Shown: one piece after another, positions 1 to 44,698 of the stretch
How positions within the stretch are numbered: position 1 is the first letter of the stretch
Layout of the letters: each line of letters starts with the position of its first letter
Source: Shigella phage 1b
DNA: 44,698 nucleotides
Direction: 5' to 3' (one strand)
Sequence record: OR420686
Translations under genes and position numbers: made by a program
The notes under the pieces: generated by a model
What the model was told of the DNA's origin: nothing
What the model saw: the letters and a program-made list of their open reading frames with translations, nothing else
Database searches by the model: none

Positions 1-252
1 TTATTTCGTCTCCCAGCGGTCAATCGTTCTTGCTTCGGATGCAACCGCAAAGCGAACATATTCCAGATTGGAGTCTGCCCAAATATAAAAGTCGGGGTTA
101 GTAAAGGTGGTGCGCTTAATTTGCGCGGGGGTGTTACGGCGTTTATCTATTACGGCAACTCGTGACTGAAAGCTGCCGATGCGTTCGAATAGCCAATAGT
201 ACGGGCGCTGGTCGCGGGAATCCACCGCCTCAATTAGCGTGAAGCGTGCCAT
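1..252 (-). CDS. hypothetical protein (83 aa)
   Basis: Complete ORF in the track; GAGGA Shine-Dalgarno about 7 nt upstream of the ATG at 252; no motif recognised. Confidence 0.5.
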   Translation of the reverse strand: MARFTLIEAVDSRDQRPYYWLFERIGSFQSRVAVIDKRRNTPAQIKRTTFTNPDFYIWADSNLEYVRFAVASEARTIDRWETK

Positions 253-300
253 TGTCTCATCCTCTAAGAAGAGGCCCGCAGATTAGCGGGCCGGGTAATA

Positions 301-831
301 TTAGTCTTCCAGTTCGAAATAGGTTTCTACAATTTCTTTCAGATCTTTGTGGAAGTCTTCTACGTCGTCATCTTCCAGTTTAGCGATCGATTTGATCTCG
401 AACGCTTCCAGCAGGTCATCAAATTCGTCGTTCGCATCATCATCATCACCGCCTGCAATAATAGCGGCATACTGCTTGATTTCGTCGCGCATTTCTGCCA
501 GCGGATCAGCTTCTTTCTTACCTTTGCCTTTCGCTTTCTTAGTCTTCGCCGGAGCTTCTTCTTCCGCTTCGTCGTCTTCATCTTCTACTACTCCCTTCTT
601 AGCCTTACCCTTAGACTTGGTTTCTTTTGCCGCGCCTTTTTTCGTTTTAGGCGTATCTTCGACTTCGTCCTGGTCGTCGTCTTCGACTTCGGTCTCCGGC
701 TTGGCCTTGCCTTTCTTAGCAGTGCCGTTTGCTTTTGGGTCTACGGCAGCGCCAACGGTTTCATAATGTTTAGCGATGATTTCCAGTGCTACTACGCCGC
801 GAGTAATCAGGTTTACGATTTGTTCAAACAT
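301..831 (-). CDS. highly charged Lys/Asp/Glu-rich protein (176 aa)
   Basis: Track ORF 301..1059 trimmed to the internal ATG at 831 (MFEQIVNL...), which has a GGAGAT RBS; the upstream extension overlaps the predicted promoter and is not protein-like; alternating KKGKAK and DDD/EEE tracts. Confidence 0.6.
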   Translation of the reverse strand: MFEQIVNLITRGVVALEIIAKHYETVGAAVDPKANGTAKKGKAKPETEVEDDDQDEVEDTPKTKKGAAKETKSKGKAKKGVVEDEDDEAEEEAPAKTKKAKGKGKKEADPLAEMRDEIKQYAAIIAGGDDDDANDEFDDLLEAFEIKSIAKLEDDDVEDFHKDLKEIVETYFELED

Positions 832-1027
832 GGTATATCTCCGATTGGTTAAGTTTAGGTGTCGGCAGTTAACTTCGTCGGTGGCCTTAACATATTGCCT
901 GGTTACGCGTTCTCCCGTTCGGGTAGTGGACCAGGTTATATAATCACGGTTGGGAATCCTGACACTTCGATCCGGCCCCTGCGTTGCCCCTCTCCAGTTT
1001 GCGTCCTGCATCCTGTCGACGGAGTGA

Positions 1028-1056
1028 ATATTAGATTGGTTGCATGAGGGAGTCAA
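1028..1056 (-). promoter_or_regulatory. sigma70-like promoter (TTGACT-N17-TAATAT) reading leftwards toward the 831 gene
   Basis: Hexamers read on the reverse complement; an ATTGGTTGCA motif lies in the spacer. Confidence 0.4.
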
Positions 1057-1065
1057 CAACTAATT

Positions 1066-1101
1066 TAAAAAAAAAGCGCCGAAGCAAAATGCGACGGCGC
1101 T
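1066..1101 (-). terminator. rho-independent terminator-like hairpin with a 9-nt U tract on the minus strand
   Basis: agcgccg...cggcgct stem preceded on the plus strand by A9, so followed by U9 on the minus strand. Confidence 0.4.
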
Positions 1102-1171
1102 AACCAATAAGAGACAATGAGACGGGGATTATTATTACACGCGTGCGCGCCTGTTTCAATATCCAAAGGAT

Positions 1172-1200
1172 TTGACACCTTGCGGTTTTAGGTGTAGTTT
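1172..1200 (+). promoter_or_regulatory. sigma70-like promoter (TTGACA-N17-TAGTTT) for the rightward early operon
   Basis: Perfect -35 hexamer, 17-nt spacer, about 30 nt upstream of the ATG at 1232. Confidence 0.45.
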
Positions 1201-1231
1201 CATTGGTCATTAACCAACTGGGGACAGAACA

Positions 1232-1561
1232 ATGAATGTAAACGACGCAATCGAAATGTTAACTAAGACTGTTTGCAGTGAGACTAGCCGGTCCTGGGCG
1301 TATACCGATGCCGTGGGTGCGGTGCTATTTGAAATCGAACGTCTGCGCAGTGTAGAAAAAGAATTGCGCGCGAAGCTGGAATTACTCAACGGTACTGCAG
1401 CAAGCAAGCTGCAAAAGCACAATGAAGAAATGGAAGAATACAAAAAGCAGGTTATCCGTTTGCGCGCCGAGGGAAAATCCTGGGCGATGATTGCCGAGTT
1501 GACCGGAATTAATCAGAGCACAGTGCGCTCCTGGGTCCGCAATAATAAAACTTCTAAGTAA
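1232..1561 (+). CDS. helix-turn-helix DNA-binding protein (109 aa), putative transcriptional regulator
   Basis: C-terminal HTH-like segment GKSWAMIAELTGINQSTVRSWVRN; N-terminal coiled-coil-like region; first gene after the divergent promoter region. Confidence 0.6.
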   Translation: MNVNDAIEMLTKTVCSETSRSWAYTDAVGAVLFEIERLRSVEKELRAKLELLNGTAASKLQKHNEEMEEYKKQVIRLRAEGKSWAMIAELTGINQSTVRSWVRNNKTSK

Positions 1562-1571
1562 GGCCACGGCA

Positions 1572-3836
1572 ATGAGCTTAATTAAATTCGCTGTAACACG
1601 ACCCGCTAAAAAAGGCGAAAAAGCCAGGGCGGAAAACTTCCAGATGACCACCGAAGAGTTTTTCGAATTTATCAATGACGCGAAAGAAATCTCATCGGTG
1701 CACATCAACAAGACCGAGGATAAAGCCGAGTATGCGCGCCGCAAGCGTAAGGCCGATGGCATCGTAGCGTATACCAGTGACGGCTTACGCCGCAAGACCA
1801 GTGCGGTGGACCGCTCGATCCTGTTCTTCGATATTGACCGTACCGACACCCGCACCCTACGCCGCTGCCGTAAGGCTTTCATCGACGCGGGTCTGGAACA
1901 CGTATTTCACACCACAACCGGCGACCGCCACCCACTGAAAGGCGGCACGCGTTGCGCTCGCTTCCTGGTACTCACTGACAAGCCTGTACCGGCTGAAGAC
2001 CTGGGCCGTGTCCAGTATGCGCTATTACACCAACTTGGGCTGTCAGATGTGGACTTCGACGATTGCACGAAAGACACAAACCGCCTGATGTACCTGCCAC
2101 ACCAGCAGTCTGTAATAAAGTGTCACTACGGCAAACGTGCCCGCGTCCGTCGTCTGCTTCGCCTGGCGGATAAGTTGGGCGTGGAGAAAGAGGAAGTACG
2201 CCGCGAGCTTACCCAGGGCGACGACGCAGTGGCGGACGGGATTCTGGACTGGTGCTTCCAGGCAGGATTCGAGGAGTTATCTTCCGGTCGCGGTTATGAA
2301 GTGCCGTGCCCTAACGAACACCTGCACAGCGGCGAAGGGTCCACCGCCATAATGGTCAAGGATGGTGAGATCCGTTTCAAGTGTATGCACTCCGGCAACG
2401 AGTGTTGCTCGGAGCTGAACAGACACCAGCACCTGGCGCTGCGTCTTATCGGGATTCCGGACCACCTGAACGTCGAGCCACACAATATGTCCCGTAAGCA
2501 AATCGCCGCCATCCTTCCGGGACTGGACGACGAGGAAGTGGAGTCGTGCTATGAACATATTGTTGATGCGGTTGGCGACGGCGAAGAATACGGCGTGTGC
2601 ACCGATGCGGATCTGGATAACGAGCCGGTTGCGCTGTTCAGTAAGCACGACCCGATTATCGAGGGGTTGATTAACTTCAAATCGACCTGGTATATGGCGG
2701 GTGAGTCGAATATCGGTAAGTCTTTCTACGTGCTGGGTCAAATGGGCGCGGTCGCCGCGGGTATTCCGTTCGGCGGCGCGAAGGTCGTCCAGTCTCATTG
2801 CTTCTATTTCGACGCGGAAGGTGGTGAAGCCTCCAACCAGCGCAAAGAAGCATTGCAGATTAAATATGAGCACGACCTCGACAAGCTGCACATTATCGAT
2901 CTGCAATCTCGCGGCTGGGATATCACCAGCAAATCTGGCTTGCGCGAAGTTATCAGCTTTATCAACCGCACGGCTAACGGCGAGCCGGTTGGCCTGGTGG
3001 CGTTCGACTCACTCAACCAGACTGTCGCGCTGCGCTCCGCCGAGGCTAAACCGTTCGACGAGAACAACGCCAGCGATATGGGTGAAGTGGTCAAAGCGCT
3101 GAAGGCCATCGCGGAGAACACAGGCGGCAGTGCGGGCGTCATCCACCACCCGGCGAAAGGTGCAAACGGCAGCAGAACCCCACGCGGGTCCGGCGCGCTG
3201 CATGGTGCTGTCGATTCCGCTTTCTTCCTGGAACAGCCGGACGACAACCAGCCGGGTCAATTGAACCTGTATCACGAAAAGTCACGTAACGGCATCAAGC
3301 AAGCGCCGCGTGGCTTCGTCCTGCTCAAGTGCAAGGTTAAGGTGGATCTCCGCAAGTCAGAGGCGTTCGAGGCGCACCAGTCCACCAGCACCGGGCCAGA
3401 CTTCGGCGACGTGGTTGCCGGTTGGGACGTCAAGCCAATTGCCGCCACACCACGCGACGAGACTCTGTACCTCGTACCGGTCGCCCTGGCGCCGTTCGCC
3501 ATCGAACAGGCGAAGGCAGCAGGCAAGGCCGCGGTTAAGGAAGAGAACACCGCCGGACCGCGCAACGAAAAAGAGAAAGTGCTTTATGCGGCACTGGAAA
3601 AACTGATGGAAGATAACCCGGACCATACTGGATTCAGTAAATCGGCAATTGTCCGCCAGGCTGGGCTGGCAAAAGGTGGCACGTCGACGAAGGCAATCGA
3701 CGATATGGTCGAGCGCGGAGTGATAGGTTTTTACACCGATCCGCACACCGGGGCCATCTATGGGTCGTCTAATTTGGTCATCAAATCGGATATCCCCATC
3801 ACGCTTTCAGCGACCGATGACGATTTAAAAGATTAA
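1572..3836 (+). CDS. primase-polymerase (AEP-like) fused to a RecA-like helicase/ATPase (754 aa)
   Basis: N-terminal ILFFDIDRTD (hhhDhD-type) and FHTTTGDRH motifs; Cys/His zinc-binding cluster CPNEHLHSGEG...CMHSGNECC; Walker A GESNIGKS and Walker B-like LVAFDSLNQ. Confidence 0.75.
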   Translation: MSLIKFAVTRPAKKGEKARAENFQMTTEEFFEFINDAKEISSVHINKTEDKAEYARRKRKADGIVAYTSDGLRRKTSAVDRSILFFDIDRTDTRTLRRCRKAFIDAGLEHVFHTTTGDRHPLKGGTRCARFLVLTDKPVPAEDLGRVQYALLHQLGLSDVDFDDCTKDTNRLMYLPHQQSVIKCHYGKRARVRRLLRLADKLGVEKEEVRRELTQGDDAVADGILDWCFQAGFEELSSGRGYEVPCPNEHLHSGEGSTAIMVKDGEIRFKCMHSGNECCSELNRHQHLALRLIGIPDHLNVEPHNMSRKQIAAILPGLDDEEVESCYEHIVDAVGDGEEYGVCTDADLDNEPVALFSKHDPIIEGLINFKSTWYMAGESNIGKSFYVLGQMGAVAAGIPFGGAKVVQSHCFYFDAEGGEASNQRKEALQIKYEHDLDKLHIIDLQSRGWDITSKSGLREVISFINRTANGEPVGLVAFDSLNQTVALRSAEAKPFDENNASDMGEVVKALKAIAENTGGSAGVIHHPAKGANGSRTPRGSGALHGAVDSAFFLEQPDDNQPGQLNLYHEKSRNGIKQAPRGFVLLKCKVKVDLRKSEAFEAHQSTSTGPDFGDVVAGWDVKPIAATPRDETLYLVPVALAPFAIEQAKAAGKAAVKEENTAGPRNEKEKVLYAALEKLMEDNPDHTGFSKSAIVRQAGLAKGGTSTKAIDDMVERGVIGFYTDPHTGAIYGSSNLVIKSDIPITLSATDDDLKD

Positions 3837-3845
3837 ATTCTGCGC

Positions 3846-3946
3846 GCATTGGTTGCCATTATGGGAATCCCCATATCGGTAAATGATTAAATTTTGCGCG
3901 CATTGGTTGCCATTTTGCGGGCTTTTAGGTGGTCGCATTGGTTGCC
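3846..3946. repeat. three direct copies of GCATTGGTTGCC (3846, 3900, 3935), with an inverted copy at 4218-4229
   Basis: Read directly; the first two copies sit in a ~25 bp direct repeat aaatt(c/t)tgcgcgcattggttgccatt. Confidence 0.7.
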
Positions 3947-3996
3947 GTGTAGTGTAGATATAGTGAATAGTTATGCAATAAAACTGCATAAACTAA

Positions 3997-4098
3997 GCGG
4001 GACAAAAAGCGGGACAAACAAGGAGCGGGACAAAGCGGGACAGCACCCCTGTCCCGCCCCGGATGACGCGGCCTGGCGGGGAGCGGGACAGCGGGACA
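3997..4098. repeat. iteron-like array of GCGGGACA (six direct copies plus one inverted copy forming a palindrome)
   Basis: Copies at about 3997, 4009, 4025, 4035, 4083, 4091; inverted tgtcccgc at 4050. Confidence 0.75.
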
Positions 4099-4103
4099 GC
4101 ACC

Positions 4104-4160
4104 CCAGTCTTTCAGACTAGACGGGGGGTCTGGCACCCCCCTCGTCTGAGACTGCATAAA
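4104..4160. repeat. GC-rich stem-loop element ending in ctgcataa, copy A
   Basis: cagtctttcagactagacgggggg-tctggca-cccccctcgtctgagactgcataa; near-identical copy at 21390-21446. Confidence 0.7.
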
Positions 4161-4313
4161 ATCCAGTATTGCATAACGCACGGCAGCATGATGCGGATTG
4201 CGGTCGTCGATGAACTAGGCAACCAATGCGAGTTGCAGAATGGTGGGTGAGAAATGCAGTTTGCAGTCACAGCAGATAGCGATCAACTTTTTCATGCGCG
4301 TGATTAATATTGG

Positions 4314-4342
4314 TTGCGTTCGGCAAGGCGCCCTGCTATATT
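4314..4342 (+). promoter_or_regulatory. sigma70-like promoter (TTGCGT-N17-TATATT) followed by the conserved block TATATTGGTTGCACACCAAC
   Basis: Hexamers read directly; the same 20-bp block recurs in reverse at about 15527-15546 upstream of the minus-strand gene starting at 15505. Confidence 0.45.
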
Positions 4343-4370
4343 GGTTGCACACCAACATGAGGGCCGAACA

Positions 4371-4676
4371 ATGAAAGCGATTATCTGGAATTACACAATT
4401 GCGGTAGCAAAGCTGGACGAAGCGAAGGCACTAAACGGCAACGTAGACTCGGCGCTTCAGGTCGCGATACTGGCGCATCAATCACTTCGCAGCGCGCTTT
4501 ATGGTATGGGCGCCAGCATGGACGAACTGAGGCCGTTGCGTAAGGCCATCCATGCATACGCGCAGGCATTCTCCCGCGAGCGCCTGGCGTATCGCTTCGG
4601 GATCGGTGAGACGGCACTGACAAACGTCGCCCGGATTAAAGCCCAGCGCGAACTATTCGCCCAGCTTGCGAAATAA
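4371..4676 (+). CDS. hypothetical protein (101 aa)
   Basis: Track ORF trimmed to the ATG at 4371, which has a GAGGG RBS. Confidence 0.55.
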   Translation: MKAIIWNYTIAVAKLDEAKALNGNVDSALQVAILAHQSLRSALYGMGASMDELRPLRKAIHAYAQAFSRERLAYRFGIGETALTNVARIKAQRELFAQLAK

Positions 4677-4685
4677 GGGGCCAAA

Positions 4686-4955
4686 ATGAGCCGTAGGCGA
4701 GCTAAACAGCTTTCGTGGCATATTCCCCTGCATTGCATACGAATATGGGCTAAGAATGCGAATGAGGGCGATTCTGTGTTCTGGTGCTACCGCGATGAGG
4801 TGAAGCCATTAACGCAGACTCGCTACTTGCACCAGTTCGCCAGGGAGCATGGGTTAGCCATAAAAACGTCCTTGCAACCAATGGGGATCCGTATTACATT
4901 ACGCCGGAAGCCCGCCGTTGAGCGGGCGGGCAAACACTGGAGACTGAGCAAATGA
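4686..4955 (+). CDS. hypothetical protein (89 aa)
   Basis: ORF with AAGGGG RBS; tightly packed in the operon. Confidence 0.5.
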   Translation: MSRRRAKQLSWHIPLHCIRIWAKNANEGDSVFWCYRDEVKPLTQTRYLHQFAREHGLAIKTSLQPMGIRITLRRKPAVERAGKHWRLSK

Positions 4956-5140
4956 TGATTAGGCTAAGCGACCAGGTGACAGACTCCGAGCTTGCGGAGT
5001 GGATCGCCGAAGGGCGTGTCAGTTATCGTTACGGGCCGCAGGTATGGGCTATTAAGCGCTGCCGTTGTGACATGCGCCCGCATAACGTGCGCAAGTTTAT
5101 ACGCAAGCATGGGGTATTTCTGGAGGCCGAGAAATGTTAA
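4952..5140 (+). CDS. hypothetical protein (62 aa)
   Basis: ATGA start/stop overlap with the upstream gene; GGAG RBS. Confidence 0.45.
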   Translation: MMIRLSDQVTDSELAEWIAEGRVSYRYGPQVWAIKRCRCDMRPHNVRKFIRKHGVFLEAEKC

Positions 5141-5264
5141 TCGGCGGATTCTCGCAGGAGTTTATCTACCTGCACATGTGCGTACTTGACTACGAACAAA
5201 ACGGCATCGCTACGGTGTGCGATGGCGACACGAAGACTATCGAAGAGATCGAGGAGACAGAGCA

Positions 5265-5822
5265 ATGGAATTACTATTCCGCCGCAAGCATGACGGCAAA
5301 ATCCTGAAGCCGATTCAGACCCTGGATTCCTACGTCCGCTTACAAAACGCGGCAGGAAGTCGGGTCTGGTGGGCGAAGAAAGACGGGCTGTATGAAAACT
5401 TTGACGTACTGACCCACGATATCGAGCGCGGCGATGTGCTGCGTGATATCCGCGACGGTAGTATGTGGATCGTTGAATATGTCGGACTTCATGGCCTGCG
5501 TATGCAATCCCGCAAGGATGGCGTAGCTGGTATGACTTACTTCGGGCTGGTCAACTATGAGCGAGTGGGCCGAAAATACAGCCTACGCGAACGTCAGCCG
5601 CATGAGCGCGTTGAGTTCCGCAAGTCACAGCCAGCCTACGCAACCTACGACGCCCACCAGGTGCAGGCGAAGATGAAACGCGCCGCACACGAAATCGTCA
5701 ATCGCTTTGATGCCGTGACGAACGCACAACGCCATGCGCAGGAATACGGCGTTGGATTCATCCGGGTGGAACAGGACGGCAGCATGAAGGCCATAGACCC
5801 GCGCTCGGTGATTCTGAAATGA
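5265..5822 (+). CDS. hypothetical protein (185 aa)
   Basis: Track ORF trimmed to the ATG at 5265, preceded by GAGGAG at spacing about 8. Confidence 0.55.
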   Translation: MELLFRRKHDGKILKPIQTLDSYVRLQNAAGSRVWWAKKDGLYENFDVLTHDIERGDVLRDIRDGSMWIVEYVGLHGLRMQSRKDGVAGMTYFGLVNYERVGRKYSLRERQPHERVEFRKSQPAYATYDAHQVQAKMKRAAHEIVNRFDAVTNAQRHAQEYGVGFIRVEQDGSMKAIDPRSVILK

Positions 5823-5943
5823 GTGCGACAATCCGTGATATGCTCATGCACAACCGATTTGAGATAGGCGGTCGGGTGTTTCGCAATTACTTCGTGGCGC
5901 GTGCATGGGCGCGCCATATTGGCAAACCGGAAGGGGCAATACG

Positions 5944-6255
5944 ATGTTACACGATTTGATATATTGGTTTGGGTGGGCCAGCATGTTATGCCTGGTTACG
6001 GGAGTGCTGGGCGCAATATGGGTATTCCTGATATGGCCTGCAGTGGAAGCCGCCAGCATTACCCGCATGACGTTCGAGATATACAAGCGCCGCGGCATAA
6101 CGGAGCACCCTACCAGGCTGCGCATGTGGTGGCTGTGGTATCGGGATATGATAGGCGGTCGGACATTCGAAGCCGTCCGCTCATCCGGGTGGGAGTGGAA
6201 AGGCGTCTCCGGGTGGGAGTGGAAAGGCGTCGGCAAGTGGTCCATTTTCGATTAA
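5944..6255 (+). CDS. small membrane protein (103 aa) with internal tandem repeat SGWEWKGV x2
   Basis: Hydrophobic N-terminal helix; GGAAGGGG RBS; 24-bp perfect tandem duplication at about 6185-6232. Confidence 0.55.
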   Translation: MLHDLIYWFGWASMLCLVTGVLGAIWVFLIWPAVEAASITRMTFEIYKRRGITEHPTRLRMWWLWYRDMIGGRTFEAVRSSGWEWKGVSGWEWKGVGKWSIFD

Positions 6256-6278
6256 TTATGCAAGCGTGATATAGTCCC

Positions 6279-6306
6279 AGTGAGCTAAAACTTACTGGGA
6301 CTTTTT
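6279..6306 (+). terminator. rho-independent terminator
   Basis: agtcccagt / actgggact stem followed by TTTTTT. Confidence 0.5.
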
Positions 6307-6307
6307 T

Positions 6308-6598
6308 ATGGATAAGCTAAACGAGTGGTTATTCGCCCTTGCGTGCCTTGCTGGTGGCTTCGTAGGCGCACGCATTCATGGCGAGGCAACGAAAGGGCCG
6401 CTAAACTTCGTTTTATACATCGTGGTTGGCTTCCTGTGTGCCATATTTGGTGCGCCAGCTATCGCCGAGTGGGCGGGCTTATCGGGCGAGCGCACTGTCG
6501 CCGGTTTGGGCTTCGTAACTGCTATCTTCTGGATGCCAATAGCCGCCCGGATCAGGGAGACTATTGAGTCGTTCCGACTTCCGGGGGGCGCAAAATGA
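6308..6598 (+). CDS. putative holin (96 aa, multiple transmembrane segments)
   Basis: Hydrophobic helices, charged C-terminus, directly upstream of the endolysin gene. Confidence 0.5.
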   Translation: MDKLNEWLFALACLAGGFVGARIHGEATKGPLNFVLYIVVGFLCAIFGAPAIAEWAGLSGERTVAGLGFVTAIFWMPIAARIRETIESFRLPGGAK

Positions 6599-6840
6599 TT
6601 ATCACCGTCCTGTTGTTTGTTATCATAGGGGCTTCGTCCCTGTTTAACGTGTATGCGCCGTCCGTCCAGGATGGCATTTTAGGCCGGGTGTTATATCTGC
6701 TAACGGCGATGATCTGCGTTGTCGGATTGTTGCAAACAGGAGACGTATCTGACACCACCTGGACCGCGTTAATCTGGCTGTTTGCATTGCGCACGCTGCG
6801 TAATGCTGTTTTGAATGGGGTAAAACATGCGATTCAGTGA
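6595..6840 (+). CDS. membrane protein (81 aa), holin or antiholin-like
   Basis: Three hydrophobic segments; overlaps both the putative holin and the endolysin gene. Confidence 0.45.
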   Translation: MIITVLLFVIIGASSLFNVYAPSVQDGILGRVLYLLTAMICVVGLLQTGDVSDTTWTALIWLFALRTLRNAVLNGVKHAIQ

Positions 6841-7318
6841 CAACGGTCTACGATTTACGGCAGCATGGGAGCAATTCAGCCCAGTGCCGTATTTCGCGAC
6901 TAAGAAAGAGCAGGCCCGCGGCCTGTACACCTGGGGTTATGGTCACACCGGCACTAATCCGCCGCGGAGCATTACCCGAGCGGAAGCGCTGGAGCTACTT
7001 AAGCGAGATGTGGCATATGCCGAAAACTGGGTAAACAAGTACGCACACCCGAGCATCAATCAGGCGCAATTCGACGCGCTGGTGGACCTGGTCATCAATG
7101 CTGGCCCGGGTCCGATCATGCCGGACAACATTGCCAACGACTTTGACGATGCGGTGCGACTGGGTGACTGGGCGAAGGTCCGTGCTACTCTGCCGCAGTT
7201 CCGCAAGCAAGGCGGGGAAGTGCTGAAGGGTCTTGTACGCCGTGCAATCGGCAGACAGGCGTTGTTTGACGGTAAGCAGTGGGACGTTGCCGAGCGAATC
7301 GGGCGTAACGCGGCATAA
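6827..7318 (+). CDS. endolysin, T4/P22-type lysozyme (glycoside hydrolase family 24-like)
   Basis: WEQF...GLYTWGYGHTG and NQAQFDALVDLVINAG match phage lysozyme motifs (compare P22 gp19 IGVGHTG, NQNQYDAL). Confidence 0.8.
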   Translation: MRFSDNGLRFTAAWEQFSPVPYFATKKEQARGLYTWGYGHTGTNPPRSITRAEALELLKRDVAYAENWVNKYAHPSINQAQFDALVDLVINAGPGPIMPDNIANDFDDAVRLGDWAKVRATLPQFRKQGGEVLKGLVRRAIGRQALFDGKQWDVAERIGRNAA

Positions 7319-7334
7319 TACGAGGTAACACAGT

Positions 7335-7502
7335 ATGTTAAAAAGCATTCTTGATCATAACGCTGACGCGCTCGCCGCGCTGGCTAAAACCGAAGACCCT
7401 GGCGCACGCGCTATCATCGCGGACACTATCAGCCATGCAGGCGTCTTTGACGCGAAGCTGCCGAGTCCGCCACCGCCGGAAGAACCCGGCCCCGCAGCGT
7501 AA
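7335..7502 (+). CDS. small hypothetical protein (55 aa, Pro-rich C-terminus); below the track length cutoff
   Basis: ATG with GAGG RBS directly after the endolysin gene; a terminator follows. Confidence 0.3.
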   Translation: MLKSILDHNADALAALAKTEDPGARAIIADTISHAGVFDAKLPSPPPPEEPGPAA

Positions 7503-7509
7503 ACAATCA

Positions 7510-7534
7510 AGCCCGGAATTATCCGGGCTTTTTA
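7510..7534 (+). terminator. rho-independent terminator
   Basis: gcccggaattatccgggc hairpin followed by TTTTT. Confidence 0.6.
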
Positions 7535-7538
7535 TTGC

Positions 7539-7568
7539 TTGACTTGCAACCAACACAGGGGCCATACT
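7539..7568 (+). promoter_or_regulatory. sigma70-like promoter (TTGACT, 17-18 nt spacer, CATACT) flanked by two TGCAACCAA motifs
   Basis: Read directly; about 30 nt upstream of a GAGGAG RBS. Confidence 0.4.
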
Positions 7569-7597
7569 GCAACCAATCAACGAGAGGAGTAAACAAG

Positions 7598-7687
7598 ATG
7601 GCACGTAAAGATGTTTGGGTATTGGCAATCTGGACCACCGCGGCTTTTATCGGCATGGTTATTTGTGAGGTGATGTATGGCTTTTAA
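7598..7687 (+). CDS. small hydrophobic peptide (29 aa); below the track cutoff
   Basis: ATG with GAGGAG RBS at ideal spacing; encodes MARKDVWVLAIWTTAAFIGMVICEVMYGF. Confidence 0.35.
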   Translation: MARKDVWVLAIWTTAAFIGMVICEVMYGF

Positions 7688-7850
7688 ACCGCAGCGTGAT
7701 TCCCGCCCTATGGCGGACAGACCGAAGGATATCCAGATGGAGGCGTCATTCATCCAGGGGCTATCATTCCTCACTAAAAAAGAGCAGGGGAAAGTAATGG
7801 GTGAGTTCCGCCGCGTATTGGCGGAATTCAAGCAGCAAGACGCAGAATAG
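7677..7850 (+). CDS. small hypothetical protein (57 aa); below the track cutoff
   Basis: Start overlaps the preceding peptide gene; GAGGTGA RBS. Confidence 0.3.
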   Translation: MAFKPQRDSRPMADRPKDIQMEASFIQGLSFLTKKEQGKVMGEFRRVLAEFKQQDAE

Positions 7851-7914
7851 TGCCTCGCCGCCATACGGACCGTGATATATTGTCCACGGTCCACTAATCA
7901 GGAATTAATTAAAT

Positions 7915-9057
7915 ATGCACCCGCAAACTAAAATTACCGATGAGCAATTGATCGCCGAGTTGCAATCCGGCACTACCTCGAAAGATATTGCGAAGAAATA
8001 CGGGATTGCCCTACGCAATGTTTATATGCGGAAAGCCCGCCTATCGAAAAAAGGCATTGGACACGGCAACGATGCCGTAATCCGCAAGCGCGTTGCCGAT
8101 GGCTTTGGGGTTAAGCGCGTATCGGCCCTGGTGCGCGGCAATGGCGAAGAGGTCATGTCGTGGGTCATCACGGAGCAGGACAAAGAGCGCCAACTCGAAG
8201 CCATGCGCGCTGTTGTCGAGGGTATGAACAGCGAAATCACACCGGCAGCGCCAGTAAAAGCCCCGCCAGTACCGATCCAGGCGCTCGACTTGCTCAACCT
8301 GTACACCGTATCCGACTTCCACCTGGGCATGTTGGCATGGGGCGAGGAGACTGGCGAAGACTGGGATATGGCGATCGCCGAAGACCTGTTTTACCGCTGG
8401 TTTGTTGAAGCCTTCGCCCGCGCACCGGACGCAGGCACTGCCGTAATTAATATCCTCGGTGATATGGCCCACTTTGATAGCCTCGATGCTGTCACTCCGG
8501 CAAGTGGTCACATACTGGACGCTGACACCCGCTACCAGAAACTGGTCCGATACATGATTCGCATGGTGCGCAACGTCGTCGAACTGGCGCTGCAAAAACA
8601 CCACAAAGTCAAACTGCTAATCGTCCAGGGGAATCATGACGAGTCTGGCATGATTTGGCTGGCTGAAATGTTCAATACGCTGTACGAGAACGAGCCGCGC
8701 GTTGATGTGGACACGTCCCCGGACGTATACAAAATGGTGCAACACGGCAAGACCACGCTATTCTTCCACCACGGGCACAAAGCGCGCTTCGATGCTATCG
8801 AAACCGTCATGATTTCTAAATTCAGACAGGCTTTCGGATCCAGCGAGTACAGCTACGCGCATGTAGGCCACTTGCACCACCAGAAGATTGTAGAATCCCG
8901 CAACATGATTGTTGAACAGCACCGGACCCTCGCCGCGAAAGACGCATATGCCAGCCGCGGCGGTTGGATGTCCGGTCGTAGTGCCAACGTCATCACCTAC
9001 AGCGCCAATTACGGCGAAGTGGCGCGCTTAACCATTAGCCCGGAAATGTTGAAATGA
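7915..9057 (+). CDS. calcineurin-like metallophosphoesterase with N-terminal HTH domain (380 aa)
   Basis: Metallophosphatase motifs DFHLG, GDMAHFD, GNHD, HHGH, GHLHH in canonical order; N-terminal HTH-like TSKDIAKKYGIALRNVYMRKARL. Confidence 0.75.
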   Translation: MHPQTKITDEQLIAELQSGTTSKDIAKKYGIALRNVYMRKARLSKKGIGHGNDAVIRKRVADGFGVKRVSALVRGNGEEVMSWVITEQDKERQLEAMRAVVEGMNSEITPAAPVKAPPVPIQALDLLNLYTVSDFHLGMLAWGEETGEDWDMAIAEDLFYRWFVEAFARAPDAGTAVINILGDMAHFDSLDAVTPASGHILDADTRYQKLVRYMIRMVRNVVELALQKHHKVKLLIVQGNHDESGMIWLAEMFNTLYENEPRVDVDTSPDVYKMVQHGKTTLFFHHGHKARFDAIETVMISKFRQAFGSSEYSYAHVGHLHHQKIVESRNMIVEQHRTLAAKDAYASRGGWMSGRSANVITYSANYGEVARLTISPEMLK

Positions 9058-9266
9058 TTAGACAAGTATTCATGAGCACGCAGGCCGCACGCCTGAAAGA
9101 ACTACGCAAACAACTGGAAGGATTGCGCCGATTCGAACGAACGGCAGCGGCAATAGGCATGTCTATCAGTGAGCGGATCGAGATACTATCTCAAATACGC
9201 TACACAGAAGGCGCCATACGCGAAGTAGAAAGCATGTTAACCCGATACTACGGTCGCGCCGTTTAA
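9054..9266 (+). CDS. hypothetical protein (70 aa)
   Basis: ATGA overlap with the upstream gene; terminator downstream. Confidence 0.45.
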   Translation: MIRQVFMSTQAARLKELRKQLEGLRRFERTAAAIGMSISERIEILSQIRYTEGAIREVESMLTRYYGRAV

Positions 9267-9272
9267 CCCTCC

Positions 9273-9300
9273 CAGCCCGCCGATTTGGTGGGCTTTTTTG
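9273..9300 (+). terminator. rho-independent terminator
   Basis: cagcccgcc / ggtgggc hairpin followed by TTTTTT. Confidence 0.5.
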
Positions 9301-9304
9301 TGCC

Positions 9305-9313
9305 TGTTATAAT
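9305..9313 (+). promoter_or_regulatory. extended -10 promoter element TGtTATAAT upstream of the packaging/morphogenesis genes
   Basis: Exact match to the TGnTATAAT extended -10 consensus immediately after the terminator. Confidence 0.4.
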
Positions 9314-9361
9314 CCCCTTAGATGGCAGGGCCGTCTCCTATGTTGCCGATGGTCGGCGCAT

Positions 9362-9934
9362 ATGCACAAAAGGGCTTATATCATGGCAGAAATCAAAGTT
9401 AAGGGCCGACGCGCCAAACTGGACGGACGAGTAGCGGTGACTCCGCGCCGTAAACCAGGCGAGCAAACCGAACATACCAATCTCGGACCTGAGATCGAGT
9501 ACGGCAAGCGCCGTAAAGGCGGTAAATGTGGACGCCCGACCGACTACCGCACTGTGTATTGTGACCAGCTTCGTCGCTATTTCGCCGATGCCGTAGCCTG
9601 GCAGATCAACTACTCTGACAAGGGGGCCGCGCAGGTAATACCCCGCAACAAAATGCCAACCTTCGGTCGATTTGCCGCGGAAATCGGTGTGGGCGTAGCT
9701 TGCCTGTATCGCTGGGCGCGCGCACATGAGGAGTTCGCCGAGGCGATGGCGGACGCAATGGAGTTGCAGAAAACTTTCCTGATGGAAGCTGGCGGAGTGA
9801 CCATCGCTGCGGGCTTCGCGACCTTCCTGCTTAAAGCCAACCACGGCGTACGCGACGATACCCCACTGGATGACGACGAAGATGATAACGGCGACGTCGT
9901 TGTCGAACCTACCGGCAAAGGCCAGGGCGAATAA
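9362..9934 (+). CDS. terminase small subunit
   Basis: Immediately upstream of the large terminase; HTH-like PTFGRFAAEIGVGVACLYRWA; acidic C-terminus; start ambiguous between 9362 and the ATG at 9383. Confidence 0.6.
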   Translation: MHKRAYIMAEIKVKGRRAKLDGRVAVTPRRKPGEQTEHTNLGPEIEYGKRRKGGKCGRPTDYRTVYCDQLRRYFADAVAWQINYSDKGAAQVIPRNKMPTFGRFAAEIGVGVACLYRWARAHEEFAEAMADAMELQKTFLMEAGGVTIAAGFATFLLKANHGVRDDTPLDDDEDDNGDVVVEPTGKGQGE

Positions 9935-11319
9935 TGCGTAATTATGCGGCAGAACACCGCGCACTGGAGCGCACGATCGCAAAGCGCAACCGACCACCAC
10001 GCCCGACACGCGTTGCGCAGGCCGTCCGCCTGTACCAGCCTGATTGCCTTCCGCACCAGGTCGAACTACTGCGGGACACTAAGACTAAAATCCTCGGCCT
10101 GTGCTCCGGCTTCGGGGGAGGAAAGTCGTGGGTCGCTGCGCGTAAGGTAATCCAGCTTCTGACACTTAACCCCGGTCATGATGGCATCGTTACAGAACCG
10201 ACTATTCCTCTCCTGGTCAAGATCATGTACCCGGAATTGGAAAAGGCTTTCGACGAGGCTGGCTTCCGGTGGAAGTTCAATAAGCAGGACAAGATCTACA
10301 ACGTGCTGGTGAAAGGGAAATGGACCCGCGTTATCTGTGAATCAATGGAGAACTATACCCGCCTGATCGGGGTCAACGCCGCGTGGATTGTTGCCGATGA
10401 GTTCGACACCACGAAACAAGACGTCGCGCTGGCGGCATATCACAAATTGCTCGGTCGTCTGCGTGCGGGCTTCGTCCGCCAGTTCGTCATCGTGTCCACC
10501 CCGGAAGGCTACCGGGCGATGTACCAGATTTTCGAAGTGGAGAAGGATAGCCAGAAACGCTTGATCCGGGCGAAGACCACGGACAACCACCATTTACCGG
10601 CAGACTTTATTGACACGCTGCGCAGTCAGTACCCGGCTAACCTGATTGATGCGTACCTGAACGGCCTGTTTGTTAACCTTACGTCGGGCGCGGTGTACAA
10701 GATGTTTAACCGTGAGGAGAACGCCAGCACCGAAGAAGTGCAGCCGGAAGACACGCTGATTATCGGCATGGACTTTAACGTCACGAAGATGGCGGCGGTC
10801 GTGTACGTCAGACGGCAGCGCGTCACGGAGAACAAGGAGTTCCGCGACGAGATTCACGCCGTGGATGAATTTGTGGACCTGTTTGACACCCCAGCTATGA
10901 TTGAGGCGATCGAGGAGCGCTACCCCGATCATTGTGCTGCCGGTCGTGTTGTCGTTTACCCGGATAGCAGCGGCAAATCCCGCAAGACGGTCAACGCGTC
11001 GTCGTCCGATATCGCACAACTGGAAGATGCGGGCTTCGAGGTGGAGTATGACAGTGTTAACCCGCCTGTGAAAGACCGATTGATCGCGATGAATACGATG
11101 ATGTGTAACTCGAAGGGCGTGCGCCAGTATTTTGTCAACCTGGATAAATGCCCTACACTAGCGAAATGTCTGGAACAGCAGGTGTACGACCTGAAGAAAG
11201 GCGAACCGGATAAAACTGCCGGTGTGGACCACATGAACGATGCCGCGGGCTACCCAATTGCGCACCTGTTCCCTGTGATTCGTCCAATCGCCGTTGTTCC
11301 TACCGTAGATTTCTACTAA
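9934..11319 (+). CDS. terminase large subunit (ATPase plus nuclease)
   Basis: Walker A GLCSGFGGGKS, Walker B WIVADEFD, C-terminal nuclease-like region (IIGMDFN ... YPDSSG). Confidence 0.85.
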   Translation: MRNYAAEHRALERTIAKRNRPPRPTRVAQAVRLYQPDCLPHQVELLRDTKTKILGLCSGFGGGKSWVAARKVIQLLTLNPGHDGIVTEPTIPLLVKIMYPELEKAFDEAGFRWKFNKQDKIYNVLVKGKWTRVICESMENYTRLIGVNAAWIVADEFDTTKQDVALAAYHKLLGRLRAGFVRQFVIVSTPEGYRAMYQIFEVEKDSQKRLIRAKTTDNHHLPADFIDTLRSQYPANLIDAYLNGLFVNLTSGAVYKMFNREENASTEEVQPEDTLIIGMDFNVTKMAAVVYVRRQRVTENKEFRDEIHAVDEFVDLFDTPAMIEAIEERYPDHCAAGRVVVYPDSSGKSRKTVNASSSDIAQLEDAGFEVEYDSVNPPVKDRLIAMNTMMCNSKGVRQYFVNLDKCPTLAKCLEQQVYDLKKGEPDKTAGVDHMNDAAGYPIAHLFPVIRPIAVVPTVDFY

Positions 11320-11330
11320 GGAAACCGACC

Positions 11331-12851
11331 ATGACCGTTAACGTTGACAACCAGCACCCACTTTATGCGCGCATCGCGCCAGAGTGGAAAATGATCCGTG
11401 ACTGCGTAGCGGGGGAGCGCGCCGTTAAGGCGTGCGGCCCCTTGTACCTGCCACACCCCGCAAGCGGCGACACCACCGACCCGAAATCACGGGCACGGTA
11501 TAATGCGTATAAGCAACGTGCGGTATTCCTGAACGCCACCGCCCGCACACTGAATGCACTGTTAGGCGTTGCCTTCGCCAAACCGGTGAGTATGGACCTT
11601 TCCGGGGCGATGGCTGACCTGATTGATGACGTTGACGGCAGCGGTATGCCGCTGGCGCAACTCCTGCGCGGTGCTATGTCTGAAGTTCTGCAATCAGGCC
11701 GTGCCGGTTTTATGGTCGACTACGACCGCCAGGCGCATTTTGACGAACTGGGTAACGTAGTACCGCAGACCGCCGCTGAAATGACAGCACACCGCCCGCT
11801 CATCCGCCTGTATACGGCTGAACAGATCATTAACTGGCGGCAGACCCACGGGGTCGACACGCTAATCGTGCTGAAGGAGACGGACGAAATCAGCACCGAA
11901 GACCCGGACGACTTCGCAAACCACGAAGTAACTATCTGGACTGAGCTTCGCATGATTTCAGGAAAGGCCCACGCCCGCCGCTGGTTTTACAACGCGGACA
12001 CGTCCGAGGTGCAAATGGACTTGCCGCGTGGATTCACCCGCACCGATCTTGTACCGCTGGTGGATGCCTCCGGTAATGCGCTAACTCAACTGCCATTTTG
12101 CTGGTGTGGCGCGGTGGACAACAACGCGACACCGGACGCCGCACCACTGGCGGATATCGCGTCCATCAACATTAAGCACTACAACGCCGAAGCCGACGTC
12201 GCCGAGATTGCGCACATCGTGGGGCAACCTACCCTCATTGCGACCGGTCTGACTCAATCATGGGCGGACAAGAACCTGAAAGGCGGCATCGCGCTCGGGG
12301 CAACTAAGGGCGTTATCCTGGGCCAGAACATGGACGCCAAACTGCTTCAGGCGGAGGAGCGCAACTTGTCTGTTGCACTGTGTGAGCGCCGCGAATTGCA
12401 AATGGCTAAACTGGGCGCGGCCCTGGTCGAGAAGGGGACCGCACCTAAGACGGCAACCGAGGCGGCCTACGATGCGCAGACAGATAACAGTATCCTGTCA
12501 CTGATTGCCGGTAACGTTGAGAAGGCTTTCAACCGTGCGCTGCAAATCGTCAAGCTGTTCACTGGCGACACCGCAGATCAACGCGTAACGCTGAATAAGT
12601 TCTACACCGAAATCACGGTTGACGCACAGCTTATGACCGCAATGATGTCGGGGGTGCAGACCGGTACTATCCGTCTGGCTGACTTTATCAAGTGGATGAT
12701 GGCCCAGGGCGTTATTGACGACTCGCAAACCGTCGAGCAGGTGGAAGACGAACTGCGAAATCAGAATCCATTGCCTCAAATGTCCCCTGATGCGGTAGAA
12801 TCTACCGAAGAAGACCCGGACAAGGTAGCGGACAATGGCGAAGACAATTAA
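11331..12851 (+). CDS. portal protein
   Basis: 506 aa ORF directly after the large terminase; AAGGAA RBS; acidic C-terminus; assigned by position and size. Confidence 0.6.
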   Translation: MTVNVDNQHPLYARIAPEWKMIRDCVAGERAVKACGPLYLPHPASGDTTDPKSRARYNAYKQRAVFLNATARTLNALLGVAFAKPVSMDLSGAMADLIDDVDGSGMPLAQLLRGAMSEVLQSGRAGFMVDYDRQAHFDELGNVVPQTAAEMTAHRPLIRLYTAEQIINWRQTHGVDTLIVLKETDEISTEDPDDFANHEVTIWTELRMISGKAHARRWFYNADTSEVQMDLPRGFTRTDLVPLVDASGNALTQLPFCWCGAVDNNATPDAAPLADIASINIKHYNAEADVAEIAHIVGQPTLIATGLTQSWADKNLKGGIALGATKGVILGQNMDAKLLQAEERNLSVALCERRELQMAKLGAALVEKGTAPKTATEAAYDAQTDNSILSLIAGNVEKAFNRALQIVKLFTGDTADQRVTLNKFYTEITVDAQLMTAMMSGVQTGTIRLADFIKWMMAQGVIDDSQTVEQVEDELRNQNPLPQMSPDAVESTEEDPDKVADNGEDN

Positions 12852-13938
12852 TCAATATATGGCGGATCGAATGATCCGCCGACACATCTTCACCCAGCGC
12901 CTGAGCAATGACCAGGCGCGAAGGGTGCTTGCTATGTGGGAGAAGTTCCGGCCCACGTTACTGGGTAAGCTGACCGAGTTACTTGATGGCAAAAAGTCCA
13001 TGAACAACAAGGCACTTACCACTTTGTTAACGCAACTCGACAAGACCGTTAAAGCAGAATTGCGCACCGAGTTTAAGTCGTTGGCGGAAAGCCTTCAGGA
13101 GTTTGCCGACACCGAGGCCGATTATCTCGCCGACACATTGACGGCAGCGATCCAGCCGGTGGTCGCCGTACCTGCGGTCGAGGTGGTTGGCGTAGTGACC
13201 GGTGCGCAGATCGCAGCTACGGCAATGAAAAACCCGTTCCAGGGTAATACGATGATGCAATGGCCTGACTCACTTTCTGAGTGGACCAGGACGCAGATCG
13301 GCAATCAGGTGCGCGCCGGATTCATCCAGGGCAAGCCGACTATGGAAATTATTGCGGACGTGAGGCGCGCGCTAGGCGGTCGTAGTGCGCAAGCTATCTC
13401 GAGCGTTGTTAAATCCGCAGTAAACCACTATGCGGCGACGGCCCGCGAACTAATGGTAAAAGCAAATGACGATATTCTCGAAGGTCGCCAATGGTTATCT
13501 ACATTGGACACGCATACTTCTCCCATGTGCCAGCTACGCGATCGCCTGTTTTATCCGGTTGATGTTACTCCCGATACGAAAGGGAAGCGAGGTGGGAAAG
13601 TGGTGGCGGGGTCACAATATGGCGCTGGTCCGGGCAAGCTACATTATTGCTGCCGTTCGACGGAGACGTGGAAAGTCAAAGGCATGGAAGATTGGCCCAG
13701 TGGTAAGCGTCCGGCACTGAAGGCCGACGCAGGCAGATTGCTGAGTGAGCAAGTCGACGCGCAGACTGATTTCTTCTCATGGGTGCAGCGCCAGCCGCGC
13801 CATATCCTGGAGGAATTATATGGAGTGCAACGCGCCGACCAGATTATGCGCGGCGTGAAAGTGCCGAAGATGTTTACCGATTCTGGCGAACTGATGACTA
13901 TCGCACAGCTTAAAAACCGGGGGTTATGGCGTGATTAA
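12835..13938 (+). CDS. head morphogenesis protein (minor head protein, Mu F-like)
   Basis: 367 aa ORF after the portal gene; assigned by position. Confidence 0.45.
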   Translation: MAKTINQYMADRMIRRHIFTQRLSNDQARRVLAMWEKFRPTLLGKLTELLDGKKSMNNKALTTLLTQLDKTVKAELRTEFKSLAESLQEFADTEADYLADTLTAAIQPVVAVPAVEVVGVVTGAQIAATAMKNPFQGNTMMQWPDSLSEWTRTQIGNQVRAGFIQGKPTMEIIADVRRALGGRSAQAISSVVKSAVNHYAATARELMVKANDDILEGRQWLSTLDTHTSPMCQLRDRLFYPVDVTPDTKGKRGGKVVAGSQYGAGPGKLHYCCRSTETWKVKGMEDWPSGKRPALKADAGRLLSEQVDAQTDFFSWVQRQPRHILEELYGVQRADQIMRGVKVPKMFTDSGELMTIAQLKNRGLWRD

Positions 13939-14239
13939 ATATGCAGCGATCGGACTGGTTATCGGTCTGGTGGTAGGATTCTGGCAGGGCGATTCCTATC
14001 GCGCTGGCGTAGTGGCGAGAGCGGCGCAAGAAGCGCAAGCGAAAGCCCAACGGCAGCAAACTAAGGTCGTCGAGGGGTCTGTGCAGGCCGAACAGGCCCG
14101 CGACGTGGAATATCGGACTATCACGAAAGAGGTTGTGAAATATGTTACGCGTCCTAACCGTACTGATTGCCGTTTTGATGATGAGCGCGTGCGGATCAAG
14201 CAACGTGCCATCGACGCCGCTAACAGAGTCGGTCTATAG
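13931..14239 (+). CDS. i-spanin (Rz-like), putative
   Basis: GTG start; N-terminal transmembrane helix (IKYAAIGLVIGLVVGFW) then Ala/Gln-rich helical periplasmic domain; partner lipoprotein gene overlaps out of frame. Confidence 0.55.
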   Translation: MIKYAAIGLVIGLVVGFWQGDSYRAGVVARAAQEAQAKAQRQQTKVVEGSVQAEQARDVEYRTITKEVVKYVTRPNRTDCRFDDERVRIKQRAIDAANRVGL

Positions 14240-14372
14240 ACCGCCTTGCACCTTTGAGAATGCCTCGGCAGATCCAGACGAAGACTTGCTGGTTGATGTT
14301 AAGAATATGGAGTGTGGTGCTAAGCTGAGGGCGCAGGTCCTGGAGTTGCAGCAAATAATTAAGGGGCCGTAA
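14142..14372 (+). CDS. o-spanin (Rz1-like outer-membrane lipoprotein), putative
   Basis: Signal peptide with lipobox LMMSAC-G; Pro-rich mature region; starts inside the i-spanin gene in another frame (overlapped architecture). Confidence 0.55.
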   Translation: MLRVLTVLIAVLMMSACGSSNVPSTPLTESVYRPPCTFENASADPDEDLLVDVKNMECGAKLRAQVLELQQIIKGP

Positions 14373-14384
14373 TGGCCCCTTTTT
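14364..14384. terminator. GC-rich hairpin between convergent genes, with T-run on the plus strand
   Basis: ggggccgtaatggcccc followed by ttttt; lies between the o-spanin stop and the stop of the minus-strand gene 14387..15151. Confidence 0.6.
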
Positions 14385-14386
14385 CG

Positions 14387-15151
14387 TTAGCGCGGAATAC
14401 CGCAAATCTCGTTGAGAGTTTTCACATCCAGCGCCACCGCCGTGGACTTCGGCTTGTCCGGGTAAGGGATGAATTGCTCAACTTCAGGCCATGCATTAAT
14501 CAGCTTCGTATCGGTATTGTGCATATCCAGCACGCCGGTAACAGTTAGTTTGAACGCGTCATACTTAGCCCGCAACTCACGGCGGGCCTTGTCGTTACGG
14601 TCCAGGCGCTTGCAGAAATCATGGTCCGCCGGGTAGTCTACGCGACCGCGCGGAAGATATATCGGCAGCGATTTTCCGTCCTCGTCCACTTCGCACACTG
14701 AAGCCAGCATAACTTCCTCGTACCCCGGTACGATATCGCCGAGATCGGGAGATAGCTTATTCATGTATTTATATTCCCAGTATCCGCGATGTACGCGGTA
14801 TTGGCGACCGTCACCGCTCATGGACAAGGTGCGCACATTTCCGCCTGCGTTGATTTCGAAAGTGGCGTCATAAACGCTGCCGATACCGTTCGGGCTGTCG
14901 GCGTCATAACGATACGTCGCCTTGTTGGTGTAGACGCAGACGCAGTACATTGGCGACTTGGCACCTTCTAGTGCTTCAATATATGCGCGTAACTCGGCGA
15001 ACGTGCGAATGCCTTCCGGCATACAGTCCAGCGTAATGGCATAAGCCAGGTCGCGCGAGTCCACCATGATTTGTTTGGCTTCGGTTGCGATTTCATGGTC
15101 GCGCAGGATGTTAGCCAGGATCTGATTTTTAATGACTTTCGTCAGTCTCAT
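14387..15151 (-). CDS. hypothetical protein (254 aa), opposite strand to the surrounding morphogenesis genes
   Basis: Long ORF with GAGGA RBS; no recognisable motif. Confidence 0.6.
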   Translation of the reverse strand: MRLTKVIKNQILANILRDHEIATEAKQIMVDSRDLAYAITLDCMPEGIRTFAELRAYIEALEGAKSPMYCVCVYTNKATYRYDADSPNGIGSVYDATFEINAGGNVRTLSMSGDGRQYRVHRGYWEYKYMNKLSPDLGDIVPGYEEVMLASVCEVDEDGKSLPIYLPRGRVDYPADHDFCKRLDRNDKARRELRAKYDAFKLTVTGVLDMHNTDTKLINAWPEVEQFIPYPDKPKSTAVALDVKTLNEICGIPR

Positions 15152-15190
15152 TTTTATGTCCTCATTTTAGGGGCTTCCGCCCCGTTTGGT

Positions 15191-15505
15191 TTAGTTGAAT
15201 TTGATGTTGCCGCCGGTGGAAGTTAAGCGAGCACATACAGCTTCAACGGCATCGACGCACATGAAATCGTTAAAGGCTTCGACCAGGGCGTTAATGAAAG
15301 ATGCCGGAACCAGGCCGCAAGCCGGATTATCGAATGTCGCGGAGTTGATCGCCGCTTTTGCCGCTTCGGAAGCATTCATGCTCTGGCACAGATTCAGCGC
15401 TTCCGCGTTACGCATTGCGTGAAAGGTAAAGGTATTCGCTACGGTAGCTTTATTGAAACGGGCCATTGCGGCGTCTACTGGAGTTGCTACGGTCATGTTA
15501 GTCAT
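15191..15505 (-). CDS. hypothetical Ala-rich protein (104 aa), first gene of the divergent two-gene unit
   Basis: Track ORF trimmed to the ATG at 15505, which has an AAGGAA RBS; promoter-like block upstream. Confidence 0.55.
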   Translation of the reverse strand: MTNMTVATPVDAAMARFNKATVANTFTFHAMRNAEALNLCQSMNASEAAKAAINSATFDNPACGLVPASFINALVEAFNDFMCVDAVEAVCARLTSTGGNIKFN

Positions 15506-15540
15506 CTTGTTTTCCTTCATATCTCTGTTGGTGTGCAACC

Positions 15541-15570
15541 AATATAGCGCAACCAACTCCCGCAGTGCAA
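15541..15570 (-). promoter_or_regulatory. sigma70-like promoter (TTGCAC-N18-TATATT) for the minus-strand two-gene unit
   Basis: Read on the reverse complement; shares the block TATATTGGTTGCACACCAAC with the promoter at 4314-4342. Confidence 0.45.
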
Positions 15571-15660
15571 GCGAATTTTGCGATTATTTTTATCGCTGAT
15601 AATATTAGAAGCGTGAAGTCGAGCGGGTGGCCTGCTCTGCCACAATCCCAGGGGGATAGC

Positions 15661-16362
15661 ATGAAACTTACTAAAGCAGAATATGACGCGTTGCCGGAAG
15701 GTATGAAGGCGCTTTTTGTTGCCGATGGCGACGGGTATAAATCAACGTTCATGACCGCAGAAGAAGTACAGGCGGAAATCAAGGGTCTGAAAGACAACAA
15801 CGCTAAGCTGGTGAGCGAGAAGAAAGCAGAAGCCGAACGCCGCGCCGAAGCTGAGCGCCTTGCGAAAGAGAAAGAGGAAGCCGCCGCGCGCAAAAATGGC
15901 GACCTCGAAGCGATCGACAAGTCCTGGAAAGATAAGTTTGCGAAACACGAAGCAGACACATCGGGAAAAATCGAAGCCTACCGCAAGCAGATCCACGATC
16001 TAACCATCGGCAGCGCTGCCAAAGACCTGGCATCGAAGCTATTCGGTAAGAATGCCGGGATCATGCAACGCCACGTAATGGACCGACTGACGCTGGAAGA
16101 CGGCGAAGACGGCAGCTTGAAAGTGCGGGTATTGCAGGATGGTAAACCGTCCGCGCTGACTATGGAAGAGCTTGAAAAAGAGTTCCGTAATAACGCCGAT
16201 TTTGCATCCGTCCTGGCAGGCACGCCAGCCGGTGGCGTGCCGAGCAAACCGACGCAGGTCGTCGAAGATGTGAAGTCTAAAATCACTATGGGCCACAGCT
16301 TCGGCATCACTGACTTAACGAAACAGGCCGGTGAAATCATCGCTAAAATGGGCGACGAGTAA
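15661..16362 (+). CDS. scaffolding protein, putative
   Basis: Track ORF trimmed to the ATG at 15661 (AGGGGGA RBS); charged coiled-coil sequence (KAEAERRAEAERLAKEKEEAAARK); immediately upstream of the major capsid gene. Confidence 0.5.
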   Translation: MKLTKAEYDALPEGMKALFVADGDGYKSTFMTAEEVQAEIKGLKDNNAKLVSEKKAEAERRAEAERLAKEKEEAAARKNGDLEAIDKSWKDKFAKHEADTSGKIEAYRKQIHDLTIGSAAKDLASKLFGKNAGIMQRHVMDRLTLEDGEDGSLKVRVLQDGKPSALTMEELEKEFRNNADFASVLAGTPAGGVPSKPTQVVEDVKSKITMGHSFGITDLTKQAGEIIAKMGDE

Positions 16363-16459
16363 GCACATTGCCCGCGAAAGCGGGCGATTTTGCGAGCGCG
16401 TAAATCTAAGGTAACATTAACGGTACTGGGCGAATGCTCACAACTCAAAGGATTTCGAT

Positions 16460-17560
16460 ATGTCATTAACAGTGTTCCAGCGTAAACTCGTTACCGCGGT
16501 TACGCAAATGATCCCCGACAACCTGAACGTGTTCAACGCTGCCGCTAACGGTGCTGTTGTTCTCGGCACGGGTGAAGTGCTGAAGGACGTTGTAGAAAAA
16601 ATGTCCGTAGGCTTGATCGCCAACCTCGTTACCGACCGTAACGCCTACGCCCCTGTAGGTACTCCGGCGACCGCAAAAGTGCTGGCGCGTATGCTGACCA
16701 ACTCCGTTAACCTTTCCGCGAAAGTGGGTCCGGTAGCAATCACGAAGGCCATGATGGCTAAAATCGAAACCAACGTTAACAGCGTTGCGGCTGAGATTGC
16801 GGCGCAGGCCACTCAAGCGATTTTGCTGCATTACCTGAAAGCGGGTATCGGTGCTGGTAAAGCGGCGATCGAAAGCAACGCAGCGGCAAAATACACCCAA
16901 CCGGCGCGCGTTGACGGCGTTGGCGGTCGTACCTTCCCGACCCTGGCAGACTTCCCGCTGGCGGCTTCTAAGTTCGGCGATCAGGCGTCTTTGATTAAGT
17001 CCTGGTTTATGGACGGCGTTACCTGGGCAAACTTCATTGCGTACCAGGCACTCCCTTCCGCTGAACAGGTATTCGCGATTGGCGACCTCCAGGTAATGGG
17101 CGATGGCCTGGGCCGTCGCTTCATTATCTCCGATGCCGCTGCCGATGCTATGGGTGCCGGTAACATGCTGGGTCTGGTCCCTGGCGCGGTTGCAGTTACC
17201 ACCAATGGTCTTGATATGCTGGCGCAGGAAAAAGGCGGCAACGAGAACATTGAGCGCTGGTGGCAGGGTGAGTTCGACTTCAACGTGGCTGTTAAAGGCT
17301 ATCGTCTGAAGGCGTCCGCTCGTACTCCGATCGAAGGTGTACGCTCGTTCAAACTGGACGATATCACCACTAAGGATAACTGGGAACTGGACCAGGGCCA
17401 GGTAGACAACGCACCGGCAACCGTTCAAGATGTTGGCGCGGTTGGTGACGGCGATACTAAAGGCCGTCGTAAAACCCAGGCTGCGCAGGCAGTGCCTACC
17501 CGTCACATCAAGGAAACGGCGGGCGTACTGGTTACGCTGACTGCGACTACCGCGTCTTAA
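16460..17560 (+). CDS. major capsid protein, putative
   Basis: 366 aa ORF after the scaffold gene; AAAGGA RBS; strong terminator downstream; assigned by position and size. Confidence 0.6.
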   Translation: MSLTVFQRKLVTAVTQMIPDNLNVFNAAANGAVVLGTGEVLKDVVEKMSVGLIANLVTDRNAYAPVGTPATAKVLARMLTNSVNLSAKVGPVAITKAMMAKIETNVNSVAAEIAAQATQAILLHYLKAGIGAGKAAIESNAAAKYTQPARVDGVGGRTFPTLADFPLAASKFGDQASLIKSWFMDGVTWANFIAYQALPSAEQVFAIGDLQVMGDGLGRRFIISDAAADAMGAGNMLGLVPGAVAVTTNGLDMLAQEKGGNENIERWWQGEFDFNVAVKGYRLKASARTPIEGVRSFKLDDITTKDNWELDQGQVDNAPATVQDVGAVGDGDTKGRRKTQAAQAVPTRHIKETAGVLVTLTATTAS

Positions 17561-17577
17561 CGGGCGCACATCCCAAA

Positions 17578-17603
17578 TGGGCGGGCTTATGCCCGCCTTT
17601 TTT
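17578..17603 (+). terminator. rho-independent terminator
   Basis: ggcgggcttatgcccgcc followed by TTTTTT. Confidence 0.65.
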
Positions 17604-17618
17604 ATAGGAGTGAATGAA

Positions 17619-18119
17619 ATGTATGGCGACCCGCAAACATTTGTCGATTATGCCGCGGCGCGAGGAGTTGAAGTCACGCTGAGCGATGCAACGCGACACC
17701 TTACCGTAGTTAATGACTTCCTCAACGGCATCACCTGGATCGGCGAACAAGCGGACCAGACAGGAATCGACGCATGGCCCCGCATCAACTACCTATCGGA
17801 CGGTAAGCCGGTACTGAACACGCTTACTGAAGATTTGGCAGTAGTCCCCGCTGGGCAGATTGTAGATTTCGCATCAATCCCCGTTGCCGTTGAACAAGCC
17901 GTTTACCGGCTGGCAATGCTGGTGGCTGACGATGTCGATATTTCTCCGATCGGCGATGGAAAGGAGACTATCCGCGAAACGGTAGGCCCGATCACGATGG
18001 AGTATGACGCCGCGTCGATTGGTAGCGGGGTGTCTTTCCCGTGGTGGGATGGTCTGCTGGGCTACTGGGTGAACACAGACGGCAACGCCGCCGGTAACTT
18101 TGACGTGTACAGGGGCTAA
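17619..18119 (+). CDS. head-tail connector/head completion protein, putative (166 aa)
   Basis: Track ORF trimmed to the ATG at 17619 (AGGAG RBS); position between capsid and tail genes. Confidence 0.4.
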   Translation: MYGDPQTFVDYAAARGVEVTLSDATRHLTVVNDFLNGITWIGEQADQTGIDAWPRINYLSDGKPVLNTLTEDLAVVPAGQIVDFASIPVAVEQAVYRLAMLVADDVDISPIGDGKETIRETVGPITMEYDAASIGSGVSFPWWDGLLGYWVNTDGNAAGNFDVYRG

Positions 18120-18220
18120 TATGAATCCGGCATTACTCGCGGCTATTATCGCCGCAAACACCAAACAGCCACCGGAACCGGAGCCGGAACCAGTACCACC
18201 GGCACAGGAGAGTGAAGAAG

Positions 18221-18574
18221 ATGGCGGGCTTTAATTACGCAGGATTAAAGCGGAAAGTGAATCTGCTGATTAAAAAATTCGGCATGACCGTTACGGTTAC
18301 GCGTCCGGGATCGGTCGACCGTGTAGACGGCGACGAAGTGGTAATCCCGCCAACGTCGTTTGACGTTATAGGGCTTCGCGAGGAGTACAAGCCTAGCGAG
18401 ATCGACGGGACGCGTATCGTTGCCGGGGATGTGAAGTTTTTGTGCCAGGCCGTCAAGCCGGTGAAGGTAGGGGATTTGGTCCGCCTGAACGGCACTGACT
18501 ACAGGGTCATCAACCCTAACCCACTGCAACCGGCGGGCACTACCATGCTGTTTCAACTACAGCTAAGGGGCTAA
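18221..18574 (+). CDS. hypothetical structural protein (117 aa)
   Basis: Track ORF trimmed to MAGFNYAG; position in the head-tail joining region. Confidence 0.4.
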   Translation: MAGFNYAGLKRKVNLLIKKFGMTVTVTRPGSVDRVDGDEVVIPPTSFDVIGLREEYKPSEIDGTRIVAGDVKFLCQAVKPVKVGDLVRLNGTDYRVINPNPLQPAGTTMLFQLQLRG

Positions 18575-18575
18575 T

Positions 18576-19169
18576 GTGGCTGAAGTCTACTCATTCGCCG
18601 CCACTATTGCTACATGGGTGGATAAGACGAAGGAGAACAACGATAAGGCGGTGCGGGCGTACGGGATGCAAATACTCGGACGCCTAATCGAGATCTCCCC
18701 GGTGGGCGACCCTCGCCGGTGGAAAATTAACAGGGCTTACGCGCTGGCCCGCCAGCACGCGAACAAGGTGAACGCCGCGCAGCGTCGCAAGAATGGCGGC
18801 AAACTGAAGCGCGGGCAGAAAAAGCACGCCAGCGTGCTGGTGTCATTCAAGACTAAAAACGGCAACGTCACGTTCCGCCAGCGTGGCTGGGCTGCGAAGA
18901 ATTACACCGGCGGACGCTTCCGGGGAAACTGGCAGGTGACGTTCGACCGCCCGGCTGTTGGCGCTATTGACCGCGTGGACAAGGCCGGAACGGCAACATT
19001 AGCCGCTGGGCGTGAAGTGTTGGCGCACTATGATTCGAGTGAATACGGGTCGATCTGGTTTACTAACAACGTGCCATACGCGCAGCGACTTGAGTATGGC
19101 TGGAGTAAACAAGCGCCAGCGGGGATTGTTCGCGTCGTAGCGGCAGAAATTAATTCGAAGGTGAAATAA
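18576..19169 (+). CDS. hypothetical structural protein (197 aa), possible head-tail joining protein
   Basis: GTG start with AAGGGG RBS; position. Confidence 0.4.
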   Translation: MAEVYSFAATIATWVDKTKENNDKAVRAYGMQILGRLIEISPVGDPRRWKINRAYALARQHANKVNAAQRRKNGGKLKRGQKKHASVLVSFKTKNGNVTFRQRGWAAKNYTGGRFRGNWQVTFDRPAVGAIDRVDKAGTATLAAGREVLAHYDSSEYGSIWFTNNVPYAQRLEYGWSKQAPAGIVRVVAAEINSKVK

Positions 19170-19591
19170 TGAGCAATACCGCAATCCGCAAAGCGCTTAA
19201 CAGCGTGGTTGAAGAGTTATCGGCAAGCCTGAGCACAAGCCAGCGTCCGATTAGGGTTAACTGGGAGAACGTGAGCGGCGACCACGCAAACGGCAGCGGT
19301 GTCTACCTGGAGCCGTACCTGCTTCCGGCACCGACCCAGTTTGTGGGCTTCCAGCAGAAGGGCCGGATCTATGCAGGCGTGTATCAGGTCGCCGTGGTAT
19401 TTCCTGCTGGTACGGGCACACAGTATGCGAGTGAACTGGCGGACGCCATTGCGACGTCTGACAAGTGGCAGGCCGTAAGGCTTACCGGCGCTGCATTCCA
19501 GCTTCAGGACGCGCCATACACCAGTTCGGTGATTGAGGATGTTGACCGCGCCCGCATCGTGGTTACAGTGCCCTATTCCTGTTGTGCCTGA
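19169..19591 (+). CDS. hypothetical structural protein (140 aa), possible tail terminator/completion protein
   Basis: Immediately upstream of the major tail protein gene. Confidence 0.4.
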   Translation: MSNTAIRKALNSVVEELSASLSTSQRPIRVNWENVSGDHANGSGVYLEPYLLPAPTQFVGFQQKGRIYAGVYQVAVVFPAGTGTQYASELADAIATSDKWQAVRLTGAAFQLQDAPYTSSVIEDVDRARIVVTVPYSCCA

Positions 19592-19652
19592 TTTGGCGCA
19601 ATTCTGCGCGTGCTGTATCATTAAACCGTATATCTAAACAGGAGCGTTCATT

Positions 19653-20378
19653 ATGGGTTATCAACTTCCCAACGGGTCCAGCGTCCAGATTGGGTCCGTA
19701 TTAGGCAGCGGCATCGCTGTTACGGCAGCTACCAACGCCGCCGCGTCGATCTCCGACCTTACGCAAGGTTGCGTAATTACCTGTGCGGCTTCGCATGGCT
19801 TGGTTGTTGGCGACGTTGTTATGTTCACTAAAACCCCGTGGGTCCGAGCGCTTAACCGCGCATTCATCGTGGGTAAAGTATCCGAGAACGACGTTACGCT
19901 GGCGCGCTTCGACACCTCGGACGCCACCAAATACCCGACCGGTGCTTTCGGCGCAGGCACACCAGGCGAAGTGGTGAAGGTGTCGAATTTTATCGATTTC
20001 CCGTTTATCACTAACGTCGCCGTGTCTGGTGGCGACCAGCAGACCACCACTTTCCAGCCGTTGCAGGTGAATACCGCGATCAGTCTGAACACCACGAAAA
20101 ACCCGTTGGTACAGACCTACACTTTCACCCACGACGAAGAAGACCCGATCCGCCCAATCCTGGAAGACCTGGACGACACACAGAAAACCACTGTGATTAA
20201 GTTCACTAACCCGGCAGCGGCAAGCGGCAAAGGTGAAATCCGTATTTACCCGGCTAAGGTGTCTTTCCGCAAGATTCCGTCGGCTGAAGTAAACAACGTG
20301 GAGACGGTGGAGTCCACCCTCACTATGCAGTCCGATATGGTTATCTACCGTAAGGATCTTGTCGAGGCATTGTCTTGA
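19653..20378 (+). CDS. major tail protein, putative
   Basis: 241 aa; strong AGGAG RBS; terminator downstream; precedes the chaperone and tape measure genes. Confidence 0.6.
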   Translation: MGYQLPNGSSVQIGSVLGSGIAVTAATNAAASISDLTQGCVITCAASHGLVVGDVVMFTKTPWVRALNRAFIVGKVSENDVTLARFDTSDATKYPTGAFGAGTPGEVVKVSNFIDFPFITNVAVSGGDQQTTTFQPLQVNTAISLNTTKNPLVQTYTFTHDEEDPIRPILEDLDDTQKTTVIKFTNPAAASGKGEIRIYPAKVSFRKIPSAEVNNVETVESTLTMQSDMVIYRKDLVEALS

Positions 20379-20408
20379 TTTGGTCGCTTAAATAGCGAGT
20401 GATAATAT

Positions 20409-20432
20409 GGGGCCAGCACGGCCCCTTTTTAT
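20409..20432 (+). terminator. rho-independent terminator
   Basis: ggggccagcacggcccc followed by TTTTT. Confidence 0.65.
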
Positions 20433-20446
20433 TGGAGAATTACATA

Positions 20447-20809
20447 ATGGCTAAATCACCACTCTTCACACTTGACCCTAAACCGACCTTTAAGCTGCCG
20501 ATTGAGATCCCGCGCCCTGGAGAAAACGAACCGGGCAAAATGACGTTTACCGTCCGTCACCGCCCGATCGACGAATTTTCGCAGACCATGCAGGACACTG
20601 AACGCAAGCTGTCGGAATATGACGACAACGACCCGGAAGGCTTTAACGTTATGGTCGAGGCCATCATGCACGTCGCTGAAGGCTGGAATCTGCCAGATGA
20701 ATTTAACGCGGAGAACGTCCGCCGCCTGGTGGTTAACTACCCTCGCGCGTTCGGTGTGTTCCACACGTCGTACTATCTCGAACTGATGGGACTGCGTGAA
20801 AAAAACTAA
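20447..20809 (+). CDS. tail assembly chaperone (G-like)
   Basis: Small acidic protein between the major tail and tape measure genes; ends at the slippery heptamer A_AAA_AAC. Confidence 0.6.
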   Translation: MAKSPLFTLDPKPTFKLPIEIPRPGENEPGKMTFTVRHRPIDEFSQTMQDTERKLSEYDDNDPEGFNVMVEAIMHVAEGWNLPDEFNAENVRRLVVNYPRAFGVFHTSYYLELMGLREKN

Positions 20810-21126
20810 TTGAGGCGGCGCGACGCTTTTATGGCCCGCCGCCACCCTCCGAAGATTTAGCCGCAAGTTTATGGGGTGCGGCCCCCGAAGATGTTTGCCC
20901 GCCGGTTGCGCTATGGCCCGACAACGCGAAGATCGTCGCAGTCTTCACAGATTGCGCCACGCAATGGCGCACCGGATTCGGTGGCGCATACGGCATCGAC
21001 TACGGTGTTCTGGAATGGCTATTTAAGATGCACGGCATCGAAAACGCGCAACGTGCGTTTAAAGATATCAAGCTAATGGAACGAATCGCGCTTGATGAAA
21101 TGGCGCAGCAGAACCACGCACAGTGA
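20447..21126 (+). CDS. tail assembly chaperone frameshift product (GT-like), via programmed -1 frameshift near 20800-20806
   Basis: Slippery A_AAA_AAC in the zero frame at the last codons of the G-like ORF; the -1 frame is open for about 107 codons to the TGA at 21124-21126 and encodes a T-domain-like sequence (LWPDNAKIVAVFTDCATQWRTGFGGAYGIDYGVLEWLF...). Confidence 0.55.
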
Positions 21127-21127
21127 A

Positions 21128-21386
21128 GCGGGACAAAACGGGACGTCCCGCTTTGTCCCGCCTCTGTAAAACTGCATATCTAATCACTTCCATTGCATAA
21201 ACCAAAAGCGGGACAGGCGGGACGTCCCGTTTTGTCCCACCCCATAAATGTGCATATCTATTCGCATTTCGTGCATAAAACAAACGGGACAAAAAGCGGG
21301 ACAGACCGGGGGCGGGACAAAGCGGGACAGCACCCCGTCCCCGCCAGTGCTGCCGCTGGTTTCAGCCGATCGGGACAGGCGGGACA
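21128..21386. repeat. iteron-like array of GCGGGACA/CGGGACA repeats (about 10 copies, including two ~34-bp palindromic units centred on GGGACGTCCC)
   Basis: Palindromes at about 21128-21162 and 21208-21240; direct copies at about 21284, 21294, 21312, 21322, 21371, 21379. Confidence 0.75.
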
Positions 21387-21389
21387 AAG

Positions 21390-21446
21390 CCCAGTCTTTC
21401 AGACTAGACGGGGGTCAATGGCCCCCCTCGTCTGAGACTGCATAAT
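21390..21446. repeat. GC-rich stem-loop element ending in ctgcataa, copy B
   Basis: cagtctttcagactagacggggg-tcaatgg-cccccctcgtctgagactgcataa; near-identical to 4104-4160. Confidence 0.7.
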
Positions 21447-21508
21447 GTTTGTTTTAAATTCGCTGATACAATGAACGACGGCAACTGCATAAAAAGGGGG
21501 ACTGCATA

Positions 21509-24151
21509 ATGGCAGATCAGGCAGCGGGCATCACGCTCAAGGCGGACGTCGCGCAAATTAAAACGGCTAATACTGTGCTGGACACATTTGCGCAGAAATC
21601 CGAGAACACAGAACAGAAAGTAAAGAAATTAAACGACACACTCGGCAAGTCGAAAAAGGTTACTGGCGACGCCGCGGGCGGAATGGAAAAATTAGCGACT
21701 GAATCGCAGCGCGCCGCCGACGGCATGACGAAGCAAGAGCGACTAGCCAGCCGATTAGGCATGTCTACCAAAAACCTGGGATTCGCATCGCGGAACGCGG
21801 CATTCCAGTTACAGGATATCGCGGTTACGCTTGAGATGGGTATGCCGGTGCACCGCGTTATGCTTCAGCAGTTACCACAGCTTACTGGGGCGTTCGGTGG
21901 ATTTGGTAACACGCTGCGTTATGTTGCGGGCTTCCTCGGTCCGGTAGGGATCGGCATTGCAGCACTAACGGCAACGTTAGGCGTAGGAGTGGCGGTTACG
22001 TCCCGTGCCGAAAACCAGGTAGCAGCGCTTAACAAGACGCTGGCGCTGTCGGGTAACATTTCCGGACTCACAGCAAACCAGATCCTGGTGCTATCCGAGA
22101 ACGCCGAGCGCATGGGCGGGTCATTCCGCAAGACGCGTGACACAATCCAGGCGCTGGCGGCGGCGGGTGTGAAAGCTGGTGCTGACTTCGGCGCGCTGGC
22201 GAAGGTAGTTAATGACTTTGCGAAGGCGTCTAATCAGCCGATTTCGGACGTGGTTGAATCAATCTCAAAATTGTCGAACGACCCGGTCGGCGGACTGCGT
22301 GCGCTGGCGGATAAGTATCATGTCGTGACCGAAGCGCAGATCCAGCAGGTGCAATCGCTTGTAAATATGGGGCGTGAAACGGACGCGGTGGCGCTGGCTA
22401 ACAAAACCGCCGCTGCGTCGTTTACCACTATGACCAACGATATTAAGTCCAACATGGGTACGCTTGAACGGTCGATGAACGTCGTCACATCGGCAGCTAA
22501 ATCTATGTGGGATGCCATCCTGGATGTTGGGCGCGCGCAGTCCTCGAATGATTCCGAGATGAAAGCGCGTGAGTCCTTGCAGCGCATGACCACGGCTTAC
22601 TATGCCGAGATGAAAGCGGTAAACGCTGCCGGTGGGGTGATGACCGAAGCGCAGAAAGCGCGTATTAACATGCTTTACAGCGAACTGGTCGCCCAGGAGA
22701 AGGTGGTGGCGTCGCTTACTCTGCGCAACCGTGCCGAGCGAGACAACGCAAGTGCCGCTGACGAAGCAGCAAAGGCGAACGAGGAGGCCAACCGCACCGC
22801 CCGCGACCGCGCCGCGTTTGAGAAGGAGTACGCAACCAACGCTAAGCGGCGAGCCGACGAGATCGCCCGCCTCAATTTGCTGAATAAGCGCGGTGTTATT
22901 AACGAGAAAGAACTAGCCGAGGCGGTGAAGCAGGTCAACGAACGCTACAAAGACCCCGCCCCCAAAAAGGCGGCGGCAGTTCGCGTCGATGCCGGTGTCA
23001 AAATGCTGGAGGTCGCACGGAGTGAACTGGCCCAGCTTAAAGCGTCCGGAAAGCAAATCGAGTCAAACTCCGCAACACAGACCCGAGCGCAACGCGCTCA
23101 ATCAGCCCTTAACAAGCTGATCGCGGATCATGAACAGTTAATCGCAGCGAGCAAAGAAAGGGCGCTTACGGCGGCAGAAAAGCAGCAAATGGCGGAGTTC
23201 GAGTCGGTTAAATCTGTACGCGAGCAGATCGTAGAAGAAGCCAAATTGCTGGACGCGAAAGAGAAGCAGATCAAGGCACACGCCCAGGTCGAGGCCTTCA
23301 TCAAGAACCAGAACGCCGAGCTAAAAGCCACCGCGGCGGGCTATGCGCTTTCTACTCGCGAAGCGGCTAACCTGCGCGAAGAATTGCAGCTAATTGACCG
23401 CCTTCAGCGTGCCGGTGCTAACGATACCGATATCGACAAGGCGGTGTCTAAGCTGCGTGAAGTTCAGGACGCACAGACCGGTGCTAACGCCTCATTATGG
23501 GATGGATTCAGTCGCGGGCTTCGCGATAGCGTTGATGAAATGGGTAACGGCTATACGCAGATGACGTCACTCACAAAATTCACGTTCGGCGCTATGCAGG
23601 ACACGATGACCGAGTTTTTCGAGACTGGCAAGCTGAACGCAAAGGATATGGTTAAATCCATCCTGAGCGAGTTAATCAAGTTGGCTACCTCGCAGGCATT
23701 CAAGTCCATCATTAGCGCTTTCGGCGGTGACGGCGGCAAAAACGGATTGTTCGGCGCTATCTTCTCCGGCCTCACTAAGAATGCGGACGGCGGAGCGTAC
23801 GCAGGAGGCAATCTCGCGGCCTATTCTGGGAAAGTGGTAAGCCAGCCAACCTTTTTCAGTTATGGTGTCCAGGCGTTCGCTAAGGGCGCAGGATTGATGG
23901 GGGAGGCTGGGCCTGAGGCCATCATGCCGCTGAAGCGCGGGCCAGACGGTAAACTGGGCGTTGCCGCTGCCGGAGGGGTCGGTGGGATGATTGTAACGAC
24001 CAACGTTAACATGGGGACCGGTAAGACGGATACCAGTGTTAGCGGACCGGACCCGCGCACCGCTCAGGCGTTCGGAAAGCAAATCACCGAGTCGGTCAAG
24101 GCCGAGATCGTGAAGGCGACGAAACCGGGTGGTGTACTTTACAAACGATGA
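21509..24151 (+). CDS. tail tape measure protein
   Basis: 880 aa; Ala/Gln/Lys-rich helical sequence with Gly-rich hydrophobic segments; canonical position after the chaperone genes. Confidence 0.8.
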   Translation: MADQAAGITLKADVAQIKTANTVLDTFAQKSENTEQKVKKLNDTLGKSKKVTGDAAGGMEKLATESQRAADGMTKQERLASRLGMSTKNLGFASRNAAFQLQDIAVTLEMGMPVHRVMLQQLPQLTGAFGGFGNTLRYVAGFLGPVGIGIAALTATLGVGVAVTSRAENQVAALNKTLALSGNISGLTANQILVLSENAERMGGSFRKTRDTIQALAAAGVKAGADFGALAKVVNDFAKASNQPISDVVESISKLSNDPVGGLRALADKYHVVTEAQIQQVQSLVNMGRETDAVALANKTAAASFTTMTNDIKSNMGTLERSMNVVTSAAKSMWDAILDVGRAQSSNDSEMKARESLQRMTTAYYAEMKAVNAAGGVMTEAQKARINMLYSELVAQEKVVASLTLRNRAERDNASAADEAAKANEEANRTARDRAAFEKEYATNAKRRADEIARLNLLNKRGVINEKELAEAVKQVNERYKDPAPKKAAAVRVDAGVKMLEVARSELAQLKASGKQIESNSATQTRAQRAQSALNKLIADHEQLIAASKERALTAAEKQQMAEFESVKSVREQIVEEAKLLDAKEKQIKAHAQVEAFIKNQNAELKATAAGYALSTREAANLREELQLIDRLQRAGANDTDIDKAVSKLREVQDAQTGANASLWDGFSRGLRDSVDEMGNGYTQMTSLTKFTFGAMQDTMTEFFETGKLNAKDMVKSILSELIKLATSQAFKSIISAFGGDGGKNGLFGAIFSGLTKNADGGAYAGGNLAAYSGKVVSQPTFFSYGVQAFAKGAGLMGEAGPEAIMPLKRGPDGKLGVAAAGGVGGMIVTTNVNMGTGKTDTSVSGPDPRTAQAFGKQITESVKAEIVKATKPGGVLYKR

Positions 24152-24186
24152 TAAAATGGCCCTCACTACAACGTGGGGGCTTTTTT

Positions 24187-24786
24187 ATGTCACAAGGTAC
24201 AATCACTCTAACGAACGGAAGTAAGACCGTCACGGGCGCGGGAACGGCGTTCCTGAGCGAGATCGGGAAGGTACGCGTATTTGCCCGCATCGACGGCAAC
24301 GACTATACCGGAAAAATCGCCGCATTCAACTCTAACACCGTCATCACCCTGGCGGATAACTGGGCCGGACCGACAAAAGCCGGTGCAGCTTATGATCTAA
24401 TCGAAGCGCACGACCCGCGATCAAACGAATGGCCCTATTACTGGCACATGCAATTGCAAGGCGGCGGAGACGTGCAGTTGGCTTTCCGGTCCGAGGAATT
24501 GCAGTTTGGTAACGGTTACGGTCAGAACATCGCGGACGGTCCGAACGCCGAAACGAAACAGTTCCCCGTGCAATTCATCGGACTGACTACTGACAAGTGG
24601 TGCAACCCTAAACTGGTTTACAACTTCCTTCGCGGGCACTTCGTCAAACCGTTTGTCGTCACCGCGCCGGATGGCGAAACAGGTTTATTCGTGGTCGAGC
24701 GTTCTAGCTTATCGTACACTGACAACGGGCACTACACGGCAACGGTATCCGCCACCCTTAAGACTGCTATTGGATTCGTAAGATGA
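24187..24786 (+). CDS. minor tail protein (lambda M-like) with a fibre-like N-terminal extension
   Basis: Track ORF trimmed to MSQGTITL; C-terminal part resembles lambda gpM (FGNGYGQ vs FGDGYSQ); N-terminal GTITLTNGSKTVTGAGTAF resembles the tail fibre N-terminus in this window. Confidence 0.55.
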   Translation: MSQGTITLTNGSKTVTGAGTAFLSEIGKVRVFARIDGNDYTGKIAAFNSNTVITLADNWAGPTKAGAAYDLIEAHDPRSNEWPYYWHMQLQGGGDVQLAFRSEELQFGNGYGQNIADGPNAETKQFPVQFIGLTTDKWCNPKLVYNFLRGHFVKPFVVTAPDGETGLFVVERSSLSYTDNGHYTATVSATLKTAIGFVR

Positions 24787-25571
24787 ATAAACTCTATCGT
24801 GAAGCGACGCGCTTTGACCCCTCTGGACGCGTTCGCCTGATTCACATTGACGCGCAGGACGTGGAACCCGGCGACGGCGCGATCGGCGCGGGCCACCACT
24901 ATTTTCATTACTGCTTCATCCCACACACTGCGGAGGATATTGCTGCCGCTGGCGGTGACGAGGATAAGCTAAAACCTAAATCAATCTTCTTCGGGGGGCA
25001 GGAGTTTGAATTCTGGCCCTTCGATCTGTCAGGCCTCAACTTTTCCACATCGACGGCAGCAGAACCGCAACTAACAATCGTCGATATTGGCGGCATAATA
25101 ACCCGGCTGTCGCTGAATCACGACCAGCTACTGGGCGCGAAGGTTGAAATAATCGACACATTCGCGAAGTTCCTGGATAACGGGTCGGACCCAGACCCGA
25201 CACAAAAACGTGTCCAGGAGTATTACATAGACTCACAGGTCGGACGCAATCCGGGCAAGCAAATCACCTTCGCATTATCCTCCCCCGCGGATATGGAAGG
25301 GCAGGTCGTTCCCCGTCGCCAGATCATGAACATGTGCGAATGGGCGCTAAATGGGAAGTATGCCAGTGGGGACGGTTGCACGTGGAACCTTGCACAGCCG
25401 GGCATCAAGTATTACGACGAGCGCGGAAACGAAGTCATCGCGATGAATATGGACCGATGTGGCGGCTGTTTGTCGGATTGCTATCTTCGTTTTGGACAGG
25501 GGCTTGCGGACCCAAAAGCGGCGGTGCTGGATTTCGGCGGTTTTCCAGGGTCAAAATTAATCAAGGGGTAA
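24783..25571 (+). CDS. minor tail protein (lambda L-like)
   Basis: Position after the M-like gene; C-terminal Cys cluster (CEW...GDGCTW...DRCGGCLSDC) consistent with the gpL iron-sulfur motif. Confidence 0.65.
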   Translation: MNKLYREATRFDPSGRVRLIHIDAQDVEPGDGAIGAGHHYFHYCFIPHTAEDIAAAGGDEDKLKPKSIFFGGQEFEFWPFDLSGLNFSTSTAAEPQLTIVDIGGIITRLSLNHDQLLGAKVEIIDTFAKFLDNGSDPDPTQKRVQEYYIDSQVGRNPGKQITFALSSPADMEGQVVPRRQIMNMCEWALNGKYASGDGCTWNLAQPGIKYYDERGNEVIAMNMDRCGGCLSDCYLRFGQGLADPKAAVLDFGGFPGSKLIKG

Positions 25572-25573
25572 CC

Positions 25574-26314
25574 ATGTTAACGAAAAAGGTTAAAAGCGAT
25601 ATCGCCGCGCACGTTGCGGCATGTCTGCCTGAAGAAGCCTGCGGCCTGGTTGTCATGGTGGGCCGCAAACAAGTATTTGTCCCGTGCATGAACGTATTTG
25701 AAGACCCGACCGGCGTGCGCTCGCGAAAGGACGCGTTTACAATTAGTGATATGGCCTGGATGGATGCCGAGGATATGGGCGACGTCGTGCGCGTAGTCCA
25801 CTCGCACCCAGGTCAGCGCGAGTTAACCCCGTCATTGGGCGACGTTAACGGATGCAACGGCAGCGGCGTTGTATGGACAATTACCAATGAGTATGGCGAC
25901 TTTATCGAGATCGACCCGGAAGACCCGCCGCTGGTAGGACGCCGATTTGTTCTCGGGGTTACTGACTGTTACGGCCTCATCATGGCCTGGCATAAAAAGC
26001 AGGGCGTGATTCTGCCAGACTTCCGCGTGCCGTACAACTGGTGGGAGACTGGCGAAAACCTGTATATGGACAATTGGTACGGTGCGGGCTTCAGGGAGTG
26101 TGAGGAGAATACGCCGGGGGCGATGGTCATCATGCAGATTAGCGCGCCGGTTCCTAACCATGCCGGGATATTCCTTCCAGGCAACCAACTACTACACCAT
26201 ATCTACGGCAGCCTGTCGAGCGTGATACCCTTCCGGTCGGGATTTTTCCGGGACAATGTGGTTAAATGGGTACGTCATAAAGACCTACCGGGGAATATAA
26301 CAGAATGGCAATGA
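25574..26314 (+). CDS. tail assembly protein (lambda K-like; MPN/JAMM plus NlpC/P60 domains)
   Basis: Track ORF trimmed to MLTKKV (AAGGGG RBS); HSHP motif typical of MPN/JAMM; Cys/His-containing C-terminal domain. Confidence 0.7.
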   Translation: MLTKKVKSDIAAHVAACLPEEACGLVVMVGRKQVFVPCMNVFEDPTGVRSRKDAFTISDMAWMDAEDMGDVVRVVHSHPGQRELTPSLGDVNGCNGSGVVWTITNEYGDFIEIDPEDPPLVGRRFVLGVTDCYGLIMAWHKKQGVILPDFRVPYNWWETGENLYMDNWYGAGFRECEENTPGAMVIMQISAPVPNHAGIFLPGNQLLHHIYGSLSSVIPFRSGFFRDNVVKWVRHKDLPGNITEWQ

Positions 26315-26922
26315 CCACATTTAAATTATACGGCGTTTTAGGACGTCGATTCGGTAAAGTGCATAAGCTGGACTGCTTCACACCGGGAGAGGGTATCACC
26401 GGCCTGTGCGTGAAGTTACCCGGCTTACAGGACTTTCTAATGTCGGCCCACCTGGACAACATAATGTTCAAGGTGCGCAAAGGCGACCACACGATGACCG
26501 GCTATGATGAGCTTGGCGAGTTCCACGGCAACCGCGTCGTCACCATCGCGCCGGTTATGACTGGCGCAAAAAGAGGGTTGGGGCAATTGCTGGCGGGTGT
26601 CGCGATCGTAGTGGCGTCGTTCTATACGGGCGGACTTGCTACTGCCGCTTTTGGAGCTTCGGCTGCGACCGCTGCCGCTATCGGTACGGCGACGTTTTCG
26701 TTCGGAATGTCGATGGCGCTGGGTGGCGTTATGCAATTGCTGTCGCCACAACCGAAAGGATTGCAGACAAGGCAGGATGTGGATAATAAGGCGTCTTATG
26801 CGTTCGGTGGCCCAGTAAACACGACCGCGCAAGGCACGGCACTTGGTGTATTATGGGGAGAGCGTGAGATCGGCGGCGCTATTATTTCAGCCGGAATCGT
26901 AACCGAGGATTTGAACGAATGA
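26305..26922 (+). CDS. tail assembly protein (lambda I-like)
   Basis: 205 aa with Gly/Ala-rich hydrophobic central region; lies between the K-like and J-like genes. Confidence 0.6.
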   Translation: MAMTTFKLYGVLGRRFGKVHKLDCFTPGEGITGLCVKLPGLQDFLMSAHLDNIMFKVRKGDHTMTGYDELGEFHGNRVVTIAPVMTGAKRGLGQLLAGVAIVVASFYTGGLATAAFGASAATAAAIGTATFSFGMSMALGGVMQLLSPQPKGLQTRQDVDNKASYAFGGPVNTTAQGTALGVLWGEREIGGAIISAGIVTEDLNE

Positions 26923-29900
26923 CGATTATCTACGACGTCACAGGGCATAAAGGCGGCGGCGGCAAACAGCACACCCCACAGGAGACGCCCGATAGCCTGC
27001 ATTCGCTGGCTAAAATCCGCATCTTGCTCGCACTGGGTGAAGGGGAATTCGAAAGTATTACCAGCGCCAGCGAATTGCGTCAGCGTGTATATCTGGACGG
27101 AACACCGATCCAGAACGCGGATCTGTCCGAAAACTTCCCCGGCGCGCGCGTGGAGTTCCGCCCAGGTACACAGCACCAGGATGTGATCCACGGATTTTCG
27201 GCGGTGGAAAGTGAGCAATCTGTCGGCGTAAAACTGGAAAACGGCACGCCGTGGGTGCGCCAGATTAACGATACCAGTCTGGACGCCGTGCGCATTCGAA
27301 TCGGTATTCCGGCCCTGTACACTAGCGAAGATAATGGCGACCTTGTGGGCGGGCGCATCGACTATAAGATCGTTGTGTATACAGATAACGCAGACCCGCG
27401 TGAGTTTACATTCGCTGCCGTTGGTAAAACTATGTCGCTGTACGAGCGCGATCACCGCATCGAACTACCGCCGAACGTAAATACCGGCTGGCGCGTAGAG
27501 GTGCACCGCATAACGGCGGACTCCACATCGGCAAAAGTGGTTAACGATATCCAGGTGCAATCTATCACTGAGATTATCGACGCCCGTCTTCGCTACCCGC
27601 TAACCGCGCTGTTGTTTGTGGAGTTCGACGCCAAAGCGTTCCAGAACATCCCGCGCGTGTCCATCAAGTGCAAAGGCCGCAAAGTTCTAATACCGAACAA
27701 CTACGACCCGATTAATCATACCTATTCCGGGGACTGGGACGGCACGTTTAAACGCGCATGGACGGATAACCCTGCGTGGCACTGGTACGATATTTGTATT
27801 ACTGAGCGCTTCGGCCTCGGTCGGCGTATCAAACCGCAAATGCTAAACCGGTACGCGCTCTACCAGATTGCGCAGCGCTGCGACCAGTTGGTCAGCGACG
27901 GCAACGGCGGACGGGAAATACGATTTAAGAATGATATGTACATCCAGTCGCAGACAGACGCCTGGACAGTGCTTAAGGATTTGGCTGCCATCTTCGCCGG
28001 AATGACCTGGTGGGGCAACCAGATGTTGAATATCGTCAGTGACCAACCGGTCGCAGCAGTGTCGCACACTATCACCAACGCCTCGGTTATTGATGGTCGA
28101 TTCGACTACGCATCTGGCAGCCAGAAAACGCGCTATTCCACATTCGCGGTAGCATACGGCAATCCGAAAAACCACTATGATGATGCCATCGCAACGGGGC
28201 AACGTGTAGAACTGGTACGCCGCCATAAGATTAACCGTCTTGATATTACGGCGATCGGCTGTACGCGTGAATCTGAAGCGCAACGACGCGGGCACTGGGC
28301 GCTAATCTCAAACCAGCTTGACCAGCAAGTTAGTTTTAAGGTGGGTATGGAGGGGTTATTCTTTATCCCCGGTAGCGTAGTCGCGATCGCAGATACTAAT
28401 ATTTCTGGCGGATTCGAGACTCGTGGCGGGCGACTGTTGTCGGACCCCGGAACGCGTACCGTGCTGAACACGGACGGCGAAATCACGTTCCGCCCCGGTG
28501 ATAAATTCCTGGTACGCACCGATAGCGGTAATGTGGAGACTCGCGAGATCGTCAGCGTCAACGGCAACAAGGTTACACTAAAAACCGCACTGGACGCCGA
28601 CCCGATCCCTGACCAGCCGTTTTGCGTTGATGGCGATGATATCCAGTTGCAGAAATTCCGCATCACCGACCTTGAATATGACGACTCTACCAGCACCTTT
28701 TCAGTGCGCGGGATCGAGTACAACGACAGCAAATATGATGCCGTTGATAATGGCGCTCGTCTTGACCCGGGCATCTTTACGCAAGTGCCTGACGGCGTAA
28801 TGAAGGGGCCGGAGTCCGTGACCATCACCCCTTCGCAGATTTCATCGCAAGGCCAGCTAATCACCAACGTGGATATTGTTTTCCCACCGGTGAAGGATGC
28901 CGTTGTCTATGAAATCCAGTGGCGACGCACCAGCTTGCAGAATCTGGAAATCCAGTGGGGAAACGACTGGGTGAACATCCCACGCACGGCATCGAACGGT
29001 GCGCACATCCCTAACGTGTTCTCCGGTAACTATCAGGCACGCGTCCGCGCAATCGGTATGGGCGAAATCTCGTCCCCGTGGGTGTCGTCCCCCATCACGC
29101 CGGTGGAAGGTCGCCTCGGTGGTCTTAACGCGCCTATCATCACCAACGCGATTTCTGGCCTCCACCAGATCCTATGGAAGTGGAATCACAACAACGCCGC
29201 GACGGATATTTCATACACCGAGCTCGAAGTGCGCAAGACCGGTGAAACGGAATGGAAATTTCTTACCAACGTCCCATATCCGGGGGCGGAGTATGCGCAA
29301 ACGTCGCTGGAGTTCGGGATCTACCAGCAGTTGCGCGCCCGCGTAGCAGATAAAATCGGCAACCTGTCAGACTGGTCGGCCCCGTTTGAAGGCCAGGTGA
29401 GTGACAAAGTTGACGAGTACATGAAGGGGCTTGATGACGAGTTCTTGACTTCCGAGGATGGAAAACACTTCCAGGAAGCAATAGACACCATTCCGCAAGG
29501 CATTTATGAATCAATGCTTACGGATGCTCAGCAGCTATTCAATGCCCGATCCGAGTATAAAGGGATTTATGCGGAAATCACGGTGGCGTATAACGTGGCA
29601 GCGGATGCCCACAAGGCGGTCGCGCAACTTGAGACGTTGATCGGCACGCGCCTTGACGATGCGGAAGCGGCGATCCACACGTTGCAGACCGCGCAAAGCA
29701 CGCATGAACAAGCCTTCGCCCAGTACCAACAAACTGTTGCCGCTAAGTTCGGGGAACAGGAAGCTGCAATCCAGCAGGTACAAACGGCAACGGCAGACGT
29801 AGCGGGCGCGCTGGCGGAGTACAAGACCCAGGTGGCGGCACAGTTCGGTCAGCAGTCTGCCGCTATTGAGCAGAAGATGACGTCAACGTTTAACCATGCC

Positions 29901-30338
29901 GGTGGCAACGCCACATACAGCCTTAAGGCGGGCGTGACATATAACGGGACTTACTATGACGCCGGTATGCAGCTTTCCGTAGTGGCGGAAGGCGGCGCGG
30001 TTAAATCCCGCATCGCATTCAAAGCAGACCAATTCTACATAATGCACCCATCTAACGGGTCGCTTTCGTCCGCGTTTATCGTAGACGGCGGCGCGGTGTA
30101 TATTGACACGGCACGCATCAAAGACGCGACTATCAACTTCGCGCAGATCACGGACACGTTGCAATCTAATAACTATGACGGCAACACGCGTGGTTGGCGC
30201 TTAGGGAAAGACGGAACGTTTATCAACCTGGGGACTGGAAGCGGTGGTGGTACAAAGCAGACCAACACCAACTACAGCGTTAAAGACGAGAACGGTGTTT
30301 TACGCGTGCAAATTGGCGAGCTTACTGGTCGCTGGTAG
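26919..30338 (+). CDS. central tail fibre / host specificity protein (lambda J-like)
   Basis: 1139 aa; N-terminal MTIIYDVTGHKGGGGK...LHSLAKIRILLALGEGE typical of gpJ-family proteins; canonical position. Confidence 0.85.
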   Translation: MTIIYDVTGHKGGGGKQHTPQETPDSLHSLAKIRILLALGEGEFESITSASELRQRVYLDGTPIQNADLSENFPGARVEFRPGTQHQDVIHGFSAVESEQSVGVKLENGTPWVRQINDTSLDAVRIRIGIPALYTSEDNGDLVGGRIDYKIVVYTDNADPREFTFAAVGKTMSLYERDHRIELPPNVNTGWRVEVHRITADSTSAKVVNDIQVQSITEIIDARLRYPLTALLFVEFDAKAFQNIPRVSIKCKGRKVLIPNNYDPINHTYSGDWDGTFKRAWTDNPAWHWYDICITERFGLGRRIKPQMLNRYALYQIAQRCDQLVSDGNGGREIRFKNDMYIQSQTDAWTVLKDLAAIFAGMTWWGNQMLNIVSDQPVAAVSHTITNASVIDGRFDYASGSQKTRYSTFAVAYGNPKNHYDDAIATGQRVELVRRHKINRLDITAIGCTRESEAQRRGHWALISNQLDQQVSFKVGMEGLFFIPGSVVAIADTNISGGFETRGGRLLSDPGTRTVLNTDGEITFRPGDKFLVRTDSGNVETREIVSVNGNKVTLKTALDADPIPDQPFCVDGDDIQLQKFRITDLEYDDSTSTFSVRGIEYNDSKYDAVDNGARLDPGIFTQVPDGVMKGPESVTITPSQISSQGQLITNVDIVFPPVKDAVVYEIQWRRTSLQNLEIQWGNDWVNIPRTASNGAHIPNVFSGNYQARVRAIGMGEISSPWVSSPITPVEGRLGGLNAPIITNAISGLHQILWKWNHNNAATDISYTELEVRKTGETEWKFLTNVPYPGAEYAQTSLEFGIYQQLRARVADKIGNLSDWSAPFEGQVSDKVDEYMKGLDDEFLTSEDGKHFQEAIDTIPQGIYESMLTDAQQLFNARSEYKGIYAEITVAYNVAADAHKAVAQLETLIGTRLDDAEAAIHTLQTAQSTHEQAFAQYQQTVAAKFGEQEAAIQQVQTATADVAGALAEYKTQVAAQFGQQSAAIEQKMTSTFNHAGGNATYSLKAGVTYNGTYYDAGMQLSVVAEGGAVKSRIAFKADQFYIMHPSNGSLSSAFIVDGGAVYIDTARIKDATINFAQITDTLQSNNYDGNTRGWRLGKDGTFINLGTGSGGGTKQTNTNYSVKDENGVLRVQIGELTGRW

Positions 30339-30340
30339 TA

Positions 30341-30361
30341 TGGGGCTTCGGCCCCTTTTTA
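30341..30361 (+). terminator. rho-independent terminator
   Basis: ggggcttcggcccc followed by TTTTT. Confidence 0.65.
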
Positions 30362-30373
30362 ACGAGGTTATTT

Positions 30374-30676
30374 ATGGCATTCGGTATCGCAACGTGGGAC
30401 GCGCAAGGACGCCCAAACAACTACGGCATTAAACCGGTAAGCGTGATCGGAAGGATTCATCTTGCGGAAGGACAAAAATCAGGCGCATGGTCATTCCCTG
30501 TACCGGCGGGGATGAAAGTCGGATACGTGGTCGCACTGGATAAAGGCGCGGTCGGGCCCGGACGCAGAATAACCGCCAGCGGGAACACTATCACGGTTTC
30601 CGCGGCAAGTGAGGTTGGTGGCGGGGTTTACTCCGCATCTGAATGTGACGTTATTGTTTTTGTGGAGCGAGCATAA
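30374..30676 (+). CDS. hypothetical protein (100 aa)
   Basis: GAGG RBS; downstream of the J-like gene. Confidence 0.5.
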   Translation: MAFGIATWDAQGRPNNYGIKPVSVIGRIHLAEGQKSGAWSFPVPAGMKVGYVVALDKGAVGPGRRITASGNTITVSAASEVGGGVYSASECDVIVFVERA

Positions 30677-31350
30677 TGGCTAATTACGGCGCGTTGATTG
30701 ACTTACCAAACGGCAACCCGTTTATCACGCCAGAATCGACGCCGTTTTGTCTATTCCGCCGTGTGGTTGTTGGGTCTTCGGCTAACGGCACTGCGCAGTC
30801 GGCGGCTGCCGATATTAATTTGGGTGGTGACTACCCGGCAATAGCGTTTGTGAAAACTACGCACACCGCCCAGCCGACCGTCGTAGGGTCTTCTCGCGTT
30901 GGTAATGTGGTGAAGGTGAGCGCCAGCAATCCATTCGGGCAAGGCTTCACGATGACGGCTTACATCTTTGCCGTATTCCCACAGACCCTTCCGCGGTGGG
31001 GCTTCGCTATTTGGGATAAGACGGGCAAGCTAGTGCTTACTAATGAGAGTCGCGTACTAAGTGATTTAGTTACCGTCGGATCGCCAGGCGCTAACGGGGG
31101 GATTAACATTGACCAGACGCTAAACGGCAGCTACGCCGTCGCTCCGGGCATATTGGGGTCTACGCTGATCCGGTTTTTTGTGCAGGGCCAGCCGCAAGTA
31201 ATATCGGTGACGGCGTACACGGGGGCCAGATTTGATGGGTCGCGAACACGTATATCGGCAGCGTCGTCGGGGAACGCCGCGGGGGATGTGGTGGGGTATA
31301 CTAACAACGGCAACGCGATTATGGCGATTAACACTGCCAATTATGATTGA
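30676..31350 (+). CDS. hypothetical protein (224 aa), Gly/Ser/Thr/Asn-rich, possibly tail-associated
   Basis: Composition resembles fibre/receptor-binding accessory proteins; position. Confidence 0.45.
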   Translation: MANYGALIDLPNGNPFITPESTPFCLFRRVVVGSSANGTAQSAAADINLGGDYPAIAFVKTTHTAQPTVVGSSRVGNVVKVSASNPFGQGFTMTAYIFAVFPQTLPRWGFAIWDKTGKLVLTNESRVLSDLVTVGSPGANGGINIDQTLNGSYAVAPGILGSTLIRFFVQGQPQVISVTAYTGARFDGSRTRISAASSGNAAGDVVGYTNNGNAIMAINTANYD

Positions 31351-31369
31351 AGAAAGCCCCTTTCGGGGC

Positions 31370-31588
31370 TTACTTGCAGGTGGTGCTTTTGAAGTGGTCT
31401 ACCGACACATACTGGAAGTTGAACGGATACCCAGCCCGTAACATTTTATGACCGCTAACGTCTGCAACCCCAAACACCGGGACTGAATACTCCATGCCAC
31501 TATTCATGTATGTCGCGTCGCAGATTTTAGACGGCATGTTGGCACAACCTGACAAAAGAACCGCACAAATCATAATTAAAGTTTTCAT
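31370..31588 (-). CDS. small lipoprotein (72 aa), candidate superinfection-exclusion factor
   Basis: Track ORF trimmed to MKTLIMICAVLLSGC (signal peptide plus lipobox LLSGC); AGGAGAT RBS; opposite strand to the flanking tail genes. Confidence 0.55.
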   Translation of the reverse strand: MKTLIMICAVLLSGCANMPSKICDATYMNSGMEYSVPVFGVADVSGHKMLRAGYPFNFQYVSVDHFKSTTCK

Positions 31589-31668
31589 GGTATCATCTCC
31601 TATATTTGGTTGGGTTTTAGTATTGCACCTCTCAACCAAGAATGCAACCAATTTATGAGGATTCAGCT

Positions 31669-33264
31669 ATGGCAGCGGGTACACTATCCGTAACGAATAA
31701 CAGCAAGGCGGTAGTCGGTGTCGGCACAACGTTTACCGCGCTTAAAGCTGGCGACTTTCTGTCGCTGGTAGTGGGGCAAGTCCCTTATACTGTTGCTATT
31801 GCGTCCGTCGAAAGCAACACCGCGCTTACGCTGGTGCTGCCGTTCGACGGCCCTACGGCAACCGGCCTTGGTTGGGATAGCGTAGCGCGCGATACCATGT
31901 CGCTGGCGACGATGGGTGTAACCGTCCAGGCACAGAAAGCACTTCGTATGCTGATCGCGGACGAAAACAACTGGCGTGCAATCTTCGGAGACGCTGAAGA
32001 AATCTCTGTCACGCTGCCTAATGGTCAGGTAATGCAGGGCATGTCCTGGGGCTACCTGTCGCAATTGCTGAAGGACGTAGACCCCGTTGAGATGCGCAAC
32101 CTGCAACAGCAAGCGGCCGCATCGGAAGCCGCCGCGCAAGGATTTCGCAATGAGGCCGAAGGCTTCAAGACTGAGACGGCAGGGATTCGCGACGACACCG
32201 ACCGGATTAAGGCGGATACGCAGGCCATCAAAGACCAGACGAACCAGATCAAGACTGACACCGGCGCTATGCGGGACGAGGCCAACACCGCCAATACTGC
32301 CGCGCAAGCCGCCAACACTGCCGCGCAAGCCGCCAGCGCTGCCGCGCAGGGGTACCGGAACGAGGCCGAACAATTCAAGAATGAGATCGACCCGTCGAGA
32401 TTGCTGGCAAAGGCCAACAACCTGAGCGACGTTGCCGACACAACGGCAGCGCGGGGTAACTTAGGCTTGGGGTCTGCGGCGACGCTAGATGCCGGCACGT
32501 CTGGGAATAAAGTGCCAAAACTAAACAATGCAAACACATGGTCGCGGCCGCAAACTTTCATAACCCCATTAGCGGTCGAGTCTGGCGGTACTGGCGTAAA
32601 CAGGGTCGAGGATCTATGGCCCGTGGTACGACCGCTCGATGTGTTTGGTAACGTCGGACGCTTTTTTGGAATACCGGACAGTATTCCCAAAAACCACATC
32701 TGGATGTGGAACCCGGCGGACACGCCGGCGTCAGGTTGGGCGAACTATTTAGAAGGCGGATGGTTCAATGGCGCGTGGCGTATCGGTGGTATACGTGGTT
32801 CAGGTCAGGATATGGCAGCATGCCAACTGTCAGTTTACAGCGGTCAGGGTATGAATAGCGACTATGTATTCAATAACAACGGCACCGCAAGCGCCGCAAA
32901 CTGGGTCAACACATCCGACATAAGAGTAAAACGCGATATAGCTAAAATAGAAGACCCGCTAACTAAGATGCGCTCTATTCGAGGCGTATCATGGACTATG
33001 CGCTTCAAAAACAACCCCCTTAAAGGTTTCGGTTTTATCGCACAGGAAGTGCAAAAGTATTTTCCTGATGCTGTTAGAGTGGTAAACCAAAACCCTGTCA
33101 CACTTGAAGACGATACCGTTGTTGAGGATGTAATGAGCGTTGACACCGCGGGAGTGTCCGCCGCGCTACATCACGAAGCCATACTAGCACTGATGGATAA
33201 AATGGAGGATATGCAGAAAGAACTGGAGGCGTTGAAAGCCGAGCTAGCGGCGATGAGGAAATAA
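31669..33264 (+). CDS. tail fibre protein with C-terminal intramolecular chaperone (S74-like) domain
   Basis: Track ORF trimmed to MAAGTLSV (GAGGA RBS); fibre repeat GTLSVTNNSKAVVGVGTTF; Ala/Gln coiled-coil region; C-terminal SDIRVKRDIAKIEDPL...GFGFIAQEVQKYFP typical of auto-cleaving chaperone domains. Confidence 0.75.
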   Translation: MAAGTLSVTNNSKAVVGVGTTFTALKAGDFLSLVVGQVPYTVAIASVESNTALTLVLPFDGPTATGLGWDSVARDTMSLATMGVTVQAQKALRMLIADENNWRAIFGDAEEISVTLPNGQVMQGMSWGYLSQLLKDVDPVEMRNLQQQAAASEAAAQGFRNEAEGFKTETAGIRDDTDRIKADTQAIKDQTNQIKTDTGAMRDEANTANTAAQAANTAAQAASAAAQGYRNEAEQFKNEIDPSRLLAKANNLSDVADTTAARGNLGLGSAATLDAGTSGNKVPKLNNANTWSRPQTFITPLAVESGGTGVNRVEDLWPVVRPLDVFGNVGRFFGIPDSIPKNHIWMWNPADTPASGWANYLEGGWFNGAWRIGGIRGSGQDMAACQLSVYSGQGMNSDYVFNNNGTASAANWVNTSDIRVKRDIAKIEDPLTKMRSIRGVSWTMRFKNNPLKGFGFIAQEVQKYFPDAVRVVNQNPVTLEDDTVVEDVMSVDTAGVSAALHHEAILALMDKMEDMQKELEALKAELAAMRK

Positions 33265-33266
33265 TA

Positions 33267-33289
33267 GGGGCCGTATGGCCCCATTTTTA
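33267..33289. terminator. bidirectional terminator hairpin between convergent transcription units
   Basis: ggggccgtatggcccc followed by atttttag on the plus strand; lies between the tail fibre stop and the stop of minus gene 33287..33862. Confidence 0.6.
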
Positions 33290-33862
33290 GTTTGAGTTTT
33301 CCCAGTCCATTTTGCGACGCACCAGCGGGCTTTCGTAGTATTCCTTACCGTCCACTTCCACCAGAGGCCAGTCGTTCACAATCACGTATGGCTCCGCGAT
33401 ATCCTCGATCACGCCGTGCGCGCTTTGCGGCCCTAACGATACGCCCACCAGGATAACACCGGCAACGCGACGGGTAAGGTATTCGCGAGCGCAACGTGCC
33501 TCAACCAGACCGCGACGGATGCCGCTGGTGGCCTTAACCTCGTAAGTCCATACGGCATCGATCACATGCTCGCGGAAGTCGGGGCCGGACTTAACCTTGC
33601 GTTTGCCGACCATGATAATATCGCCGCGGTCGATTGTGTTAGCGCTAAACAGGCCGGTACGCATTAGCAAACCTTGCGGGATACAGCTACGCCCGCCCGC
33701 CTGCCCTTCGAGGTACATGCCTGCAAACATCTCGCCAAGCACACCGACAAGACGGCTTTGCTTGCACGCGTCAGACTTGTATCGCCACTGGTCAAACTCG
33801 ATGCTTGCAATCATTGCCGCCAGGTGGAATTGTTTACCGGTTATTTCGTATTCGCCATACAT
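33287..33862 (-). CDS. hypothetical protein (191 aa); possible PD-(D/E)XK-like nuclease fold
   Basis: GAGGG RBS; D...EVK arrangement (IDRGDIIMV ... TYEVKA) loosely resembles the PD-(D/E)XK core. Confidence 0.5.
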   Translation of the reverse strand: MYGEYEITGKQFHLAAMIASIEFDQWRYKSDACKQSRLVGVLGEMFAGMYLEGQAGGRSCIPQGLLMRTGLFSANTIDRGDIIMVGKRKVKSGPDFREHVIDAVWTYEVKATSGIRRGLVEARCAREYLTRRVAGVILVGVSLGPQSAHGVIEDIAEPYVIVNDWPLVEVDGKEYYESPLVRRKMDWENSN

Positions 33863-33903
33863 TGTGAATCCCTCATTGATGCGGGCCTAAGCCCGCGATT
33901 AAA

Positions 33904-34461
33904 TTATTTAAGTGCGCCAGTCACCAGTGTTTTTTCCATGTTACGGAAATCTTCCTGCGTCATGCAGATTTTAGATCCGTCTTCGCCCATGAGCACGACC
34001 ATAGGCTGGACGTCTTGGGCTACAACCCCAAAATCGTTGGCCTTCACCGTCTTGCCCGCGGAAGAATGCCCGCCTTTGAGGCTGTCGAATTGTGCTGCCG
34101 TTGTATCGATCTGAATCTCACCGTCGAGACGCACGGACAGGCCTTTGAGGCTATCGCATTGCGCTGCCGTTATGTCGATTTGAATCTCGTCATGCACGGT
34201 CATGTAAGACTCGCCCAGCAGGGCGGCATACGCCACCAGGTCCACGATATTATCTTCCTGGTGCTTACGGTGCTGGCGCACCAGCTTCAGACAGATCAGG
34301 AAGGTCCAGGCTTCTTGCTCGGTAAGGTCGCGCCCGGTAAGCGCGTTAAACACGGCAGCGATTTGTTTAGCGATGCGTTCTTCATGGTCGTCATAGCCGT
34401 TTTCTTTCCCGCGCTGTTCCATAGTGGTGGCGGCGTTTTTGCAGTATTCGTATGCTTTCAC
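33904..34461 (-). CDS. hypothetical protein (185 aa) with an internal 23-aa tandem repeat
   Basis: GTG start with AAGGG RBS; 69-bp tandem duplication at about 34072-34209 encodes EIQID(I/T)TAAQ(C/F)DSLKG twice. Confidence 0.55.
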   Translation of the reverse strand: MKAYEYCKNAATTMEQRGKENGYDDHEERIAKQIAAVFNALTGRDLTEQEAWTFLICLKLVRQHRKHQEDNIVDLVAYAALLGESYMTVHDEIQIDITAAQCDSLKGLSVRLDGEIQIDTTAAQFDSLKGGHSSAGKTVKANDFGVVAQDVQPMVVLMGEDGSKICMTQEDFRNMEKTLVTGALK

Positions 34462-34507
34462 AGTATTACCCTTTTAGTGAGGGGGCTGTATTGCCCCCGA
34501 CACGTTT

Positions 34508-34537
34508 ACTATAGTGCAACCAACCTATTGGTTGCAA
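34508..34537 (-). promoter_or_regulatory. sigma70-like promoter (TTGCAA-N18-TATAGT) containing the palindrome TGCAACCAA-ccta-TTGGTTGCA
   Basis: Read on the reverse complement; perfect 9-bp inverted repeat with 4-bp spacer at about 34515-34536 sits in the spacer. Confidence 0.5.
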
Positions 34538-34995
34538 GTGAATTTTGCAACGTTTATTGCGTAAATTTTAGGGACCAAATCACCACACGCCCGACGAATT
34601 GCCGCGATGTTCTTCTCGCAATCTTCAATGATGACCAGTTCAGACACGTCCGCGTAACAGACCATTTTGAACACGGCGCACGCCTTAAACTCTGGCGGCG
34701 GGGTGTCGTCCAGCATGTGGCGCATAAACAACCGGCCTGTCGGGAATACTTCCAGTTGTTCGGCGGTGGTGTCCCAACATTCTCGCTGCCGGTTGGTCAG
34801 ATACGCGATCTCGAAGCCTTGCGCTTTATACATGCGCAACAGCGGCAGCATATCCATGTTCAGATCTTCGCGTGTATGCGCTTTGTGCCACTTCGCCCAG
34901 AAGGTGGATTTTGTTTTTATACCCGGCACCAGGTCGGCCCGCGCATCGCTTGAACCGTTAATAACGCCATCCAAATCGCAAATCAGTAATTTCAT
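34525..34995 (-). CDS. HAD-superfamily hydrolase (putative phosphatase/nucleotidase)
   Basis: N-terminal MKLLICDLDGVI matches HAD motif I; GAGGAA RBS. Confidence 0.6.
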   Translation of the reverse strand: MKLLICDLDGVINGSSDARADLVPGIKTKSTFWAKWHKAHTREDLNMDMLPLLRMYKAQGFEIAYLTNRQRECWDTTAEQLEVFPTGRLFMRHMLDDTPPPEFKACAVFKMVCYADVSELVIIEDCEKNIAAIRRACGDLVPKIYAINVAKFTCNQ

Positions 34996-35225
34996 TTCAA
35001 TTCCTCGATCAGATTCATACGAACAACACGGGCAGAAAAAGCGTCACACACAAGATGGCAACGGGCGGTCATTACAAGCCAGCCGGTAAGGTCCATGCCG
35101 AGCAATTGCTCCGGGCGACTGACCCGCAGCACTTTGTTCTCCCTCGGGTTAATTTGGTAGCGTTTAACAATTTCGTCCACGACGCGCATACTGCGGTCAA
35201 CGACTAAGATATTCATGTAGCTCAC
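34992..35225 (-). CDS. hypothetical protein (77 aa)
   Basis: GTG start per track; overlaps neighbouring genes by a few bases. Confidence 0.4.
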   Translation of the reverse strand: MSYMNILVVDRSMRVVDEIVKRYQINPRENKVLRVSRPEQLLGMDLTGWLVMTARCHLVCDAFSARVVRMNLIEELK

Positions 35226-35682
35226 TCTCGCTCATTATTTCAATTTGTGCGCTGCCGATTGGTGGCGCTTCGTCAAAGATTATCAATTGCTGGCACTTGT
35301 TATTGCTCGGCCCGACTTCACCGGTGACAGCATGTATAAATCGTATCCGCCAGTCCAGAAGAATTATCAGGTTTGCAGTCTTCCGGGCCAACTTCGCCCA
35401 CTTCGTCGACGTGTCCTGATTCAGCAGCATGACAGTCCGTCGTCCGTGCGCTGCGCACTCGACCCACGGCAGCGGATCGGAATACGGCGGGTTGCACCAC
35501 TTCCACCCTTTCAACTCTGACCAGTCCACATCGAGCGCGCTGTTCTCCGCCGTGAAGTAACGCGGCAGCAGGTGGTTGGCGTCGCTCGCCGCCATATCGT
35601 AACGGAATCGGTACTTACGACGCAGTGGTTTAAATAAAGCTGGCGGCGTGCGCCAGCTATCTTTTTGCTCACTCTTCTGCAT
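35197..35682 (-). CDS. DNA N6-adenine methyltransferase (phage Dam family)
   Basis: DSWRTPPALF...YDMAASDANH...WCNPPYS: the NPPY catalytic motif and the N-terminal DxWxTP signature of phage Dam-type methyltransferases. Confidence 0.75.
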   Translation of the reverse strand: MQKSEQKDSWRTPPALFKPLRRKYRFRYDMAASDANHLLPRYFTAENSALDVDWSELKGWKWCNPPYSDPLPWVECAAHGRRTVMLLNQDTSTKWAKLARKTANLIILLDWRIRFIHAVTGEVGPSNNKCQQLIIFDEAPPIGSAQIEIMSESELHEYLSR

Positions 35683-36133
35683 GGTCGGTGTCTATCGCAT
35701 ACAGGGCGATTTTATTGCCGGTTTTGAGAATGCGTTGCACGCGCTTTGTCTCCTCAGCACTAAGCGGGCGCGCGTCCGGGTAGAAGCTGCCATTTGTAGG
35801 GTTGCGCCACGCCATAAGCACCAAATCTTTACGGTCAACCTTAGACTGGCGACCTTTGGGGGGCACGTATCCCTCGGCGCGTTTGCATTGCTCGCGCAGA
35901 CCTTCGGCAGTGATGCGGTTTAGTGCAACGCTGGTGGTGTATCCGGTGCGCTGCATAATCCCCATCAATTCGAATAGCAGTTCGAAGCGCTCCTCTAACT
36001 CCTTGCGCACTTTCTTCTCTCCTTCATATAGCGCCTGGTTGGTGTCCGCCAACGCGTTCGCACGTTCGGCCTGTTCACGGGCTTCGAAGCATTGCGCGGC
36101 CCAGTATGCTTTTTCTTCTTGTAAAATTTTCAT
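35669..36133 (-). CDS. hypothetical protein (154 aa), coiled-coil N-terminus
   Basis: GGAGA RBS; no motif recognised. Confidence 0.5.
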   Translation of the reverse strand: MKILQEEKAYWAAQCFEAREQAERANALADTNQALYEGEKKVRKELEERFELLFELMGIMQRTGYTTSVALNRITAEGLREQCKRAEGYVPPKGRQSKVDRKDLVLMAWRNPTNGSFYPDARPLSAEETKRVQRILKTGNKIALYAIDTDHAEE

Positions 36134-36152
36134 CGTGATGTCTCCAGGTATT

Positions 36153-36178
36153 AAAAAGGGCGTCCAAACCGGACACCC
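36153..36178 (-). terminator. terminator-like hairpin with U tract on the minus strand, in the 5' region of gene 35669..36133
   Basis: gggtgtccggtttggacgccc followed by TTTTT on the minus strand; lies immediately downstream of the predicted promoter at 36181-36209. Confidence 0.4.
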
Positions 36179-36180
36179 TC

Positions 36181-36209
36181 AATATAATGCAACCAATATG
36201 ATTATGCAA
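36181..36209 (-). promoter_or_regulatory. sigma70-like promoter (TTGCAT-N17-TATATT) with two direct TGCAACCAAT motifs
   Basis: Read on the reverse complement; motif copies at about 36188-36197 and 36205-36214. Confidence 0.45.
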
Positions 36210-36214
36210 CCAAT

Positions 36215-36538
36215 TTACGAATAAAAATTTGGATCGCGCGCTACGTCTACCAGATACAGATTGCTGATTCTGTTGCCGTAGTGGCCTGGTGTGCGCTGGC
36301 GGCACACAACGGCGTAGCCTGGAGGAATTGTATTGCCTGTCGCGATGATCCACGCCACGCGTGCGCCAGACAGCGTCTTGCCGTTGCATTCGATGCGCGT
36401 GCCGCCATCGGCAGTGTTAAGGTTGCCGATCTTGCAGCCTGTGGACTTCAGGCGAATGACGCCGGTTTTGCTGTCGTAGGAGAATAACTGGTTAGTCATT
36501 GCGACCGAAAAATCAATGGCTTCGAATGTAGTATTCAT
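36215..36538 (-). CDS. HNH_3/AP2-like protein, apparently degenerate (catalytic His not evident)
   Basis: YDSKTGVIRLKSTG...GARVAWIIATGNTIPPGYAVVCRQRTPGHYGNRISNLYLV follows the layout of HNH_3-type phage endonucleases, but the usual aHR and VDHxN positions are replaced. Confidence 0.4.
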   Translation of the reverse strand: MNTTFEAIDFSVAMTNQLFSYDSKTGVIRLKSTGCKIGNLNTADGGTRIECNGKTLSGARVAWIIATGNTIPPGYAVVCRQRTPGHYGNRISNLYLVDVARDPNFYS

Positions 36539-36720
36539 TTTAAATTTTCCTCATTGACTGCTATCGCGAAGCCGCGCGGGGTGAGCGACCTGATTAATTT
36601 GGTGCGGGCTGATTTGCCTCCGAGGCGACTATACTGCTTCGAGTACCCATTTTCAACGAAAACAGGTTTCTTCTCTGGCATACGGAAGCCGCTGCCGTCA
36701 AATAATGACCAGATAATCAT
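36535..36720 (-). CDS. hypothetical protein (61 aa)
   Basis: Small ORF overlapping both neighbours by 4 bp. Confidence 0.4.
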   Translation of the reverse strand: MIIWSLFDGSGFRMPEKKPVFVENGYSKQYSRLGGKSARTKLIRSLTPRGFAIAVNEENLK

Positions 36721-38141
36721 TTGCGCGCCTTTTTAGCTTTCATGTATTCCATCAAATCGTCCTGAATATCCCGCTTACTGTCGCGACGCTCGGCGACCAG
36801 TTCGTCAAGTGTGCCGCGCGCCTGGATAATGTAGACGAATACCGGACGAGGGTGTCCGGCTTGCATCTGGCGAACCGGCCCTATACGCTCCACAATCTGC
36901 GAAAAGTGCTCAAAGTTCCATGTGTCTGAGAAGATAGCAAGGTGGTGCCCACCATCCTGCAAGTTAAGGCCGTGACCCGCCGATGCCGGGTGCGCGAACA
37001 TGATGGGGATCTCGCCCCTGTTCCACGCTTCCATATCCTTATTGCCCTGCTTACCTTTACCCAACGCAACGCCGTGCGGAAATTTCTTCTTGAGACGCGC
37101 AAGATCATGCTTGTACTGGTACGCGACGAGCAACGGTGCGCCGTTCAACTCCTCCACGATACTTTCCAGCGCGTCCAGCTTAGCGTCGTGAATCTTCACC
37201 CATTCGTCGGTGCGCTCACCGTCTTCGTCCACCTTATACACGGCCCCGGAAGCAAGCTGAAGGCACTTGATAGTCTTCGACGCAGCGTTCGCCGCCTCCA
37301 CTGTTCCGCTTTCCAGTTCCGCAAATAGCTCCGCTTCGAACTGGTCATAAATCTTGCGGGCTTTCTTCGGCAGGTCCACAACAACCGGCGTATATATTGG
37401 CTTGTCACATCCGAAGTATTCAGCCGCATCAACGGTTAGCGACACGTCTGACAGGCGTTGTTGTATTTCTTTCTCGGAGTTTTTTAGCGGGGCGTGCTGC
37501 ATAGTGAAGCTGCCAGGCTTAACCGGCTTGCTAATAAACCAGCGGTCTGTGAACGCCTTATAGCTACTGCCGAGGCGTTCTCCACCGTCGACAAACCACG
37601 TCTGACCCCATAGGTCTTTCAGTCCGTTTGGTGCGGGTGTGCCGGTAAGGTTAATCCAGCGTTTGACGTGCTTATGCGCAATAGCCGCCAGGGCGCGGGC
37701 GCGCTTACTGCCCTGCTTGCTGCGGTAGCCTTTCAGCTTAGTGGATTCATCGGCAACAACGACCGTAAAGGGCCACTCGTCGCCGCAATAGTCAACCAGC
37801 CACTCAACCACATCATAGTTAACACAAACCACGTTAGCGTCGCTCTCAAGCGCAGCGATGCGGTCCTTCTCTGGTCCGGTGCCGTCTACTACCAGCAGGG
37901 CAGGGAAGCGCCATTTTTCTTGCTCCGGGGGCCATGTACCGGACGCAACGCGCAGCGGGGCCAGCACCAGTACGCGGTCCTCCTGGTTGGACAGGATGCC
38001 AGTCTGGAACATTTTATTCAGTGCCCACATGGTCGCGCCGGTTTTACCCGACCCCATTGTCGCCCATATATTGCATCGCTTGTGCTTGAGGATGAACGCG
38101 GTTATCAACTTCTGATATTCGCGACGTCGGAAACGTGCCAT
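36717..38141 (-). CDS. SNF2-family (DEAD/DEAH-like) helicase
   Basis: Track ORF trimmed to MARFRRREYQ; Walker A WATMGSGKTG, DExx box VVADESTKLK, TGTPAPNGLKDL motif, C-terminal helicase domain (FAHPASAGHGLNLQ). Confidence 0.85.
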   Translation of the reverse strand: MARFRRREYQKLITAFILKHKRCNIWATMGSGKTGATMWALNKMFQTGILSNQEDRVLVLAPLRVASGTWPPEQEKWRFPALLVVDGTGPEKDRIAALESDANVVCVNYDVVEWLVDYCGDEWPFTVVVADESTKLKGYRSKQGSKRARALAAIAHKHVKRWINLTGTPAPNGLKDLWGQTWFVDGGERLGSSYKAFTDRWFISKPVKPGSFTMQHAPLKNSEKEIQQRLSDVSLTVDAAEYFGCDKPIYTPVVVDLPKKARKIYDQFEAELFAELESGTVEAANAASKTIKCLQLASGAVYKVDEDGERTDEWVKIHDAKLDALESIVEELNGAPLLVAYQYKHDLARLKKKFPHGVALGKGKQGNKDMEAWNRGEIPIMFAHPASAGHGLNLQDGGHHLAIFSDTWNFEHFSQIVERIGPVRQMQAGHPRPVFVYIIQARGTLDELVAERRDSKRDIQDDLMEYMKAKKARK

Positions 38142-38145
38142 ATCT

Positions 38146-38370
38146 TTATTCCGCCTTTTTCCAGACTTCGGTTTCACTGTTCCAGTTCCTTTTTGTGGCG
38201 TCGTAGTTGGTGCTGTGCCCGACGTGCACACCCGTCGCCCGGAAGCTCTTAAATTTTTGCCAGCACACCGTCAACGGCAGCGGGGAATTCATGCCAGCAA
38301 TAAACCATACGCGATCGCCTGGTTTACATTCGCCCAGCTTGGTGAGTCGGTAATGTTCTTTCATCGTCAT
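38146..38370 (-). CDS. hypothetical protein (74 aa)
   Basis: GGAGAC RBS; stop 5 nt before the helicase start. Confidence 0.5.
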   Translation of the reverse strand: MTMKEHYRLTKLGECKPGDRVWFIAGMNSPLPLTVCWQKFKSFRATGVHVGHSTNYDATKRNWNSETEVWKKAE

Positions 38371-38407
38371 GTCTCCGAAAAATGGCGGGACAAGCCCGCC
38401 GTATTAA

Positions 38408-38581
38408 TTATTTTTGCTCTGCGCGGTAGCGGCGCTGCCGTTCGCGCTCTTTTTTATTGCGGCATGATTTGCACTCTGCCCGATACCCGTCCGGGCTTCG
38501 CGCAGTCTTACCGGTGTATTTATGGAACTGGGATAGCGGTTTAACGCAGCCGCAATTACTGCAGCGTTTTTCTTCAATCAT
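38408..38581 (-). CDS. small zinc-ribbon protein (57 aa) with basic C-terminus
   Basis: Track ORF trimmed to MIEEKRCSNCGC (GAGGA RBS); two CxxC pairs; resembles the N-terminal zinc-ribbon repeats of the HNH protein at 38897..39499. Confidence 0.5.
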   Translation of the reverse strand: MIEEKRCSNCGCVKPLSQFHKYTGKTARSPDGYRAECKSCRNKKERERQRRYRAEQK

Positions 38582-38621
38582 TTCGAAAATCCTCGATAGT
38601 GCTAACCGGCCCACTATACCG

Positions 38622-38900
38622 CTATGCGACCAATTCAGCAACCAATAAATCACAGTCGGCTATGTTGTCGATGACGCGAACGTCCGCACCGCGGCGGGCC
38701 ATTCGCTCATGTTCTCGTACCTGGTGCGGCTTCGGTTTGCCACCGGGGCGCTTCACTTCGACGAACACTATTTTGCCGTTGATGATAATAATCAGGTCGG
38801 GCGCACCTGCGCGCCCCTCCCATGCCAGTTTTCGGCAGAATCCGCCAACGGCTTTAACCAGCTTCATCAGGTGACTTTGAATTTTGCCTTCTGGAGTCAT
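38622..38900 (-). CDS. VRR-NUC domain nuclease
   Basis: Track ORF trimmed to MTPEGKIQ (AAGGAAAAG RBS); PDLIII...VFVEVKRPGG...EHER matches the VRR-NUC PD-(D/E)XK pattern. Confidence 0.7.
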   Translation of the reverse strand: MTPEGKIQSHLMKLVKAVGGFCRKLAWEGRAGAPDLIIIINGKIVFVEVKRPGGKPKPHQVREHERMARRGADVRVIDNIADCDLLVAELVA

Positions 38901-39499
38901 TGTCGGCTTTTCCTTACGGCAGCTATGGCGGGGCCAATAAACTTCCGCATTTCGTCCGGGGTAAACCGGTCCCCGCGGGCTATGTTGCACTCTACGCAGC
39001 ACGGTACGCAGTTATCCTTCGTATGACCTACCGTGTTGTCGAGTCGGTCCGCGCCATTGTCACCGGAGAACCCGCAGTATGCGCACGGCTGAGAAGTAAG
39101 GCGCAGCACGTCATCTGTAGTAAGGTCGGTGTTTAGCCCTTTCCTTTCGTCTGCCTTACGGTACTGAAAGAGCTTATAGTAAGCGCGGATCTCTGGTGTC
39201 CGGTGGTTGTACTCACGGCGGGACTTATTAGAGCACGATCGGCATTCTTTACGAATATGTGACCCGTTTGCCCGGCTTCCGGGCCGGAAGTTTTCCGGCG
39301 TGAGCGGCTTGCGCTCACCGCACGTACGGCATGTTACGATCTCCCCGGTGTACTCTCGCCATACTTCTCTCGGCGGCGCTCCTCTTTCCTTATCCCGTCT
39401 CTCTTTCTTATATGCCGCCATGCATTTGGCGCACCACGACTGGCCCTTGTTGAAAGCGGACTCATCTTTATCCGTATTACAACGCCCACAATGTTTCAT
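38897..39499 (-). CDS. HNH endonuclease with two N-terminal zinc-ribbon repeats
   Basis: Track ORF trimmed to MKHCGRCNTD (GGGGGTG RBS); C-terminal CAYCGF...DRLDN...GHT.DNCVPCCVECN is a canonical HNH motif. Confidence 0.8.
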   Translation of the reverse strand: MKHCGRCNTDKDESAFNKGQSWCAKCMAAYKKERRDKERGAPPREVWREYTGEIVTCRTCGERKPLTPENFRPGSRANGSHIRKECRSCSNKSRREYNHRTPEIRAYYKLFQYRKADERKGLNTDLTTDDVLRLTSQPCAYCGFSGDNGADRLDNTVGHTKDNCVPCCVECNIARGDRFTPDEMRKFIGPAIAAVRKSRQ

Positions 39500-39566
39500 A
39501 TACACCCCCGAAAAAGAAAACGCCAGACAATAATGCCCGACGTTTCCGCTAAAAGCAACATTTCCG

Positions 39567-41858
39567 CTACTTGCGGTAGCGATACATGCAATCGCCCTCT
39601 GCGGCAAGCGGGAAGCCTTTCGCCCAAACAGGCAGGTCGCACATCAGCGCGCATAGCTCCTCGGTCGTGTAGTCGTCAGTATCCGGCACTTCGGTTATCA
39701 ATTCATCGTGCACTGACAGTACGATCTCATAGCCCGCGGCTTCAACACCCGGCATGGACCATGCGAGAATATCGCGACACAGCGCCTGCACGATGTTCTC
39801 CGTCAGTTTGCCGCCGTAGGTATACTGGAAGCCCCACTGGCGCGTAGTCTGATTCTCGCCCTGGTATTTGATGCGGGTACTTGTGCGCTTCTTGCCGGTG
39901 TCTTCGTCGATCTCAGTCGTGACAGACAGCGCGATGCCGGGATAGCTCATGATGCGCCCCGACGGCAACTCAATTTTCAACCACCACCCTGCGGCGTTCG
40001 GGTCGTCGCGCTCCTCGTCGAAGGTTGGGTCATGCTTCGACTTCGTGCGGACTATCTTGAGCGCTTTCTTACCATCCGGGCGAACGTTCGCACCCGCCCA
40101 GTATGCTTTGCCAGGATTGCGGATTGCGCAGAGCACCGCGTCTTCCAGTTCGGCCCAAAATGCAACCGTCATCGGGTGAGACTCACGCCACATGCGTTTG
40201 ATCGCGTCACACGTCAACCACACGTTTTTCGGCAGTATGTAAGTTGGGCGCTCGTCTTTCTTGCCAGGCTTCGGCGGGCGCTTGGCTTCGTTAATGCGGG
40301 CATACTCATAACCACGTTTCGCCGCGGCCCAAATATGATCGGGGAATGTGCCCTTCATGACGTCCGCCATCGCATACAGGTCGAGGCCCAGGTTTTTAGC
40401 AAACTGCAGGAACGCTGCAACACCGCCACCATAGCCCAACCCCAATTCGCACGCCTTACCAATCTGGCGCAAGTCTTTGCGGTTGGCTTTGATGTATTCC
40501 GGGTCGAGGCCAAACATCTTACCGGCAGTCTCACAATAGATATCACGACCGGCCTTAAACACCATTAGCGCGGTTTTCTCGCCAGCGATCCAGGCAAGCC
40601 CGCGACCTTCCACGTTAGAATAGTCAGCTACAACAAACTTCTTGCCCTTAGCCGGAATAATGCACCCGCGAACGGTCGAGGCCGTTAACTTCGATATGTC
40701 ATACGCCCAGTGCGCTGTCCCGCGTAACAGGGAGTTGATGCCGTTGGTGAGCATGTGCGACCGGACCCAAAAAGAAACGTCGCTCTCTCCCTCGCGGCGC
40801 TTAATCTTCCCTTCGTGGTCGTCGCTATACTCGCCGCGCGCCAGGTTTTGCGGCTGGAAGCCTTTACCCGCCCAGCGTAGCGTGCGTTTTGCCCCACCAT
40901 ACTGGAGACACCCACGACGGCGACCATCGGCGGATAAGCCATTCACGAGCGGATTATACTTAGTCGATGCCGTTGATGACGCACCGAGGCGCATCTCGAT
41001 AAGCACTTTGCCTTCGTCGGGGAAGTCCGGGTCTTCCAGCAGGTCGTTAAGTGTGGATTTCTGCGCGTTGTGGATTGTGAACGCAGGCGCCAGGTCGCGC
41101 AGCGCTGGCAGGAAGTCATTGCCGGTCAGCTTACCGCCGAAGCGCTCCCATGCTTCTTCCTTCAATTCTTCCTTATGCGCCTGCACCGCTTTGATCGCGG
41201 CGTTCGCCAGGTCAACGTCCACATAGAAGCCGCGGTCGTTGATCAACTGGTCAATAAGCAGGATTTCATCTTCCTTCGGCGTGTTGCCCCAGTCCGGTAT
41301 ACGCCAATAGACTTCCCTCATCGCGATGATATCCAGCGCGGCATAGCGCAGGAATTTAGCCCATTCGTCAGGGTGCGTCTCGCGGGTGTAGCGGCGAATT
41401 TTGTATGTCTTAGGGGTAGGCTTACAGAAGCGTTTGATCAGCGCCTTGCCCGCCTTATCCTTCGCGTGCTCTGCGTCAACGCCCAGCACCTGGCACTGCA
41501 TATCGAGGCTACCAGGAAGCGCGTGGCGAAAGGCCATAATCATGGTATCTTCAATCTGGCTTACCGGCAGGTCGATTCCCCACTTCTCACGGATAACCAG
41601 GCGGTCAAACAGGAGGCCGTTAGCCATCACGATTTTTGCTTTCTTGCGGGATACCTGGCGGAGCGCCTTGCGCAGTTCACGCGGCATTGTTGGGGATTCA
41701 GTGGCGTCCCATGTCTGCACGCGGCCCTCGTCGATGGCGTATGTGCAAATCATAATCTCGGTTGTTGGGTGCTCTGCGTAGGCGTACGCCCCTACTTTCT
41801 TCAGGTCCACCCCGCTAAATGTCTCGGTATCGAGAAATAGGCGTTCGAAGTCTTTCAT
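39567..41858 (-). CDS. family A DNA polymerase (Pol I-like) with 3'-5' exonuclease domain
   Basis: N-terminal exonuclease motif FLDTETF; polymerase motifs including RQIGKACELGLGYGGG and VLSVHDELITEV; GAGGA RBS. Confidence 0.9.
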   Translation of the reverse strand: MKDFERLFLDTETFSGVDLKKVGAYAYAEHPTTEIMICTYAIDEGRVQTWDATESPTMPRELRKALRQVSRKKAKIVMANGLLFDRLVIREKWGIDLPVSQIEDTMIMAFRHALPGSLDMQCQVLGVDAEHAKDKAGKALIKRFCKPTPKTYKIRRYTRETHPDEWAKFLRYAALDIIAMREVYWRIPDWGNTPKEDEILLIDQLINDRGFYVDVDLANAAIKAVQAHKEELKEEAWERFGGKLTGNDFLPALRDLAPAFTIHNAQKSTLNDLLEDPDFPDEGKVLIEMRLGASSTASTKYNPLVNGLSADGRRRGCLQYGGAKRTLRWAGKGFQPQNLARGEYSDDHEGKIKRREGESDVSFWVRSHMLTNGINSLLRGTAHWAYDISKLTASTVRGCIIPAKGKKFVVADYSNVEGRGLAWIAGEKTALMVFKAGRDIYCETAGKMFGLDPEYIKANRKDLRQIGKACELGLGYGGGVAAFLQFAKNLGLDLYAMADVMKGTFPDHIWAAAKRGYEYARINEAKRPPKPGKKDERPTYILPKNVWLTCDAIKRMWRESHPMTVAFWAELEDAVLCAIRNPGKAYWAGANVRPDGKKALKIVRTKSKHDPTFDEERDDPNAAGWWLKIELPSGRIMSYPGIALSVTTEIDEDTGKKRTSTRIKYQGENQTTRQWGFQYTYGGKLTENIVQALCRDILAWSMPGVEAAGYEIVLSVHDELITEVPDTDDYTTEELCALMCDLPVWAKGFPLAAEGDCMYRYRK

Positions 41859-42025
41859 TGCTTAATCCTCACTACGGCGTCAGCGCTGCCGATCATGGAG
41901 AAGATACCGTCGGAAAGGGTTATCTCCTCGCCGTTGTTGCGAATCTCGGCAACGGTGAAATACTCGCCCAGCAATTTAGACCATACTCGCATTCCGACTT
42001 TTACTTCGCTGGCTTTAATGCGCAT
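41855..42025 (-). CDS. small hypothetical protein (56 aa); below the track cutoff
   Basis: ATG with AGGA RBS; TGA stop overlaps the polymerase ATG (ATGA arrangement). Confidence 0.3.
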   Translation of the reverse strand: MRIKASEVKVGMRVWSKLLGEYFTVAEIRNNGEEITLSDGIFSMIGSADAVVRIKQ

Positions 42026-42039
42026 TTTTCATTGTCCTA

Positions 42040-42064
42040 TTAAAAAGCCCGCATTAAGCGGGCC
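42040..42064 (-). terminator. rho-independent terminator downstream of the SSB-like gene
   Basis: ggcccgcttaatgcgggc followed by TTTTT on the minus strand. Confidence 0.5.
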
Positions 42065-42083
42065 TGAATAGTGGGCTTTGCCC

Positions 42084-42869
42084 TTAACGGCGGCGACGTT
42101 TGCGTGGTGCTTCGTCTTCGTCGTCGTCCTCATCATCTTCGTCATCGCGTGGCTTACGACGTTTACGAGGTTTCTCGTCTTCGTCTTCGTCATCGTCATC
42201 GCGGCGCTTGGATTTTTTGGACTTGCGCGGTTTGTCGTCTTCGTCATCGTCATCACGACGTTTTGACTTTTTGGACTTACGCGGGCTTTCGTCTTCGTCA
42301 TCGTTGTCCAGGTCTTCGTCGGAACATGAAGACCCGCCACCGCCGAAGGCTTCGCCGTCTTCACGGAATCGCAGACCCAGCAAGCCCGCCCCAAGACCCT
42401 TGCCGTTGGTATTGTTCCACGCCCAAATATCGAGGGACACGTTGCAATAACAACCGGAATAGATCTCCTGGCCTTCGATCTCGTCGCCTTCTACGGTCAG
42501 ACCTTGTTCCGTCTGCTTCTCGCCCAGTGACGTTTGGATGTTAGGCTGTTTGAACGATTTAGCGTTGATGTACAACATGCCTTCAAATTCTTCGGTTACT
42601 TCGTCACGCTCGTCACCGTCGCGAACTGCGCATTCCTTAGAATCCTGGGCGTAGTGGCGGTCCATCCACTTATCGGCATTCTTCTCGGATTTCAGCTTGT
42701 CGGTGAGCACTGCGCGCGCTGCCGCTTCCACTTTGTCCACCTGCGGATCTTCTTTATCAAGAAGAATCACGGCGCGGTATGCCGGTTTTTGTCCATCCTG
42801 TTTAGGGGTGTCACGTTCCCAAATTTTCAGGAAACATACGCGCACATTTTTCAGGTTGACTTTCGCCAT
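42084..42869 (-). CDS. ssDNA-binding-like protein (DUF2815/T7 gp2.5-like) with a long repetitive acidic/basic C-terminal tail
   Basis: Track ORF trimmed to MAKVNLKNVRVCF (GAGGAG RBS); N-terminus typical of phage gp2.5-like SSBs that pair with a DUF2800-type exonuclease; C-terminal 90 aa are alternating DDDDEDE and KSKKSKRR tracts. Confidence 0.5.
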   Translation of the reverse strand: MAKVNLKNVRVCFLKIWERDTPKQDGQKPAYRAVILLDKEDPQVDKVEAAARAVLTDKLKSEKNADKWMDRHYAQDSKECAVRDGDERDEVTEEFEGMLYINAKSFKQPNIQTSLGEKQTEQGLTVEGDEIEGQEIYSGCYCNVSLDIWAWNNTNGKGLGAGLLGLRFREDGEAFGGGGSSCSDEDLDNDDEDESPRKSKKSKRRDDDDEDDKPRKSKKSKRRDDDDEDEDEKPRKRRKPRDDEDDEDDDEDEAPRKRRRR

Positions 42870-42934
42870 TTTCCAACTCCTCATTTTCACATGTATCGGG
42901 GTTATTGGAAGCCACCCCGTTCGGCTTGGTTGCT

Positions 42935-42963
42935 AATTTACTTGGTTGCGCCTAAGCGGTCAA
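42935..42963 (-). promoter_or_regulatory. sigma70-like promoter (TTGACC-N17-TAAATT) with two TTGGTTGC motifs
   Basis: Read on the reverse complement; motif copies at about 42926-42933 and 42942-42949. Confidence 0.4.
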
Positions 42964-43202
42964 GCGTTTTTATTAAAAAGATTTCTGGTAACGTAGTTGG
43001 TCGCGTTCTCGATCCAGCTTAACGGCGGGCGGTTGATGTTCTTCTCCACCCAATCGACGGCAGCTTCGCTATAGCCGTCATCCAGCCAGCGGGTCGGATG
43101 TCGAATCATCCACGCCACCATTAACACGCCTTGCACGCAATGCAGGATAAATCCAAGCGCGCCGATAACAAACATCAATAAGATTGCGAATACTTTATTC
43201 AT
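42960..43202 (-). CDS. small membrane protein (80 aa)
   Basis: N-terminal hydrophobic helix (VFAILLMFVIGALGFIL); GAGGA RBS. Confidence 0.5.
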   Translation of the reverse strand: MNKVFAILLMFVIGALGFILHCVQGVLMVAWMIRHPTRWLDDGYSEAAVDWVEKNINRPPLSWIENATNYVTRNLFNKNA

Positions 43203-44631
43203 TACTTAAGTCCTCGTCGGTAGCTTCAGACCACGCGGGGCGCGGGTCGTCGATAGGAGCTAATACCGGTTTAGCCGGTGCGCGCGTGATTTTATCACAT
43301 AATTTTGCCCACACTTTCGGCTTCTCGTCCTTAAGTACCTTCTCAGCGTCGGTAGGACTGAGCAATGTTTCTTTGTACATCACATCGCGCTTGATCCTGG
43401 CCTTCGTGAAGATTTCGATCACTTCGCTTTCGTCCGCCCACTTGCGAATCCCTTCCTTTCCGGCAACCATCTTGAGGCCCAGCGATTCGCCATCCCCCGC
43501 CATTACCGCTTTGAATACCGCGGACTCGATAGCTTTGATGTGCTGGCGCATTGCGTCCAGGCCCTCATAAGCCTTGCGCAGTTCCGCAGCGCTCATAGCG
43601 CCGGGGGCCGCTTCTTTCTTACCACGCTTCGCACGTCGTGCCGCCTTCCGGGCTTCGCGGGCCATATTGCGGTCGTGATTGGCGCATTCTTCCTCTGTCG
43701 CAATACTCACGTCGTCGCCCAGGTCTTCGTCTGTTGCCGTTGGTGGGGTCATCGTGTCGATTGCGGCCTTCGCCCGGGCGCTGCACTGGTCTGCAAATCG
43801 GCACCACTGGCACGCATCGACGCTGGGCCGGAAGTCCGCGCGGGTTAGCCCCTTCTTGCCGCGGGCGTATGCATCGAGCGCGGCGATAGCACGCTTGGAC
43901 GCAAACTTCGCGAATATCTCCAGCGCTTCCACGGTAATATCCCACTCCGACGCCCCGCCGCAATACGGCTGGAAGATGACCAGGCGCACGGTTGTTATGT
44001 CGTACATAGTTTGCAGCTTGCGCAGCAGGCCGAGCGCGTACAACATAAGCTGTTTGTTTTCTTTCGCCTCGACCTTATGCCGCCCAGTCTTCAGGTCGCC
44101 AACAATCAGCATGTACGTACCGTCGGTCTTCTTCATGACCATGACCATATCGGCGGTGCCGAATGTCTTAACCCGGTTGCCGTCGATCTCGAAGCCAGAG
44201 TGTAGGACGCGGGTTAGTTCGGCGCGCATCTCAAGCTGAACAAACTCCGCCACTTCGAGGAGCGGTCGCCAGTGGTCGATGTACGCGTCGCACTGTTTCA
44301 CCATATCGTCATTGACCAGTACGCCGCCTTTCGGCGCTTTCGGGTGTGCCTTTACTGGCCCCTTACCTTCGTTCTCGACGTAACATCCTTTATATGTCTT
44401 TGCGGTTATCGTCTTTTCACCGGCGATAATGCGGTTTAGCACCACTTCAGATACGGTGTGCATACTCGTACCGTTAATCGCGGCCTGCCCGGATTCGTTC
44501 GGGATATCTTTTTCTACCACCAGGGCGGCAGGGCAACCCATCCATTTTTTAGCACCGGATGGACCAAGTAATGAGTGTTCCGTATTGCTACCGGATTGCG
44601 TTTTACGTTTTGGTTTAATCGCCATGGACAT
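43195..44631 (-). CDS. PD-(D/E)XK exonuclease (DUF2800/RecB-Cas4-like) with C-terminal Cys cluster
   Basis: N-terminal LLGPSGAKKWMGCPA signature, GTADMVMV and IVGDLKTGRHK...QLMLYALG nuclease core, CQWCRFADQC cysteine motif. Confidence 0.7.
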   Translation of the reverse strand: MSMAIKPKRKTQSGSNTEHSLLGPSGAKKWMGCPAALVVEKDIPNESGQAAINGTSMHTVSEVVLNRIIAGEKTITAKTYKGCYVENEGKGPVKAHPKAPKGGVLVNDDMVKQCDAYIDHWRPLLEVAEFVQLEMRAELTRVLHSGFEIDGNRVKTFGTADMVMVMKKTDGTYMLIVGDLKTGRHKVEAKENKQLMLYALGLLRKLQTMYDITTVRLVIFQPYCGGASEWDITVEALEIFAKFASKRAIAALDAYARGKKGLTRADFRPSVDACQWCRFADQCSARAKAAIDTMTPPTATDEDLGDDVSIATEEECANHDRNMAREARKAARRAKRGKKEAAPGAMSAAELRKAYEGLDAMRQHIKAIESAVFKAVMAGDGESLGLKMVAGKEGIRKWADESEVIEIFTKARIKRDVMYKETLLSPTDAEKVLKDEKPKVWAKLCDKITRAPAKPVLAPIDDPRPAWSEATDEDLSNE

Positions 44632-44698
44632 TCTTTGGGTTGGTGATGAAATTGTAATTGACTTCCCACAAGAATATTGTGAACCTGAGTATCTATAA

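Follow-up and report, generated by a model that had tools for sequence, protein, structure and literature searches.

The DNA analysed here, a stretch of 44,698 nucleotides referred to below as the window, is that of a Dhillonvirus-like siphophage of Escherichia coli, as judged from a comparison of the locus at 19600-21600 with public phage records. Escherichia phage HK1 shares 93.6% identity with the window over this locus, and the 158 phage records that are matched are in nearly every case those of Dhillonvirus siphophages of E. coli. [quoted passage not shown] The tail terminator protein gene is found at 19169-19591 (Pfam Phage_tail_terminator_5). The tail tube (major tail) protein gene, which is the 5' neighbour of the G-like chaperone ORF, is found on the plus strand at 19653..20378 (Pfam Phage_tail_3, E = 9e-33; phrog_584, E = 2.7e-74), and the 3' neighbour is the tape measure protein gene at 21509..24151, also on the plus strand (Pfam TMP_2, E = 4.2e-44; Tape_meas_lam_C, E = 3.6e-14; phrog_24, E = 2e-183). 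A gene for a minor tail protein resembling lambda M lies beyond the tape measure gene. All of the features between the tube and tape measure genes that are discussed below are on the plus strand.

Two overlapping ORFs, an arrangement that typifies the G/GT class of chaperone genes, are located between the tube and tape measure genes: the G ORF at 20447-20809, and a T frame at 20800-21126. No convincing zero-frame gene is present between the stop codon of the G ORF (20809) and the tape measure gene (21509), and the T frame is separated from the tape measure gene by a 382-bp non-coding spacer that is filled with repeats. A search of 20300-21600 against Rfam returned only sub-threshold hairpin look-alikes, which fall in the palindromic intergenic region. 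On the other side of the G ORF, a consensus scan identified a terminator-like GC hairpin followed by a T-run (20409..20433), downstream of the tail tube gene and ahead of G. This element is suggestive, in that it could reduce transcription of G/GT relative to that of the tube protein; the number of terminator-like sites found by the scan is not above shuffle expectation.

The G-like chaperone ORF and the slip site

The G-like tail assembly chaperone ORF (20447..20809, defining the zero frame) encodes a protein of 120 amino acids and 14.0 kDa. The ATG initiation codon at 20447 is positioned nine bases after a GGAG sequence (20434-20437), and the gene is carried in the records of relatives as a CDS of identical length (363 nt). 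Residues 1-120 of the protein align with positions 1-124 of the 124 positions in the Pfam profile PF08748 (Phage_TAC_4), with an E-value of 8.7e-24 and a score of 84.5 bits, a full-length match that passes the curated whole-protein cut-off of 21.1 bits. The PHROG family phrog_569 is matched with an E-value of 1.2e-40. Among 19 distinct Dhillonvirus sequences, the variable sites in G are distributed 10/6/74 over codon positions 1/2/3. From fold comparison of a predicted structure model, no informative match for G was obtained.

The 3' end of the ORF reads ...CTG CGT GAA AAA AAC TAA, such that the last two sense codons, Lys119 and Asn120, make up the slippery heptamer A_AAA_AAC (20800..20806), and the zero-frame stop codon TAA (20807..20809) abuts it. 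A preliminary description of this DNA, made from its letters, had noted that the G-like ORF ends with this heptamer, and the heptamer is indeed in the correct phase, with AAA and AAC as zero-frame codons. Thus, as in other members of the G/GT class, a canonical X_XXY_YYZ slippery sequence in zero-frame phase is found inside the overlap, and in this case the overlap of the frames is exactly the heptamer. Immediately 5' of the heptamer, at 20797..20799, the -1 frame has a TGA stop codon, and an open product can consequently arise from a -1 shift only at the heptamer. As the slip would involve codons 119 and 120, the final sense codons of G, none of the 120 residues of G would be lost from the fusion, which would gain a further 106. 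The sequence AAAAAAC is present in four copies in the window, as compared to 8.1 expected, and the copy at 20800-20806 is the only one on the plus strand.

The extension in the -1 frame

The -1 frame opens at 20800, and a ribosome that has slipped would read CTA ATT GAG... from 20806 through 106 sense codons to a TGA codon at 21124-21126, in agreement with the run of about 107 codons to 21126 that had been described previously. The peptide that was quoted from this translation, LWPDNAKIVAVFTDCATQWRTGFGGAYGIDYGVLEWLF, is found in the position assigned to it. Joined to G, the T-like extension (20806..21126) would create a GT product, join(20447..20806, 20806..21126), of 226 amino acids and about 25.7 kDa. 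A profile search of the -1 translation, which had been suggested as a check, matched the Pfam family PF08809 (DUF1799) with an E-value of 1.9e-20 and a score of 73.3 bits. The match extends from residue 23 to 99 of the extension (20872..21102), covers positions 1-80 of the 80 positions in the profile, and is thus full length and above the curated whole-protein cut-off of 26 bits. The T domain includes the peptide IVAVFTDCATQWR. The extension also matches phrog_680 with an E-value of 7.3e-30, and the fused 226-aa sequence covers phrog_17368 end to end (positions 1-212 of 213), indicating that the two-part architecture is already represented as a protein family.

Sequence variation among the 19 distinct Dhillonvirus sequences follows the -1 frame. 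Between 20806 and 21123, the variable sites are distributed 23/9/71 over codon positions 1/2/3 when this stretch is read in the -1 frame, and 9/71/23 when it is read in the zero frame. The first of these patterns is like that of G, and indicates that the -1 frame is under purifying selection across all 106 codons. An open run of 106 codons would arise by chance with a probability of about 0.03 at the composition of the window, and neither this value nor the AAAAAAC count is decisive on its own; the Pfam match and the conservation in relatives settle the observation, which is confirmed.

With regard to initiation, the first ATG, GTG or TTG codon in the -1 frame is the ATG at 21028, codon 75 of 106, and this is situated within the DUF1799 domain. 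As read from the sequence, no canonical start codon gives access to this domain, and the downstream frame has the character that is expected of the G/GT class, that is, a real coding frame with neither a start codon nor a ribosome-binding site of its own. An exhaustive protein search with the T part identified 1058 representative homologues at E <= 0.001. The best 150 of the 1058 are stand-alone calls of 38-150 amino acids, with their first residues aligning at positions 1 to 49 of the query, and a fusion of approximately 220 amino acids is not found among these 150. The ragged, truncated N-termini of the calls are likely the result of gene callers handling an ORF with no true start. When the fused 226-aa product was used as the query of a word-indexed protein search, only two 125-aa G homologues and no fused proteins were returned, comparison of the fusion with PDB sequences gave chance-level matches only (E of 0.69 or higher), and NCBIfam has no model for the G part or the T part.

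Two other ORFs that are located over the extension were considered as genes and rejected. The first is a GTG-initiated ORF of 66 amino acids in the zero frame (20876..21076); it exists as the preliminary description had it, and the judgement made there that it is spurious holds, as the ORF has no Pfam or PHROG match and its variation peaks at the second codon position (4/49/13). The second, an ATG-initiated ORF of 51 amino acids in the +1 frame (20871..21026), likewise has no Pfam or PHROG match and is considered spurious. Readthrough of the G stop codon is ruled out by the fact that the extension lies in another frame than G.

Conservation of the slip site in relatives

A slip-prone sequence abuts the chaperone stop codon in 94 of the 98 distinct contexts that were obtained from all of the fetched loci. 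The great majority (91 contexts) have AAAAAAC plus a stop codon, two have GGGAAAC (G_GGA_AAC) plus TGA, and one has CAAAAG (A_AAG) plus TAA. The other contexts are a fetching artefact (one context) and three T1-like, metagenome-derived entries with one A fewer. At these three T1-like loci T would fall in the +1 frame, and the variants are probably homopolymer sequencing errors. In IMG/VR, a scan with the alignment of T sequences found AAAAAAC in phase directly before the chaperone stop codon at 80 of 80 loci.

In all of the intact relatives, whether they have AAAAAAC, G_GGA_AAC or A_AAG, no base separates the slip sequence from the stop codon. For instance, G ends with ...GTA AAA AAC TAA in the Drexlerviridae (Citrobacter phage ZerotoHero and Escherichia phage JLBYU16), and with ...AGA AAA AAC TGA in Synechococcus phage S-CBS1. 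In the case of Pseudomonas phage YMC11/02/R656 and Acidovorax phage Aval, the end of G reads ...GGA AAC TGA, creating G_GGA_AAC, and in Pectobacterium phage Pappous it reads ...CAA AAG TAA, creating an A_AAG slip site. The codons that flank the heptamer vary, with CGT, CGC, CGA or CGG and GAA, CAA or GTA upstream, and TAA or TGA downstream, whereas the synonymous codons AAG and AAT are never seen in place of the Lys and Asn codons of the heptamer. The fact that these two codons are fixed while their neighbours vary is indicative of a constraint on the nucleotide sequence.

The same phages attest to the conservation of the arrangement as a whole, as both the gene arrangement and the slip site, in the manner of the G/GT class, are kept despite divergence in the Drexlerviridae and in Pseudomonas, Acidovorax, Pectobacterium and Synechococcus phages. 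The -1 products of the Drexlerviridae, Pseudomonas and Synechococcus phages align from codon 1, immediately beyond the slip; Leu1 is invariant and the identity is 32-41%, and the homology to distant phages begins upstream of any start codon. Among the IMG/VR loci, the first start codon of the T frame is found anywhere from -41 to +74 codons relative to the slip, depending on the lineage. In every relative examined, DUF1799 takes the T position beside the TAC genes.

A probable programmed -1 frameshift and its alternatives

We consider it highly probable, on the strength of these sequence comparisons, that the tail assembly chaperone gene undergoes a programmed -1 ribosomal frameshift of the lambda G/GT type. 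The same event, giving a G-T type fusion, was the central proposal of the preliminary description, and it gains support from the family matches, the selection on the -1 frame, the absent start codon and the conservation of the site. The majority of ribosomes would translate 20447-20806 and terminate at the TAA codon, yielding the 120-aa, 14.0-kDa G protein. A minority would slip back by one base on A_AAA_AAC, with the tRNA-Lys moving from AAA to AAA and the tRNA-Asn from AAC to AAA. The slipped ribosomes would then read CUA AUU GAG..., adding the 106 residues with DUF1799 and producing the 226-aa GT protein. Either tandem or P-site slippage would keep the zero-frame residues, such that the predicted junction is ...GLREKN-LIEAARR... 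and the predicted tryptic peptide NLIEAAR.

A different junction, ...REKK-LIEAARR, would result from transcriptional slippage, whereby the polymerase adds one A at the A7 run (20799-20805). The homopolymer is present and is kept in 91 of the 98 contexts, and fusions of this type are known to arise by transcriptional slippage at A/T runs (PMC5009743). However, the two relatives with G_GGA_AAC and the one with CAA_AAG have the same architecture without a long homopolymer, and their sites obey the rules of ribosomal slippage. Moreover, efficient transcriptional slippage in bacteria usually takes place on runs of nine or more, as compared to the shorter A7 run here, and slippage by the polymerase needs neither a strict heptamer phase nor a fixed position against the stop codon. 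Transcriptional slippage is therefore an improbable origin for the fusion.

Marginally less probable again is independent translation, either of the -1 ORF from a non-canonical start such as the ATT at 20809, or of a C-terminal piece from the ATG at 21028. Termination-reinitiation at overlapping stop and start sites is known in phages, gp16 of Sodalis phage SO-1 is annotated from an ATT that overlaps the G stop codon, and many records annotate an ATG-initiated fragment of 38-39 amino acids, for which the family phrog_14875 exists. Against this, the ATT at 20809 has no Shine-Dalgarno sequence upstream, and initiation at the first canonical start, codon 75 of 106, would begin inside the domain, and purifying selection extends over all 106 codons of the ORF. 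The homology to distant phages is also seen from codon 1, the position of the first start shifts from -41 to +74 between lineages, and independent initiation would leave the invariant slippery heptamer unexplained. Last, a chance open frame or decaying remnant, with no expression of the -1 ORF and a heptamer that is there by coincidence, is scarcely credible, for although a 106-codon run has a chance of about 3% and several records leave the stretch unannotated, this reading is refuted, as far as computation can go, by the DUF1799 match (E = 1.9e-20), the third-position pattern, the 1058 representative homologues and the conservation across families.

For the programmed ribosomal frameshift, we infer the slip itself and its rate, the roles of the stop codon and hairpin, and the protein partners of the products. 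The heptamer A_AAA_AAC is reported to be much less shift-prone than A_AAA_AAG in E. coli (PMC5009743), and the efficiency of frameshifting may thus be low, which would fit the low rate that a G/GT system needs. By analogy with lambda (PMC5009743), many copies of G and few of GT would form a coat on the tape measure protein, recruitment of the tail tube protein would fall to the T part, and G and GT would not be retained in the virion. The binding of the tail tube protein by T is assumed from position alone.

Possible stimulators of the frameshift

The adjacent stop codon, and perhaps a GC-rich hairpin that begins 7 nt 3' of the heptamer, would probably lengthen the pause that permits the slip. 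The hairpin (20814..20843) is a candidate frameshift stimulator only. Its arms, GGCGGCG (20814-20820) and CGCCGCC (20837-20843), form a 7-bp GC stem with a minimum free energy of -17.1 kcal/mol, corresponding to a z-score of -0.2 relative to shuffles, and across 56 relatives the mean z-score for hairpin stability is 0.05, so that there is no general signal. The 3' arm encodes the PPPP sequence of the linker. Within Dhillonvirus the stem is invariant, and in most Drexlerviridae a hairpin is found at the same place in which GGCGGCG/CGCCGCC is swapped for GGCGGUU/AACCGCC, a change from GC to UA pairs. In an alignment of 16 diverse sequences, 92% of cells are paired, as compared to 84% after shuffling. 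Both partners are altered in two of the pairs, in what is essentially one lineage split. The hairpin is absent from other lineages of the family.

The placement of the stop codon directly against the heptamer suggests, from the sequence, a contribution of slow termination to the signal. It is conceivable, but rather doubtful, that the signal in the Phage_TAC_4/DUF1799 lineage is a composite of the heptamer and the adjacent stop codon, in the manner of a 'shifty stop' where the P-site tRNA slips while awaiting the release factor, and that the hairpin may help. If this were the case, the ratio of G to GT would be set by competition between termination and slippage, and could respond to release-factor activity or to the physiological state of the host. 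The angle that is new here is a mildly novel one, limited to the universal adjacency of heptamer and stop codon and, possibly, to the conserved hairpin.

Annotation of the predicted GT product

The GT join is annotated in none of the 17 public records that were inspected, which include Dhillonviruses and distant carriers of the T domain. The T stretch is instead left blank, represented by a fragment of 38-39 amino acids, covered by spurious ORFs in other frames, or called 'tail length tape measure protein'. For instance, the fragment from an ATG like that at 21028 is labelled 'DUF1799 domain-containing protein' or 'hypothetical protein' in several records, and out-of-frame ORFs are annotated over the T stretch in the record of phage EE09. 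A literature search found no published experimental evidence for the fusion protein in any Dhillonvirus, and the literature on Dhillonvirus, HK578 and T1-like phages in connection with frameshifting or chaperones has no description of the slip site. The 'frameshift' that appears in PMC11564622 is an escape mutation in ksap1, a different gene.

Recognition of the GT product leaves the understanding of recoding unchanged. The event is well known as a kind and well supported in this case, and is one that has been missed by annotation pipelines. The main value is one of correct annotation and the removal of false genes. In addition, a function would be assigned to DUF1799, that of T-type extension in a family of tail chaperones with over a thousand protein clusters. 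For phage engineering, trimming or recoding of the end of G would, by analogy, be expected to abolish tail assembly. Tail assembly chaperones are also recognised by bacterial immune sensors (PMC13581612), to the study of which the product is relevant.

Comparison with known systems

The G/GT mechanism is established in phage lambda, where the site is described as being near the 3' end of G and the two products are made in a ratio of roughly 30:1 (PMC5009743). The lambda studies of Levin, Hendrix & Casjens 1993 and Xu, Hendrix & Duda 2004, 2013 and 2014 are considered here as they are summarised in PMC5009743, and conservation of the arrangement in dsDNA tailed phages is attributed to Xu, Hendrix & Duda 2004 as cited in PMC5009743 and PMC5313236. 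In common with lambda, the locus described here has two overlapping frames between the tube gene and the tape measure gene, an X_XXY_YYZ sequence for a -1 shift near the end of the first frame, a second frame with no start of its own, and a short and a C-terminally extended product, both of which are predicted here. The heptamers differ, being A_AAA_AAC here and G_GGA_AAG in lambda. Unlike the situation in lambda, the heptamer is formed by the final two codons, right against the stop codon, such that GT would contain all of G. The protein families also differ, with Phage_TAC_4 and DUF1799 represented here, and a 382-bp repeat-filled spacer precedes the tape measure gene.

The extension had been described as resembling T-type chaperone extensions. 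By position and architecture the resemblance stands, and the extension is an analogue of lambda T, whereas homology to lambda gpT finds no support, as a Pfam scan at E <= 1 returned DUF1799 alone. The Pfam family of lambda gpT is Phage_tail_T.

Close counterparts are the pairs found in T1-like Drexlerviridae, such as TLS TfmS and ZerotoHero gp15/gp16 ('tape measure chaperone'), which share both of the Pfam families seen here and have A_AAA_AAC directly before the stop codon. In these phages the hairpin is likewise 6-7 nt downstream, and the T parts show 33-41% identity, with homology beginning at the slip. In contrast to the locus in the window, the chaperone of the Drexlerviridae is shorter (104-105 amino acids), there is almost no gap between T and the tape measure gene, and annotators have used an ATG inside the T ORF, resulting in two genes rather than one recoded gene.

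Similar sites have been noted further afield. [quoted passage not shown] In Acinetobacter phage Loki, a frameshift at an AAAAAAC sequence adjoining the chaperone stop codon was proposed for gp12/gp13 (PMC5313236); this adjacency is like that described here, in a different phage group, and is a prediction. [quoted passage not shown]

Annotation of the chaperone genes in public records

The tail assembly chaperone pair, consisting of G in the zero frame and its -1-frame extension T, is systematically mis-annotated in the GenBank and RefSeq records inspected. A ribosomal-slippage join is carried by none of the 17, among them those of loci L001-L008, L108-L110, L151 and L153-L156. Both parts of the chaperone are labelled 'tail length tape measure protein' by phrog_569, phrog_680 and phrog_17368, a name that has since spread to many records. 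In phage EE09 the ORFs annotated over the T region are out of frame, and in Acidovorax phage Aval the T ORF is labelled 'FAD-dependent oxidoreductase'. For Escherichia phage vB_EcoS_L-h 1M (L152, NC_073086.1), the RefSeq feature table seems to be offset relative to the sequence: the 'major tail protein' feature covers DNA matching the end of G together with T, and a chaperone-sized CDS of 363 nt is placed about 470 bases (range roughly 365-470) downstream of the position expected from the sequence.

A start codon is also in question further downstream, at the ORF for a K-like (NlpC/P60-type) tail protein (25334-26314). The GTG start at 25334, taken from a mechanical ORF list, creates an overlap of ~240 bases with the preceding L-like gene (24783-25571), and the true start is probably an internal ATG (MLTKKVK...) near the end of that upstream gene.

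Possible further controls on chaperone synthesis

The spacer that separates the chaperone gene from the tail tube gene contains a GC hairpin resembling a terminator, GGGGCCAGCACGGCCCC, with TTTTTATT after it (20409-20433). This hairpin may attenuate transcription and, if so, would lower chaperone output relative to that of the tube protein. Synthesis of the predicted GT fusion may be limited again after the slip, in this case by a proline run, GPPPPS, in the linker of the -1 product (20836-20850), the coding DNA of which forms the 3' arm of the hairpin downstream of the slip site. Efficient translation of four consecutive prolines normally depends on EF-P. A proline-rich patch is kept at the same linker position in relatives, as PPPP in locus L111 and as KPP in T1-like phages.

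Possible slip-site variants

In four T1-like IMG/VR loci (L121, L123, L148 and L149), the slip site is one A short, reading GTAAAAAC and not GTAAAAAAC, such that the T frame becomes +1, not -1, relative to G. The variant site lies near 596-603 in L121, L123 and L148. A second indel is found just upstream of it in L121, and L149 carries more frame breaks besides. The missing A is probably a homopolymer sequencing error in all four; if real, these would be natural variants at a recoding site.

The repeat-rich gap upstream of the tape measure gene

The T stop codon and the tape measure start are separated by a non-coding gap of 382 bp (21127-21508) that is dense in CGGGAC(A) boxes, holding 13 of the 33 copies in the window, as well as recurring TGCATAA motifs and two palindromes, GGGACAAAACGGGACGTCCCGCTTTGTCCC. 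Another seven copies of the box fall at 3998-4097, within a second region of related sequence (3950-4170). In the pairwise alignment, 21255-21520 and 3950-4200 share 79% mean column identity, and a conserved hairpin, AGACGGGGGG...CCCCCCTCGTCT, is present in both copies. The pair has the appearance of a duplicated module for promoter activity or for binding a regulator, and such a putative module is unusual within a tail operon. Equivalent stretches have been marked in other phages: a repeat_region feature in the record of phage jat, and, in that of Sodalis phage SO-1, a 'region A' whose similarity to a 'region B' is stated there.

Follow-up and report, generated by a model that had tools for sequence, protein, structure and literature searches.

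The non-coding gap between the tail assembly chaperone and tape measure genes of Shigella phage 1b is a real and conserved element, and it contains a copy of a module of about 175 bp that is also found just 3' of the primase-helicase gene of the same phage. The gap occupies positions 21127–21508 of the 44 698 nt sequence that was analysed (OR420686, here referred to as the window, to which all coordinates refer unless another record is named). The evidence favours a site for a replication initiator, of the origin type, over a regulatory or RNA module of a generic kind. The interpretation that we favour, with a confidence somewhat above even, is that the GCGGGACA motifs concentrated at both places are iteron-type sites for a replication initiator, the locus beside the primase-helicase gene being the origin and the locus in the tail operon a second origin or fork barrier specific to this lineage. 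That the two loci form a pair is not itself new, as it is already recorded in the GenBank entry of phage SO-1 (GQ502199), in which repeat_region features at 11214–11597 ('region A') and 40178–40657 ('region B') are described, in the annotation only, as direct, inverted and palindromic repeats with similarity to each other. We retain these names, so that region A is the gap at 21127–21508. Literature searches on the repeats, promoters and origins of Dhillonviruses, on the motif and on any genome paper for SO-1 returned nothing relevant.

The window is that of a Dhillonvirus, the genus of the HK578/SO-1-like coliphages. Over the 1.2 kb around region A, Escherichia phages KS_S9, UHP65 and SSL-2009a, like other Dhillonviruses, are 92–93 % identical to the window, and 158 GenBank phage records match in all. 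The gene layout was taken from the well-annotated relatives PaulFeyerabend, SO-1 and WFI. A leftward replication block covers 33.3–44.7 kb together with 0–1.06 kb of the window, and a rightward block (1.2–33.3 kb) encodes, in order, a small helix-turn-helix protein, a 754 aa primase-helicase, the products of several small genes, and the lysis, terminase, head and tail proteins. The helix-turn-helix protein (109 aa; 1232–1561, + strand) is encoded upstream of the primase-helicase (1572–3836, + strand), which carries a helicase domain of the AAA_25 family. Much further to the right, the gene for the major tail protein is followed by a strong intrinsic terminator (20409–20430, + strand), and then by the gene for tail assembly chaperone G (20447–20809), which is extended by a −1 frameshift at the slippery sequence A AAA AAC (20800–20806) to give the GT product (20447–21126, + strand; Phage_TAC_4 in the WFI annotation). 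The stop codon of the T extension lies at 21124–21126, and an 880 aa ORF that is annotated in the relatives as the tape measure protein gene runs from 21509 to 24151 (+ strand). A chaperone–tape measure gap of about 870 bp has been reported for Edwardsiella phage eiAU.

A single short motif dominates the gap. CGGGACA occurs 22 times in the window where 6.5 copies would be expected (none of 100 shuffles reached 22), and exact copies are gathered at 21129–21386 in region A (nine) and at 3998–4098 in region B (seven). When both strands are counted, GGGAC is present 16 times in 21127–21508, against 0.35 expected from the rest of the genome, and each of the two loci holds seven of the 17 genome-wide copies of GCGGGACA. 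Spacings of 8–16 bp put the clustered copies roughly in helical phase within a non-coding stretch, which is the arrangement by which an iteron origin is recognized. At its left end region A contains two palindromes, located by repeat search and both centred on GGGACGTCCC. Palindrome 1 (21127–21160), whose halves are GCGGGACAAAACGGGAC and GTCCCGCTTTGTCCCGC, comprises two forward and two reverse copies of GGGAC(A) and folds as RNA with a predicted energy of −25.6 kcal/mol; palindrome 2 (21207–21240), with the halves GCGGGACAGGCGGGAC and GTCCCGTTTTGTCCCAC, folds at −19.5 kcal/mol. The WFI record labels palindrome 1 as a terminator.

To the right of the palindromes lies module A (21272–21446, + strand), the 175 bp copy of 3985–4160 that was delimited by alignment and repeat search. 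It consists of GCATAAA, four direct motifs, a degenerate inverted motif, a spacer of a type characteristic of region A, two further direct motifs, a hairpin and CTGCATAA, in that order. The first four direct CGGGACA motifs begin at 21285, 21297, 21313 and 21323 (21285–21329, + strand; spacing 12, 16 and 10 bp) and the other two, at 21371 and 21380 (21371–21386, + strand), stand just 5' of the hairpin, a bulged structure of about 20 bp at 21392–21440 (+ strand). Beyond the hairpin there is an AT-rich stretch of some 15–18 bp (21446–21463), with a weaker stretch in the equivalent part of region B, and then the extended −10-like element TGATACAAT (21464–21472, + strand), the sequence ACGGCAAC (21478–21485, + strand), which is one copy of a dispersed polar 8-mer, and two copies of TGCATAA flanking the Shine–Dalgarno sequence AAGGGGGA (21486–21511, + strand). 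TGCATAA is found 14 times in the window against 6.2 expected, nine of the copies being in the two loci, and the last of them (21503–21509) shares its final A with the ATG of the tape measure gene (21509–21511). The sequence-only reading from which this work started had described a gap between the tail chaperone and tape measure genes with about ten motif copies, two palindromes of roughly 34 bp, a second copy of a stem-loop seen at 4104–4160 and repeated TGCATAA reaching into the tape measure start codon, and in each of these respects it proved to be accurate.

Module B (3985–4160, + strand) is the paralogous copy and forms part of the region B of SO-1, beginning 150 bp past the stop codon of the primase-helicase gene. 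Its alignment with 21272–21446 extends over about 175 bp, well beyond the short motifs, at roughly 80 % identity, and the arms of its hairpin (4105–4154, + strand) are identical to those of module A. The replication region and the tail operon, though far apart, therefore each hold a copy of the same composite element, as had been suggested. At 4180–4187 (+ strand), 3' of the hairpin, is ACGGCAGC, which occupies the same relative position as ACGGCAAC in region A; CACGGCA[AG]CA is kept at this place in three related genera. In the genome as a whole ACGGCA[AG]C has 57 dispersed, strand-biased copies, one of which lies 20–32 bp downstream of each hairpin. Motif and repeat searches of the rest of region B (3826–4357) showed that module B is flanked by three direct and one inverted GCGCATTGGTTGCC sites, and that two further sites, ATTGGTTGC, are located at the promoter of the next gene. 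This second class of motif is absent from region A.

The module was found in all 158 GenBank Dhillonviruses, at 332 places or about two per genome, and its presence in related phages, one of the checks proposed beforehand, is thus a general property of the genus. Among 16 IMG/VR contigs, 14 have exactly two copies at fixed positions; one of the others ends within the locus and the second copy of the other is divergent. The exact hairpin core was detected in IMG/VR in Dhillonvirus-like contigs only, again twice per genome. When 30 copies of the module (14 from region A and 16 from region B) were aligned, the six direct CGGGACA motifs, including the four at 21285–21329, and the upstream GCATAAA were invariant in both position and sequence while the spacers between them varied, the central stretch of about 35 bp was either A-specific or B-specific, and the arms of the hairpin were invariant around a loop of which eight or more forms were seen. 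The last two motifs and the loop exist in variants that recur at locus A in some genomes and at locus B in others, which implies exchange between the copies and their functional equivalence. In the HK578 lineage palindrome 2 has been rebuilt as one forward and two reverse motifs, so that the motif itself, in both orientations, is what has been preserved, and more than the ability to pair. Both copies are also retained in a divergent relative with a helicase that is only 68 % identical, region A again being directly 5' of the tape measure gene.

A second line of evidence comes from the way in which the repeats change with the helicase. A homologue search with the C-terminal 200 aa of the helicase alone gave no matches, and orthologues were therefore sought with the full-length protein. 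Those at 44–49 % identity belong to Salmonella phage FSL SP-031 and to two metagenomic lineages, and all three share a syntenic arrangement of helix-turn-helix gene, helicase gene, non-coding gap of 290–650 bp and small genes. The 8-mers repeated in that gap differ from lineage to lineage, being GGGGGAGA in FSL SP-031 and ACTCGCAA and GCTGCCAAC in the others. FSL SP-031 retains the whole architecture: the shared left border GTGAATAGTTATGCA, direct repeats, one copy in inverted orientation, more repeats and then a hairpin (−20.8 kcal/mol) which is in the same place as that of the Dhillonviruses and unrelated to it in sequence. CACGGCA[AG]CA is present in the gap 3' of the helicase gene in all three lineages. 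In a separate case, a contig which uses CGGGACA and Roseobacter phage CRP-701, which has CGGACA in the same layout, encode primase-helicases that are 52 % identical. The repeats hence co-vary with the initiator lineage, GGGACA being used by the Dhillonviruses and by the lineage with the 68 %-identical helicase.

Alignment of these proteins showed a highly conserved helicase core, and it is the last 100 or so residues that diverge most between lineages with different repeats. An AlphaFold model of the helicase C-terminus has the order helix–strand–helix–helix–hairpin (pLDDT 77–89), and its best Foldseek matches, none of which reached E ≤ 0.001, were all winged-helix DNA-binding domains (MarR, IclR, histone H1 and ORC2). 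The predicted recognition helix starts with TSTK, STSK or TNTT in the GGGACA lineages and with KRRP, DRYK or NYKK in the others. On the basis of the model and the alignment, the predicted C-terminal winged helix (residues ~666–737, encoded at 3567–3782, + strand) is most probably the domain of the primase-helicase that would bind GCGGGACA. The 109 aa helix-turn-helix protein is an alternative candidate that could bind GCGGGACA instead, its more likely role being as the putative binder of another motif, TTGGTTGC.

Arrays of the same kind are not confined to the Dhillonviruses. A pattern scan of IMG/VR for two adjacent motifs (GCGGGACA, 1–6 nt, CGGGAC) returned many single chance matches, and also a set of unrelated contigs with 9–16 copies of CGGGAC/GTCCCG in 350 bp. 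These dense arrays sit at, or overlap, the 3' end of an ORF of 380–730 aa on the same strand. Nine of ten array-adjacent ORFs tested contained Pfam AAA_25, to which the helicase of the Dhillonvirus primase-helicase also belongs, and seven of them had a recognizable primase domain (Prim-Pol, or Toprim plus a zinc ribbon). With an HMM built from the helicase domains of the array-adjacent ORFs, an AAA_25-type ORF ending −224 to +67 bp from the array was found at 14 of the 16 non-Dhillonvirus loci with at least nine motifs per 350 bp, whereas at the loci of low, chance-level density a helicase ORF was adjacent in 0/71 cases and present anywhere in 2/71. Dense CGGGAC arrays in unrelated phages thus almost always mark the 3' ends of primase-helicase genes. 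Their layout is that described above, with direct motifs, a small GC-rich palindrome or AT-rich stretch, and inverted motifs; in some of them the AT-rich stretch is long. Comparison of the C-terminus of the Dhillonvirus helicase with the C-termini of the unrelated array-associated proteins gave no significant match, either by BLASTP or in two hhalign comparisons (E ~0.07). As these C-termini have no detectable similarity, the use of the same motif in unrelated phages may be a coincidence or the result of convergence.

Invariant repeats in helical phase, a location at the initiator gene, repeats that are linked to the helicase lineage and a predicted DNA-binding domain together make region B the most likely origin. 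Region A, which has the full module and two extra palindromic units, would most likely be a second site for the same protein. Our working model treats the GCGGGACA octamers, which are spaced by roughly a turn of the helix, as iterons to which the phage's own initiator would bind, this initiator being most probably the 754 aa primase-helicase acting through its C-terminal winged helix. Molecules of the initiator would cover the direct and inverted motifs, and the conserved hairpin and short AT-rich stretch beside them would melt or be extruded more readily as a result; loading of the hexameric helicase would come next and priming would start nearby, the ACGGCA[AG]C copy 20–32 bp past the hairpin being a candidate start site. 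Region A probably arose in the Dhillonvirus ancestor when a copy of the module was inserted at the chaperone–tape measure junction, where selection would have kept it for one of two roles, that of a second origin or that of a barrier, with initiator bound, at which forks stall. The reading of these loci as initiator sites is weakened by the lack of a long AT-rich unwinding element, and the position of region A, in the tail operon and 17 kb from the initiator gene, also counts against it. DnaA boxes (TTATNCACA-like, with at most one mismatch) number 24 in the genome against 26.8 expected, with two in region A and none in region B, and GC skew follows gene orientation and carries no information on an origin.

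A role of regions A and B in the control of transcription is the most serious alternative, and one that we regard as possible though doubtful. The GCGGGACA arrays would in that case be activator sites or the loading site of an antiterminator, with a weak promoter beside them, namely TGATACAAT in region A and, in region B, CATAAC/CATAAT past the hairpin. The lysis and structural genes would be turned on from region B, whereas from region A the tape measure and distal tail genes would be transcribed anew past the strong terminator at 20409. Both copies are co-oriented with the 32 kb rightward gene block and each is followed by a −10-like element, so that a promoter fits these particular features equally well. 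TGATACAAT, one of only two such matches in the genome, is present in all 14 of the Dhillonvirus region A copies displayed, and after the hairpin a −10-like hexamer followed by CACGGCA[AG]CA is conserved in four genera. Furthermore, at least nine strong intrinsic terminators lie on the + strand of the 32 kb block, the promoter-like matches do not rise above chance (17 and 14, against 13.4 and 13.9 expected), and region A lies 700 bp past one of these terminators and directly before the tape measure gene. However, the arrays of unrelated phages follow, and often overlap, the 3' ends of primase-helicase genes, a placement that is typical of origins and not of late promoters; the recognizable promoters of this phage use the other motif, TTGGTTGC, at 22 sites; a scan for the sigma-70 consensus found no promoter in either locus; and related genera run the same tail operon without any gap. 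The −10-like elements, in a block that is rich in terminators and has no excess of promoters, do leave room for a promoter dependent on an activator or antiterminator, or for a cis-acting RNA, and either could coexist with the origin function that we propose.

The hairpin, with or without the G-rich repeats, might alternatively work as a cis-acting RNA, as a put- or nut-like antitermination signal, an RNase III processing or stabilizing site or a small RNA, but we consider this distinctly unlikely as the main explanation. It would account for the occurrence of the same hairpin in early and late transcripts, both copies being on the sense strand with several terminators downstream. In this respect the two loci resemble HK022 putL/putR and lambda nutL/nutR, in which one stem-loop element is found at two distant places, in two transcription units, with terminators downstream. 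The structure is a stable one. An outer stem (CAGUCU/AGACUG), a middle stem (AGAC/GUCU) and an apical stem of five or six G–C pairs (G5-6/C5-6) carry a variable loop of 6–8 nt, and the predicted folding energies are −27.6 kcal/mol in region A and −28.4 kcal/mol in region B (z ~ −4 for both); the hairpin is asymmetric, its bulges are conserved and its loop is UCUGGCA in module B and UCAAUGG in module A. The copy in the divergent lineage was misaligned by MAFFT, and variants were consequently folded one by one; this copy keeps the fold through a single compensatory pair of substitutions, A→G in UAGAC and U→C in GUCU. The presence of a hairpin of unrelated sequence at the same place in FSL SP-031 also fits an RNA element. 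On the other hand, the reverse strand folds equally well (−27.4 kcal/mol), the arms are invariant in sequence and so provide almost no covariation in support of pairing, and a scan of the whole window against Rfam 15 gave no match in or near either locus even at E ≤ 1. The put and nut elements act as RNA, have no arrays of DNA motifs in two orientations and are unconnected to replication genes. Here the motif is conserved in both orientations, which is a better fit to recognition of double-stranded DNA, and an RNA element would leave the association of arrays with primase-helicase genes unexplained. As for termination, the hairpins are followed by CUGCAUAA and GCCUCUGU and thus lack the combination of a GC-rich hairpin and a U-run by which intrinsic terminators are recognized, and a terminator scan of 21127–21508 found none on the + strand and a single match on the − strand (21229–21209). 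The sequence-only reading had left the choice between a protein-binding and an RNA-structure module open. Its first half is now supported by the invariant motifs among varying spacers, by the change of motif with helicase lineage and by the arrays beside primase-helicase genes; its second half is neither demonstrated nor refuted, the arms being invariant and both strands able to fold equally well.

How region A came to be where it is bears on a further alternative, that it is a duplication without a function of its own, whether selfish or in decay, in the form of a miniature mobile element or the scar of a recombination event. IMG/VR was searched with the T domain of the chaperone, and the chaperone–tape measure gap measured 357–394 bp in all 14 Dhillonvirus contigs with complete flanks. 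In about 60 contigs from more distant relatives, with T domains 31–46 % identical, it was no more than 60 bp and mostly between −1 and +12. The junction is thus unusually long, as the initial inspection had suggested; in three exceptions among the relatives the gap holds a small gene and not repeats. We infer that region A is a lineage-specific insertion at this junction. Insertion into a junction that is tight in all other relatives, and the degeneracy of some parts such as the inverted motif of module A, would be expected of a functionless duplication. Against this, exactly two copies occupy fixed positions in almost every one of the 158 GenBank genomes, two are also present in the lineage with the 68 %-identical helicase, and the bases next to the motifs and hairpin arms vary although the arms and the positions of the motifs do not. 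Empty sites, terminal inverted repeats and target duplications are all lacking, and neither the many copies nor the presence/absence polymorphism of a miniature mobile element was found. No match to the module was obtained when E. coli genomes and plasmids were searched by BLAST, and the GCGGGACA motif is likewise absent there, from which it follows that the module is not a host or plasmid element. A functionless duplication is accordingly very improbable. That the gap encodes one or two small proteins is scarcely credible: ORFs of 65–80 aa do exist on both strands, and PaulFeyerabend is among several GenBank records that annotate hypothetical, in our view spurious, proteins there, but no reading frame is conserved among Dhillonviruses, the longest open frame varies in strand, frame and length between genomes, four overlapping frames are equally 'conserved' with amino acid identities (56–95 %) not above DNA identity, one match is split by a frameshift, and the predicted peptides are low-complexity read-outs of the repeats.

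If regions A and B are sites for a replication initiator, several known systems offer parallels. In phage SPP1, oriL lies inside the initiator gene 38, and a similarly organized oriR is situated in non-coding DNA that breaks the otherwise conserved order of the late structural genes; gp38 binds both, and its presence at oriR has been proposed to stall forks and bring about the switch from theta to concatemeric replication (PMC6316719, PMC3485210). The Dhillonvirus genome likewise has two distant, similarly organized repeat loci, of which the first is at the proposed initiator gene and the second in a non-coding island among the late structural genes. The SPP1 origins consist of direct repeats together with an AT-rich stretch with a different motif, and gp38 works with a separate loader and a DnaB-type helicase, whereas in the Dhillonviruses a single protein would combine primase, AAA_25 helicase and winged helix; the Dhillonvirus module adds a conserved hairpin of about 50 nt and sits at the chaperone–tape measure junction. 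The satellite phage P4 encodes a primase-helicase, alpha, with a C-terminal DNA-binding domain that recognizes octamer iterons at ori and crr. One primase-helicase, octamer iterons and two separate loci are what we propose here too, although alpha belongs to a different helicase superfamily and ori and crr are about 4.5 kb apart, both in the replication region. In the pri-rep-ori segments of SaPIs, in Streptococcus phage Sfi21 and in lambda O/ori, the origin is just downstream of or inside the initiator gene, is made up of short non-coding direct and inverted repeats, and has a repeat sequence that changes with the initiator allele; these are single origins, with repeats and proteins unrelated to those of the Dhillonviruses.

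A broader proposal can be made, which we put forward as speculative and rather improbable in its entirety. CGGGAC-type arrays at the 3' ends of primase–AAA_25 genes may represent a widespread class of origin in unrelated phages, with a copy of the whole module placed in the tail operon by the Dhillonviruses alone, where it would be a second origin or fork barrier programmed to control the switch to concatemer synthesis, and ACGGCA[AG]C may be the cognate, unusually long priming signal of the primase. No description of such an origin class at primase-helicase 3' ends was found in the literature searched.

Dhillonviruses are common coliphages and are used in work on defence systems and on phage therapy. 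If region B is an origin and region A a second origin or fork barrier, the pair would be a Gram-negative counterpart of SPP1 oriL and oriR. It would then be known which sites in these genomes are safe for engineering and which are not, and the 'empty' gap of 380 bp before the tape measure gene would not be free space; cloned fragments may titrate the initiator and block infection. CGGGAC-type arrays beside primase-helicase genes would, in addition, provide a simple rule for the prediction of origins in metagenomic phage contigs.

Dense CGGGAC arrays are found at the 3' ends of primase-AAA_25 helicase genes in unrelated phage contigs (IMG/VR loci L221, L266, L258, L235, L229/L261, L218, L305, L304, L302, L283, L237, L290 and L247), and at the same gene end Roseobacter phage CRP-701 carries an array built on CGGACA instead of CGGGAC (GenBank PV211009, 3080-3230; locus L309), where this one record annotates no origin of replication. 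The motif T-[KR]-[KR]-K-A-F-x-R-A recurs at the C-terminus of many of the array-associated primase-AAA_25 helicases.

A second, dispersed element, the 8-mer ACGGCA[AG]C, is present in 57 copies in the whole window versus 4.8 expected (maximum after shuffling, 13), with 43 on the plus strand and 14 on the minus strand. All but four of these copies (53/57) are intragenic, with two different reading frames being used, and in the window their flanks show no consensus. One copy lies a short way past each hairpin, at 4180-4187 for module B, which follows the primase-helicase gene, and at 21478-21485 for module A, which lies in the gap between the chaperone and tape measure genes (region A). The density of the 8-mer, about 1-1.4 per kb, is equal in other Dhillonviruses and in three related genera, and the motif is rare in unrelated phages. 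A possible role is that of a priming signal or some other polar DNA signal.

PaulFeyerabend (11275-11391 and 11539-11703) and several other GenBank records place small 'hypothetical proteins' in the region A gap; these are read-outs of the repeat and very likely spurious. An inverted repeat, TTATGCA-N7-TGCATAA (3971-3991), lies at the left border of module B. Its neighbour, GTGAATAGTTATGCA, is conserved both in region A of the HK578 lineage and in Salmonella phage FSL SP-031, and a dimeric protein may use the TGCATAA motifs as half-sites.

Outside the modules, TTGGTTGC is found at 22 sites versus 2 expected, mostly paired and intergenic, for example at 3849, 3903, 3938, 4219 (minus), 4310, 4341, 15535 (minus), 34516 (minus)/34528, 36189 (minus)/36206 (minus) and 42926/42942. 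These sites overlap sigma-70-like promoters, such as TTGCAA-N18-TATAGT at 34537-34508, and TTGGTTGC resembles an operator to which a phage regulator would bind, possibly the 109-aa HTH protein encoded at 1232-1561. The 23-nt GCTATATTGGTTGCACACCAACA occurs as two perfect copies in inverted orientation, 11 kb apart (4335-4357 and 15526-15548), each upstream of a same-strand gene; the latter serves a minus-strand Nmad5-domain gene that sits within the structural operon. A small minus-strand gene lies directly upstream of region A in the divergent Dhillonvirus-like lineage (locus L205, about 2400-3000, contig IMGVR_UViG_3300045988_050407); it has a promoter-like sequence containing TTGGTTGC, and the N-terminus of its product is hydrophobic. 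Region A thus tolerates moron insertions, or attracts them.

Minus-strand ORFs contain tandem repeats of about 60 nt, rich in TTCGTC/GTCATC, at 42094-42320 and 539-690; the encoded products would be repetitive, charged protein segments of low complexity. Nine strong intrinsic terminators, all on the plus strand (6273, 7509, 9274, 14361, 17579, 20409, 24158, 30342 and 33267), lie within a single 32-kb rightward gene block, and a GGGGCC...GGCCCC stem with a TTTTT run after it is common to three of them. Within this block, promoter-like matches show no excess over chance, which, together with the nine internal terminators, suggests that its expression involves regulated read-through or antitermination.

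Follow-up and report, generated by a model that had tools for sequence, protein, structure and literature searches.

The small minus-strand gene located between the gpJ gene cluster and the lateral tail fiber gene of Shigella phage 1b is very probably cor, and its product the superinfection-exclusion lipoprotein of an FhuA-dependent virulent Dhillonvirus. The gene itself is a textbook cor: most related genomes have it annotated, nearly identical copies are known by annotation from more than 100 related coliphages, and the literature has already dealt with it. Likewise, the link between the cor cassette and FhuA has been described already for T1-like phages, N15, phi80, HK022, and, explicitly, for Dhillonviruses. 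The original prediction placed at this locus an opposite-strand lipoprotein ORF of 72 aa, preceded by a ribosome-binding site (RBS), and proposed for its product a receptor-blocking role of the Cor or Llp type. Results of our analysis agree with the former as to the sequence and translation, and support the latter by scores above curated family thresholds, by 51% identity to Cor of T1, and by a shared gene cassette.

The stretch of DNA analyzed here (sequence record OR420686, 44,698 nt, further referred to as the window) is a nearly complete genome of a Dhillonvirus, a siphophage of the HK578/SO-1-like virulent coliphages. Its identity to the genome of Escherichia phage UHP65 is about 92%, and to many others about 90-91%. 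For the last 73 bases (44626-44698) the identity is to another phage: they match at 100% the 3' end of a hypothetical gene from Vibrio cholerae phage ICP1, as far as its stop codon. This segment is matched by 41 ICP1 records, while every Dhillonvirus match ends at position 44625. The junction at 44625 lies in the sequence CCATGG, at the start codon of a 478-aa minus-strand ORF (43195-44631), and in the coordinates of the related NHEP3 genome position 1 of the window comes about 190 nt after position 44625. The ICP1-identical end together with the NHEP3 order suggest that the window is the circularly permuted genome of a Dhillonvirus to which a foreign tail has been joined, probably as a chimera of assembly or concatenation.

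The coding sequence of cor (31370..31588, minus strand, 219 nt) comprises 72 codons and a TAA stop codon. As read from the sequence and the ORF list, it starts with ATG at 31588 and ends with TAA at 31370, and its 72-aa product is MKTLIMICAVLLSGCANMPSKICDATYMNSGMEYSVPVFGVADVSGHKMLRAGYPFNFQYVSVDHFKSTTCK. The region originally delimited, 31370-31660, corresponds to this coding sequence with its 5' region. In the mechanically called ORF the frame is limited upstream by a TTG at 31651, which gives a product of 93 aa; ATG 31588 was chosen as the start because all homologs begin at the methionine of the MK.. sequence. The G+C content of cor is 45%, as compared to 54.5% for the whole window. The gene is convergent with the plus-strand ORF of 224 aa (30676-31350) and divergent from the plus-strand lateral tail fiber gene.

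The N-terminal part of the Cor precursor, MKTLIMICAVLLSGC (31544..31588, minus strand), has the features of a lipoprotein signal peptide. It is short, basic and hydrophobic, and ends with the lipobox L-S-G-C, so that lipidation is predicted at Cys15; the mature chain continues with ANMPSK... The residue at position +2 is Ala, and the Asp inner-membrane retention signal is absent. By the established sorting rule of E. coli lipoproteins, an outer-membrane location of Cor is therefore predicted. Mature Cor would have 58 aa (about 6.4 kDa) with two further cysteines, C23 and C71, and its C-terminus (...DHFKSTTCK) is hydrophilic.

Comparisons with curated protein families assign the product of this gene to the Cor family. 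It matches the NCBIfam equivalog model NF047972 'phage exclusion lipoprotein Cor' over residues 2-71 with 62.2 bits (E 3.3e-17; curated cut-off 31 bits), and PHROG 1119 'Cor superinfection exclusion protein' over its full length (residues 1-72, E 1.1e-28). In Pfam, no model matched Cor or either of the 100-aa and 224-aa proteins encoded next to it. While the initial search for Cor homologs yielded six close relatives, and sequences of T1-like phages were reached by a profile search, a tblastn search found cor matches in 245 phage records. The amino acid sequence identities to Cor were 83-99% in Dhillonviruses, where the matches are commonly annotated as 'super-infection exclusion protein (cor)', about 50-57% in T1-like phages (51% in T1 itself), 45% in HK022-like lambdoid phages, and 42% in N15. 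The identity to the experimentally studied Cor proteins of N15, phi80, and HK022 is 40-46% (42% in the case of phi80). The family is small: when 1.84 billion cluster representatives were searched exhaustively with a profile, 33 clusters emerged. One of them, the repetitive 1163-aa protein P0045, was rejected as a chance match. In the alignment of family members, which included T1, N15, phi80, HK022, and metagenomic homologs, the lipobox residues L12, G14, and C15 are invariant, as are C23, G31, V36, the A52-F56 segment (AGYPF), V61, F66, and C71. Additionally, R51, which extends this segment to an R-A-G-Y-P-F motif, is conserved in 10 of 11 sequences.

The length of cor by itself is not significant, since the window holds dozens of random ORFs of nearly the same length. 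This frequency of similar ORFs, as well as the lack of cor annotation in some deposited records, might suggest that cor is a random ORF, or else a gene in decay that is not expressed, but the probability of this explanation is next to nil. In the window and five other Dhillonviruses (six genomes in total) the dN/dS of cor is 0.04-0.21, the reading frame is unbroken in all of them, and the differences are mostly at third codon positions. The RBS-like element, promoter-like block, and terminator described below are all conserved as well, and there are the matches to PHROG 1119 and NF047972; the chance-ORF explanation was rejected on these three grounds. Thus, being conserved under purifying selection and matching curated family models, cor is a genuine, selectively maintained gene. 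As to its annotation, in the record of phage SM_S22 (PP627283.1, positions 1501-1719) the cor frame is intact, yet two short opposite-strand ORFs are annotated in its place, and the records of KarlBarth and several other phages label cor just as 'hypothetical protein'.

In agreement with the original prediction, an RBS, AGGAG (31597..31601, minus strand), is present 8 nt before the ATG. The same sequence occurs in KarlBarth and JLBYU60, and it is also kept in three phages with other receptor modules, while AGAGG is found in Teewinot and AGGGG in bob and SM_S22. Further upstream, a candidate sigma-70 promoter with an extended -10 element (TTGCAT, 17-nt spacer, TGcAATACT; 31619..31647, minus strand) could be discerned in the sequence. 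This block is near-invariant across Dhillonviruses, including those of LptD and BtuB type. It was passed over by the consensus promoter scan, since only three of six positions of its -35 hexamer agree with the consensus. A weak minus-strand site that the scan did report (31596-31569) overlaps the start codon and cannot serve cor. On the plus strand, a sigma-70-like site located within cor (31549-31576; CTGACA, 16-nt spacer, CATAAT, 10 of 12 consensus matches) points to the lateral tail fiber gene; relatives do not conserve its -35 hexamer, which falls on a wobble position. If active, this site would give rise to a transcript overlapping the 5' end of the cor transcript.

Downstream of cor, the gap between this gene and the convergent 224-aa gene is filled by a hairpin resembling an intrinsic terminator (GCCCC-GAAA-GGGGC followed by TTTCTTC; 31349..31370, minus strand), with a predicted folding energy of -14.4 kcal/mol and a z-score of -4.3 relative to shuffled sequences. 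The stem is kept in relatives, with GAAA or TTTC in the loop, and in Teewinot a compensatory change replaces G-C with T-A at the stem base. The run of T residues is good only on the cor strand. The terminator scan missed this hairpin, presumably because the extended stem uses up the first T of the tail. The cor gene thus has the layout of a single-gene unit on the opposite strand, complete with an RBS, a promoter-like block that is conserved, and a terminator hairpin. Strand inversion combined with these elements fits transcription of cor independent of the late tail operon, which had been supposed at the outset, as far as it can be read from sequence signals.

The genomic neighborhood of cor points to FhuA as the receptor. 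The gpJ gene (26919-30338, plus strand) is followed on the same strand by two ORFs and then by cor. The first of them (30374..30676) encodes a 100-aa protein of the N15 gp22/phi80 gp22 type, labeled 'outer membrane protein' (PHROG 557, E 9.9e-33; 70% identity to phi80 gp22). The second (30676..31350) encodes a 224-aa protein of the N15 gp23/phi80 gp23 type, labeled 'membrane associated protein' (PHROG 425, E 1e-69; 56% identity to phi80 gp23). The order J, ~100 aa, ~224 aa, and cor is found also in T1, N15, phi80, and JakobBernoulli, and in HK022 cor follows J. In Drexlerviridae and Dhillonvirus, Maffei et al. (2021) recognized downstream of gpJ 'bona fide RBP loci' accompanied by cognate exclusion proteins (PMC8594841), and the locus of the 224-aa protein is regarded as the FhuA-specific receptor-binding locus (PMC8594841, PMC13164509, bioRxiv 10.64898/2026.04.02.716166). 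According to the KanT1 paper, the full cor cassette marks the FhuA-dependent phages of the BASEL collection, Dhillonviruses included, and all BASEL phages that have this full cassette use FhuA (PMC13164509). Among Dhillonviruses, bob, Envy, JLBYU37, JLBYU60, and Teewinot depend on FhuA, and JLBYU37, JLBYU60, and Teewinot depend completely on its loop 8 (PMC10373560). Our inspection of the genomes of bob, JLBYU60, and Teewinot revealed the cor cassette in each of them. Since the full cassette is present in the phage studied here, the use of FhuA by this phage is predicted.

Among the Cor proteins of other lineages, those of T1 and other Drexlerviridae (e.g., JakobBernoulli/Bas07) are the most similar to that of the window, with 51-57% identity over the full length and the same lipobox, cysteine pair, and RAGYPF motif. 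These phages are also virulent, and they carry the same cassette, in which cor is likewise opposite in strand and convergent. They differ in lineage and, in the case of T1, also in what lies beyond cor: a recombination gene there, the lateral tail fiber gene here. The FhuA-inactivating Cor proteins of temperate phages phi80, N15, HK022, and mEp167 share the same invariant residues at 40-46% identity but contain a 3-residue insertion after the lipobox. The proteins encoded next to cor, gp22 and gp23 in phi80, are homologous to the 100-aa and 224-aa proteins of the window. FhuA is the common host receptor of these temperate phages and of the Dhillonvirus relatives of the phage studied here. While cor of N15 and phi80 is located on the tail-gene strand, it is inverted and convergent in virulent T1-like phages and Dhillonviruses. 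The cor genes of temperate phages are described as morons expressed from the prophage. Being located on the opposite strand of a virulent phage, cor of the window must therefore be expressed during lytic growth.

The constant association of cor with the two genes upstream of it can also be read in another way. [quoted passage not shown] This could mean that Cor works in one membrane complex with the 100-aa and 224-aa proteins, serving exclusion or the handling of the receptor, and that these two are not receptor-binding proteins (RBPs), an idea raised by the authors of the KanT1 study (PMC13164509). We consider such a complex improbable. In virulent phages the upstream genes are on the late tail strand after J and cor is on the other strand, which suggests a different timing of expression. 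Comparative genomics and AlphaFold3 modeling support an FhuA-specific RBP encoded by this locus (10.64898/2026.04.02.716166; PMC8594841). Moreover, cor genes of temperate phages, when cloned by themselves, are reported to be sufficient for exclusion, as related in 10.64898/2026.03.26.714494 with reference to Uc-Mass 2004.

The predicted structure of Cor suggests a weak similarity to Llp of phage T5, which is a small outer-membrane lipoprotein of similar size. The AlphaFold2 model of Cor is a small beta structure with a mean pLDDT of 84, and of about 95 over residues 21-70. Its best and only Foldseek match in PDB is chain 8a60_B, i.e., Llp bound to FhuA (TM-scores 0.50/0.57, rmsd 2.8 A over 51 columns); the probability of this match is 1.00, but its E value of 0.061 is weak, and the identity is 25%. 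The same chain is the only sequence match of Cor in PDB, weak as well (phmmer E 0.24, residues 3-40), and the top matches of the Cor model in BFVD include lipoproteins of T5-like phages. Published models of other Cor proteins agree with an Llp-like fold (PMC13164509; 10.64898/2026.03.26.714494). The disulfide between Cys11 and Cys58 of T5 Llp (PMC9586334) is similar in spacing to the pair Cys9-Cys57 of mature Cor. The target of Llp is FhuA, presumably the same as that of Cor. Sequence similarity between Cor and Llp is not significant alone, and the models of the Cor family fail to detect Llp. The genomic context differs too, as llp adjoins the gene of pb5, an unrelated RBP, in another genome region, while the neighbors of cor encode proteins of N15 gp22 and gp23 types and the lateral tail fiber.

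These similarities suggest how Cor may act. After the genome entry, cor would be transcribed independently of the late tail operon, as can be expected by analogy to the Cor family and T5 Llp. The precursor, judging by its signal peptide, would be exported, acylated at Cys15, and sorted to the outer membrane, and the resulting beta-rich domain of 57 residues would probably be clamped by a Cys23-Cys71 disulfide. From the periplasmic side, this domain would bind to FhuA, which is the ferrichrome transporter, and hold it in a state in which the extracellular loops, notably loop 8, refuse the phage tip. In consequence, FhuA-dependent superinfection would be blocked, and progeny phages would not be wasted on the debris of lysed cells. 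Inactivation of FhuA has been described for Cor of phi80, N15, HK022, and mEp167 (10.64898/2026.03.26.714494; PMC13164509). In the Llp-FhuA structure, Llp occupies the periplasmic face of FhuA, whose loops 7 and 8 are folded inward (PMC9586334), and the periplasmic-face mechanism with a change of loop 8 fits the loop-8 dependence of Dhillonviruses (PMC10373560). The exclusion of competitors and keeping progeny off debris have been indicated as benefits of such proteins for a virulent phage (PMC11990801). Thus, of the receptor masking that the original prediction put forward, membership in a receptor-blocking family stands, while literal masking of the cell surface is probably not the way in which Cor works; by analogy to Llp, its likely site of action is the periplasmic face of FhuA. 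Counting against this view, one study reportedly found that Cor requires other outer-membrane proteins or contacts them (Arguijo-Hernandez, 2018).

A lipoprotein of Cor/Llp fold could in principle be directed to a target other than FhuA, e.g., BtuB or another TonB-dependent transporter. Cor-like lipoproteins have been found also in BtuB-dependent phages (PMC13164509), and gp37 of PTXU06, a BtuB-dependent Dhillonvirus, weakly matches PHROG 1119. Such a change of target is hardly probable in the case of Cor from the window, as its mature domain is 84-99% identical to those of Dhillonviruses reported to depend on FhuA and 51% identical to that of T1 Cor, the FhuA-associated cassette is complete, and BLASTP found no similarity between Cor and mature PTXU06 gp37. 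A role in lysis, which a small outer-membrane phage lipoprotein with a lipobox could also play as an o-spanin or a unimolecular spanin, appears very improbable. The neighbors of cor are tail genes, and no i-spanin, holin, or endolysin gene adjoins or embeds it. The protein is without the C-terminal membrane helix typical of u-spanins, and its significant homology is to Cor, with no match to spanin families in Pfam, PHROG, and NCBIfam. We rejected the spanin assignment based on the tail-gene context, the hydrophilic C-terminus, and the lack of a spanin family match. FhuA-directed exclusion by Cor remains the explanation to which the data described above point.

The original prediction also connected cor with a neighboring receptor-binding gene. 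This connection holds for the module located just after gpJ but not for the lateral tail fiber gene (31669-33264, plus strand; in related records it starts at ATG 31669), since the fiber varies independently of cor. In phage KarlBarth, Cor is 96% identical to that of the window, and the lateral tail fiber is related only over the first ~145 residues. A link of cor to the lateral tail fiber gene was therefore rejected. In the lateral tail fiber of the window, the N-terminal region of ~145 residues is conserved, another stretch is coiled-coil-like and rich in Ala and Gln, and the C-terminal domain (residues 425-479) is an intramolecular chaperone, Peptidase_S74. Its distal part is unrelated to that of the KarlBarth fiber, in line with glycan-binding specificity being exchanged on its own. 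Directly after the lateral tail fiber gene, the minus strand encodes a 191-aa protein of PHROG 10558 (33287-33862, E 6e-119), which is kept in the same position in TheodorHerzl, PTXU06, WFI, and Teewinot.

Comparison with Dhillonviruses carrying other modules indicates that the final ~50 codons of the J gene, the two small genes that follow it, and cor are replaced jointly. For instance, gpJ of the window is 97% identical over 1099 aligned residues to J of the LptD-dependent phage TheodorHerzl, but from about residue 1085 onward the two proteins begin to diverge, and at the DNA level the identity drops sharply from about position 30175. The segment 30175..30338 (plus strand), which encodes the variable C-terminal end of gpJ, can thus be taken, from this comparison, as the left-hand joint of the receptor module. 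The corresponding slot of TheodorHerzl contains genes for a 311-aa RBP and a 76-aa lipoprotein of PHROG 4281, and Dhillonviruses of LptD and BtuB types encode other lipoproteins in exactly the slot of cor. Lipoproteins of the Rtp45 type (PHROG 4281; TheodorHerzl gp26 and WFI gp35) share with Cor the slot, the strand, and the upstream region, but their mature domains are unrelated to Cor, and their target is LptD. The BLASTP alignment of Cor with TheodorHerzl gp26 was limited to the signal peptide, and Cor matches PHROG 1119, not PHROG 4281. The relative of these LptD-type lipoproteins encoded by phage Rtp is a structurally proven LptD-directed exclusion factor (PMC12685063).

On the side of the lipoprotein gene, the similarity between the window and TheodorHerzl resumes inside the gene itself, so that its first five codons and the 80 nt upstream of it are common to both phages. 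The upstream 80 nt and the RBS are kept across Dhillonviruses with FhuA-, LptD-, and BtuB-type modules (31544-31668 in the window). In two of three phages with other modules, the signal peptide MKTLIMICAVLLSGC is identical to that of Cor (PTXU06 gp37 and WFI gp35), while the mature parts are unrelated; PTXU06 represents BtuB-dependent Dhillonviruses (PMC10373560). We are somewhat inclined to think that the promoter-like block and the RBS form a constant socket, behind which unrelated mature exclusion domains (Cor for FhuA, Rtp45-like for LptD, and a third type for BtuB) are swapped together with the matching receptor-binding genes and the gpJ tip. With the socket constant and the mature domain swapped, the module would have its right-hand recombination joint within the coding sequence of the lipoprotein, either at the lipobox or immediately behind it.

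The signal-peptide joint common to three module types is only a modestly new detail, since the modularity of the locus as a whole has been published already. In practice, our results may be of use for correcting a few database records, such as that of SM_S22, in which cor is missed. They also suggest that the shared promoter and signal-peptide joint could be a convenient engineering site for swaps of receptor specificity and exclusion in small siphophages. If the proposed arrangement is true, each switch of receptor in these phages would be accompanied by the matching exclusion factor, expressed and exported by means of the same signals.

Follow-up and report, generated by a model that had tools for sequence, protein, structure and literature searches.

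Four described systems come closest to the regulatory word considered here. In phage lambda, Cro is a small helix-turn-helix (HTH) protein encoded by the first rightward early gene, whose 17-bp pseudo-palindromic sites in OR and OL overlap the early promoters, including its own. In the Bacillus virulent phage phi29, the early protein p4 has sites in or beside host-polymerase promoters and represses the early ones, besides activating the late promoter through a site at a fixed place upstream. The MotA box of phage T4 is a phage-specific word of approximately 9 bp that defines a temporal promoter class and can replace the -35 hexamer, and it is found in one orientation and at one position (about -30). 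Finally, DnaA boxes and plasmid Rep iterons are short asymmetric sites that occur in tandem in origins and over promoters, the regulator's own included. In the searchable literature, we found no description of promoters, transcripts, temporal control or a TTGGTTGC motif for Dhillonvirus/HK578 phages, and a search with the motif string returned primers only. The TTGGTTGC system described below is most likely an undescribed example of an ordinary phage regulator-operator switch.

The window, by which we mean the whole stretch of 44,698 nucleotides from Shigella phage 1b (OR420686), aligns at approximately 91% identity, along the greater part of its length, with Escherichia phage SM_S22 and further phages of the genus Dhillonvirus. 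These are the HK578-like virulent siphophages of E. coli, which are widely used in defense-system and phage-therapy work (BASEL phages, SECphi18, PhiSMS22). The whole genome is present in a rotated form, with the small terminase gene beginning near 9362; the gene annotation was carried over from SM_S22 via tblastn. Leftward genes at 33287-44631, continuing through 4-1011, specify replication, recombination and modification functions. Rightward genes at 1232-9266 code for an HTH protein, a primase-helicase, small unknown proteins, lysis proteins and a phosphoesterase, and the structural block (genes 9362-33264) contains two leftward morons, namely the Nmad5 operon and the cor superinfection-exclusion gene (31370-31591). 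The following loci recur in the argument:

1232..1561, plus strand: 109-aa HTH protein, candidate reader of the motif (Pfam, alignment, AF2 and fold matches)
1572..3836, plus strand: primase-helicase with an AAA_25 core, rival candidate reader
14387-15505, leftward: Nmad5 operon, a moron

The initial annotation had described a 9-mer, TTGGTTGCA, recurring at promoter regions, and a word does exist within 1-3 bases of each position it listed. Counting both strands, the 9-mer itself is found at 11 sites; dinucleotide shuffles predict 0.57, and none of 100 shuffles reaches 11. As the unit, however, it is one base too long: the remaining listed sites (3846, 3900, 3935, 4218, 4309, 15549, 42926 and 42942) deviate at the ninth base, where they have C, G or T, leaving the 8-mer TTGGTTGC as the invariant core. 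This occurs in 22 exact copies where an order-3 Markov model predicts 2.0. The comparison of coding with non-coding density proposed as a check of the motif places 17 of the 22 in the 6.6% of the DNA that is non-coding (binomial P = 1.6e-16), and two further copies lie in the last codons of genes abutting a promoter (34528 and 38638). Sites absent from the earlier list are one at 38637, with a variant at 38625, and in-gene copies at 4873, 22831 and 26180; the last two are the sole copies that look like chance, which agrees with the approximately two expected. In an alignment of 19 sites, the sole informative flanking positions are -1, where 14 of 19 have A, and, weakly, +9; the preferred form is A-TTGGTTGC-A. 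With no conservation further out, this is a short word without symmetry, as opposed to one half of a longer palindrome. One-mismatch variants show no enrichment in non-coding DNA (3 of 38, P = 0.46), with the exception of the recurrent TTGGTCGC, which is paired with a canonical site at 38625 and takes the place of the T at orthologous sites in some relatives.

Several trivial origins can be set aside. Chance or composition is excluded by the shuffle, Markov and binomial enrichments. Duplication of a promoter cassette fails as the sole cause, since the flanks are unrelated save for one 23-bp block and the positions within promoters differ; that block, noted before as TATATTGGTTGCACACCAAC upstream of 4371 (plus) and 15505 (minus), is exact and extends to 23 common bases. 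A DNA methyltransferase or nuclease target is excluded by argument, the word being asymmetric and confined to non-coding DNA. An RNA-level element is unlikely because the sites occur in both orientations relative to transcription; an Rfam search of the window gave no match. It is close to certain that TTGGTTGC is a selected protein-binding regulatory site. Its spread had been overstated as "most" intergenic regions: about 10 of the approximately 27 intergenic regions of at least 20 bp carry it, and these all precede early, replication or moron genes, none of them a structural or lysis operon.

A simple sigma-70 scoring scan, using the hexamer frequencies of the classical compilations, was run upstream of ten genes and returned the same promoters as had been picked by eye; the promoters and start sites given here are predictions. 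Nine of the ten scanned regions bear sites, and all of these sites fall between -39 and +3 of the predicted start region. Altogether, approximately 20 copies are accounted for by the large non-coding region that follows the primase-helicase gene and by predicted sigma-70 core promoters, which belong to early, replication and moron genes:

1036..1044, plus strand: site in the spacer (-22..-15) of the leftward promoter TTGACT-17-TAATAT (1056 to 1028), upstream of gene 835..1011 (scan)
3849..3946, plus strand: three TTGGTTGCC sites (3849, 3903, 3938) at the start of the post-primase-helicase region
4218..4226, minus strand: TTGGTTGCC site on the opposite strand, within 3837-4370
4310..4349, plus strand: two direct sites (4310, 4341) in the 4371-operon promoter TTGCGT-17-(TG)TATATT (scan)
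4873..4881, minus strand: site inside gene 4686..4955, in a predicted internal promoter TTGCAA-17-TACATT for gene 4952 (scan)
7545..7576, minus strand: two sites (-29..-22, -6..+2) in the rightward promoter TTGACT-18-CATACT, after a terminator at 7509-7530 (scan)
15534..15556, minus strand: two direct sites (-22..-15, -8..-1) in the moron operon promoter TTGCAC-18-TATATT, which serves the minus-strand operon of 15191..15505 and Nmad5 (14387..15151) (scan)
31643..31651, minus strand: site supplying the -35 of cor (31370..31591), TTGCAT-17-(TG)AATACT (scan)
34508..34537, minus strand: predicted sigma-70 promoter of gene 33904..34461 (DUF6378) (sequence and promoter scoring)
34536 to 34515, minus strand: two everted sites, TGCAACCAA from 34536 to 34528 and TTGGTTGCA from 34523 to 34515 (sequence)
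36188..36213, minus strand: two direct sites 17 bp apart (-39..-32, -22..-15) in TTGCAT-17-TATATT, promoter of the operon running from 36133 to 34525 (scan)
38625..38645, minus strand: TTGGTTGCT and the variant TTGGTCGCA in the promoter TTGCTG-17-TATAGT of gene 38408..38581 (Lar-like) (scan)
42926..42950, plus strand: two sites (-21..-14, -5..+3) in the leftward promoter TTGACC-17-TAAATT of the ssDNA-annealing/DNA polymerase operon (scan)

Within these promoters the sites recur, in both orientations, at a small set of places: -39..-32, about -34..-21, -22..-15 and -8..+3. Forward sites at -39..-32, whose TTGC forms a TTGCnn -35 hexamer, are seen at the 4371 operon (which has its second site at -8..-1 and includes the shared block), cor, the 36133 operon and the Lar-like gene. 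Sites at -22..-15, touching the -10 in either orientation, occur upstream of 835..1011, nmad5, DUF6378, the 36133 operon and the ssDNA-annealing operon, and sites over the -10/+1 region (-8 to +3) at the 4371 operon, nmad5, the ssDNA-annealing operon and orf7598. Deeper in the spacer there are single sites at -34..-27, -29..-22 and -27..-20. The -35 assignments are not independent of the motif, because its TTG adds to some -35 scores; the -10 assignments are independent of it.

The palindrome TGCAACCAA-ccta-TTGGTTGCA reported at 34515-34536 is exact. It occupies the DUF6378 promoter, where a -35 TTGCAA (34537-34532) and a -10 TATAGT (34513-34508) are separated by an 18-nt spacer and the two sites take the places -34..-27 (reverse) and -22..-15 (forward); its 4-base center contains the stop codon of gene 34525..34995. 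The palindrome is perfectly conserved in the relatives L001-L003, in which the downstream flank varies. It is, nevertheless, the sole everted pair among ten neighboring pairs in the window, the other nine being direct repeats with start-to-start spacings of 12-55 bp. Of the proposal of an operator for a dimeric regulator, the first half is the best-supported reading, through promoter placement, conservation and co-occurrence with an HTH protein whose DNA-reading half is invariant; the second half does not hold, as palindromy is not general. A second symmetric form, TTGGT-N5-ACCAA, is present in 3 copies against approximately 0.04 expected by our own arithmetic (1203, 4341 and 15528), each directly after a -10 hexamer.

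The initial annotation had also offered a phage-specific extended promoter element. A fixed element of this kind for RNA polymerase is unsupported, and so are sigma-54 and MotA-box readings, since orientation and position vary, with at least four position classes here against the single one of MotA; yet the motif does supply the -35 in four promoters. For sigma-54, the -24 GG and -12 GC have no counterpart, as GG and GC are 2 bases apart in TTGGTTGC and the spacings of the pairs also misfit. A looser version, in which the word is a positive element that recruits RNA polymerase directly (as an unusual -35 or extended element) or via an activator in the manner of a MotA box and so switches on a middle class, is unlikely in our estimate. 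It draws on the forward -39..-32 site being the only -35-like hexamer (TTGCnn, 3-4 of 6 matches) in four promoters of the window and three of the sister lineages, and on the match of the 1232..1561 HTH to Sigma70_r4_2, but the occurrence of sites in both orientations and their places at -22..-15 and -8..+3 are incompatible with polymerase contact or class I/II activation. Moreover, several site-bearing promoters already have near-consensus hexamers without help from the motif (TTGACT-17-TAATAT, TTGACC-17-TAAATT), and a site at +4..+11 of the regulator's own strong promoter, seen in sister lineages, fits repression. If the 1232..1561 protein is the reader, repression by occlusion with autoregulation is likelier than activation, given the sites within the spacer, over the -10/+1 and downstream of the start of the regulator's own promoter. 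The forward sites at -39..-32, which take the place of a weak -35, would also fit activation and allow for a dual role.

Other promoters lack the word. Four non-coding TGnTAYAnT extended -10 elements on the plus strand, with neither a -35 hexamer nor the motif, are found at 6267, 7873, 9305 and 21464 (TGATATAGT, TGATATATT, TGTTATAAT and TGATACAAT, respectively); five of the seven genome-wide matches to TGnTAYAnT are non-coding. The element at 6267 comes before the holin/lysis genes, those at 7873 and 9305 before the phosphoesterase-terminase block and that at 21464 before the tape-measure gene, and the four are probably a second promoter class, late or constitutive. The existence of such motif-free promoters means that the motif marks one promoter class and not promoters generally. 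In phi29, as noted, p4 activates the late promoter as well, whereas the late-type promoters here have no motif.

The word is retained across relatives. SM_S22, CHD5UKE2 and Teewinot have 20-21 copies of the 8-mer at syntenic places. In four intergenic regions, aligned for 9-17 distinct relatives, identity is 0.94 in motif columns versus 0.86 in other non-coding columns (Mann-Whitney P = 6e-5), and the spacers between sites vary while the sites persist. At 4310-4349, the 17-nt spacer is rewritten in almost every one of 16 relatives with both sites kept; the pair at 42926..42950, in reverse orientation relative to transcription, is invariant in 16 relatives, the site at 1036..1044 in the 10 aligned ones, and that at 4873..4881 is conserved in L001 and L002. 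Five diverged metagenomic lineages, with primase-helicases 66-69% identical where measured (L004, L006), are strongly enriched: L004 has 13 copies of TTGGTTGC in 20 kb (1.3 expected) and L006 has 9 in 6 kb (0.45 expected), while TTGGTYGC is present in 8-13 copies in each of the 7-12-kb loci L024-L027. In the three lineages scanned for promoters (L004, L024 and L027), the position classes of the window are seen again.

In the comparison of one clade with one outgroup that underlies the association, all seven lineages examined that have the HTH protein show enrichment of the motif, and two Guernseyvirinae genomes have a single, chance-level TTGGTTGC copy each. The latter have in common with the Dhillonviruses a divergent early region and a 44%-identical primase-helicase, and specify a Cro/C1-type HTH protein at the syntenic position. 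This distribution also bears on whether an enterobacterial host DNA-binding protein reads the sites and is exploited by the phage. All sampled relatives with a named host do infect Enterobacterales, but the Guernseyvirinae, with the same hosts and the same replication module, are without the motif, which instead tracks the phage HTH protein in every one of the seven lineages; no E. coli regulator is known to have a TTGGTTGC consensus. We consider a host reader very improbable.

The phage protein that the distribution points to is the product of 1232..1561, the first gene of the rightward immediate-early operon. Residues 65-105 score above the Pfam cut-offs for HTH_23 (30.8 bits, cut-off 24.6), HTH_28 (28.4, cut-off 25) and Sigma70_r4_2 (27.7, cut-off 25.7); the Cro/C1 family HTH_3 reaches 17.3 bits, under its cut-off of 23, which the syntenic Guernseyvirinae proteins pass. 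In the AlphaFold2 model (mean pLDDT 86.8), a short helix is followed by one of 59 residues (21-79), and the HTH lies at the C-terminus (84-107). The HTH superposes on the DNA-binding domains of LuxR/GerE, sigma-4, DeoR and serine recombinases, with weak Foldseek E-values and aligned segments at ~1 Å rmsd. Across 24 homologs, residues 47-106 are almost invariant, the whole recognition helix included, as is expected of a DNA-reading half when approximately 20 scattered sites would need to change with their reader. Relative to L004, the C-terminal half is 83% identical, like the DNA polymerase and large terminase, against 66% for the primase-helicase and an undetectable N-terminus. Homologs were found only in Dhillonvirus and close relatives, and every lineage with the protein has the motif; a scan of viral contigs with the HTH profile recovered Dhillonvirus-like contigs only. 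Among 27 small proteins scanned, this is the sole predicted sequence-specific regulator. Of the two binders suggested originally, it alone retains support, since in the 7915..9057 protein, taken for an HTH-phosphoesterase, Pfam finds Metallophos and no HTH at E <= 0.01. The 1232..1561 protein probably reads TTGGTTGC.

Residues 1-46 of the same protein (window 1232-1369) show at least five unrelated replacement sequences with a fixed junction, A-K/R-LELLNGTAA. This looks like cassette exchange, possibly at an arms-race or partner-specificity interface.

The promoter of the HTH gene has a related element of its own:

1203..1217, plus strand: TTGGTcattaACCAA inverted repeat just past the -10 of the HTH gene promoter (TTGACA-17-TAGTTT), a putative autoregulatory operator

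TTGGTcattaACCAA holds the same promoter place in all Dhillonviruses, and in the sister lineages L004, L024 and L027 a full GCAACCAA is present at +4..+11 of the HTH gene promoter, which is strong in each (TTGACG, TTGACA or TTGCAC, a 17-nt spacer and TATATT). Placement of this kind at the predicted promoter of a regulator's gene is the usual signature of negative autoregulation.

The largest group of sites lies elsewhere. The 534-bp non-coding region 3837-4370 after the primase-helicase gene contains six sites, four of them as TTGGTTGCC, in the order TTGGTTGCC tandem unit, GCGGGACA repeats, conserved hairpin and then the 4371 promoter. The first two TTGGTTGCC sites belong to a tandem repeat of approximately 54 bp with 1-6 copies among relatives. 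Tandem direct repeats in non-coding DNA adjoining a replication gene are the arrangement of iterons, and from this anatomy 3837-4370 is a probable replication origin. Like DnaA boxes and Rep iterons, TTGGTTGC is thus a short asymmetric site present both here and over promoters, including that of its candidate regulator; unlike in those systems, there is no homology to the proteins concerned, the same region carries a second, lineage-variable iteron class, and the origin is assigned from anatomy only.

This second repeat class lies just upstream of the conserved hairpin (cccagtctttcagactagacgggg...) at 3975-4170 in the window, 12640-12840 in L004 and 6640-6760 in L027. It is GCGGGACA in the window, L006 and L024, GGTGCCA in L004, L025 and L026, and GTGTGGCA in L027, switching while TTGGTTGC stays constant. 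It tracks neither the N-terminus of the HTH protein nor, by inspection, the winged helix of the primase-helicase. GCGGGACA accompanies N-terminus types A and C alike, and GGTGCCA types B and D; a co-variation of the N-terminus with the repeat class, hinted at by three lineages, is unsupported with seven. GCGGGACA is likewise disfavored as the target of the HTH protein, as L004, L025, L026 and L027 lack it and the HTH is invariant. Further GCGGGACA/GTCCCGC repeats, some palindromic, cluster together with CTGCATAA repeats in the tail genes (21128-21380 and 21438-21502, between the chaperone and tape-measure genes) and are conserved in L001-L003.

A replication protein, either the primase-helicase through its C-terminus or another early protein, could be the reader, with the sites serving primarily as origin or loading sites and coupling replication to transcription through their presence in promoters. 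Residues 620-754 of the primase-helicase (window 3429-3833) are predicted to form a MarR-like winged helix (core pLDDT ~80-89), which no Pfam family or PDB sequence match covers; a search with this fragment alone found no homologs, the full-length query having given them. The six sites clustered after its gene, some within the variable-copy repeat, form a cluster seen in every lineage. In the Guernseyvirinae, with their homologous primase-helicase, a similar word, ATGTTGGCTG, is repeated only in the equivalent post-primase-helicase non-coding region (TS33, L007 10865-11190; SE1, L008 3813-4141). On account of the predicted winged helix and these ATGTTGGCTG repeats, at least those TTGGTTGCC sites near the probable origin could have a replication protein as their reader. 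However, the winged helix differs considerably across lineages in which TTGGTTGC is invariant, as is the recognition helix of the HTH protein, and the variable iterons (GCGGGACA, GGTGCCA or GTGTGGCA) are the more natural partner for a variable reader. Furthermore, approximately 14 sites are in promoters far from the putative origin, and genomes that have the primase-helicase without the HTH protein lack the motif. As the general reader of the word, a replication protein is improbable.

With moderate confidence, we favor the reading of TTGGTTGC as the operator of a phage regulator, most likely the 1232..1561 protein, acting mainly by promoter occlusion, with autoregulation. From the enrichment, placement, conservation and co-occurrence of the motif, we infer both the identity of the binder and repression as the effect. 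Host sigma-70 RNA polymerase would first transcribe 1232..1561 from its strong promoter, which has no exact TTGGTTGC site. The protein would then bind single 8-9-bp sites via its C-terminal three-helix HTH. A possible pairing or bridging of two heads by the long helix would account for sites usually coming in twos at flexible spacing. As the sites overlap the -35, fill the spacer by the -10 or cover the -10/+1, their occupancy should keep RNA polymerase out or trap it. The result would be a turn-down of the early, replication and moron promoters, the regulator's own included, with the extended -10 promoters of lysis and structural genes unaffected. The TTGGTTGCC cluster in the probable origin beside the primase-helicase gene may point to a second role, in replication. 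That one protein with a single invariant DNA-reading head both marks the origin and shuts every early promoter, with its N-terminal 46 residues exchanged as a cassette, is a conceivable though doubtful extension. If true, N-terminal exchange between otherwise near-identical phages would hint at an arms race at this interface, for example with an immune sensor or another target in the host.

The predicted circuit is close to that of lambda Cro in that the candidate is a small HTH protein from the first rightward early gene, with sites overlapping the predicted early promoters and its own, and in its expected effect, a turn-down of early transcription in lytic growth. It differs in the protein, which is HTH_23/sigma-4/resolvase-like, with a long helix and a swappable N-terminus, and in the sites, which are asymmetric 8-9-mers, mostly in direct repeats of variable spacing, and not the two-fold symmetric operators of ~17 bp expected for the Cro/C1 family. 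It also spans approximately 10 promoter regions versus two, in a virulent phage without a CI partner. The phi29 p4 protein resembles the candidate as an early repressor of host-polymerase promoters in a virulent phage, although no sequence or fold relation to 1232..1561 was found. The HTH protein likewise matches only generic HTH families and none of MotA, with whose box TTGGTTGC shares its approximate length, its link to a promoter class and its capacity to stand in for a -35.

An operator common to approximately 10 early and moron promoters, together with its probable reader, would offer a direct handle for engineering Dhillonviruses, for instance in choosing gene insertion sites for early expression or in silencing or deregulating cor, nmad5 and anti-defense genes. 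It also gives a testable map of early and late promoter classes and of the probable origin. The gain is practical and not surprising, because the circuit is conceptually a standard phage regulator-operator.

Two of these genes deserve comment. The cor superinfection-exclusion gene (73 aa, 31370-31591, minus; PHROG 1119, E = 1e-28) lies between the tail genes and the tail fiber gene with a motif-bearing promoter of its own; the locus is annotated as two tiny plus-strand ORFs in SM_S22 and as a minus-strand gene in Teewinot. The nucleotide-modification-associated gene nmad5 (14387-15151, minus), in its leftward moron operon, has been reported as the trigger of the Tmn defense system in the close relative PhiSMS22 (PMC11846954). 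Since a two-site motif promoter drives it, its expression would fall under the proposed control.

Some promoters are combined with terminators. The leftward early promoter TTGAAA-17-(TG)AATAAT (1159-1058, minus) is followed after ~30 nt by a strong intrinsic terminator (stem AGCGCCG/CGGCGCT and T9; -16.2 kcal/mol, z = -3.0). This arrangement predicts an RNA of ~60 nt or an attenuated leader, and the ORF annotated in SM_S22 as a "hypothetical protein" (window 1034..1210) is probably not a gene. At 36134-36214 (minus), promoter and terminator are interleaved, a hairpin and T-run (GGGTGTCC..GGACGCCCTTTTT) starting 3 nt past the -10. Here, read-through from upstream would terminate, and transcripts from the promoter itself would lack the 5' arm. 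Stem-loops are also present downstream of promoters at 34480-34500 and 42895-42920.

Finally, the most over-represented octamer of the window is a different word, ACGGCAGC, with 32 copies against approximately 3 expected (e.g., 743, 3166, 9141 and 25053). It is dispersed in coding DNA with a plus-strand bias (23 versus 9; 52 versus 23 for ACGGCAnC) and might reflect a polar signal or an effect at the codon or peptide level. Hafnia phage TS33 (28 copies) and Salmonella phage SE1 have an excess of it as well.

What the first reader, a model, noticed from the sequence alone, without database searches (positions are those of the whole stretch)
36215..36538. Apparently inactivated HNH_3-like protein
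The layout matches phage HNH_3 endonucleases (YD..TG...K..G...dG......nG), but the positions usually occupied by the catalytic His and the VDHxN/DNR motif read GARVAW and VVCRQRTPGHYGNRISNL. It may be a domesticated DNA-binding remnant of a homing endonuclease, and lies directly upstream of a promoter with two direct TGCAACCAAT motifs.
Basis: inference. Interest (0 to 1): 0.35.

Follow-up and report, generated by a model that had tools for sequence, protein, structure and literature searches.

The report
Catalytically dead HNH nuclease-fold phage protein
A small gene that about 160 E. coli phage genomes label "HNH endonuclease" encodes a nuclease-shaped protein that has lost every catalytic residue yet is strictly conserved, so it is a repurposed, probably DNA-binding, protein and not an enzyme or a decaying remnant.

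Summary
The window is a nearly complete Dhillonvirus (HK578-like coliphage) genome.

- **Dead active site:** the catalytic Asp-His is Val78-Cys79. The loop carries a 2-residue insertion (Gly85-His86). The helix that should carry the metal-binding Asn is absent.
- **Not decaying, not mobile:** the gene is in essentially every Dhillonvirus. It sits just downstream of the SNF2 helicase in four diverged phage lineages and is translationally coupled to the gene upstream. Median dN/dS is about 0.05.

So it is a conserved pseudo-nuclease of the replication and DNA-modification operon. Non-catalytic nucleic-acid binding through the retained beta-sheet, as in Smad MH1, is the most likely function but was not tested.

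The two TGCAACCAAT repeats are real. They belong to a phage-wide box, (A/T)TGGTTGC, with 20 copies against 0.6 expected. The box forms the -35 region of conserved promoters and is shared by related phages. Whether this protein reads the box is open.

Modest interest: a new variant of a known kind, and a widespread annotation error.

The parts
36215..36538 (-). CDS of the 107-aa catalytically dead HNH_3 / I-HmuI-like protein. About 160 related phage records annotate it as 'putative HNH/homing endonuclease'.
36368..36484 (-). Residues 19-57: the N-terminal antiparallel beta-sheet (YDxxTG...G...GG...NGK). It is the counterpart of the I-HmuI sheet that contacts the major groove.
   Evidence: DSSP strands 19-21, 28-30, 35-41, 46-51 and 54-57 in the model. 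Aligned to I-HmuI residues 16-55. Role of the sheet in I-HmuI, I-PpoI and Smad MH1 from PMC3384342.
36245..36316 (-). Residues 75-98: the degenerate beta-beta finger. Strand 1 is YAVVC, then an enlarged loop RQRTPGHYGNRISN, then strand 2 LYLVD. No alpha-helix follows.
36302..36307 (-). Codons GTG TGC = Val78-Cys79. They occupy the columns of the metal-ligand Asp and the general-base His of active HNH_3 enzymes (I-HmuI D74-H75).
   Evidence: Read directly from the sequence; alignments. Asp and His are invariant in 7 canonical homologues.
36281..36283 (-). Codon CAC = His86, inside a 2-residue insertion in the loop. It is the only polar residue in the finger region that is specific to the dead clade and invariant in all four of its lineages.
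   Evidence: Alignment A5.
36535..36538 (-). ATGA overlap of the start codon with the stop codon of the upstream ORF, which indicates translational coupling. A GAGG Shine-Dalgarno sequence lies 10 nt upstream.
   Evidence: Sequence. The same overlap is present in 15 related loci.
36535..36720 (-). Context: a 61-aa in-frame remnant of the Dcm-like C5 cytosine methyltransferase. The protein is 231-236 aa in other Dhillonviruses, so 510 bp are deleted here.
36717..38231 (-). Context: the SNF2-family helicase, the conserved upstream neighbour of the dead-HNH gene in four lineages. The annotated start in KarlBarth gives 474 aa, so the true start is probably internal to this ORF.
   Evidence: Pfam SNF2-rel_dom E=8.7e-11; phrog_62; synteny.
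36204..36214 (-). Box 1, ATTGGTTGCAT, directly after the TAA stop. Its last six bases, TTGCAT (36204-36209), are the putative -35 hexamer.
36187..36197 (-). Box 2, ATTGGTTGCAT, 17 nt downstream of box 1. It fills the promoter spacer and abuts the -10 hexamer.
   Evidence: The repeats are conserved in 16 Dhillonviruses while the 6 nt between them vary freely.
36181..36186 (-). Putative -10 hexamer TATATT, 17 nt after TTGCAT.
   Evidence: Sequence; conserved; the same TTGCnn-17-TAnAnT design occurs at 4310(+) and 38645(-). Inferred; the consensus scan did not call it.
36153..36180 (-). A 10-bp hairpin (GAGGGUGUCC / GGACGCCCUU) followed by a run of five U. It looks like an intrinsic terminator for the helicase operon. 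It overlaps the likely start site of the downstream promoter.
   Evidence: RNA fold -17.6 kcal/mol, z=-2.66. Compensatory stem changes in L015 and L016.

Best explanation
The ORF encodes a pseudo-nuclease. It is a genuine descendant of the I-HmuI / HNH_3 (His-Me finger) homing-endonuclease nuclease domain. It keeps the fold-determining residues: Y21, T25, G26, R60, W63, R90, N93 and L94. It also keeps the N-terminal beta-sheet and the beta-hairpin.

It has lost everything needed for phosphodiester hydrolysis:
- The metal-ligand Asp and the general-base His are Val78-Cys79.
- The loop is remodelled by a Gly85-His86 insertion.
- The alpha-helix with the metal-binding Asn is gone. The protein ends 9 residues after strand 2.
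- It also lacks the AP2, NUMOD or HTH modules that give active relatives their target specificity.

It is not a mobile element and not a decaying gene. It is a fixed, translationally coupled last gene of the helicase operon in the replication and DNA-modification module of Dhillonvirus, Eiauvirus and two unclassified relatives. It is under strong purifying selection.

**Most likely mechanism (inferred, not shown):** non-catalytic nucleic-acid binding through the retained beta-sheet and hairpin surface. Smad MH1 and NFI are degraded His-Me fingers that bind DNA in this way. The protein would act either with the neighbouring SNF2 helicase on replication or recombination intermediates, or at the phage's (A/T)TGGTTGC boxes.

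**Confidence by step:**
- Homology, loss of the canonical active site and selection: about 0.9.
- No nuclease activity at all: about 0.8.
- The retained function is DNA binding: about 0.45.
For: **Homology**
- phrog_99 E=2e-16.
- phmmer hits to HNH_3/AP2 proteins.
- hhalign 98.6%, E=6.5e-16.
- Profile hit to I-HmuI, E=8e-7.
- Among named BFVD structural neighbours, nearly all are HNH or homing endonucleases; many rows carry no name.

**Loss of catalysis**
- D, H, the loop N, N-L-R and the helix N are invariant in 7 canonical homologues.
- The dead clade has V/T/R-C/P at the D-H columns and no alignable helix.
- The model has no helix after strand 94-98. Block-mean pLDDT is 90 for residues 91-100 and 73 for 101-107.
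- The roles of H75 and the helix Asn are taken from PMC3384342 and PMC5714182.

**Selection and fixation**
- Median dN/dS 0.047, maximum 0.148, over 105 pairs. dS reaches 1.36.
- Residues 76-99 are invariant except positions 91 and 92.
- 157 non-Edwardsiella records carry the gene, against 160 that carry the region.
- The order SNF2 helicase then dead HNH holds in Dhillonvirus, eiAU, L021 and L027.

**Contrast**
- An EndoVII-like homing endonuclease in the same genome occurs in only about 27 Dhillonvirus records.
- A close active homologue of the query is HNH_3+AP2 and sits in an unrelated module.

**DNA-binding lead**
- The beta-sheet is retained.
- The window protein has pI 9.2; across the clade, pI runs from 7.8 to 9.9.
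- P0008 carries a C-terminal HTH-like tail, but the match is weak: HTH_23 E=0.044.
Against: - No direct evidence of DNA binding.
- In I-HmuI most binding energy and specificity come from the C-terminal helices and HTH, which this protein lacks.
- The eiAU orthologue core is nearly neutral (pI 7.8).
- His86, and Tyr87 in three of four lineages, sit in the loop. That is where PacI places its substitute catalytic Tyr (PMC5714182). A non-canonical active site is therefore not formally excluded.
- I could not inspect model coordinates.
Confidence: 0.6

Rival explanations
1. It is still a nuclease, with a relocated active site. His86 (or Tyr87) in the enlarged loop would replace the lost strand-1 His as base or nucleophile, as the loop Tyr does in R.PacI. 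Acidic residues after strand 2 (D98, D102) would bind the metal.
For: His86 is invariant in all four dead-clade lineages, and Cys79 in three. PacI is a precedent for a loop residue replacing the His (PMC5714182). Acidic residues occur 5-9 positions after N93 in all lineages.
Against: The metal-ligand Asp is Val/Thr/Arg, and the helix that carries the metal Asn is missing. The acidic residues are not in register between lineages. Tyr87 is Ala in P0008. The gene shows none of the sporadic distribution of active free-standing endonucleases.
Confidence: 0.1
2. It is the sequence-specific factor that reads the phage-wide (A/T)TGGTTGC box. On this reading it is a transcription or origin regulator derived from a homing-endonuclease nuclease domain, a phage counterpart of Smad MH1. 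It would be made as the last product of the helicase operon and would act on box promoters, including the one directly downstream.
For: - The box is strongly enriched: 20 copies against 0.6 expected in the window, and 23 in eiAU. The core TGGTTGC is also enriched in L021.
- A box pair follows the stop codon of this gene in Dhillonvirus, L027 and L021, always as TTGCnn-17 nt-(-10).
- The protein is one of few uncharacterised non-structural proteins conserved in all four box-bearing lineages.
- The obvious HTH candidate upstream of the primase-helicase is not orthologous between Dhillonvirus and eiAU.
- The I-HmuI-type sheet makes base-specific contacts (PMC3384342).
Against: - The evidence is purely correlative. 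All four lineages are related phages that share many genes.
- A host factor, the primase-helicase, or the phrog_3127 protein could bind the box equally well.
- A 107-aa single domain without a helper module is a weak candidate for 9-11 bp specificity.
- In eiAU no box pair follows the gene; the intergenic gap there is only 27 bp.
Confidence: 0.15
3. It acts through protein-protein contacts and does not bind DNA. It could be a structural or regulatory partner of the SNF2 helicase or the methyltransferases, or a decoy or inhibitor aimed at a host defence or at related active HNH enzymes.
For: Adjacency to the SNF2 helicase is conserved in four lineages. Translational coupling implies stoichiometric co-production. 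Dcm can be lost without loss of this gene, so the tie is to the helicase and not to Dcm. The eiAU orthologue is near neutral.
Against: No interaction data. No PADLOC or anti-defence search was run. Gene order alone is weak evidence in phages with conserved modules.
Confidence: 0.15
4. It is a non-functional decaying remnant of a homing endonuclease, that is, a pseudogene that happens to stay open.
For: Catalytic residues are lost and it is shorter than active relatives. One record (SSL-2009a) shows a frameshift.
Against: Median dN/dS is 0.047 with dS up to 1.36. The gene is intact in 14 of 15 related loci. It is conserved at 37-43% identity in three other lineages at the same position. The single frameshift is in an early (2009) genome record and may be a sequencing error; that reading is my assumption and was not checked.
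Confidence: 0.02

Closest known systems
I-HmuI (PDB 1U3E) and Pfam HNH_3 (PF13392) homing endonucleases; His-Me finger group 2 of Jablonska et al. 2017 (PMC5714182)
   Different: Asp-His is replaced by Val-Cys. A 2-residue loop insertion is present. There is no alpha-helix and no metal-binding Asn. There is no AP2, NUMOD or HTH module. It falls below the Pfam gathering score (13.2 against 24.8 bits). It is fixed and syntenic, where active members are sporadic and mobile.
Smad MH1 and NFI DNA-binding domains (degraded His-Me finger; Grishin 2001, cited in PMC5714182 and PMC3384342)
   Different: They are eukaryotic, derive from the I-PpoI (His-Cys box) branch, and have a structural zinc site in the loop. 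No conserved Cys/His set for zinc exists here: C35 and C51 vary, and only C79 and H86 are conserved. The similarity scores are too low to claim membership. DNA binding is shown for MH1 and not for this protein.
WhiA (a LAGLIDADG homing endonuclease domesticated as a bacterial transcription factor; references 57-59 in PMC3384342)
   Same: The concept is the same: a homing-endonuclease scaffold that has lost catalysis and been retained by its carrier genome for a non-catalytic, DNA-directed role.
   Different: An unrelated fold (LAGLIDADG). WhiA has an added HTH domain and experimentally shown DNA binding.
P0016, a metagenomic HNH_3+AP2 protein with V-C in place of D-H
   Same: 37-43% identical to the query, depending on the alignment. 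It has the same Val-Cys replacement of Asp-His. It still passes the Pfam HNH_3 threshold (32.7 bits).
   Different: It keeps an Asn at the helix position (+9 after the NL motif), and I read an AP2-like tail in its sequence by eye, although Pfam returned only HNH_3 for it. It lacks the Gly-His insertion. It may be an intermediate between active HNH_3+AP2 enzymes and the 107-aa form. Its context is uninformative.

Membership tests
Pfam HNH_3 (PF13392) / I-HmuI-type His-Me finger endonucleases | Sequence reaches the curated Pfam gathering score | tested here: not met
   13.2 bits against a cut-off of 24.8, E=0.07. Only residues 60-77 match profile positions 5-21. No NCBIfam model matched.
Pfam HNH_3 (PF13392) / I-HmuI-type His-Me finger endonucleases | Common ancestry with family members (profile-level homology) | tested here: met
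   hhalign 98.6%, E=6.5e-16, 92 columns; phrog_99 E=2e-16; 8 of 15 aligned homologues carry HNH_3.
Pfam HNH_3 (PF13392) / I-HmuI-type His-Me finger endonucleases | I-HmuI-like fold: N-terminal antiparallel sheet plus beta-hairpin | tested here: met
Pfam HNH_3 (PF13392) / I-HmuI-type His-Me finger endonucleases | General-base His at the end of strand 1 (I-HmuI H75) | tested here: not met
   Cys79 occupies the column. It is Cys in three dead-clade lineages and Pro in the fourth. His is invariant in canonical homologues.
Pfam HNH_3 (PF13392) / I-HmuI-type His-Me finger endonucleases | Acidic or His metal ligand preceding the catalytic His (I-HmuI D74) | tested here: not met
   Val78 here; Thr, Arg and Arg in the other lineages.
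Pfam HNH_3 (PF13392) / I-HmuI-type His-Me finger endonucleases | Alpha-helix after strand 2 carrying the metal-binding Asn (I-HmuI N96) | tested here: not met
   No helix after strand 94-98 in the model. The hhalign alignment ends at D98. The +9 residue is Asp102 in Dhillonvirus only and is not conserved in the clade.
Pfam HNH_3 (PF13392) / I-HmuI-type His-Me finger endonucleases | Structural loop Asn/Arg and the N-L motif of strand 2 | tested here: met
   N89-R90 and N93-L94. R90, N93 and L94 are invariant or nearly so across dead and active sequences.
Free-standing homing endonuclease (as a biological class) | Added DNA-targeting modules (AP2, NUMOD, HTH) | tested here: not met
   107 aa with no further domain. 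Active relatives carry AP2.
Free-standing homing endonuclease (as a biological class) | Sporadic presence or absence among closely related genomes | tested here: not met
   Present in about 157 of about 160 Dhillonvirus records at one locus. Compare the EndoVII-like ORF in the same genome, present in about 27.
Degraded His-Me finger DNA-binding domains (Smad MH1 / NFI type) | Loss of the catalytic His with no Tyr substitute in the strand or helix | tested here: met
   Caveat: His86 and Tyr87 sit in the loop.
Degraded His-Me finger DNA-binding domains (Smad MH1 / NFI type) | Structural zinc site in the loop | tested here: not met
   No conserved set of Cys/His ligands. C35 and C51 vary within Dhillonvirus; only C79 and H86 are conserved.
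Degraded His-Me finger DNA-binding domains (Smad MH1 / NFI type) | Sequence-specific DNA binding through the beta-hairpin or sheet | not testable with these tools
   The sheet is retained in the model. Binding needs EMSA or ChIP.
Degraded His-Me finger DNA-binding domains (Smad MH1 / NFI type) | Significant structural or sequence similarity to MH1 or NFI | tested here: inconclusive

The most novel reading that the evidence does not exclude
The dead HNH domain may be the trans-acting factor for the phage-wide (A/T)TGGTTGC box. The box has 20 copies in this genome. It is clustered like iterons beside the primase-helicase gene, and it forms the -35 region of a family of promoters. It is conserved in Dhillonvirus, Eiauvirus and two unclassified relatives.

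If so, this would be a homing-endonuclease nuclease domain domesticated by a virus as its own transcription or origin regulator. That would make it a prokaryotic-virus parallel to Smad MH1 or WhiA. It would be made last in the helicase operon and would switch on the next promoter.
Probability: 0.15. Interest if true: 0.65.

Novelty: new variant of a known kind. Interest (0 to 1): 0.35.

Why it matters
- **Annotation.** About 160 deposited Dhillonvirus genomes, including BASEL-collection phages used widely in defence-system screens, call this gene an HNH or homing endonuclease. The evidence here says it cannot work as one. Any reasoning that treats it as a nuclease, for example as a defence trigger, a DNA-damage source or a mobile element, would be misled.
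- **Biology.** The systematic His-Me finger survey found only two of 38 groups without a catalytic His or Tyr: Smad MH1 and Enpp (PMC5714182). This is a conserved inactive lineage inside the I-HmuI/HNH_3 group and in a virus. It shows that phages also retain pseudo-nucleases as core genes.
- **An experimental handle.** It offers a small, tractable protein with which to ask what the bare I-HmuI-type sheet-plus-hairpin can do without catalysis.
- **A wider lead.** The associated box and promoter system is an undescribed regulatory layer of a well-used phage genus.

Tried and rejected
- **Word-indexed homologue search.** It returned only close relatives. The exhaustive HMMER search was needed to reach active homologues. 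Three of its 16 hits (P0009, P0015, P0019) are long repetitive proteins and were discarded as false positives.
- **phmmer of the single protein against PDB sequences.** Nothing meaningful came back, only a PAS protein at E=1.3. The profile found 1u3e.
- **The search for related loci with the diverse alignment.** The single-protein scan gave 15 Dhillonvirus loci and 3 more distant hits; the one examined (L019) is a canonical HNH_3+AP2 endonuclease.
- **Structure prediction with an alignment that included the eiAU translation.** It was re-run without that row.
- **The consensus promoter/terminator scan.** It called neither the promoter nor the hairpin in 36134-36214. Both rest on conservation, covariation and folding.
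- **Rfam.** No family anywhere in the window.
- **Literature.** There was no hit for the box sequence apart from primers. No functional study of this gene turned up in the Dhillonvirus papers found.
- **A zinc site considered.** Rejected, because C35 and C51 vary.
- **The upstream HTH protein (1232-1561) as the obvious box binder.** It remains possible in Dhillonvirus. However, its positional counterpart in eiAU is a different HTH class.
- **The N-terminal NUMOD-like stretch of the eiAU/eiDWF orthologue.** It is only half a domain at E=3e-4. It may reflect a mis-called start, so I did not lean on it.

Full report
**What the window is.** The 3.3 kb around the finding is 90-94% identical to about 160 Dhillonvirus genomes, the HK578-like E. 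coli siphophages such as KarlBarth/Bas17, SSL-2009a, EP23 and Sodalis phage SO-1. The 44.7-kb window is essentially one whole genome. The gene order on the minus strand is as follows:
- exonuclease, gp2.5-like SSB and DNA polymerase I;
- small nuclease-like genes;
- SNF2-family helicase (36717-38231);
- a 61-aa ORF (36535-36720);
- the target ORF (36215-36538);
- an 81-bp intergenic region;
- a 154-aa ORF;
- Dam methyltransferase.

**Checking the observation.** Its start overlaps the stop of the upstream ORF in an ATGA. Several independent results show the similarity to HNH_3 is not chance:
- phrog_99 'HNH endonuclease', E=2e-16.
- An exhaustive HMMER search of 1.84 billion representatives finds 13 credible relatives. 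Most of them carry Pfam HNH_3, and some also AP2.
- A profile of the inactive clade aligns to a profile of seven canonical HNH_3 proteins with 98.6% probability, E=6.5e-16, over 92 columns.
- A mixed profile hits the solved I-HmuI structure at E=8e-7.
- The named viral structural neighbours are nearly all HNH or homing endonucleases.

Pfam HNH_3 itself is missed (13.2 against 24.8 bits). Only the stretch before the active site matches.

**The catalytic residues.** In the seven canonical homologues, the Asp-His pair, the loop Asn, the N-L-R of strand 2 and the helix Asn are invariant. Published work names the key residues. His75 of I-HmuI is the general base. An Asn at the start of the alpha-helix is a metal ligand, and an acidic residue before the His is often a further ligand (PMC3384342; PMC5714182).

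All alignments put Val78-Cys79 in the Asp-His columns. A two-residue insertion (Gly85-His86) enlarges the loop. The alignment stops at Asp98. The model has strand 94-98 and then nine residues of coil, with no helix. So all three catalytic elements are gone, while the scaffold residues stay: Y21, T25, G26, R60, W63, R90, N93, L94.

That His is not the catalytic one, however, and is not invariant in active enzymes.

**A clade, not an accident.** Four lineages share the dead design:
- Dhillonvirus.
- Eiauvirus, with eiAU gp17 / eiDWF gp31 at 37-40% identity.
- Metagenomic contig L027, protein P0006, at about 42%.
- Metagenomic contig L021, protein P0008, at about 38%.

His86 is invariant in all four and Cys79 in three. 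A separate metagenomic protein (P0016) also has Val-Cys for Asp-His. It keeps the helix Asn and still scores as HNH_3, so it may be an intermediate.

**Functional, fixed and not mobile.**
- Fifteen Dhillonvirus alleles (14 fetched loci plus the window) give a median dN/dS of 0.047 and a maximum of 0.148, with dS up to 1.36. Residues 76-99 are invariant except positions 91 and 92.
- The gene is in about 157 of about 160 Dhillonvirus records, always at the same place.
- In all four lineages it lies just downstream of the SNF2 helicase. It follows the helicase directly in EP23 and L027, and after Dcm, a small ORF or a short gap in the others.
- By contrast, an EndoVII-like endonuclease ORF in the same window (38897-39607) occurs in only about 27 Dhillonviruses.
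- A close active homologue of the query (L019, 'FSYDSKTG...IDHIDGN...NLR' plus what I read as an AP2-like tail) sits in an unrelated module of another phage.
- 'Remnant' is therefore the wrong word. This is a conserved pseudo-nuclease.

**How it probably works.** This part is inference. In I-HmuI and I-PpoI the small antiparallel sheet next to the finger makes base contacts in the major groove. Smad MH1 has 'completely devolved catalytic regions' but keeps that surface and binds DNA (PMC3384342). MH1 and Enpp were the only two of 38 His-Me groups judged inactive (PMC5714182).

The present protein keeps the sheet. The window protein is basic at pI 9.2, though the clade ranges from 7.8 to 9.9. 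One relative has a weak HTH-like C-terminal tail. Non-catalytic nucleic-acid binding is therefore the best single guess, at about 0.45.

The rivals are these:
- A protein-protein role with the helicase.
- A relocated active site using His86 or Tyr87, as in PacI. This is unlikely, because both metal ligands and the helix are missing.
- A pseudogene. This is excluded by the selection result.

**The promoter and the repeats.** On the transcribed strand the region reads: TAA stop, ATTGGTTGCAT, AATCAT, ATTGGTTGCAT, TATATT, then a 10-bp hairpin with a U5 run, then GGAG and ATG. That arrangement is TTGCAT-17 nt-TATATT. Several things support it:
- In 16 Dhillonviruses the two repeats and the -10 hexamer are conserved while the 6 nt between the repeats vary freely.
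- The hairpin shows compensatory changes.
- The likely start site falls inside the 5' arm of the hairpin. The hairpin can therefore terminate the helicase operon without stopping transcripts from this promoter. This is an inference.

The repeat is one instance of a genome-wide box:
- [AG]TTGGTTGC occurs 20 times against 0.6 expected. The copies are mostly intergenic, often in pairs.
- Six copies lie in 3848-4350, beside the primase-helicase gene.
- Edwardsiella phage eiAU has 23 copies of TTGGTTGC with the same clustering.
- L021 and L027 use AATGGTTGC, and each has a pair directly after the stop codon of its dead-HNH gene, again as TTGCnn-17 nt-(-10).
- The same spacing recurs at 4310(+) and 38645(-) in the window and at two eiAU sites.

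Which protein reads the box is unknown. The HTH protein upstream of the primase-helicase (1232-1561; HTH_23 and sigma-70 region 4-like) is the conventional candidate. Its positional counterpart in eiAU is an unrelated Cro/C1-type HTH. The dead-HNH protein, by contrast, is conserved in all four box-bearing lineages. I rate the link at about 0.15.

**Comparison and novelty.** The protein is a homologue of HNH_3 / I-HmuI enzymes but fails every catalytic membership criterion. It works, at most, like the degraded fingers MH1 and NFI, to which it has no significant direct similarity. I found no paper on its function. I class it as a new variant of a known kind, of modest interest. The main practical consequence is a widespread misannotation.

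Noticed in passing
window 36535-36720 (-): The Dcm-like C5 cytosine methyltransferase carries a 510-bp in-frame internal deletion. It is 231-236 aa in 14 related loci and 61 aa here: motif I (LFDGSG) is fused to the last ~50 residues. None of the best-matching database phages listed shares the deletion. EP23 lacks the gene entirely. Phage Dcm is reported to trigger retron Ec86/Eco1, and dcm-disrupting mutations let phages escape (bioRxiv 10.1101/2023.08.16.553469; PMC12916289). This genome may therefore be a natural or laboratory defence escaper.
   Followed up: partly
window, 20 sites; clusters at 3848-4350, 7544-7577, 15533-15557, 34514-34537, 36187-36214, 38624-38646: A phage-wide box, [AG]TTGGTTGC(A), occurs 20 times against 0.6 expected. 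It is mostly intergenic and paired. In several places it forms TTGCnn-17 nt-TATAnT promoters or abuts the -10 hexamer. Six copies lie just after the primase-helicase gene (1572-3836), which looks like an iteron or origin region. The same box is enriched and similarly clustered in Edwardsiella phage eiAU (L023, 26877-27635). A one-base variant (AATGGTTGC) is used in L021 and L027. I found no literature on it.
   Followed up: partly
window 36153-36186 (-): A conserved hairpin plus U5 run (-17.6 kcal/mol) starts immediately after the -10 hexamer of the box promoter. Its stem shows compensatory changes in two divergent Dhillonviruses. The arrangement suggests an overlapping terminator and promoter: transcripts from upstream stop here, while those that start inside the 5' arm do not.
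   Followed up: partly
window 35669-36133 (-): The first gene after the box promoter is a variable slot. Some Dhillonviruses have this 154-aa ORF (MKILQEEK...), others an unrelated ORF (MKSLFFDYD...), and one goes straight to Dam. PHROG labels the 154-aa family 'DNA ligase' (phrog_10530), but neither Pfam nor NCBIfam supports any domain, so the label is doubtful.
   Followed up: partly
window 38897-39607 (-), overlapping the end of 38622-39002 (-) and the start of the polymerase gene: An EndoVII/HNH-like ORF (phrog_1035, E=5.6e-43). The real start is probably the Met at codon 37, and the protein has Cys-rich zinc motifs. It is absent from KarlBarth and present in only about 27 Dhillonvirus records, next to the DNA polymerase gene. 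That is the distribution expected of a real free-standing homing endonuclease.
   Followed up: partly
window 1232-1561 (+): A 109-aa protein directly upstream of the primase-helicase has an HTH that also matches sigma-70 region 4 (Sigma70_r4_2, 27.7 bits against a cut-off of 25.7). PHROG calls the family 'transposase'. It probably corresponds to the HK578 gp45 implicated in replication initiation by OLD-escape mutants (bioRxiv 10.64898/2026.07.10.737580). The eiAU gene at the same position is a Cro/C1-type HTH and not an orthologue.
   Followed up: partly
L017 (Escherichia phage SSL-2009a) 3001-3320: The dead-HNH gene of SSL-2009a has a one-base frameshift after residue about 73, so its database protein (P0005, 111 aa) has an unrelated C-terminus. 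I assume this is a sequencing error in an old record and not a real pseudogene.
   Followed up: no
L002 3860-4315 (eiAU-183 gp17) and P0007 (eiDWF gp31): The Eiauvirus orthologues are annotated with 45-75 extra N-terminal residues. These residues contain the second half of an I-HmuI NUMOD-like HTH (E=3e-4). This is either a fused fragment of another endonuclease's DNA-binding tail or a mis-called start.
   Followed up: no

Follow-up and report, generated by a model that had tools for sequence, protein, structure and literature searches.

A copy-number-variable tail of alternating acidic and basic blocks on the predicted ssDNA-binding protein of Shigella phage 1b

The ssDNA-binding protein (SSB) ORF6 of the Enterobacter/Hafnia phage Enc34 is the type protein of Pfam PF10991 and has been crystallized (5ODJ, 5ODK and 5ODL). 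In the crystal, its tail sits in the beta-sheet groove of a neighboring molecule, and removal of the tail unmasks dsDNA binding (PMC5686142). According to the same paper, the stacking Trp150, Asn154 and Arg112 occupy ssDNA-contact positions that are conserved across T7-type SSBs. The tail of T7 gp2.5 regulates the dynamics of binding (PMC10359462). Genes for an exonuclease, an SSB and a polymerase form the duf2800-gp2.5-polA module described in PMC8093625, which is very widespread and little studied.

We analyzed a stretch of 44,698 nucleotides of Shigella phage 1b (record OR420686), referred to here as the window, in which a sequence-only reading had pointed to an SSB-like gene with an unusually long, repetitive tail. 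The features of this gene are as follows.

42084..42869, minus strand: SSB gene, 261 aa plus stop codon (open reading frame, ribosome-binding site, PF10991, PHROG 112, exact-sequence look-up)
42345..42869, minus strand: OB-fold core, residues 1-175, of the Enc34/DUF2815 (T7 gp2.5) type (AlphaFold2, Foldseek, aligned ssDNA contacts)
42309..42344, minus strand: Gly/Ser linker G176-C182, then the acidic-hydrophobic motif S183-D-E-D-L187 (translation, alignment)
42087..42308, minus strand: charge-block disordered tail, residues 188-261 (74 residues), ending APRKRRRR (composition, kappa, AlphaFold2, selection, copy-number variants)
42181..42304, no strand given: 54-nt DNA tandem repeat, 2.3 copies with 87% matches, encoding units 1 and 2 (Tandem Repeats Finder)
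42038..42066, minus strand: intrinsic-terminator-like hairpin GGCCCGC-TTAAT-GCGGGC followed by TTTTT, directly 3' of the SSB stop codon (sequence, RNA fold)

The gene is recorded in GenBank as WOZ53448.2, "putative single stranded DNA binding protein" of Shigella phage 1b, and starts with ATG, with GAGGAG 7 nt upstream. Residues 3-193 of its product matched PF10991 (Enc34_ssDNA-bd; E 6.5e-32, with 111 bits where 26 is the cut-off), and the protein also matched PHROG 112, "Gp2.5-like ssDNA binding and annealing protein" (E 2e-51), and the solved structures 4klk, 4jg2 and 5odj (E 1e-11 to 1e-12). AlphaFold2 gave a pLDDT above 90 over residues 1-172, and a Foldseek search with the model found 4klk (E 2.5e-12), the Enc34 SSB 5odl (E 3.3e-12) and T7 gp2.5 1je5 (E 2e-6). 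The sequence-only reading had taken the N-terminal ~170 residues for a gp2.5/DUF2815-type protein and named failure to match SSB families on a profile search as grounds for refutation; the search that we ran agrees with the assignment, as do the matches in PHROG and the PDB and the fold predicted by AlphaFold2. When the protein was aligned to 5odj with HMMER, the Enc34 contacts Trp150, Asn154, Arg112 and Tyr30 fell on W149, N153, K104 and F13, so that W149, N153 and K104 cover all three contact positions conserved in the T7 type. The contacts that are not kept are Tyr156 (N155, with W151 adjacent), Lys46 (A30, with K28 nearby) and Tyr37 (T21).

The bacterial SSB family PF00436 gave no match at E <= 0.01 in the Pfam search. 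We also rejected the bacterial class of an OB tetramer with a Gly/Pro linker and a DDDIPF tip, because Foldseek gave E >1 to E. coli SSB 1qvc and the C-terminus reads RRRR. The hairpin behind the stop codon folded as RNA at -24.3 kcal/mol (z -3.9); a terminator consensus scan did not report it. Taken together, the sequence matches and the predicted fold indicate that the gene at 42084..42869 encodes the replicative/recombinational SSB of a Dhillonvirus, the genus of Shigella phage 1b, and that this SSB is an Enc34/DUF2815 OB-fold protein. It belongs to the conserved duf2800-gp2.5-polA module. The SSB itself is ordinary and already annotated. The part for which we found no description in the literature searched is the tail, together with a motif, described below, that the SSB has in common with the exonuclease.

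In residues 188-261, four acidic blocks alternate with four basic blocks (RKSKKSKRR, KPRKSKKSKRR, KPRKRRKPR and RKRRRR). Counted from residue 179, the tail has 83 aa with 37 D/E and 28 K/R; its net charge is -9, and it retains the proximal SDEDL motif of the family. Charged residues make up 79% of the tail, and a kappa of ~0.58, which was reached by 0 of 5000 composition-preserving shuffles, confirms the alternation that the sequence-only reading had noticed. Such strong segregation of opposite charges in a disordered segment is a feature of charge-patterned, condensate-forming regions. The pLDDT of the tail was ~50, no secondary structure was predicted by AlphaFold2, and the repeats contain no hydrophobic residues. 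A single alpha-helix (ER/K) domain was considered and rejected, since the model has no helix after residue 186 and the tail is Asp-rich with Pro in every unit. The tail typical of the family is short and purely acidic with a hydrophobic or aromatic end, whereas this one is long, rich in K/R and ends in RKRRRR. Thus, the SSB carries a variant tail on a bona fide Enc34/DUF2815 core.

We next asked how the tail is encoded. DNA repeats had been placed around 42110-42300, and Tandem Repeats Finder indeed reported the 54-nt period at 42181-42304 and short GA-rich arrays from 42110 onward. The description of the tail as near-perfect tandem repeats held for units 1 and 2, which share the same 16-aa peptide with 6 synonymous and 0 non-synonymous differences over their first 16 codons, but failed for units 3 and 4, which have diverged. 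Between the copies the differences are confined to synonymous sites, so that conservation appears to act on the peptide rather than on the DNA. The 54-nt repeat is likely the substrate for gains and losses of units among relatives, where deletion variants lack whole units. In Dhillonvirus the number of units ranges from 1 to 4, with 4 the commonest (~49 of 60 sampled records); phage welsh has one unit and an SSB of 202 aa, and other isolated phages have two. That isolated phages live with one or two units suggests that the extra units are not essential on laboratory hosts. The pN/pS ratio was 0.12 in the tail vs. 0.06 in the core, as estimated from 8 sequences with an uncertain low-complexity alignment, and the terminal DDEDEAPRKRRRR was invariant in every in-frame Dhillonvirus sequence examined (~30). 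These comparisons indicate that the residues of the tail are under purifying, not diversifying, selection.

Low-complexity repeats are prone to assembly errors, frame-shifted tails occur in three database entries (P0005, P0008 and P0137), and the +1 frame stays open across the tail. These observations would fit an assembly or annotation artefact, or DNA repeats with a role in cis, as iterons or an origin, that encode peptide repeats incidentally, a reading that we find hardly credible. Comparison with orthologues, which the sequence-only reading had proposed as a safeguard against a local assembly artefact, found the tail in 154 phage records and in a cluster whose 537 members come from independent sources. 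These hundreds of independent assemblies agree, and with the synonymous-only differences between copies they exclude an artefact. An iteron- or origin-type repeat was excluded because six synonymous differences lie under an identical peptide and because distant homologues encode the peptide pattern in unrelated DNA. In P0137 (Ioannina), the frameshift comes from the loss of one base in the Gly-codon run GGCGGCGGCGG, as judged against LM40P1, whose sequence is near-identical across this region of ~1.25 kb; a sequencing error is the probable cause. Programmed -1 frameshifting at CAAAAAG was dropped as well, for the -1 frame stops almost at once and only the +1 frame is open. The long open reading frames that cross the tail in a different frame or on the opposite strand are by-products of composition. 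We concluded that the tail is a real, conserved, copy-number-variable feature.

To place the tail within its family, the first homologue search was seeded by shared short words and so over-represented repeat-bearing tails; this bias was corrected by a full HMMER search with the N-terminal domain alone, from which tail classes were assigned for the best 150 of 2106 family hits. Among these best 150 hits, purely acidic tails with a median length of 27 aa were found in 132 of the 145 unbiased representatives (~91%, vs. ~9% with charge-block tails), in line with the earlier statement that a short acidic tail alone is usual for phage SSBs and with the tail of Enc34 ORF6 (PMC5686142). Charge-block tails occurred in no fewer than two large clades, with singletons in addition, including common Dhillonvirus, Jerseyvirus and Kagunavirus phages. 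They required 12 parsimony changes on a crude neighbor-joining tree, half of whose sequences came from the short-word-seeded search that favors repeat-bearing tails. These results suggest that a charge-block tail is unusual for the family, normal for the SSB's own clade and recurrent in other clades.

The number of units varied from 1 to 9 across the family, and the geometry of the blocks was uniform: over 124 tails, acidic and basic blocks were each 8 aa long with a period of 17 (IQR 15-19), and 87% of the basic blocks began at Pro. In mixed tails, the acidic count equaled 1.23 times the basic count plus 4.8 (r = 0.95), and the median net charge was -9 vs. -8 in short tails. Block length, period and Pro placement were alike across clades whose cores are 26-36% identical to the SSB core. 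The extreme C-terminus differed among clades; it is an exposed Arg run in the enteric clade and an acidic-hydrophobic tip, not a basic one, in the alpha-type clade, and some distant long-tail homologues (P0080 and P0104) end in ...DDEIPF.

It could be argued that the repeats are a largely neutral spacer, produced by slippage or unequal recombination in GA-rich DNA, with selection acting on disorder, solubility and net charge only. Such a spacer would be expected to vary in unit number, as the tail does both among viable isolates (1 to 4) and across the family and as a linker in a second protein of the phage does (0 to 3 units, see below); a net charge at the family norm and a tail free of hydrophobic residues and predicted structure are also consistent with it. 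However, units 1 and 2 keep their peptide despite the synonymous changes, the pN/pS of the tail is low, four units predominate though direct repeats should favor deletion, and clades with diverged cores agree in block length, period and Pro placement. We regard a neutral spacer as unlikely.

The neighborhood of the SSB gene was then compared with that of related loci, for which the following features are needed.

43195..44631, minus strand: DUF2800 / PD-(D/E)XK exonuclease, 478 aa (PF10926, E 1e-65; PF12705; PHROG 69)
43207..43221, minus strand: T471-D-E-D-L475 at the exonuclease C-terminus (...EATDEDLSNE, then stop), the same motif as SSB residues 183-187
43720..43734, minus strand: T300-D-E-D-L304 inside an insertion of the exonuclease, with the basic stretch REARKAARRAKRGKK after it (sequence)
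39567..41858, minus strand: family A DNA polymerase, 763 aa, the third member of the module (PF00476, PHROG 17)
301..831, minus strand: second mixed-charge protein, 176 aa (PHROG 3127; function not assigned)

The adjacent DUF2800-like exonuclease, whose expected partner the sequence-only reading saw in the SSB, is thus present, and the order of the module in the window is the same in Oekolampad, SETP3, Bas72, BPP-1, Otaku and L014. The pattern [ST]DEDL occurs 3 times in the 89,392 six-frame residues of the window, once in the SSB tail and twice in the exonuclease. The peptide around the motif is GSSCSDEDLDNDD in the SSB and SEATDEDLSNE at the exonuclease C-terminus, and D186 of the SSB is nearly invariant in the family alignment. 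Among 84 non-redundant loci, collected by three single-protein scans, 72 have an equivalent motif in the exonuclease, and in 70 of the 72 loci where both motifs were found they are both of the L type or both of the F type; this concordance is essentially one clade split and therefore represents few independent events. From these alignments, an acidic-hydrophobic motif of the SDEDL type after a Gly linker appears to be family-wide. Its presence in the tail of the SSB as well as at the C-terminus of the exonuclease suggests a way in which the duf2800-gp2.5-polA module may be held together.

A second protein with similar alternation had been reported at 301..831, and this 176-aa mixed-charge protein was confirmed. 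Its gene is part of the same leftward operon and is located upstream of the exonuclease gene. The protein begins with a helix, continues with a disordered linker of charge blocks (nt 508-741) and has at its C-terminus an acidic domain of three helices (pLDDT ~90), for which no significant PDB match was found (best E 0.58). The linker has an SSB-like unit grammar with a variable number of units, 0 to 3. In a six-frame scan of the window, the SSB and the 176-aa protein were the only ones with blockwise acidic and basic segments. A single other charge-rich stretch lies at 15760-15936; its charges are interleaved, and it looks like a coiled coil. The 176-aa protein is found in the enteric clade (SETP3 gp42, Otaku gp48 and Bas72_0049) and does not occur in the alpha-type long-tail contig L014. 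A tie between this protein and the type of tail was thus unsupported, as its presence follows clade.

These results suggest that the C-terminal region of the SSB is two-layered, with a family-wide acidic-hydrophobic motif and a clade-specific polyampholyte add-on of 74 residues. The add-on appears to be kept by selection and to grow and shrink by whole units via the DNA repeats, while the net charge of about -9 is unchanged from the family norm. We tentatively propose, with slightly less than even confidence, that the blocks mediate multivalent electrostatic association on top of SDEDL docking and cleft shielding. The net-acidic tail would shield the DNA-binding cleft and so keep specificity for ssDNA, as in Enc34 ORF6 and gp2.5. 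SDEDL would dock on a site in common with the exonuclease tail, for which the polymerase, the helicase and the OB groove of a neighboring SSB are candidates. The alternating blocks would give multivalent, salt-sensitive contacts in which a basic block may pair with an acidic block of another SSB, with the linker of the 176-aa operon protein or with DNA phosphates. Such contacts would raise cooperativity and the local concentration of SSB on ssDNA, an effect that the number of units could tune.

The basic blocks might instead be extra nucleic-acid-binding modules, giving a monomeric OB protein a second contact with DNA or RNA by which it would bridge two strands and anneal them, so that the SSB would act as a recombinase (SSAP) with the exonuclease. 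PHROG 112 and several GenBank records use the words "ssDNA binding and annealing protein", and the module comes without a separate recombinase. Lys/Arg runs initiated by xPRK or SPRK resemble minor-groove-binding and Arg-rich motifs, and the Arg run at the extreme C-terminus of the enteric clade is exposed. However, each basic block has acidic blocks of equal length beside it, and the tail carries a net charge of -9, suggesting that DNA binding at physiological salt should be disfavored. Moreover, the tip in the alpha-type clade is acidic-hydrophobic, and short-tailed members that lack basic blocks, and whose annealing is assumed, have the same exonuclease-SSB-PolA module. Extra nucleic-acid binding is therefore an improbable main role of the blocks in our judgment, though one that deserves some weight.

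Phage SSBs are recognized by several defence systems, Retron-Eco8, Sir2-HerA and Hachiman among them, so host defence may drive the polymorphism in tail length, the charged tail masking the SSB or acting as a decoy and changes in unit number being escape variants. Dhillonvirus SSBs are demonstrated triggers: in experiments the SSBs of SECphi4 and SECphi18 are sufficient to trigger Retron-Eco8 (10.1101/2022.08.27.505566), and a Dhillonvirus SSB triggers type III Sir2-HerA (PMC13434337). Activation of SSB-sensing systems by these orthologues bears only indirectly on a preference of the phage 1b protein for ssDNA. Tail length is polymorphic within this one genus, as defence-driven escape would predict. 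However, the SECphi4/18 escape mutations given in the part of the Retron-Eco8 study available to us map to the OB core (T56P, F106V and N152H) or the promoter, with none listed in the tail (10.1101/2022.08.27.505566), the T7 C-terminal tail is dispensable for Eco8 activation (PMC13402713), and selection on tail residues seems purifying rather than diversifying. We consider a defence-driven tail very unlikely. The model in the Retron-Eco8 study covers residues 1-186 and does not include the flexible residues at the C-terminus (10.1101/2022.08.27.505566); trigger studies of "Dhillonvirus SSB", or models of residues 1-186 alone, ignore a third of the protein.

Multivalent association, the reading that we favor, has a stronger form, to which we assign a low probability. 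The SSB tail might drive complex coacervation into a replication/recombination compartment on ssDNA, helped by two elements of the same operon, namely the 176-aa protein with its equally unit-variable linker and the exonuclease with its acidic-then-basic insertion, while [ST]DEDL would recruit SSB and exonuclease to one client site. If this were true, the number of units would be an evolvable dial of condensate strength, and comparable tails in unrelated clades of the family would be independent products of such selection. The design is recurrent, as ~9% of the sampled clusters (best 150 of 2106 hits) swap the short acidic tail for what appears to be a selected, regularly spaced block polymer. 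Because variants with 1, 2, 3 and 4 units exist in isolated phages, they form a natural allelic series with which charge patterning can be tested with little engineering. The series suits tests of SSB cooperativity, discrimination between ss and dsDNA, condensation and sensing by defence systems.

Compared with known systems, the SSB of Shigella phage 1b is like Enc34 ORF6 in family, fold and gene module, in its conserved Trp/Asn/basic ssDNA contacts and in an unstructured C-terminal segment. However, Enc34 ORF6 has 199 aa and a purely acidic tail, with 16 D/E in the last 29 residues (PMC5686142), whereas the phage 1b protein has 74 extra residues, alternating blocks and an RRRR end. SECphi4 and SECphi18 (Escherichia phages, Dhillonvirus) encode direct orthologues with the same tail grammar; the SECphi4 SSB has 3 units and ends in KPRKRRRR, and the phage 1b SSB has 4. 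T7 gp2.5 (1JE5) has an OB fold of the same type at 11-14% identity, and its acidic tail, which regulates DNA binding and partner contacts, is short, ends in an aromatic residue and lacks basic blocks. In T7, the acidic tails of gp2.5 and of the gp4 helicase-primase both end in Phe and bind to the same sites on T7 DNA polymerase. The sharing of SDEDL/TDEDL is a parallel to this, except that the partner with the motif is the exonuclease here and the helicase in T7. In T4 gp32, a basic terminal peptide, KRKST, makes cooperative SSB-SSB contacts on ssDNA, and the acidic end serves partner binding and autoinhibition; the analogy is functional only, with no homology, and gp32 has single charged segments at opposite ends instead of interleaved repeats.

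E. coli SSB also has a disordered linker between its OB domain and its docking motif, and the composition of that linker tunes cooperativity and condensation (PMC12143593). It belongs to a different OB family, and its linker is rich in Gly, Gln and Pro and nearly uncharged, in contrast to 79% charged residues in the phage SSB; the hydrophobic motif follows the linker in E. coli, whereas it precedes the repeats in the Dhillonvirus SSB clade. Charge-block disordered regions are also known from condensates, in the C-terminal domain of Caulobacter RNase E (BR-bodies) and in eukaryotic proteins with alternation of the Nopp140/nucleolin type. These regions have no homology to the SSB tail and resemble it in their alternating acidic and basic patches, the blocks of the SSB tail being shorter and rich in Asp, Pro, Arg and Lys.

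At 44,698 bp, the window covers all or nearly all of a Dhillonvirus genome (an HK578-like siphophage of E. coli/Shigella), and its SSB-region DNA was 93-95% identical to about 150 Dhillonvirus records. The SSB gene belongs to a known family and had been annotated before, the identical protein being deposited from Shigella phage 1b as 'putative single stranded DNA binding protein' (WOZ53448.2). With its neighbours it makes up the published duf2800-gp2.5-polA module (PMC8093625):

42084..42869, minus strand, SSB ORF, 261 aa, ATG 7 nt past GAGGAG
43195..44631, minus strand, DUF2800/PD-(D/E)XK exonuclease (Pfam, E 1e-65)
39567..41858, minus strand, family A polymerase, PolA (Pfam)

Both the adjoining DUF2800-like exonuclease and the SSB-type N-terminal domain proposed in the sequence-only reading were borne out. 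Pfam PF10991 Enc34_ssDNA-bd (formerly DUF2815) matched SSB residues 3-193 (E 6.5e-32), PHROG 112, 'Gp2.5-like ssDNA binding and annealing protein', matched at E 2e-51, and the solved structures of DUF2815 (4klk, 4jg2) and Enc34 ORF6 (5odj) were matched by sequence at E 1e-11 to 1e-12. AlphaFold2, run with 48 homologues, modelled residues 1-172 at pLDDT >90, and the predicted fold matched 4klk and 5odl (E ~3e-12) and T7 gp2.5 (1je5, E 2e-6). Four of the seven ssDNA-contacting residues of Enc34 ORF6 were kept in the alignment, its Trp150, Asn154, Arg112 and Tyr30 corresponding to W149, N153, K104 and F13 of the SSB.

The charge-block tail noticed in that reading was confirmed. From residue 179 the tail comprises 83 aa, with 37 D/E and 28 K/R arranged in four acidic and four basic blocks, one of each making a unit. 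Charged residues account for 79% of it (net charge per residue -0.11; kappa ~0.58), and none of 5000 shuffles reached the observed charge segregation. Past residue 186 the model showed pLDDT ~50 and no secondary structure. Near-perfect repetition, also claimed, held for units 1 and 2 and failed for the remaining units. At the DNA level, Tandem Repeats Finder reported a 54-nt repeat at 42181-42304 (2.3 copies).

Units 1 and 2 encode one and the same 16-residue peptide, PRKSKKSKRRDDDDED, from DNA that differs at six positions, each of them synonymous. These differences exclude a collapsed or duplicated assembly and show that the peptide is conserved, not the DNA. The tail is under selection (pN/pS 0.12 vs 0.06 for the core; eight Dhillonvirus genes), and the 90% cluster of the SSB holds 537 sequences from independent sources. 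Comparison with orthologues thus argued against a local assembly artefact, and it is extremely improbable that the tail is an artefact or a cis-acting DNA element. Frame-shifted tails occur in three database entries, Ioannina (L016), P0005 and P0008. In Ioannina one nucleotide is missing from GGCGGCGGCGG, the GGC run that codes for the Gly linker, by comparison with LM40P1 (L017), which is near-identical to it over the ~1.25-kb SSB region; this deletion is probably a sequencing error. The tails of such deposited Dhillonvirus SSBs follow the open +1 frame through the terminator, and in these records the protein is mis-annotated at 269-284 aa.

Within Dhillonvirus, SSBs carry one unit (phage welsh, 202 aa, ending ...DNDDEDEAPRKRRRR), two (217-224 aa), three (247 aa) or four (254-266 aa); that of SECphi4 has three. 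Of the 154 phage records that matched, 60 were sampled evenly; ~49 of these differed from the window by no more than 15 nt in length, making four units the commonest state, while seven loci were shorter by 51-75 nt, one by ~111 nt and one (welsh) by 177 nt. The four-unit state prevails although direct repeats should favour loss. The final unit, DDEDEAPRKRRRR, was unchanged in all in-frame Dhillonvirus sequences examined (~30). These unit-number variants are a natural allelic series.

Because the initial homologue search gathers candidates via shared short words and is biased to repeat-bearing tails, the family was re-searched with the N-terminal 180 residues only, covering 1.84 billion cluster representatives. 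Among the 145 usable representatives from the best 150 of 2106 matches, 132 had a purely acidic tail (median 27 aa), mostly finishing hydrophobic (...DDDIPF, ...DDLV, ...DDFLS), as expected from the earlier statement that phage SSBs usually carry a short acidic tail, and 13 (9%) had a mixed acidic/basic tail. The type protein, Enc34 ORF6, has a short acidic tail, whereas the SSB of Shigella phage 1b has a long tail of acidic/basic blocks; in the Enc34 ORF6 crystal the tail sits in the beta-sheet groove of the neighbouring molecule, and cutting 21 residues from it unmasked dsDNA binding (PMC5686142). A neighbour-joining tree built from 264 N-domains, which is crude and has mixed sampling, placed the mixed tails in a clade of 81 (enteric phages), a second of 33 (contigs of alpha-proteobacterial type) and about twelve small groups or singletons, with 12 parsimony changes in all. 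The alpha-type proteins were no nearer to the query SSB (26-36% identity) than many short-tailed ones (30-41%). Repeated gain or loss of mixed tails appears more likely than a single origin. Minimal mixed tails, one acidic block plus ...PRRERRR, were found in Jerseyvirus SETP3 gp39 and Kagunavirus Bas72; the Serratia phage Otaku SSB has three units, and the tail of Bordetella phage BPP-1 Bbp40 is acidic-only.

In 132 mixed tails the acidic count tracked the basic count (r = 0.95; acidic = 1.23 x basic + 4.8). Mixed tails were 2.6 times longer than short acidic tails, and median net charge was -9 (IQR -12 to -7, n=132) and -8 (IQR -9 to -6, n=132), respectively. About half of the mixed tails finish in a basic run (enteric clade); the other mixed tails keep an acidic-hydrophobic tip past the repeats, e.g. 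...RRRRSRDEDVA in L014, an alpha-type contig. The repeats therefore resemble near-neutral modules that lengthen a tail while it stays net acidic. As alternative roles, the charge blocks might provide extra DNA or RNA binding for strand annealing, which we consider unlikely, or be an essentially neutral spacer, which is about as unlikely in our judgement. Proline starts 440 of 503 basic blocks (87%), and in 124 mixed tails acidic and basic blocks alike spanned a median of 8 residues, with a unit period of 17 (IQR 15-19).

The SSB tail and the exonuclease have a motif in common:

42309-42323, minus strand, SSB S183-D-E-D-L187, directly past the Gly linker
43720-43734, minus strand, exonuclease T-D-E-D-L, residues 300-304, internal
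43207-43221, minus strand, exonuclease T-D-E-D-L, residues 471-475, C-terminus (...EATDEDLSNE, then stop)

[ST]DEDL occurs three times in the window's 89,392 six-frame residues, always in the SSB tail or the exonuclease. SDEDL is the sole helical turn of the modelled SSB tail (AlphaFold2), and D186 is almost invariant in the homologue alignment. At 84 non-redundant two-gene loci, drawn from phage records and viral contigs with both genes located by HMMs, the SSB proximal and exonuclease C-terminal motifs were of the [DE][DE]F type in both proteins at 53 and of the D[DE]DL type in both at 17, all of the enteric clade; motif type was alike in 70 loci and discordant in 2, with at least one motif undetected in 12. 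Because the L and F types parted essentially once in the phylogeny, this concordance is weak as covariation. Some loci have a second tip common to SSB and exonuclease: ...NDDIA / ...ADDIA (L037), ...EDLV / ...ADLV (BPP-1) and ...EEFA / ...GDFA (L042). More telling is the presence of the same acidic-hydrophobic motif on both tails family-wide, which suggests a common docking site. The pair may be likened to T7 gp2.5 and gp4, whose acidic Phe-terminated tails bind the same polymerase patches; another candidate site is the OB groove in which a neighbour's tail lies in the Enc34 crystal. SDEDL is therefore likely the 'business end' of the tail, with the charge blocks a distal add-on. The motif common to SSB and exonuclease gives a testable hypothesis for the duf2800-gp2.5-polA module.

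A second charge-block protein was also anticipated:

301..831, minus strand, 176-aa protein (PHROG 3127), linker nt 508-741

A six-frame scan found blockwise acidic/basic segments in the window only in this protein and the SSB. Its linker consists of 0 to 3 units of 'EVVEDDDDEAEDEKPAKSKKAPAKGKGKK' across homologues of 115 to 179 aa, bearing out the similar alternation, and has the grammar of the SSB tail: acidic block, xP(A/R)K, basic block. The protein had no Pfam match; its model has an N-terminal helix, disordered residues 27-105 (pLDDT <50) and a confident three-helix acidic C-terminal domain with no significant PDB structural match. In unsplit relatives its gene lies upstream of the exonuclease in one leftward operon, and homologues open the module in Jerseyvirus (SETP3 gp42), Kagunavirus (Bas72_0049) and Otaku (gp48). 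Exonuclease residues ~298-350 (43580-43740, minus strand) form an insertion relative to the DUF2800 profile, TATDEDLGDDVSIATEEE... then the basic run REARKAARRAKRGKK, a third acidic-then-basic segment in this operon.

Two features separate the SSB gene from PolA:

41855-42025, minus strand, 56-aa ORF (PHROG 10102), its stop overlapping the PolA start
42038-42066, minus strand, intrinsic-terminator-like hairpin (-24.3 kcal/mol, z -3.9)

The hairpin, missed by a simple consensus terminator scan, lies directly past the SSB stop, ahead of the 56-aa ORF and PolA, and may keep SSB expression high relative to that of the polymerase. Downstream of PolA, 38622-39607 (minus strand) holds a 236-aa endonuclease VII/HNH-like ORF (PHROG 1035) and a VRR-NUC ORF, and may be a mobile homing-endonuclease insertion; Oekolampad has small hypothetical genes annotated directly downstream of PolA instead. 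Elsewhere, the motif AAGCGGGACAAA / AGCGGGAC is clustered at two distant sites, 3995-4100 and 21126-21326, one cluster including a 79-nt unit x 2.2 that holds an inverted GCGGGAC...GTCCCGC; a regulatory or terminator-like role is possible for them. Perfect tandem repeats of 24 nt (x2, 6184-6231) and 21 nt (x2.9, 32288-32348; Tandem Repeats Finder) both have periods divisible by three and may encode peptide repeats in frame within other genes.

SECphi4, SECphi6 and SECphi18 are Dhillonviruses, and the SSBs of SECphi4 and SECphi18 have the tail grammar of the Shigella phage 1b SSB. The SECphi-phage SSB alone suffices to trigger Retron-Eco8, and the published model covers residues 1-186 only; in the accessible portion of that study the SSB is mutated in Eco8 escapers, the mutations given there (T56P, F106V and N152H, besides changes in the promoter) all lying outside the tail, and defence escapers of SECphi4/6/18 carry frameshift or point mutations in the 56-aa ORF or upstream, tabulated beside DNA-polymerase (Borvo) escapers (10.1101/2022.08.27.505566). 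A Dhillonvirus SSB triggers type III Sir2-HerA (PMC13434337), and the C-tail of T7 gp2.5 is dispensable for Eco8 activation (PMC13402713). We regard defence evasion as a very unlikely role for the charge-block tail. No description of this tail or of the SSB/exonuclease motif was found in the full-text literature searched; the tail is a recurrent variant, hitherto undescribed, whose design rules are clear at the sequence level, a finding that is moderately interesting and not surprising.

We propose that the net-acidic tail would still cover the DNA cleft and keep ssDNA selectivity, as in Enc34 ORF6, and that SDEDL would dock on a site common to the exonuclease tail. The alternating 8-residue blocks could make multivalent contacts, sensitive to salt, with the tails of other SSB molecules, with the linker of the 176-aa protein or with DNA, and such pairing might raise cooperativity or local concentration, tuned by unit number. 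As a whole this mechanism is tentative, and we put it just short of an even chance. T4 gp32, in which a basic peptide serves cooperativity and an acidic tail has a regulatory role, offers an analogy for the tail blocks, as does the Caulobacter RNase E C-terminal domain, itself a charge-block region. The E. coli SSB linker, which tunes condensation (PMC12143593), is a further analogy for the charge-block tail.
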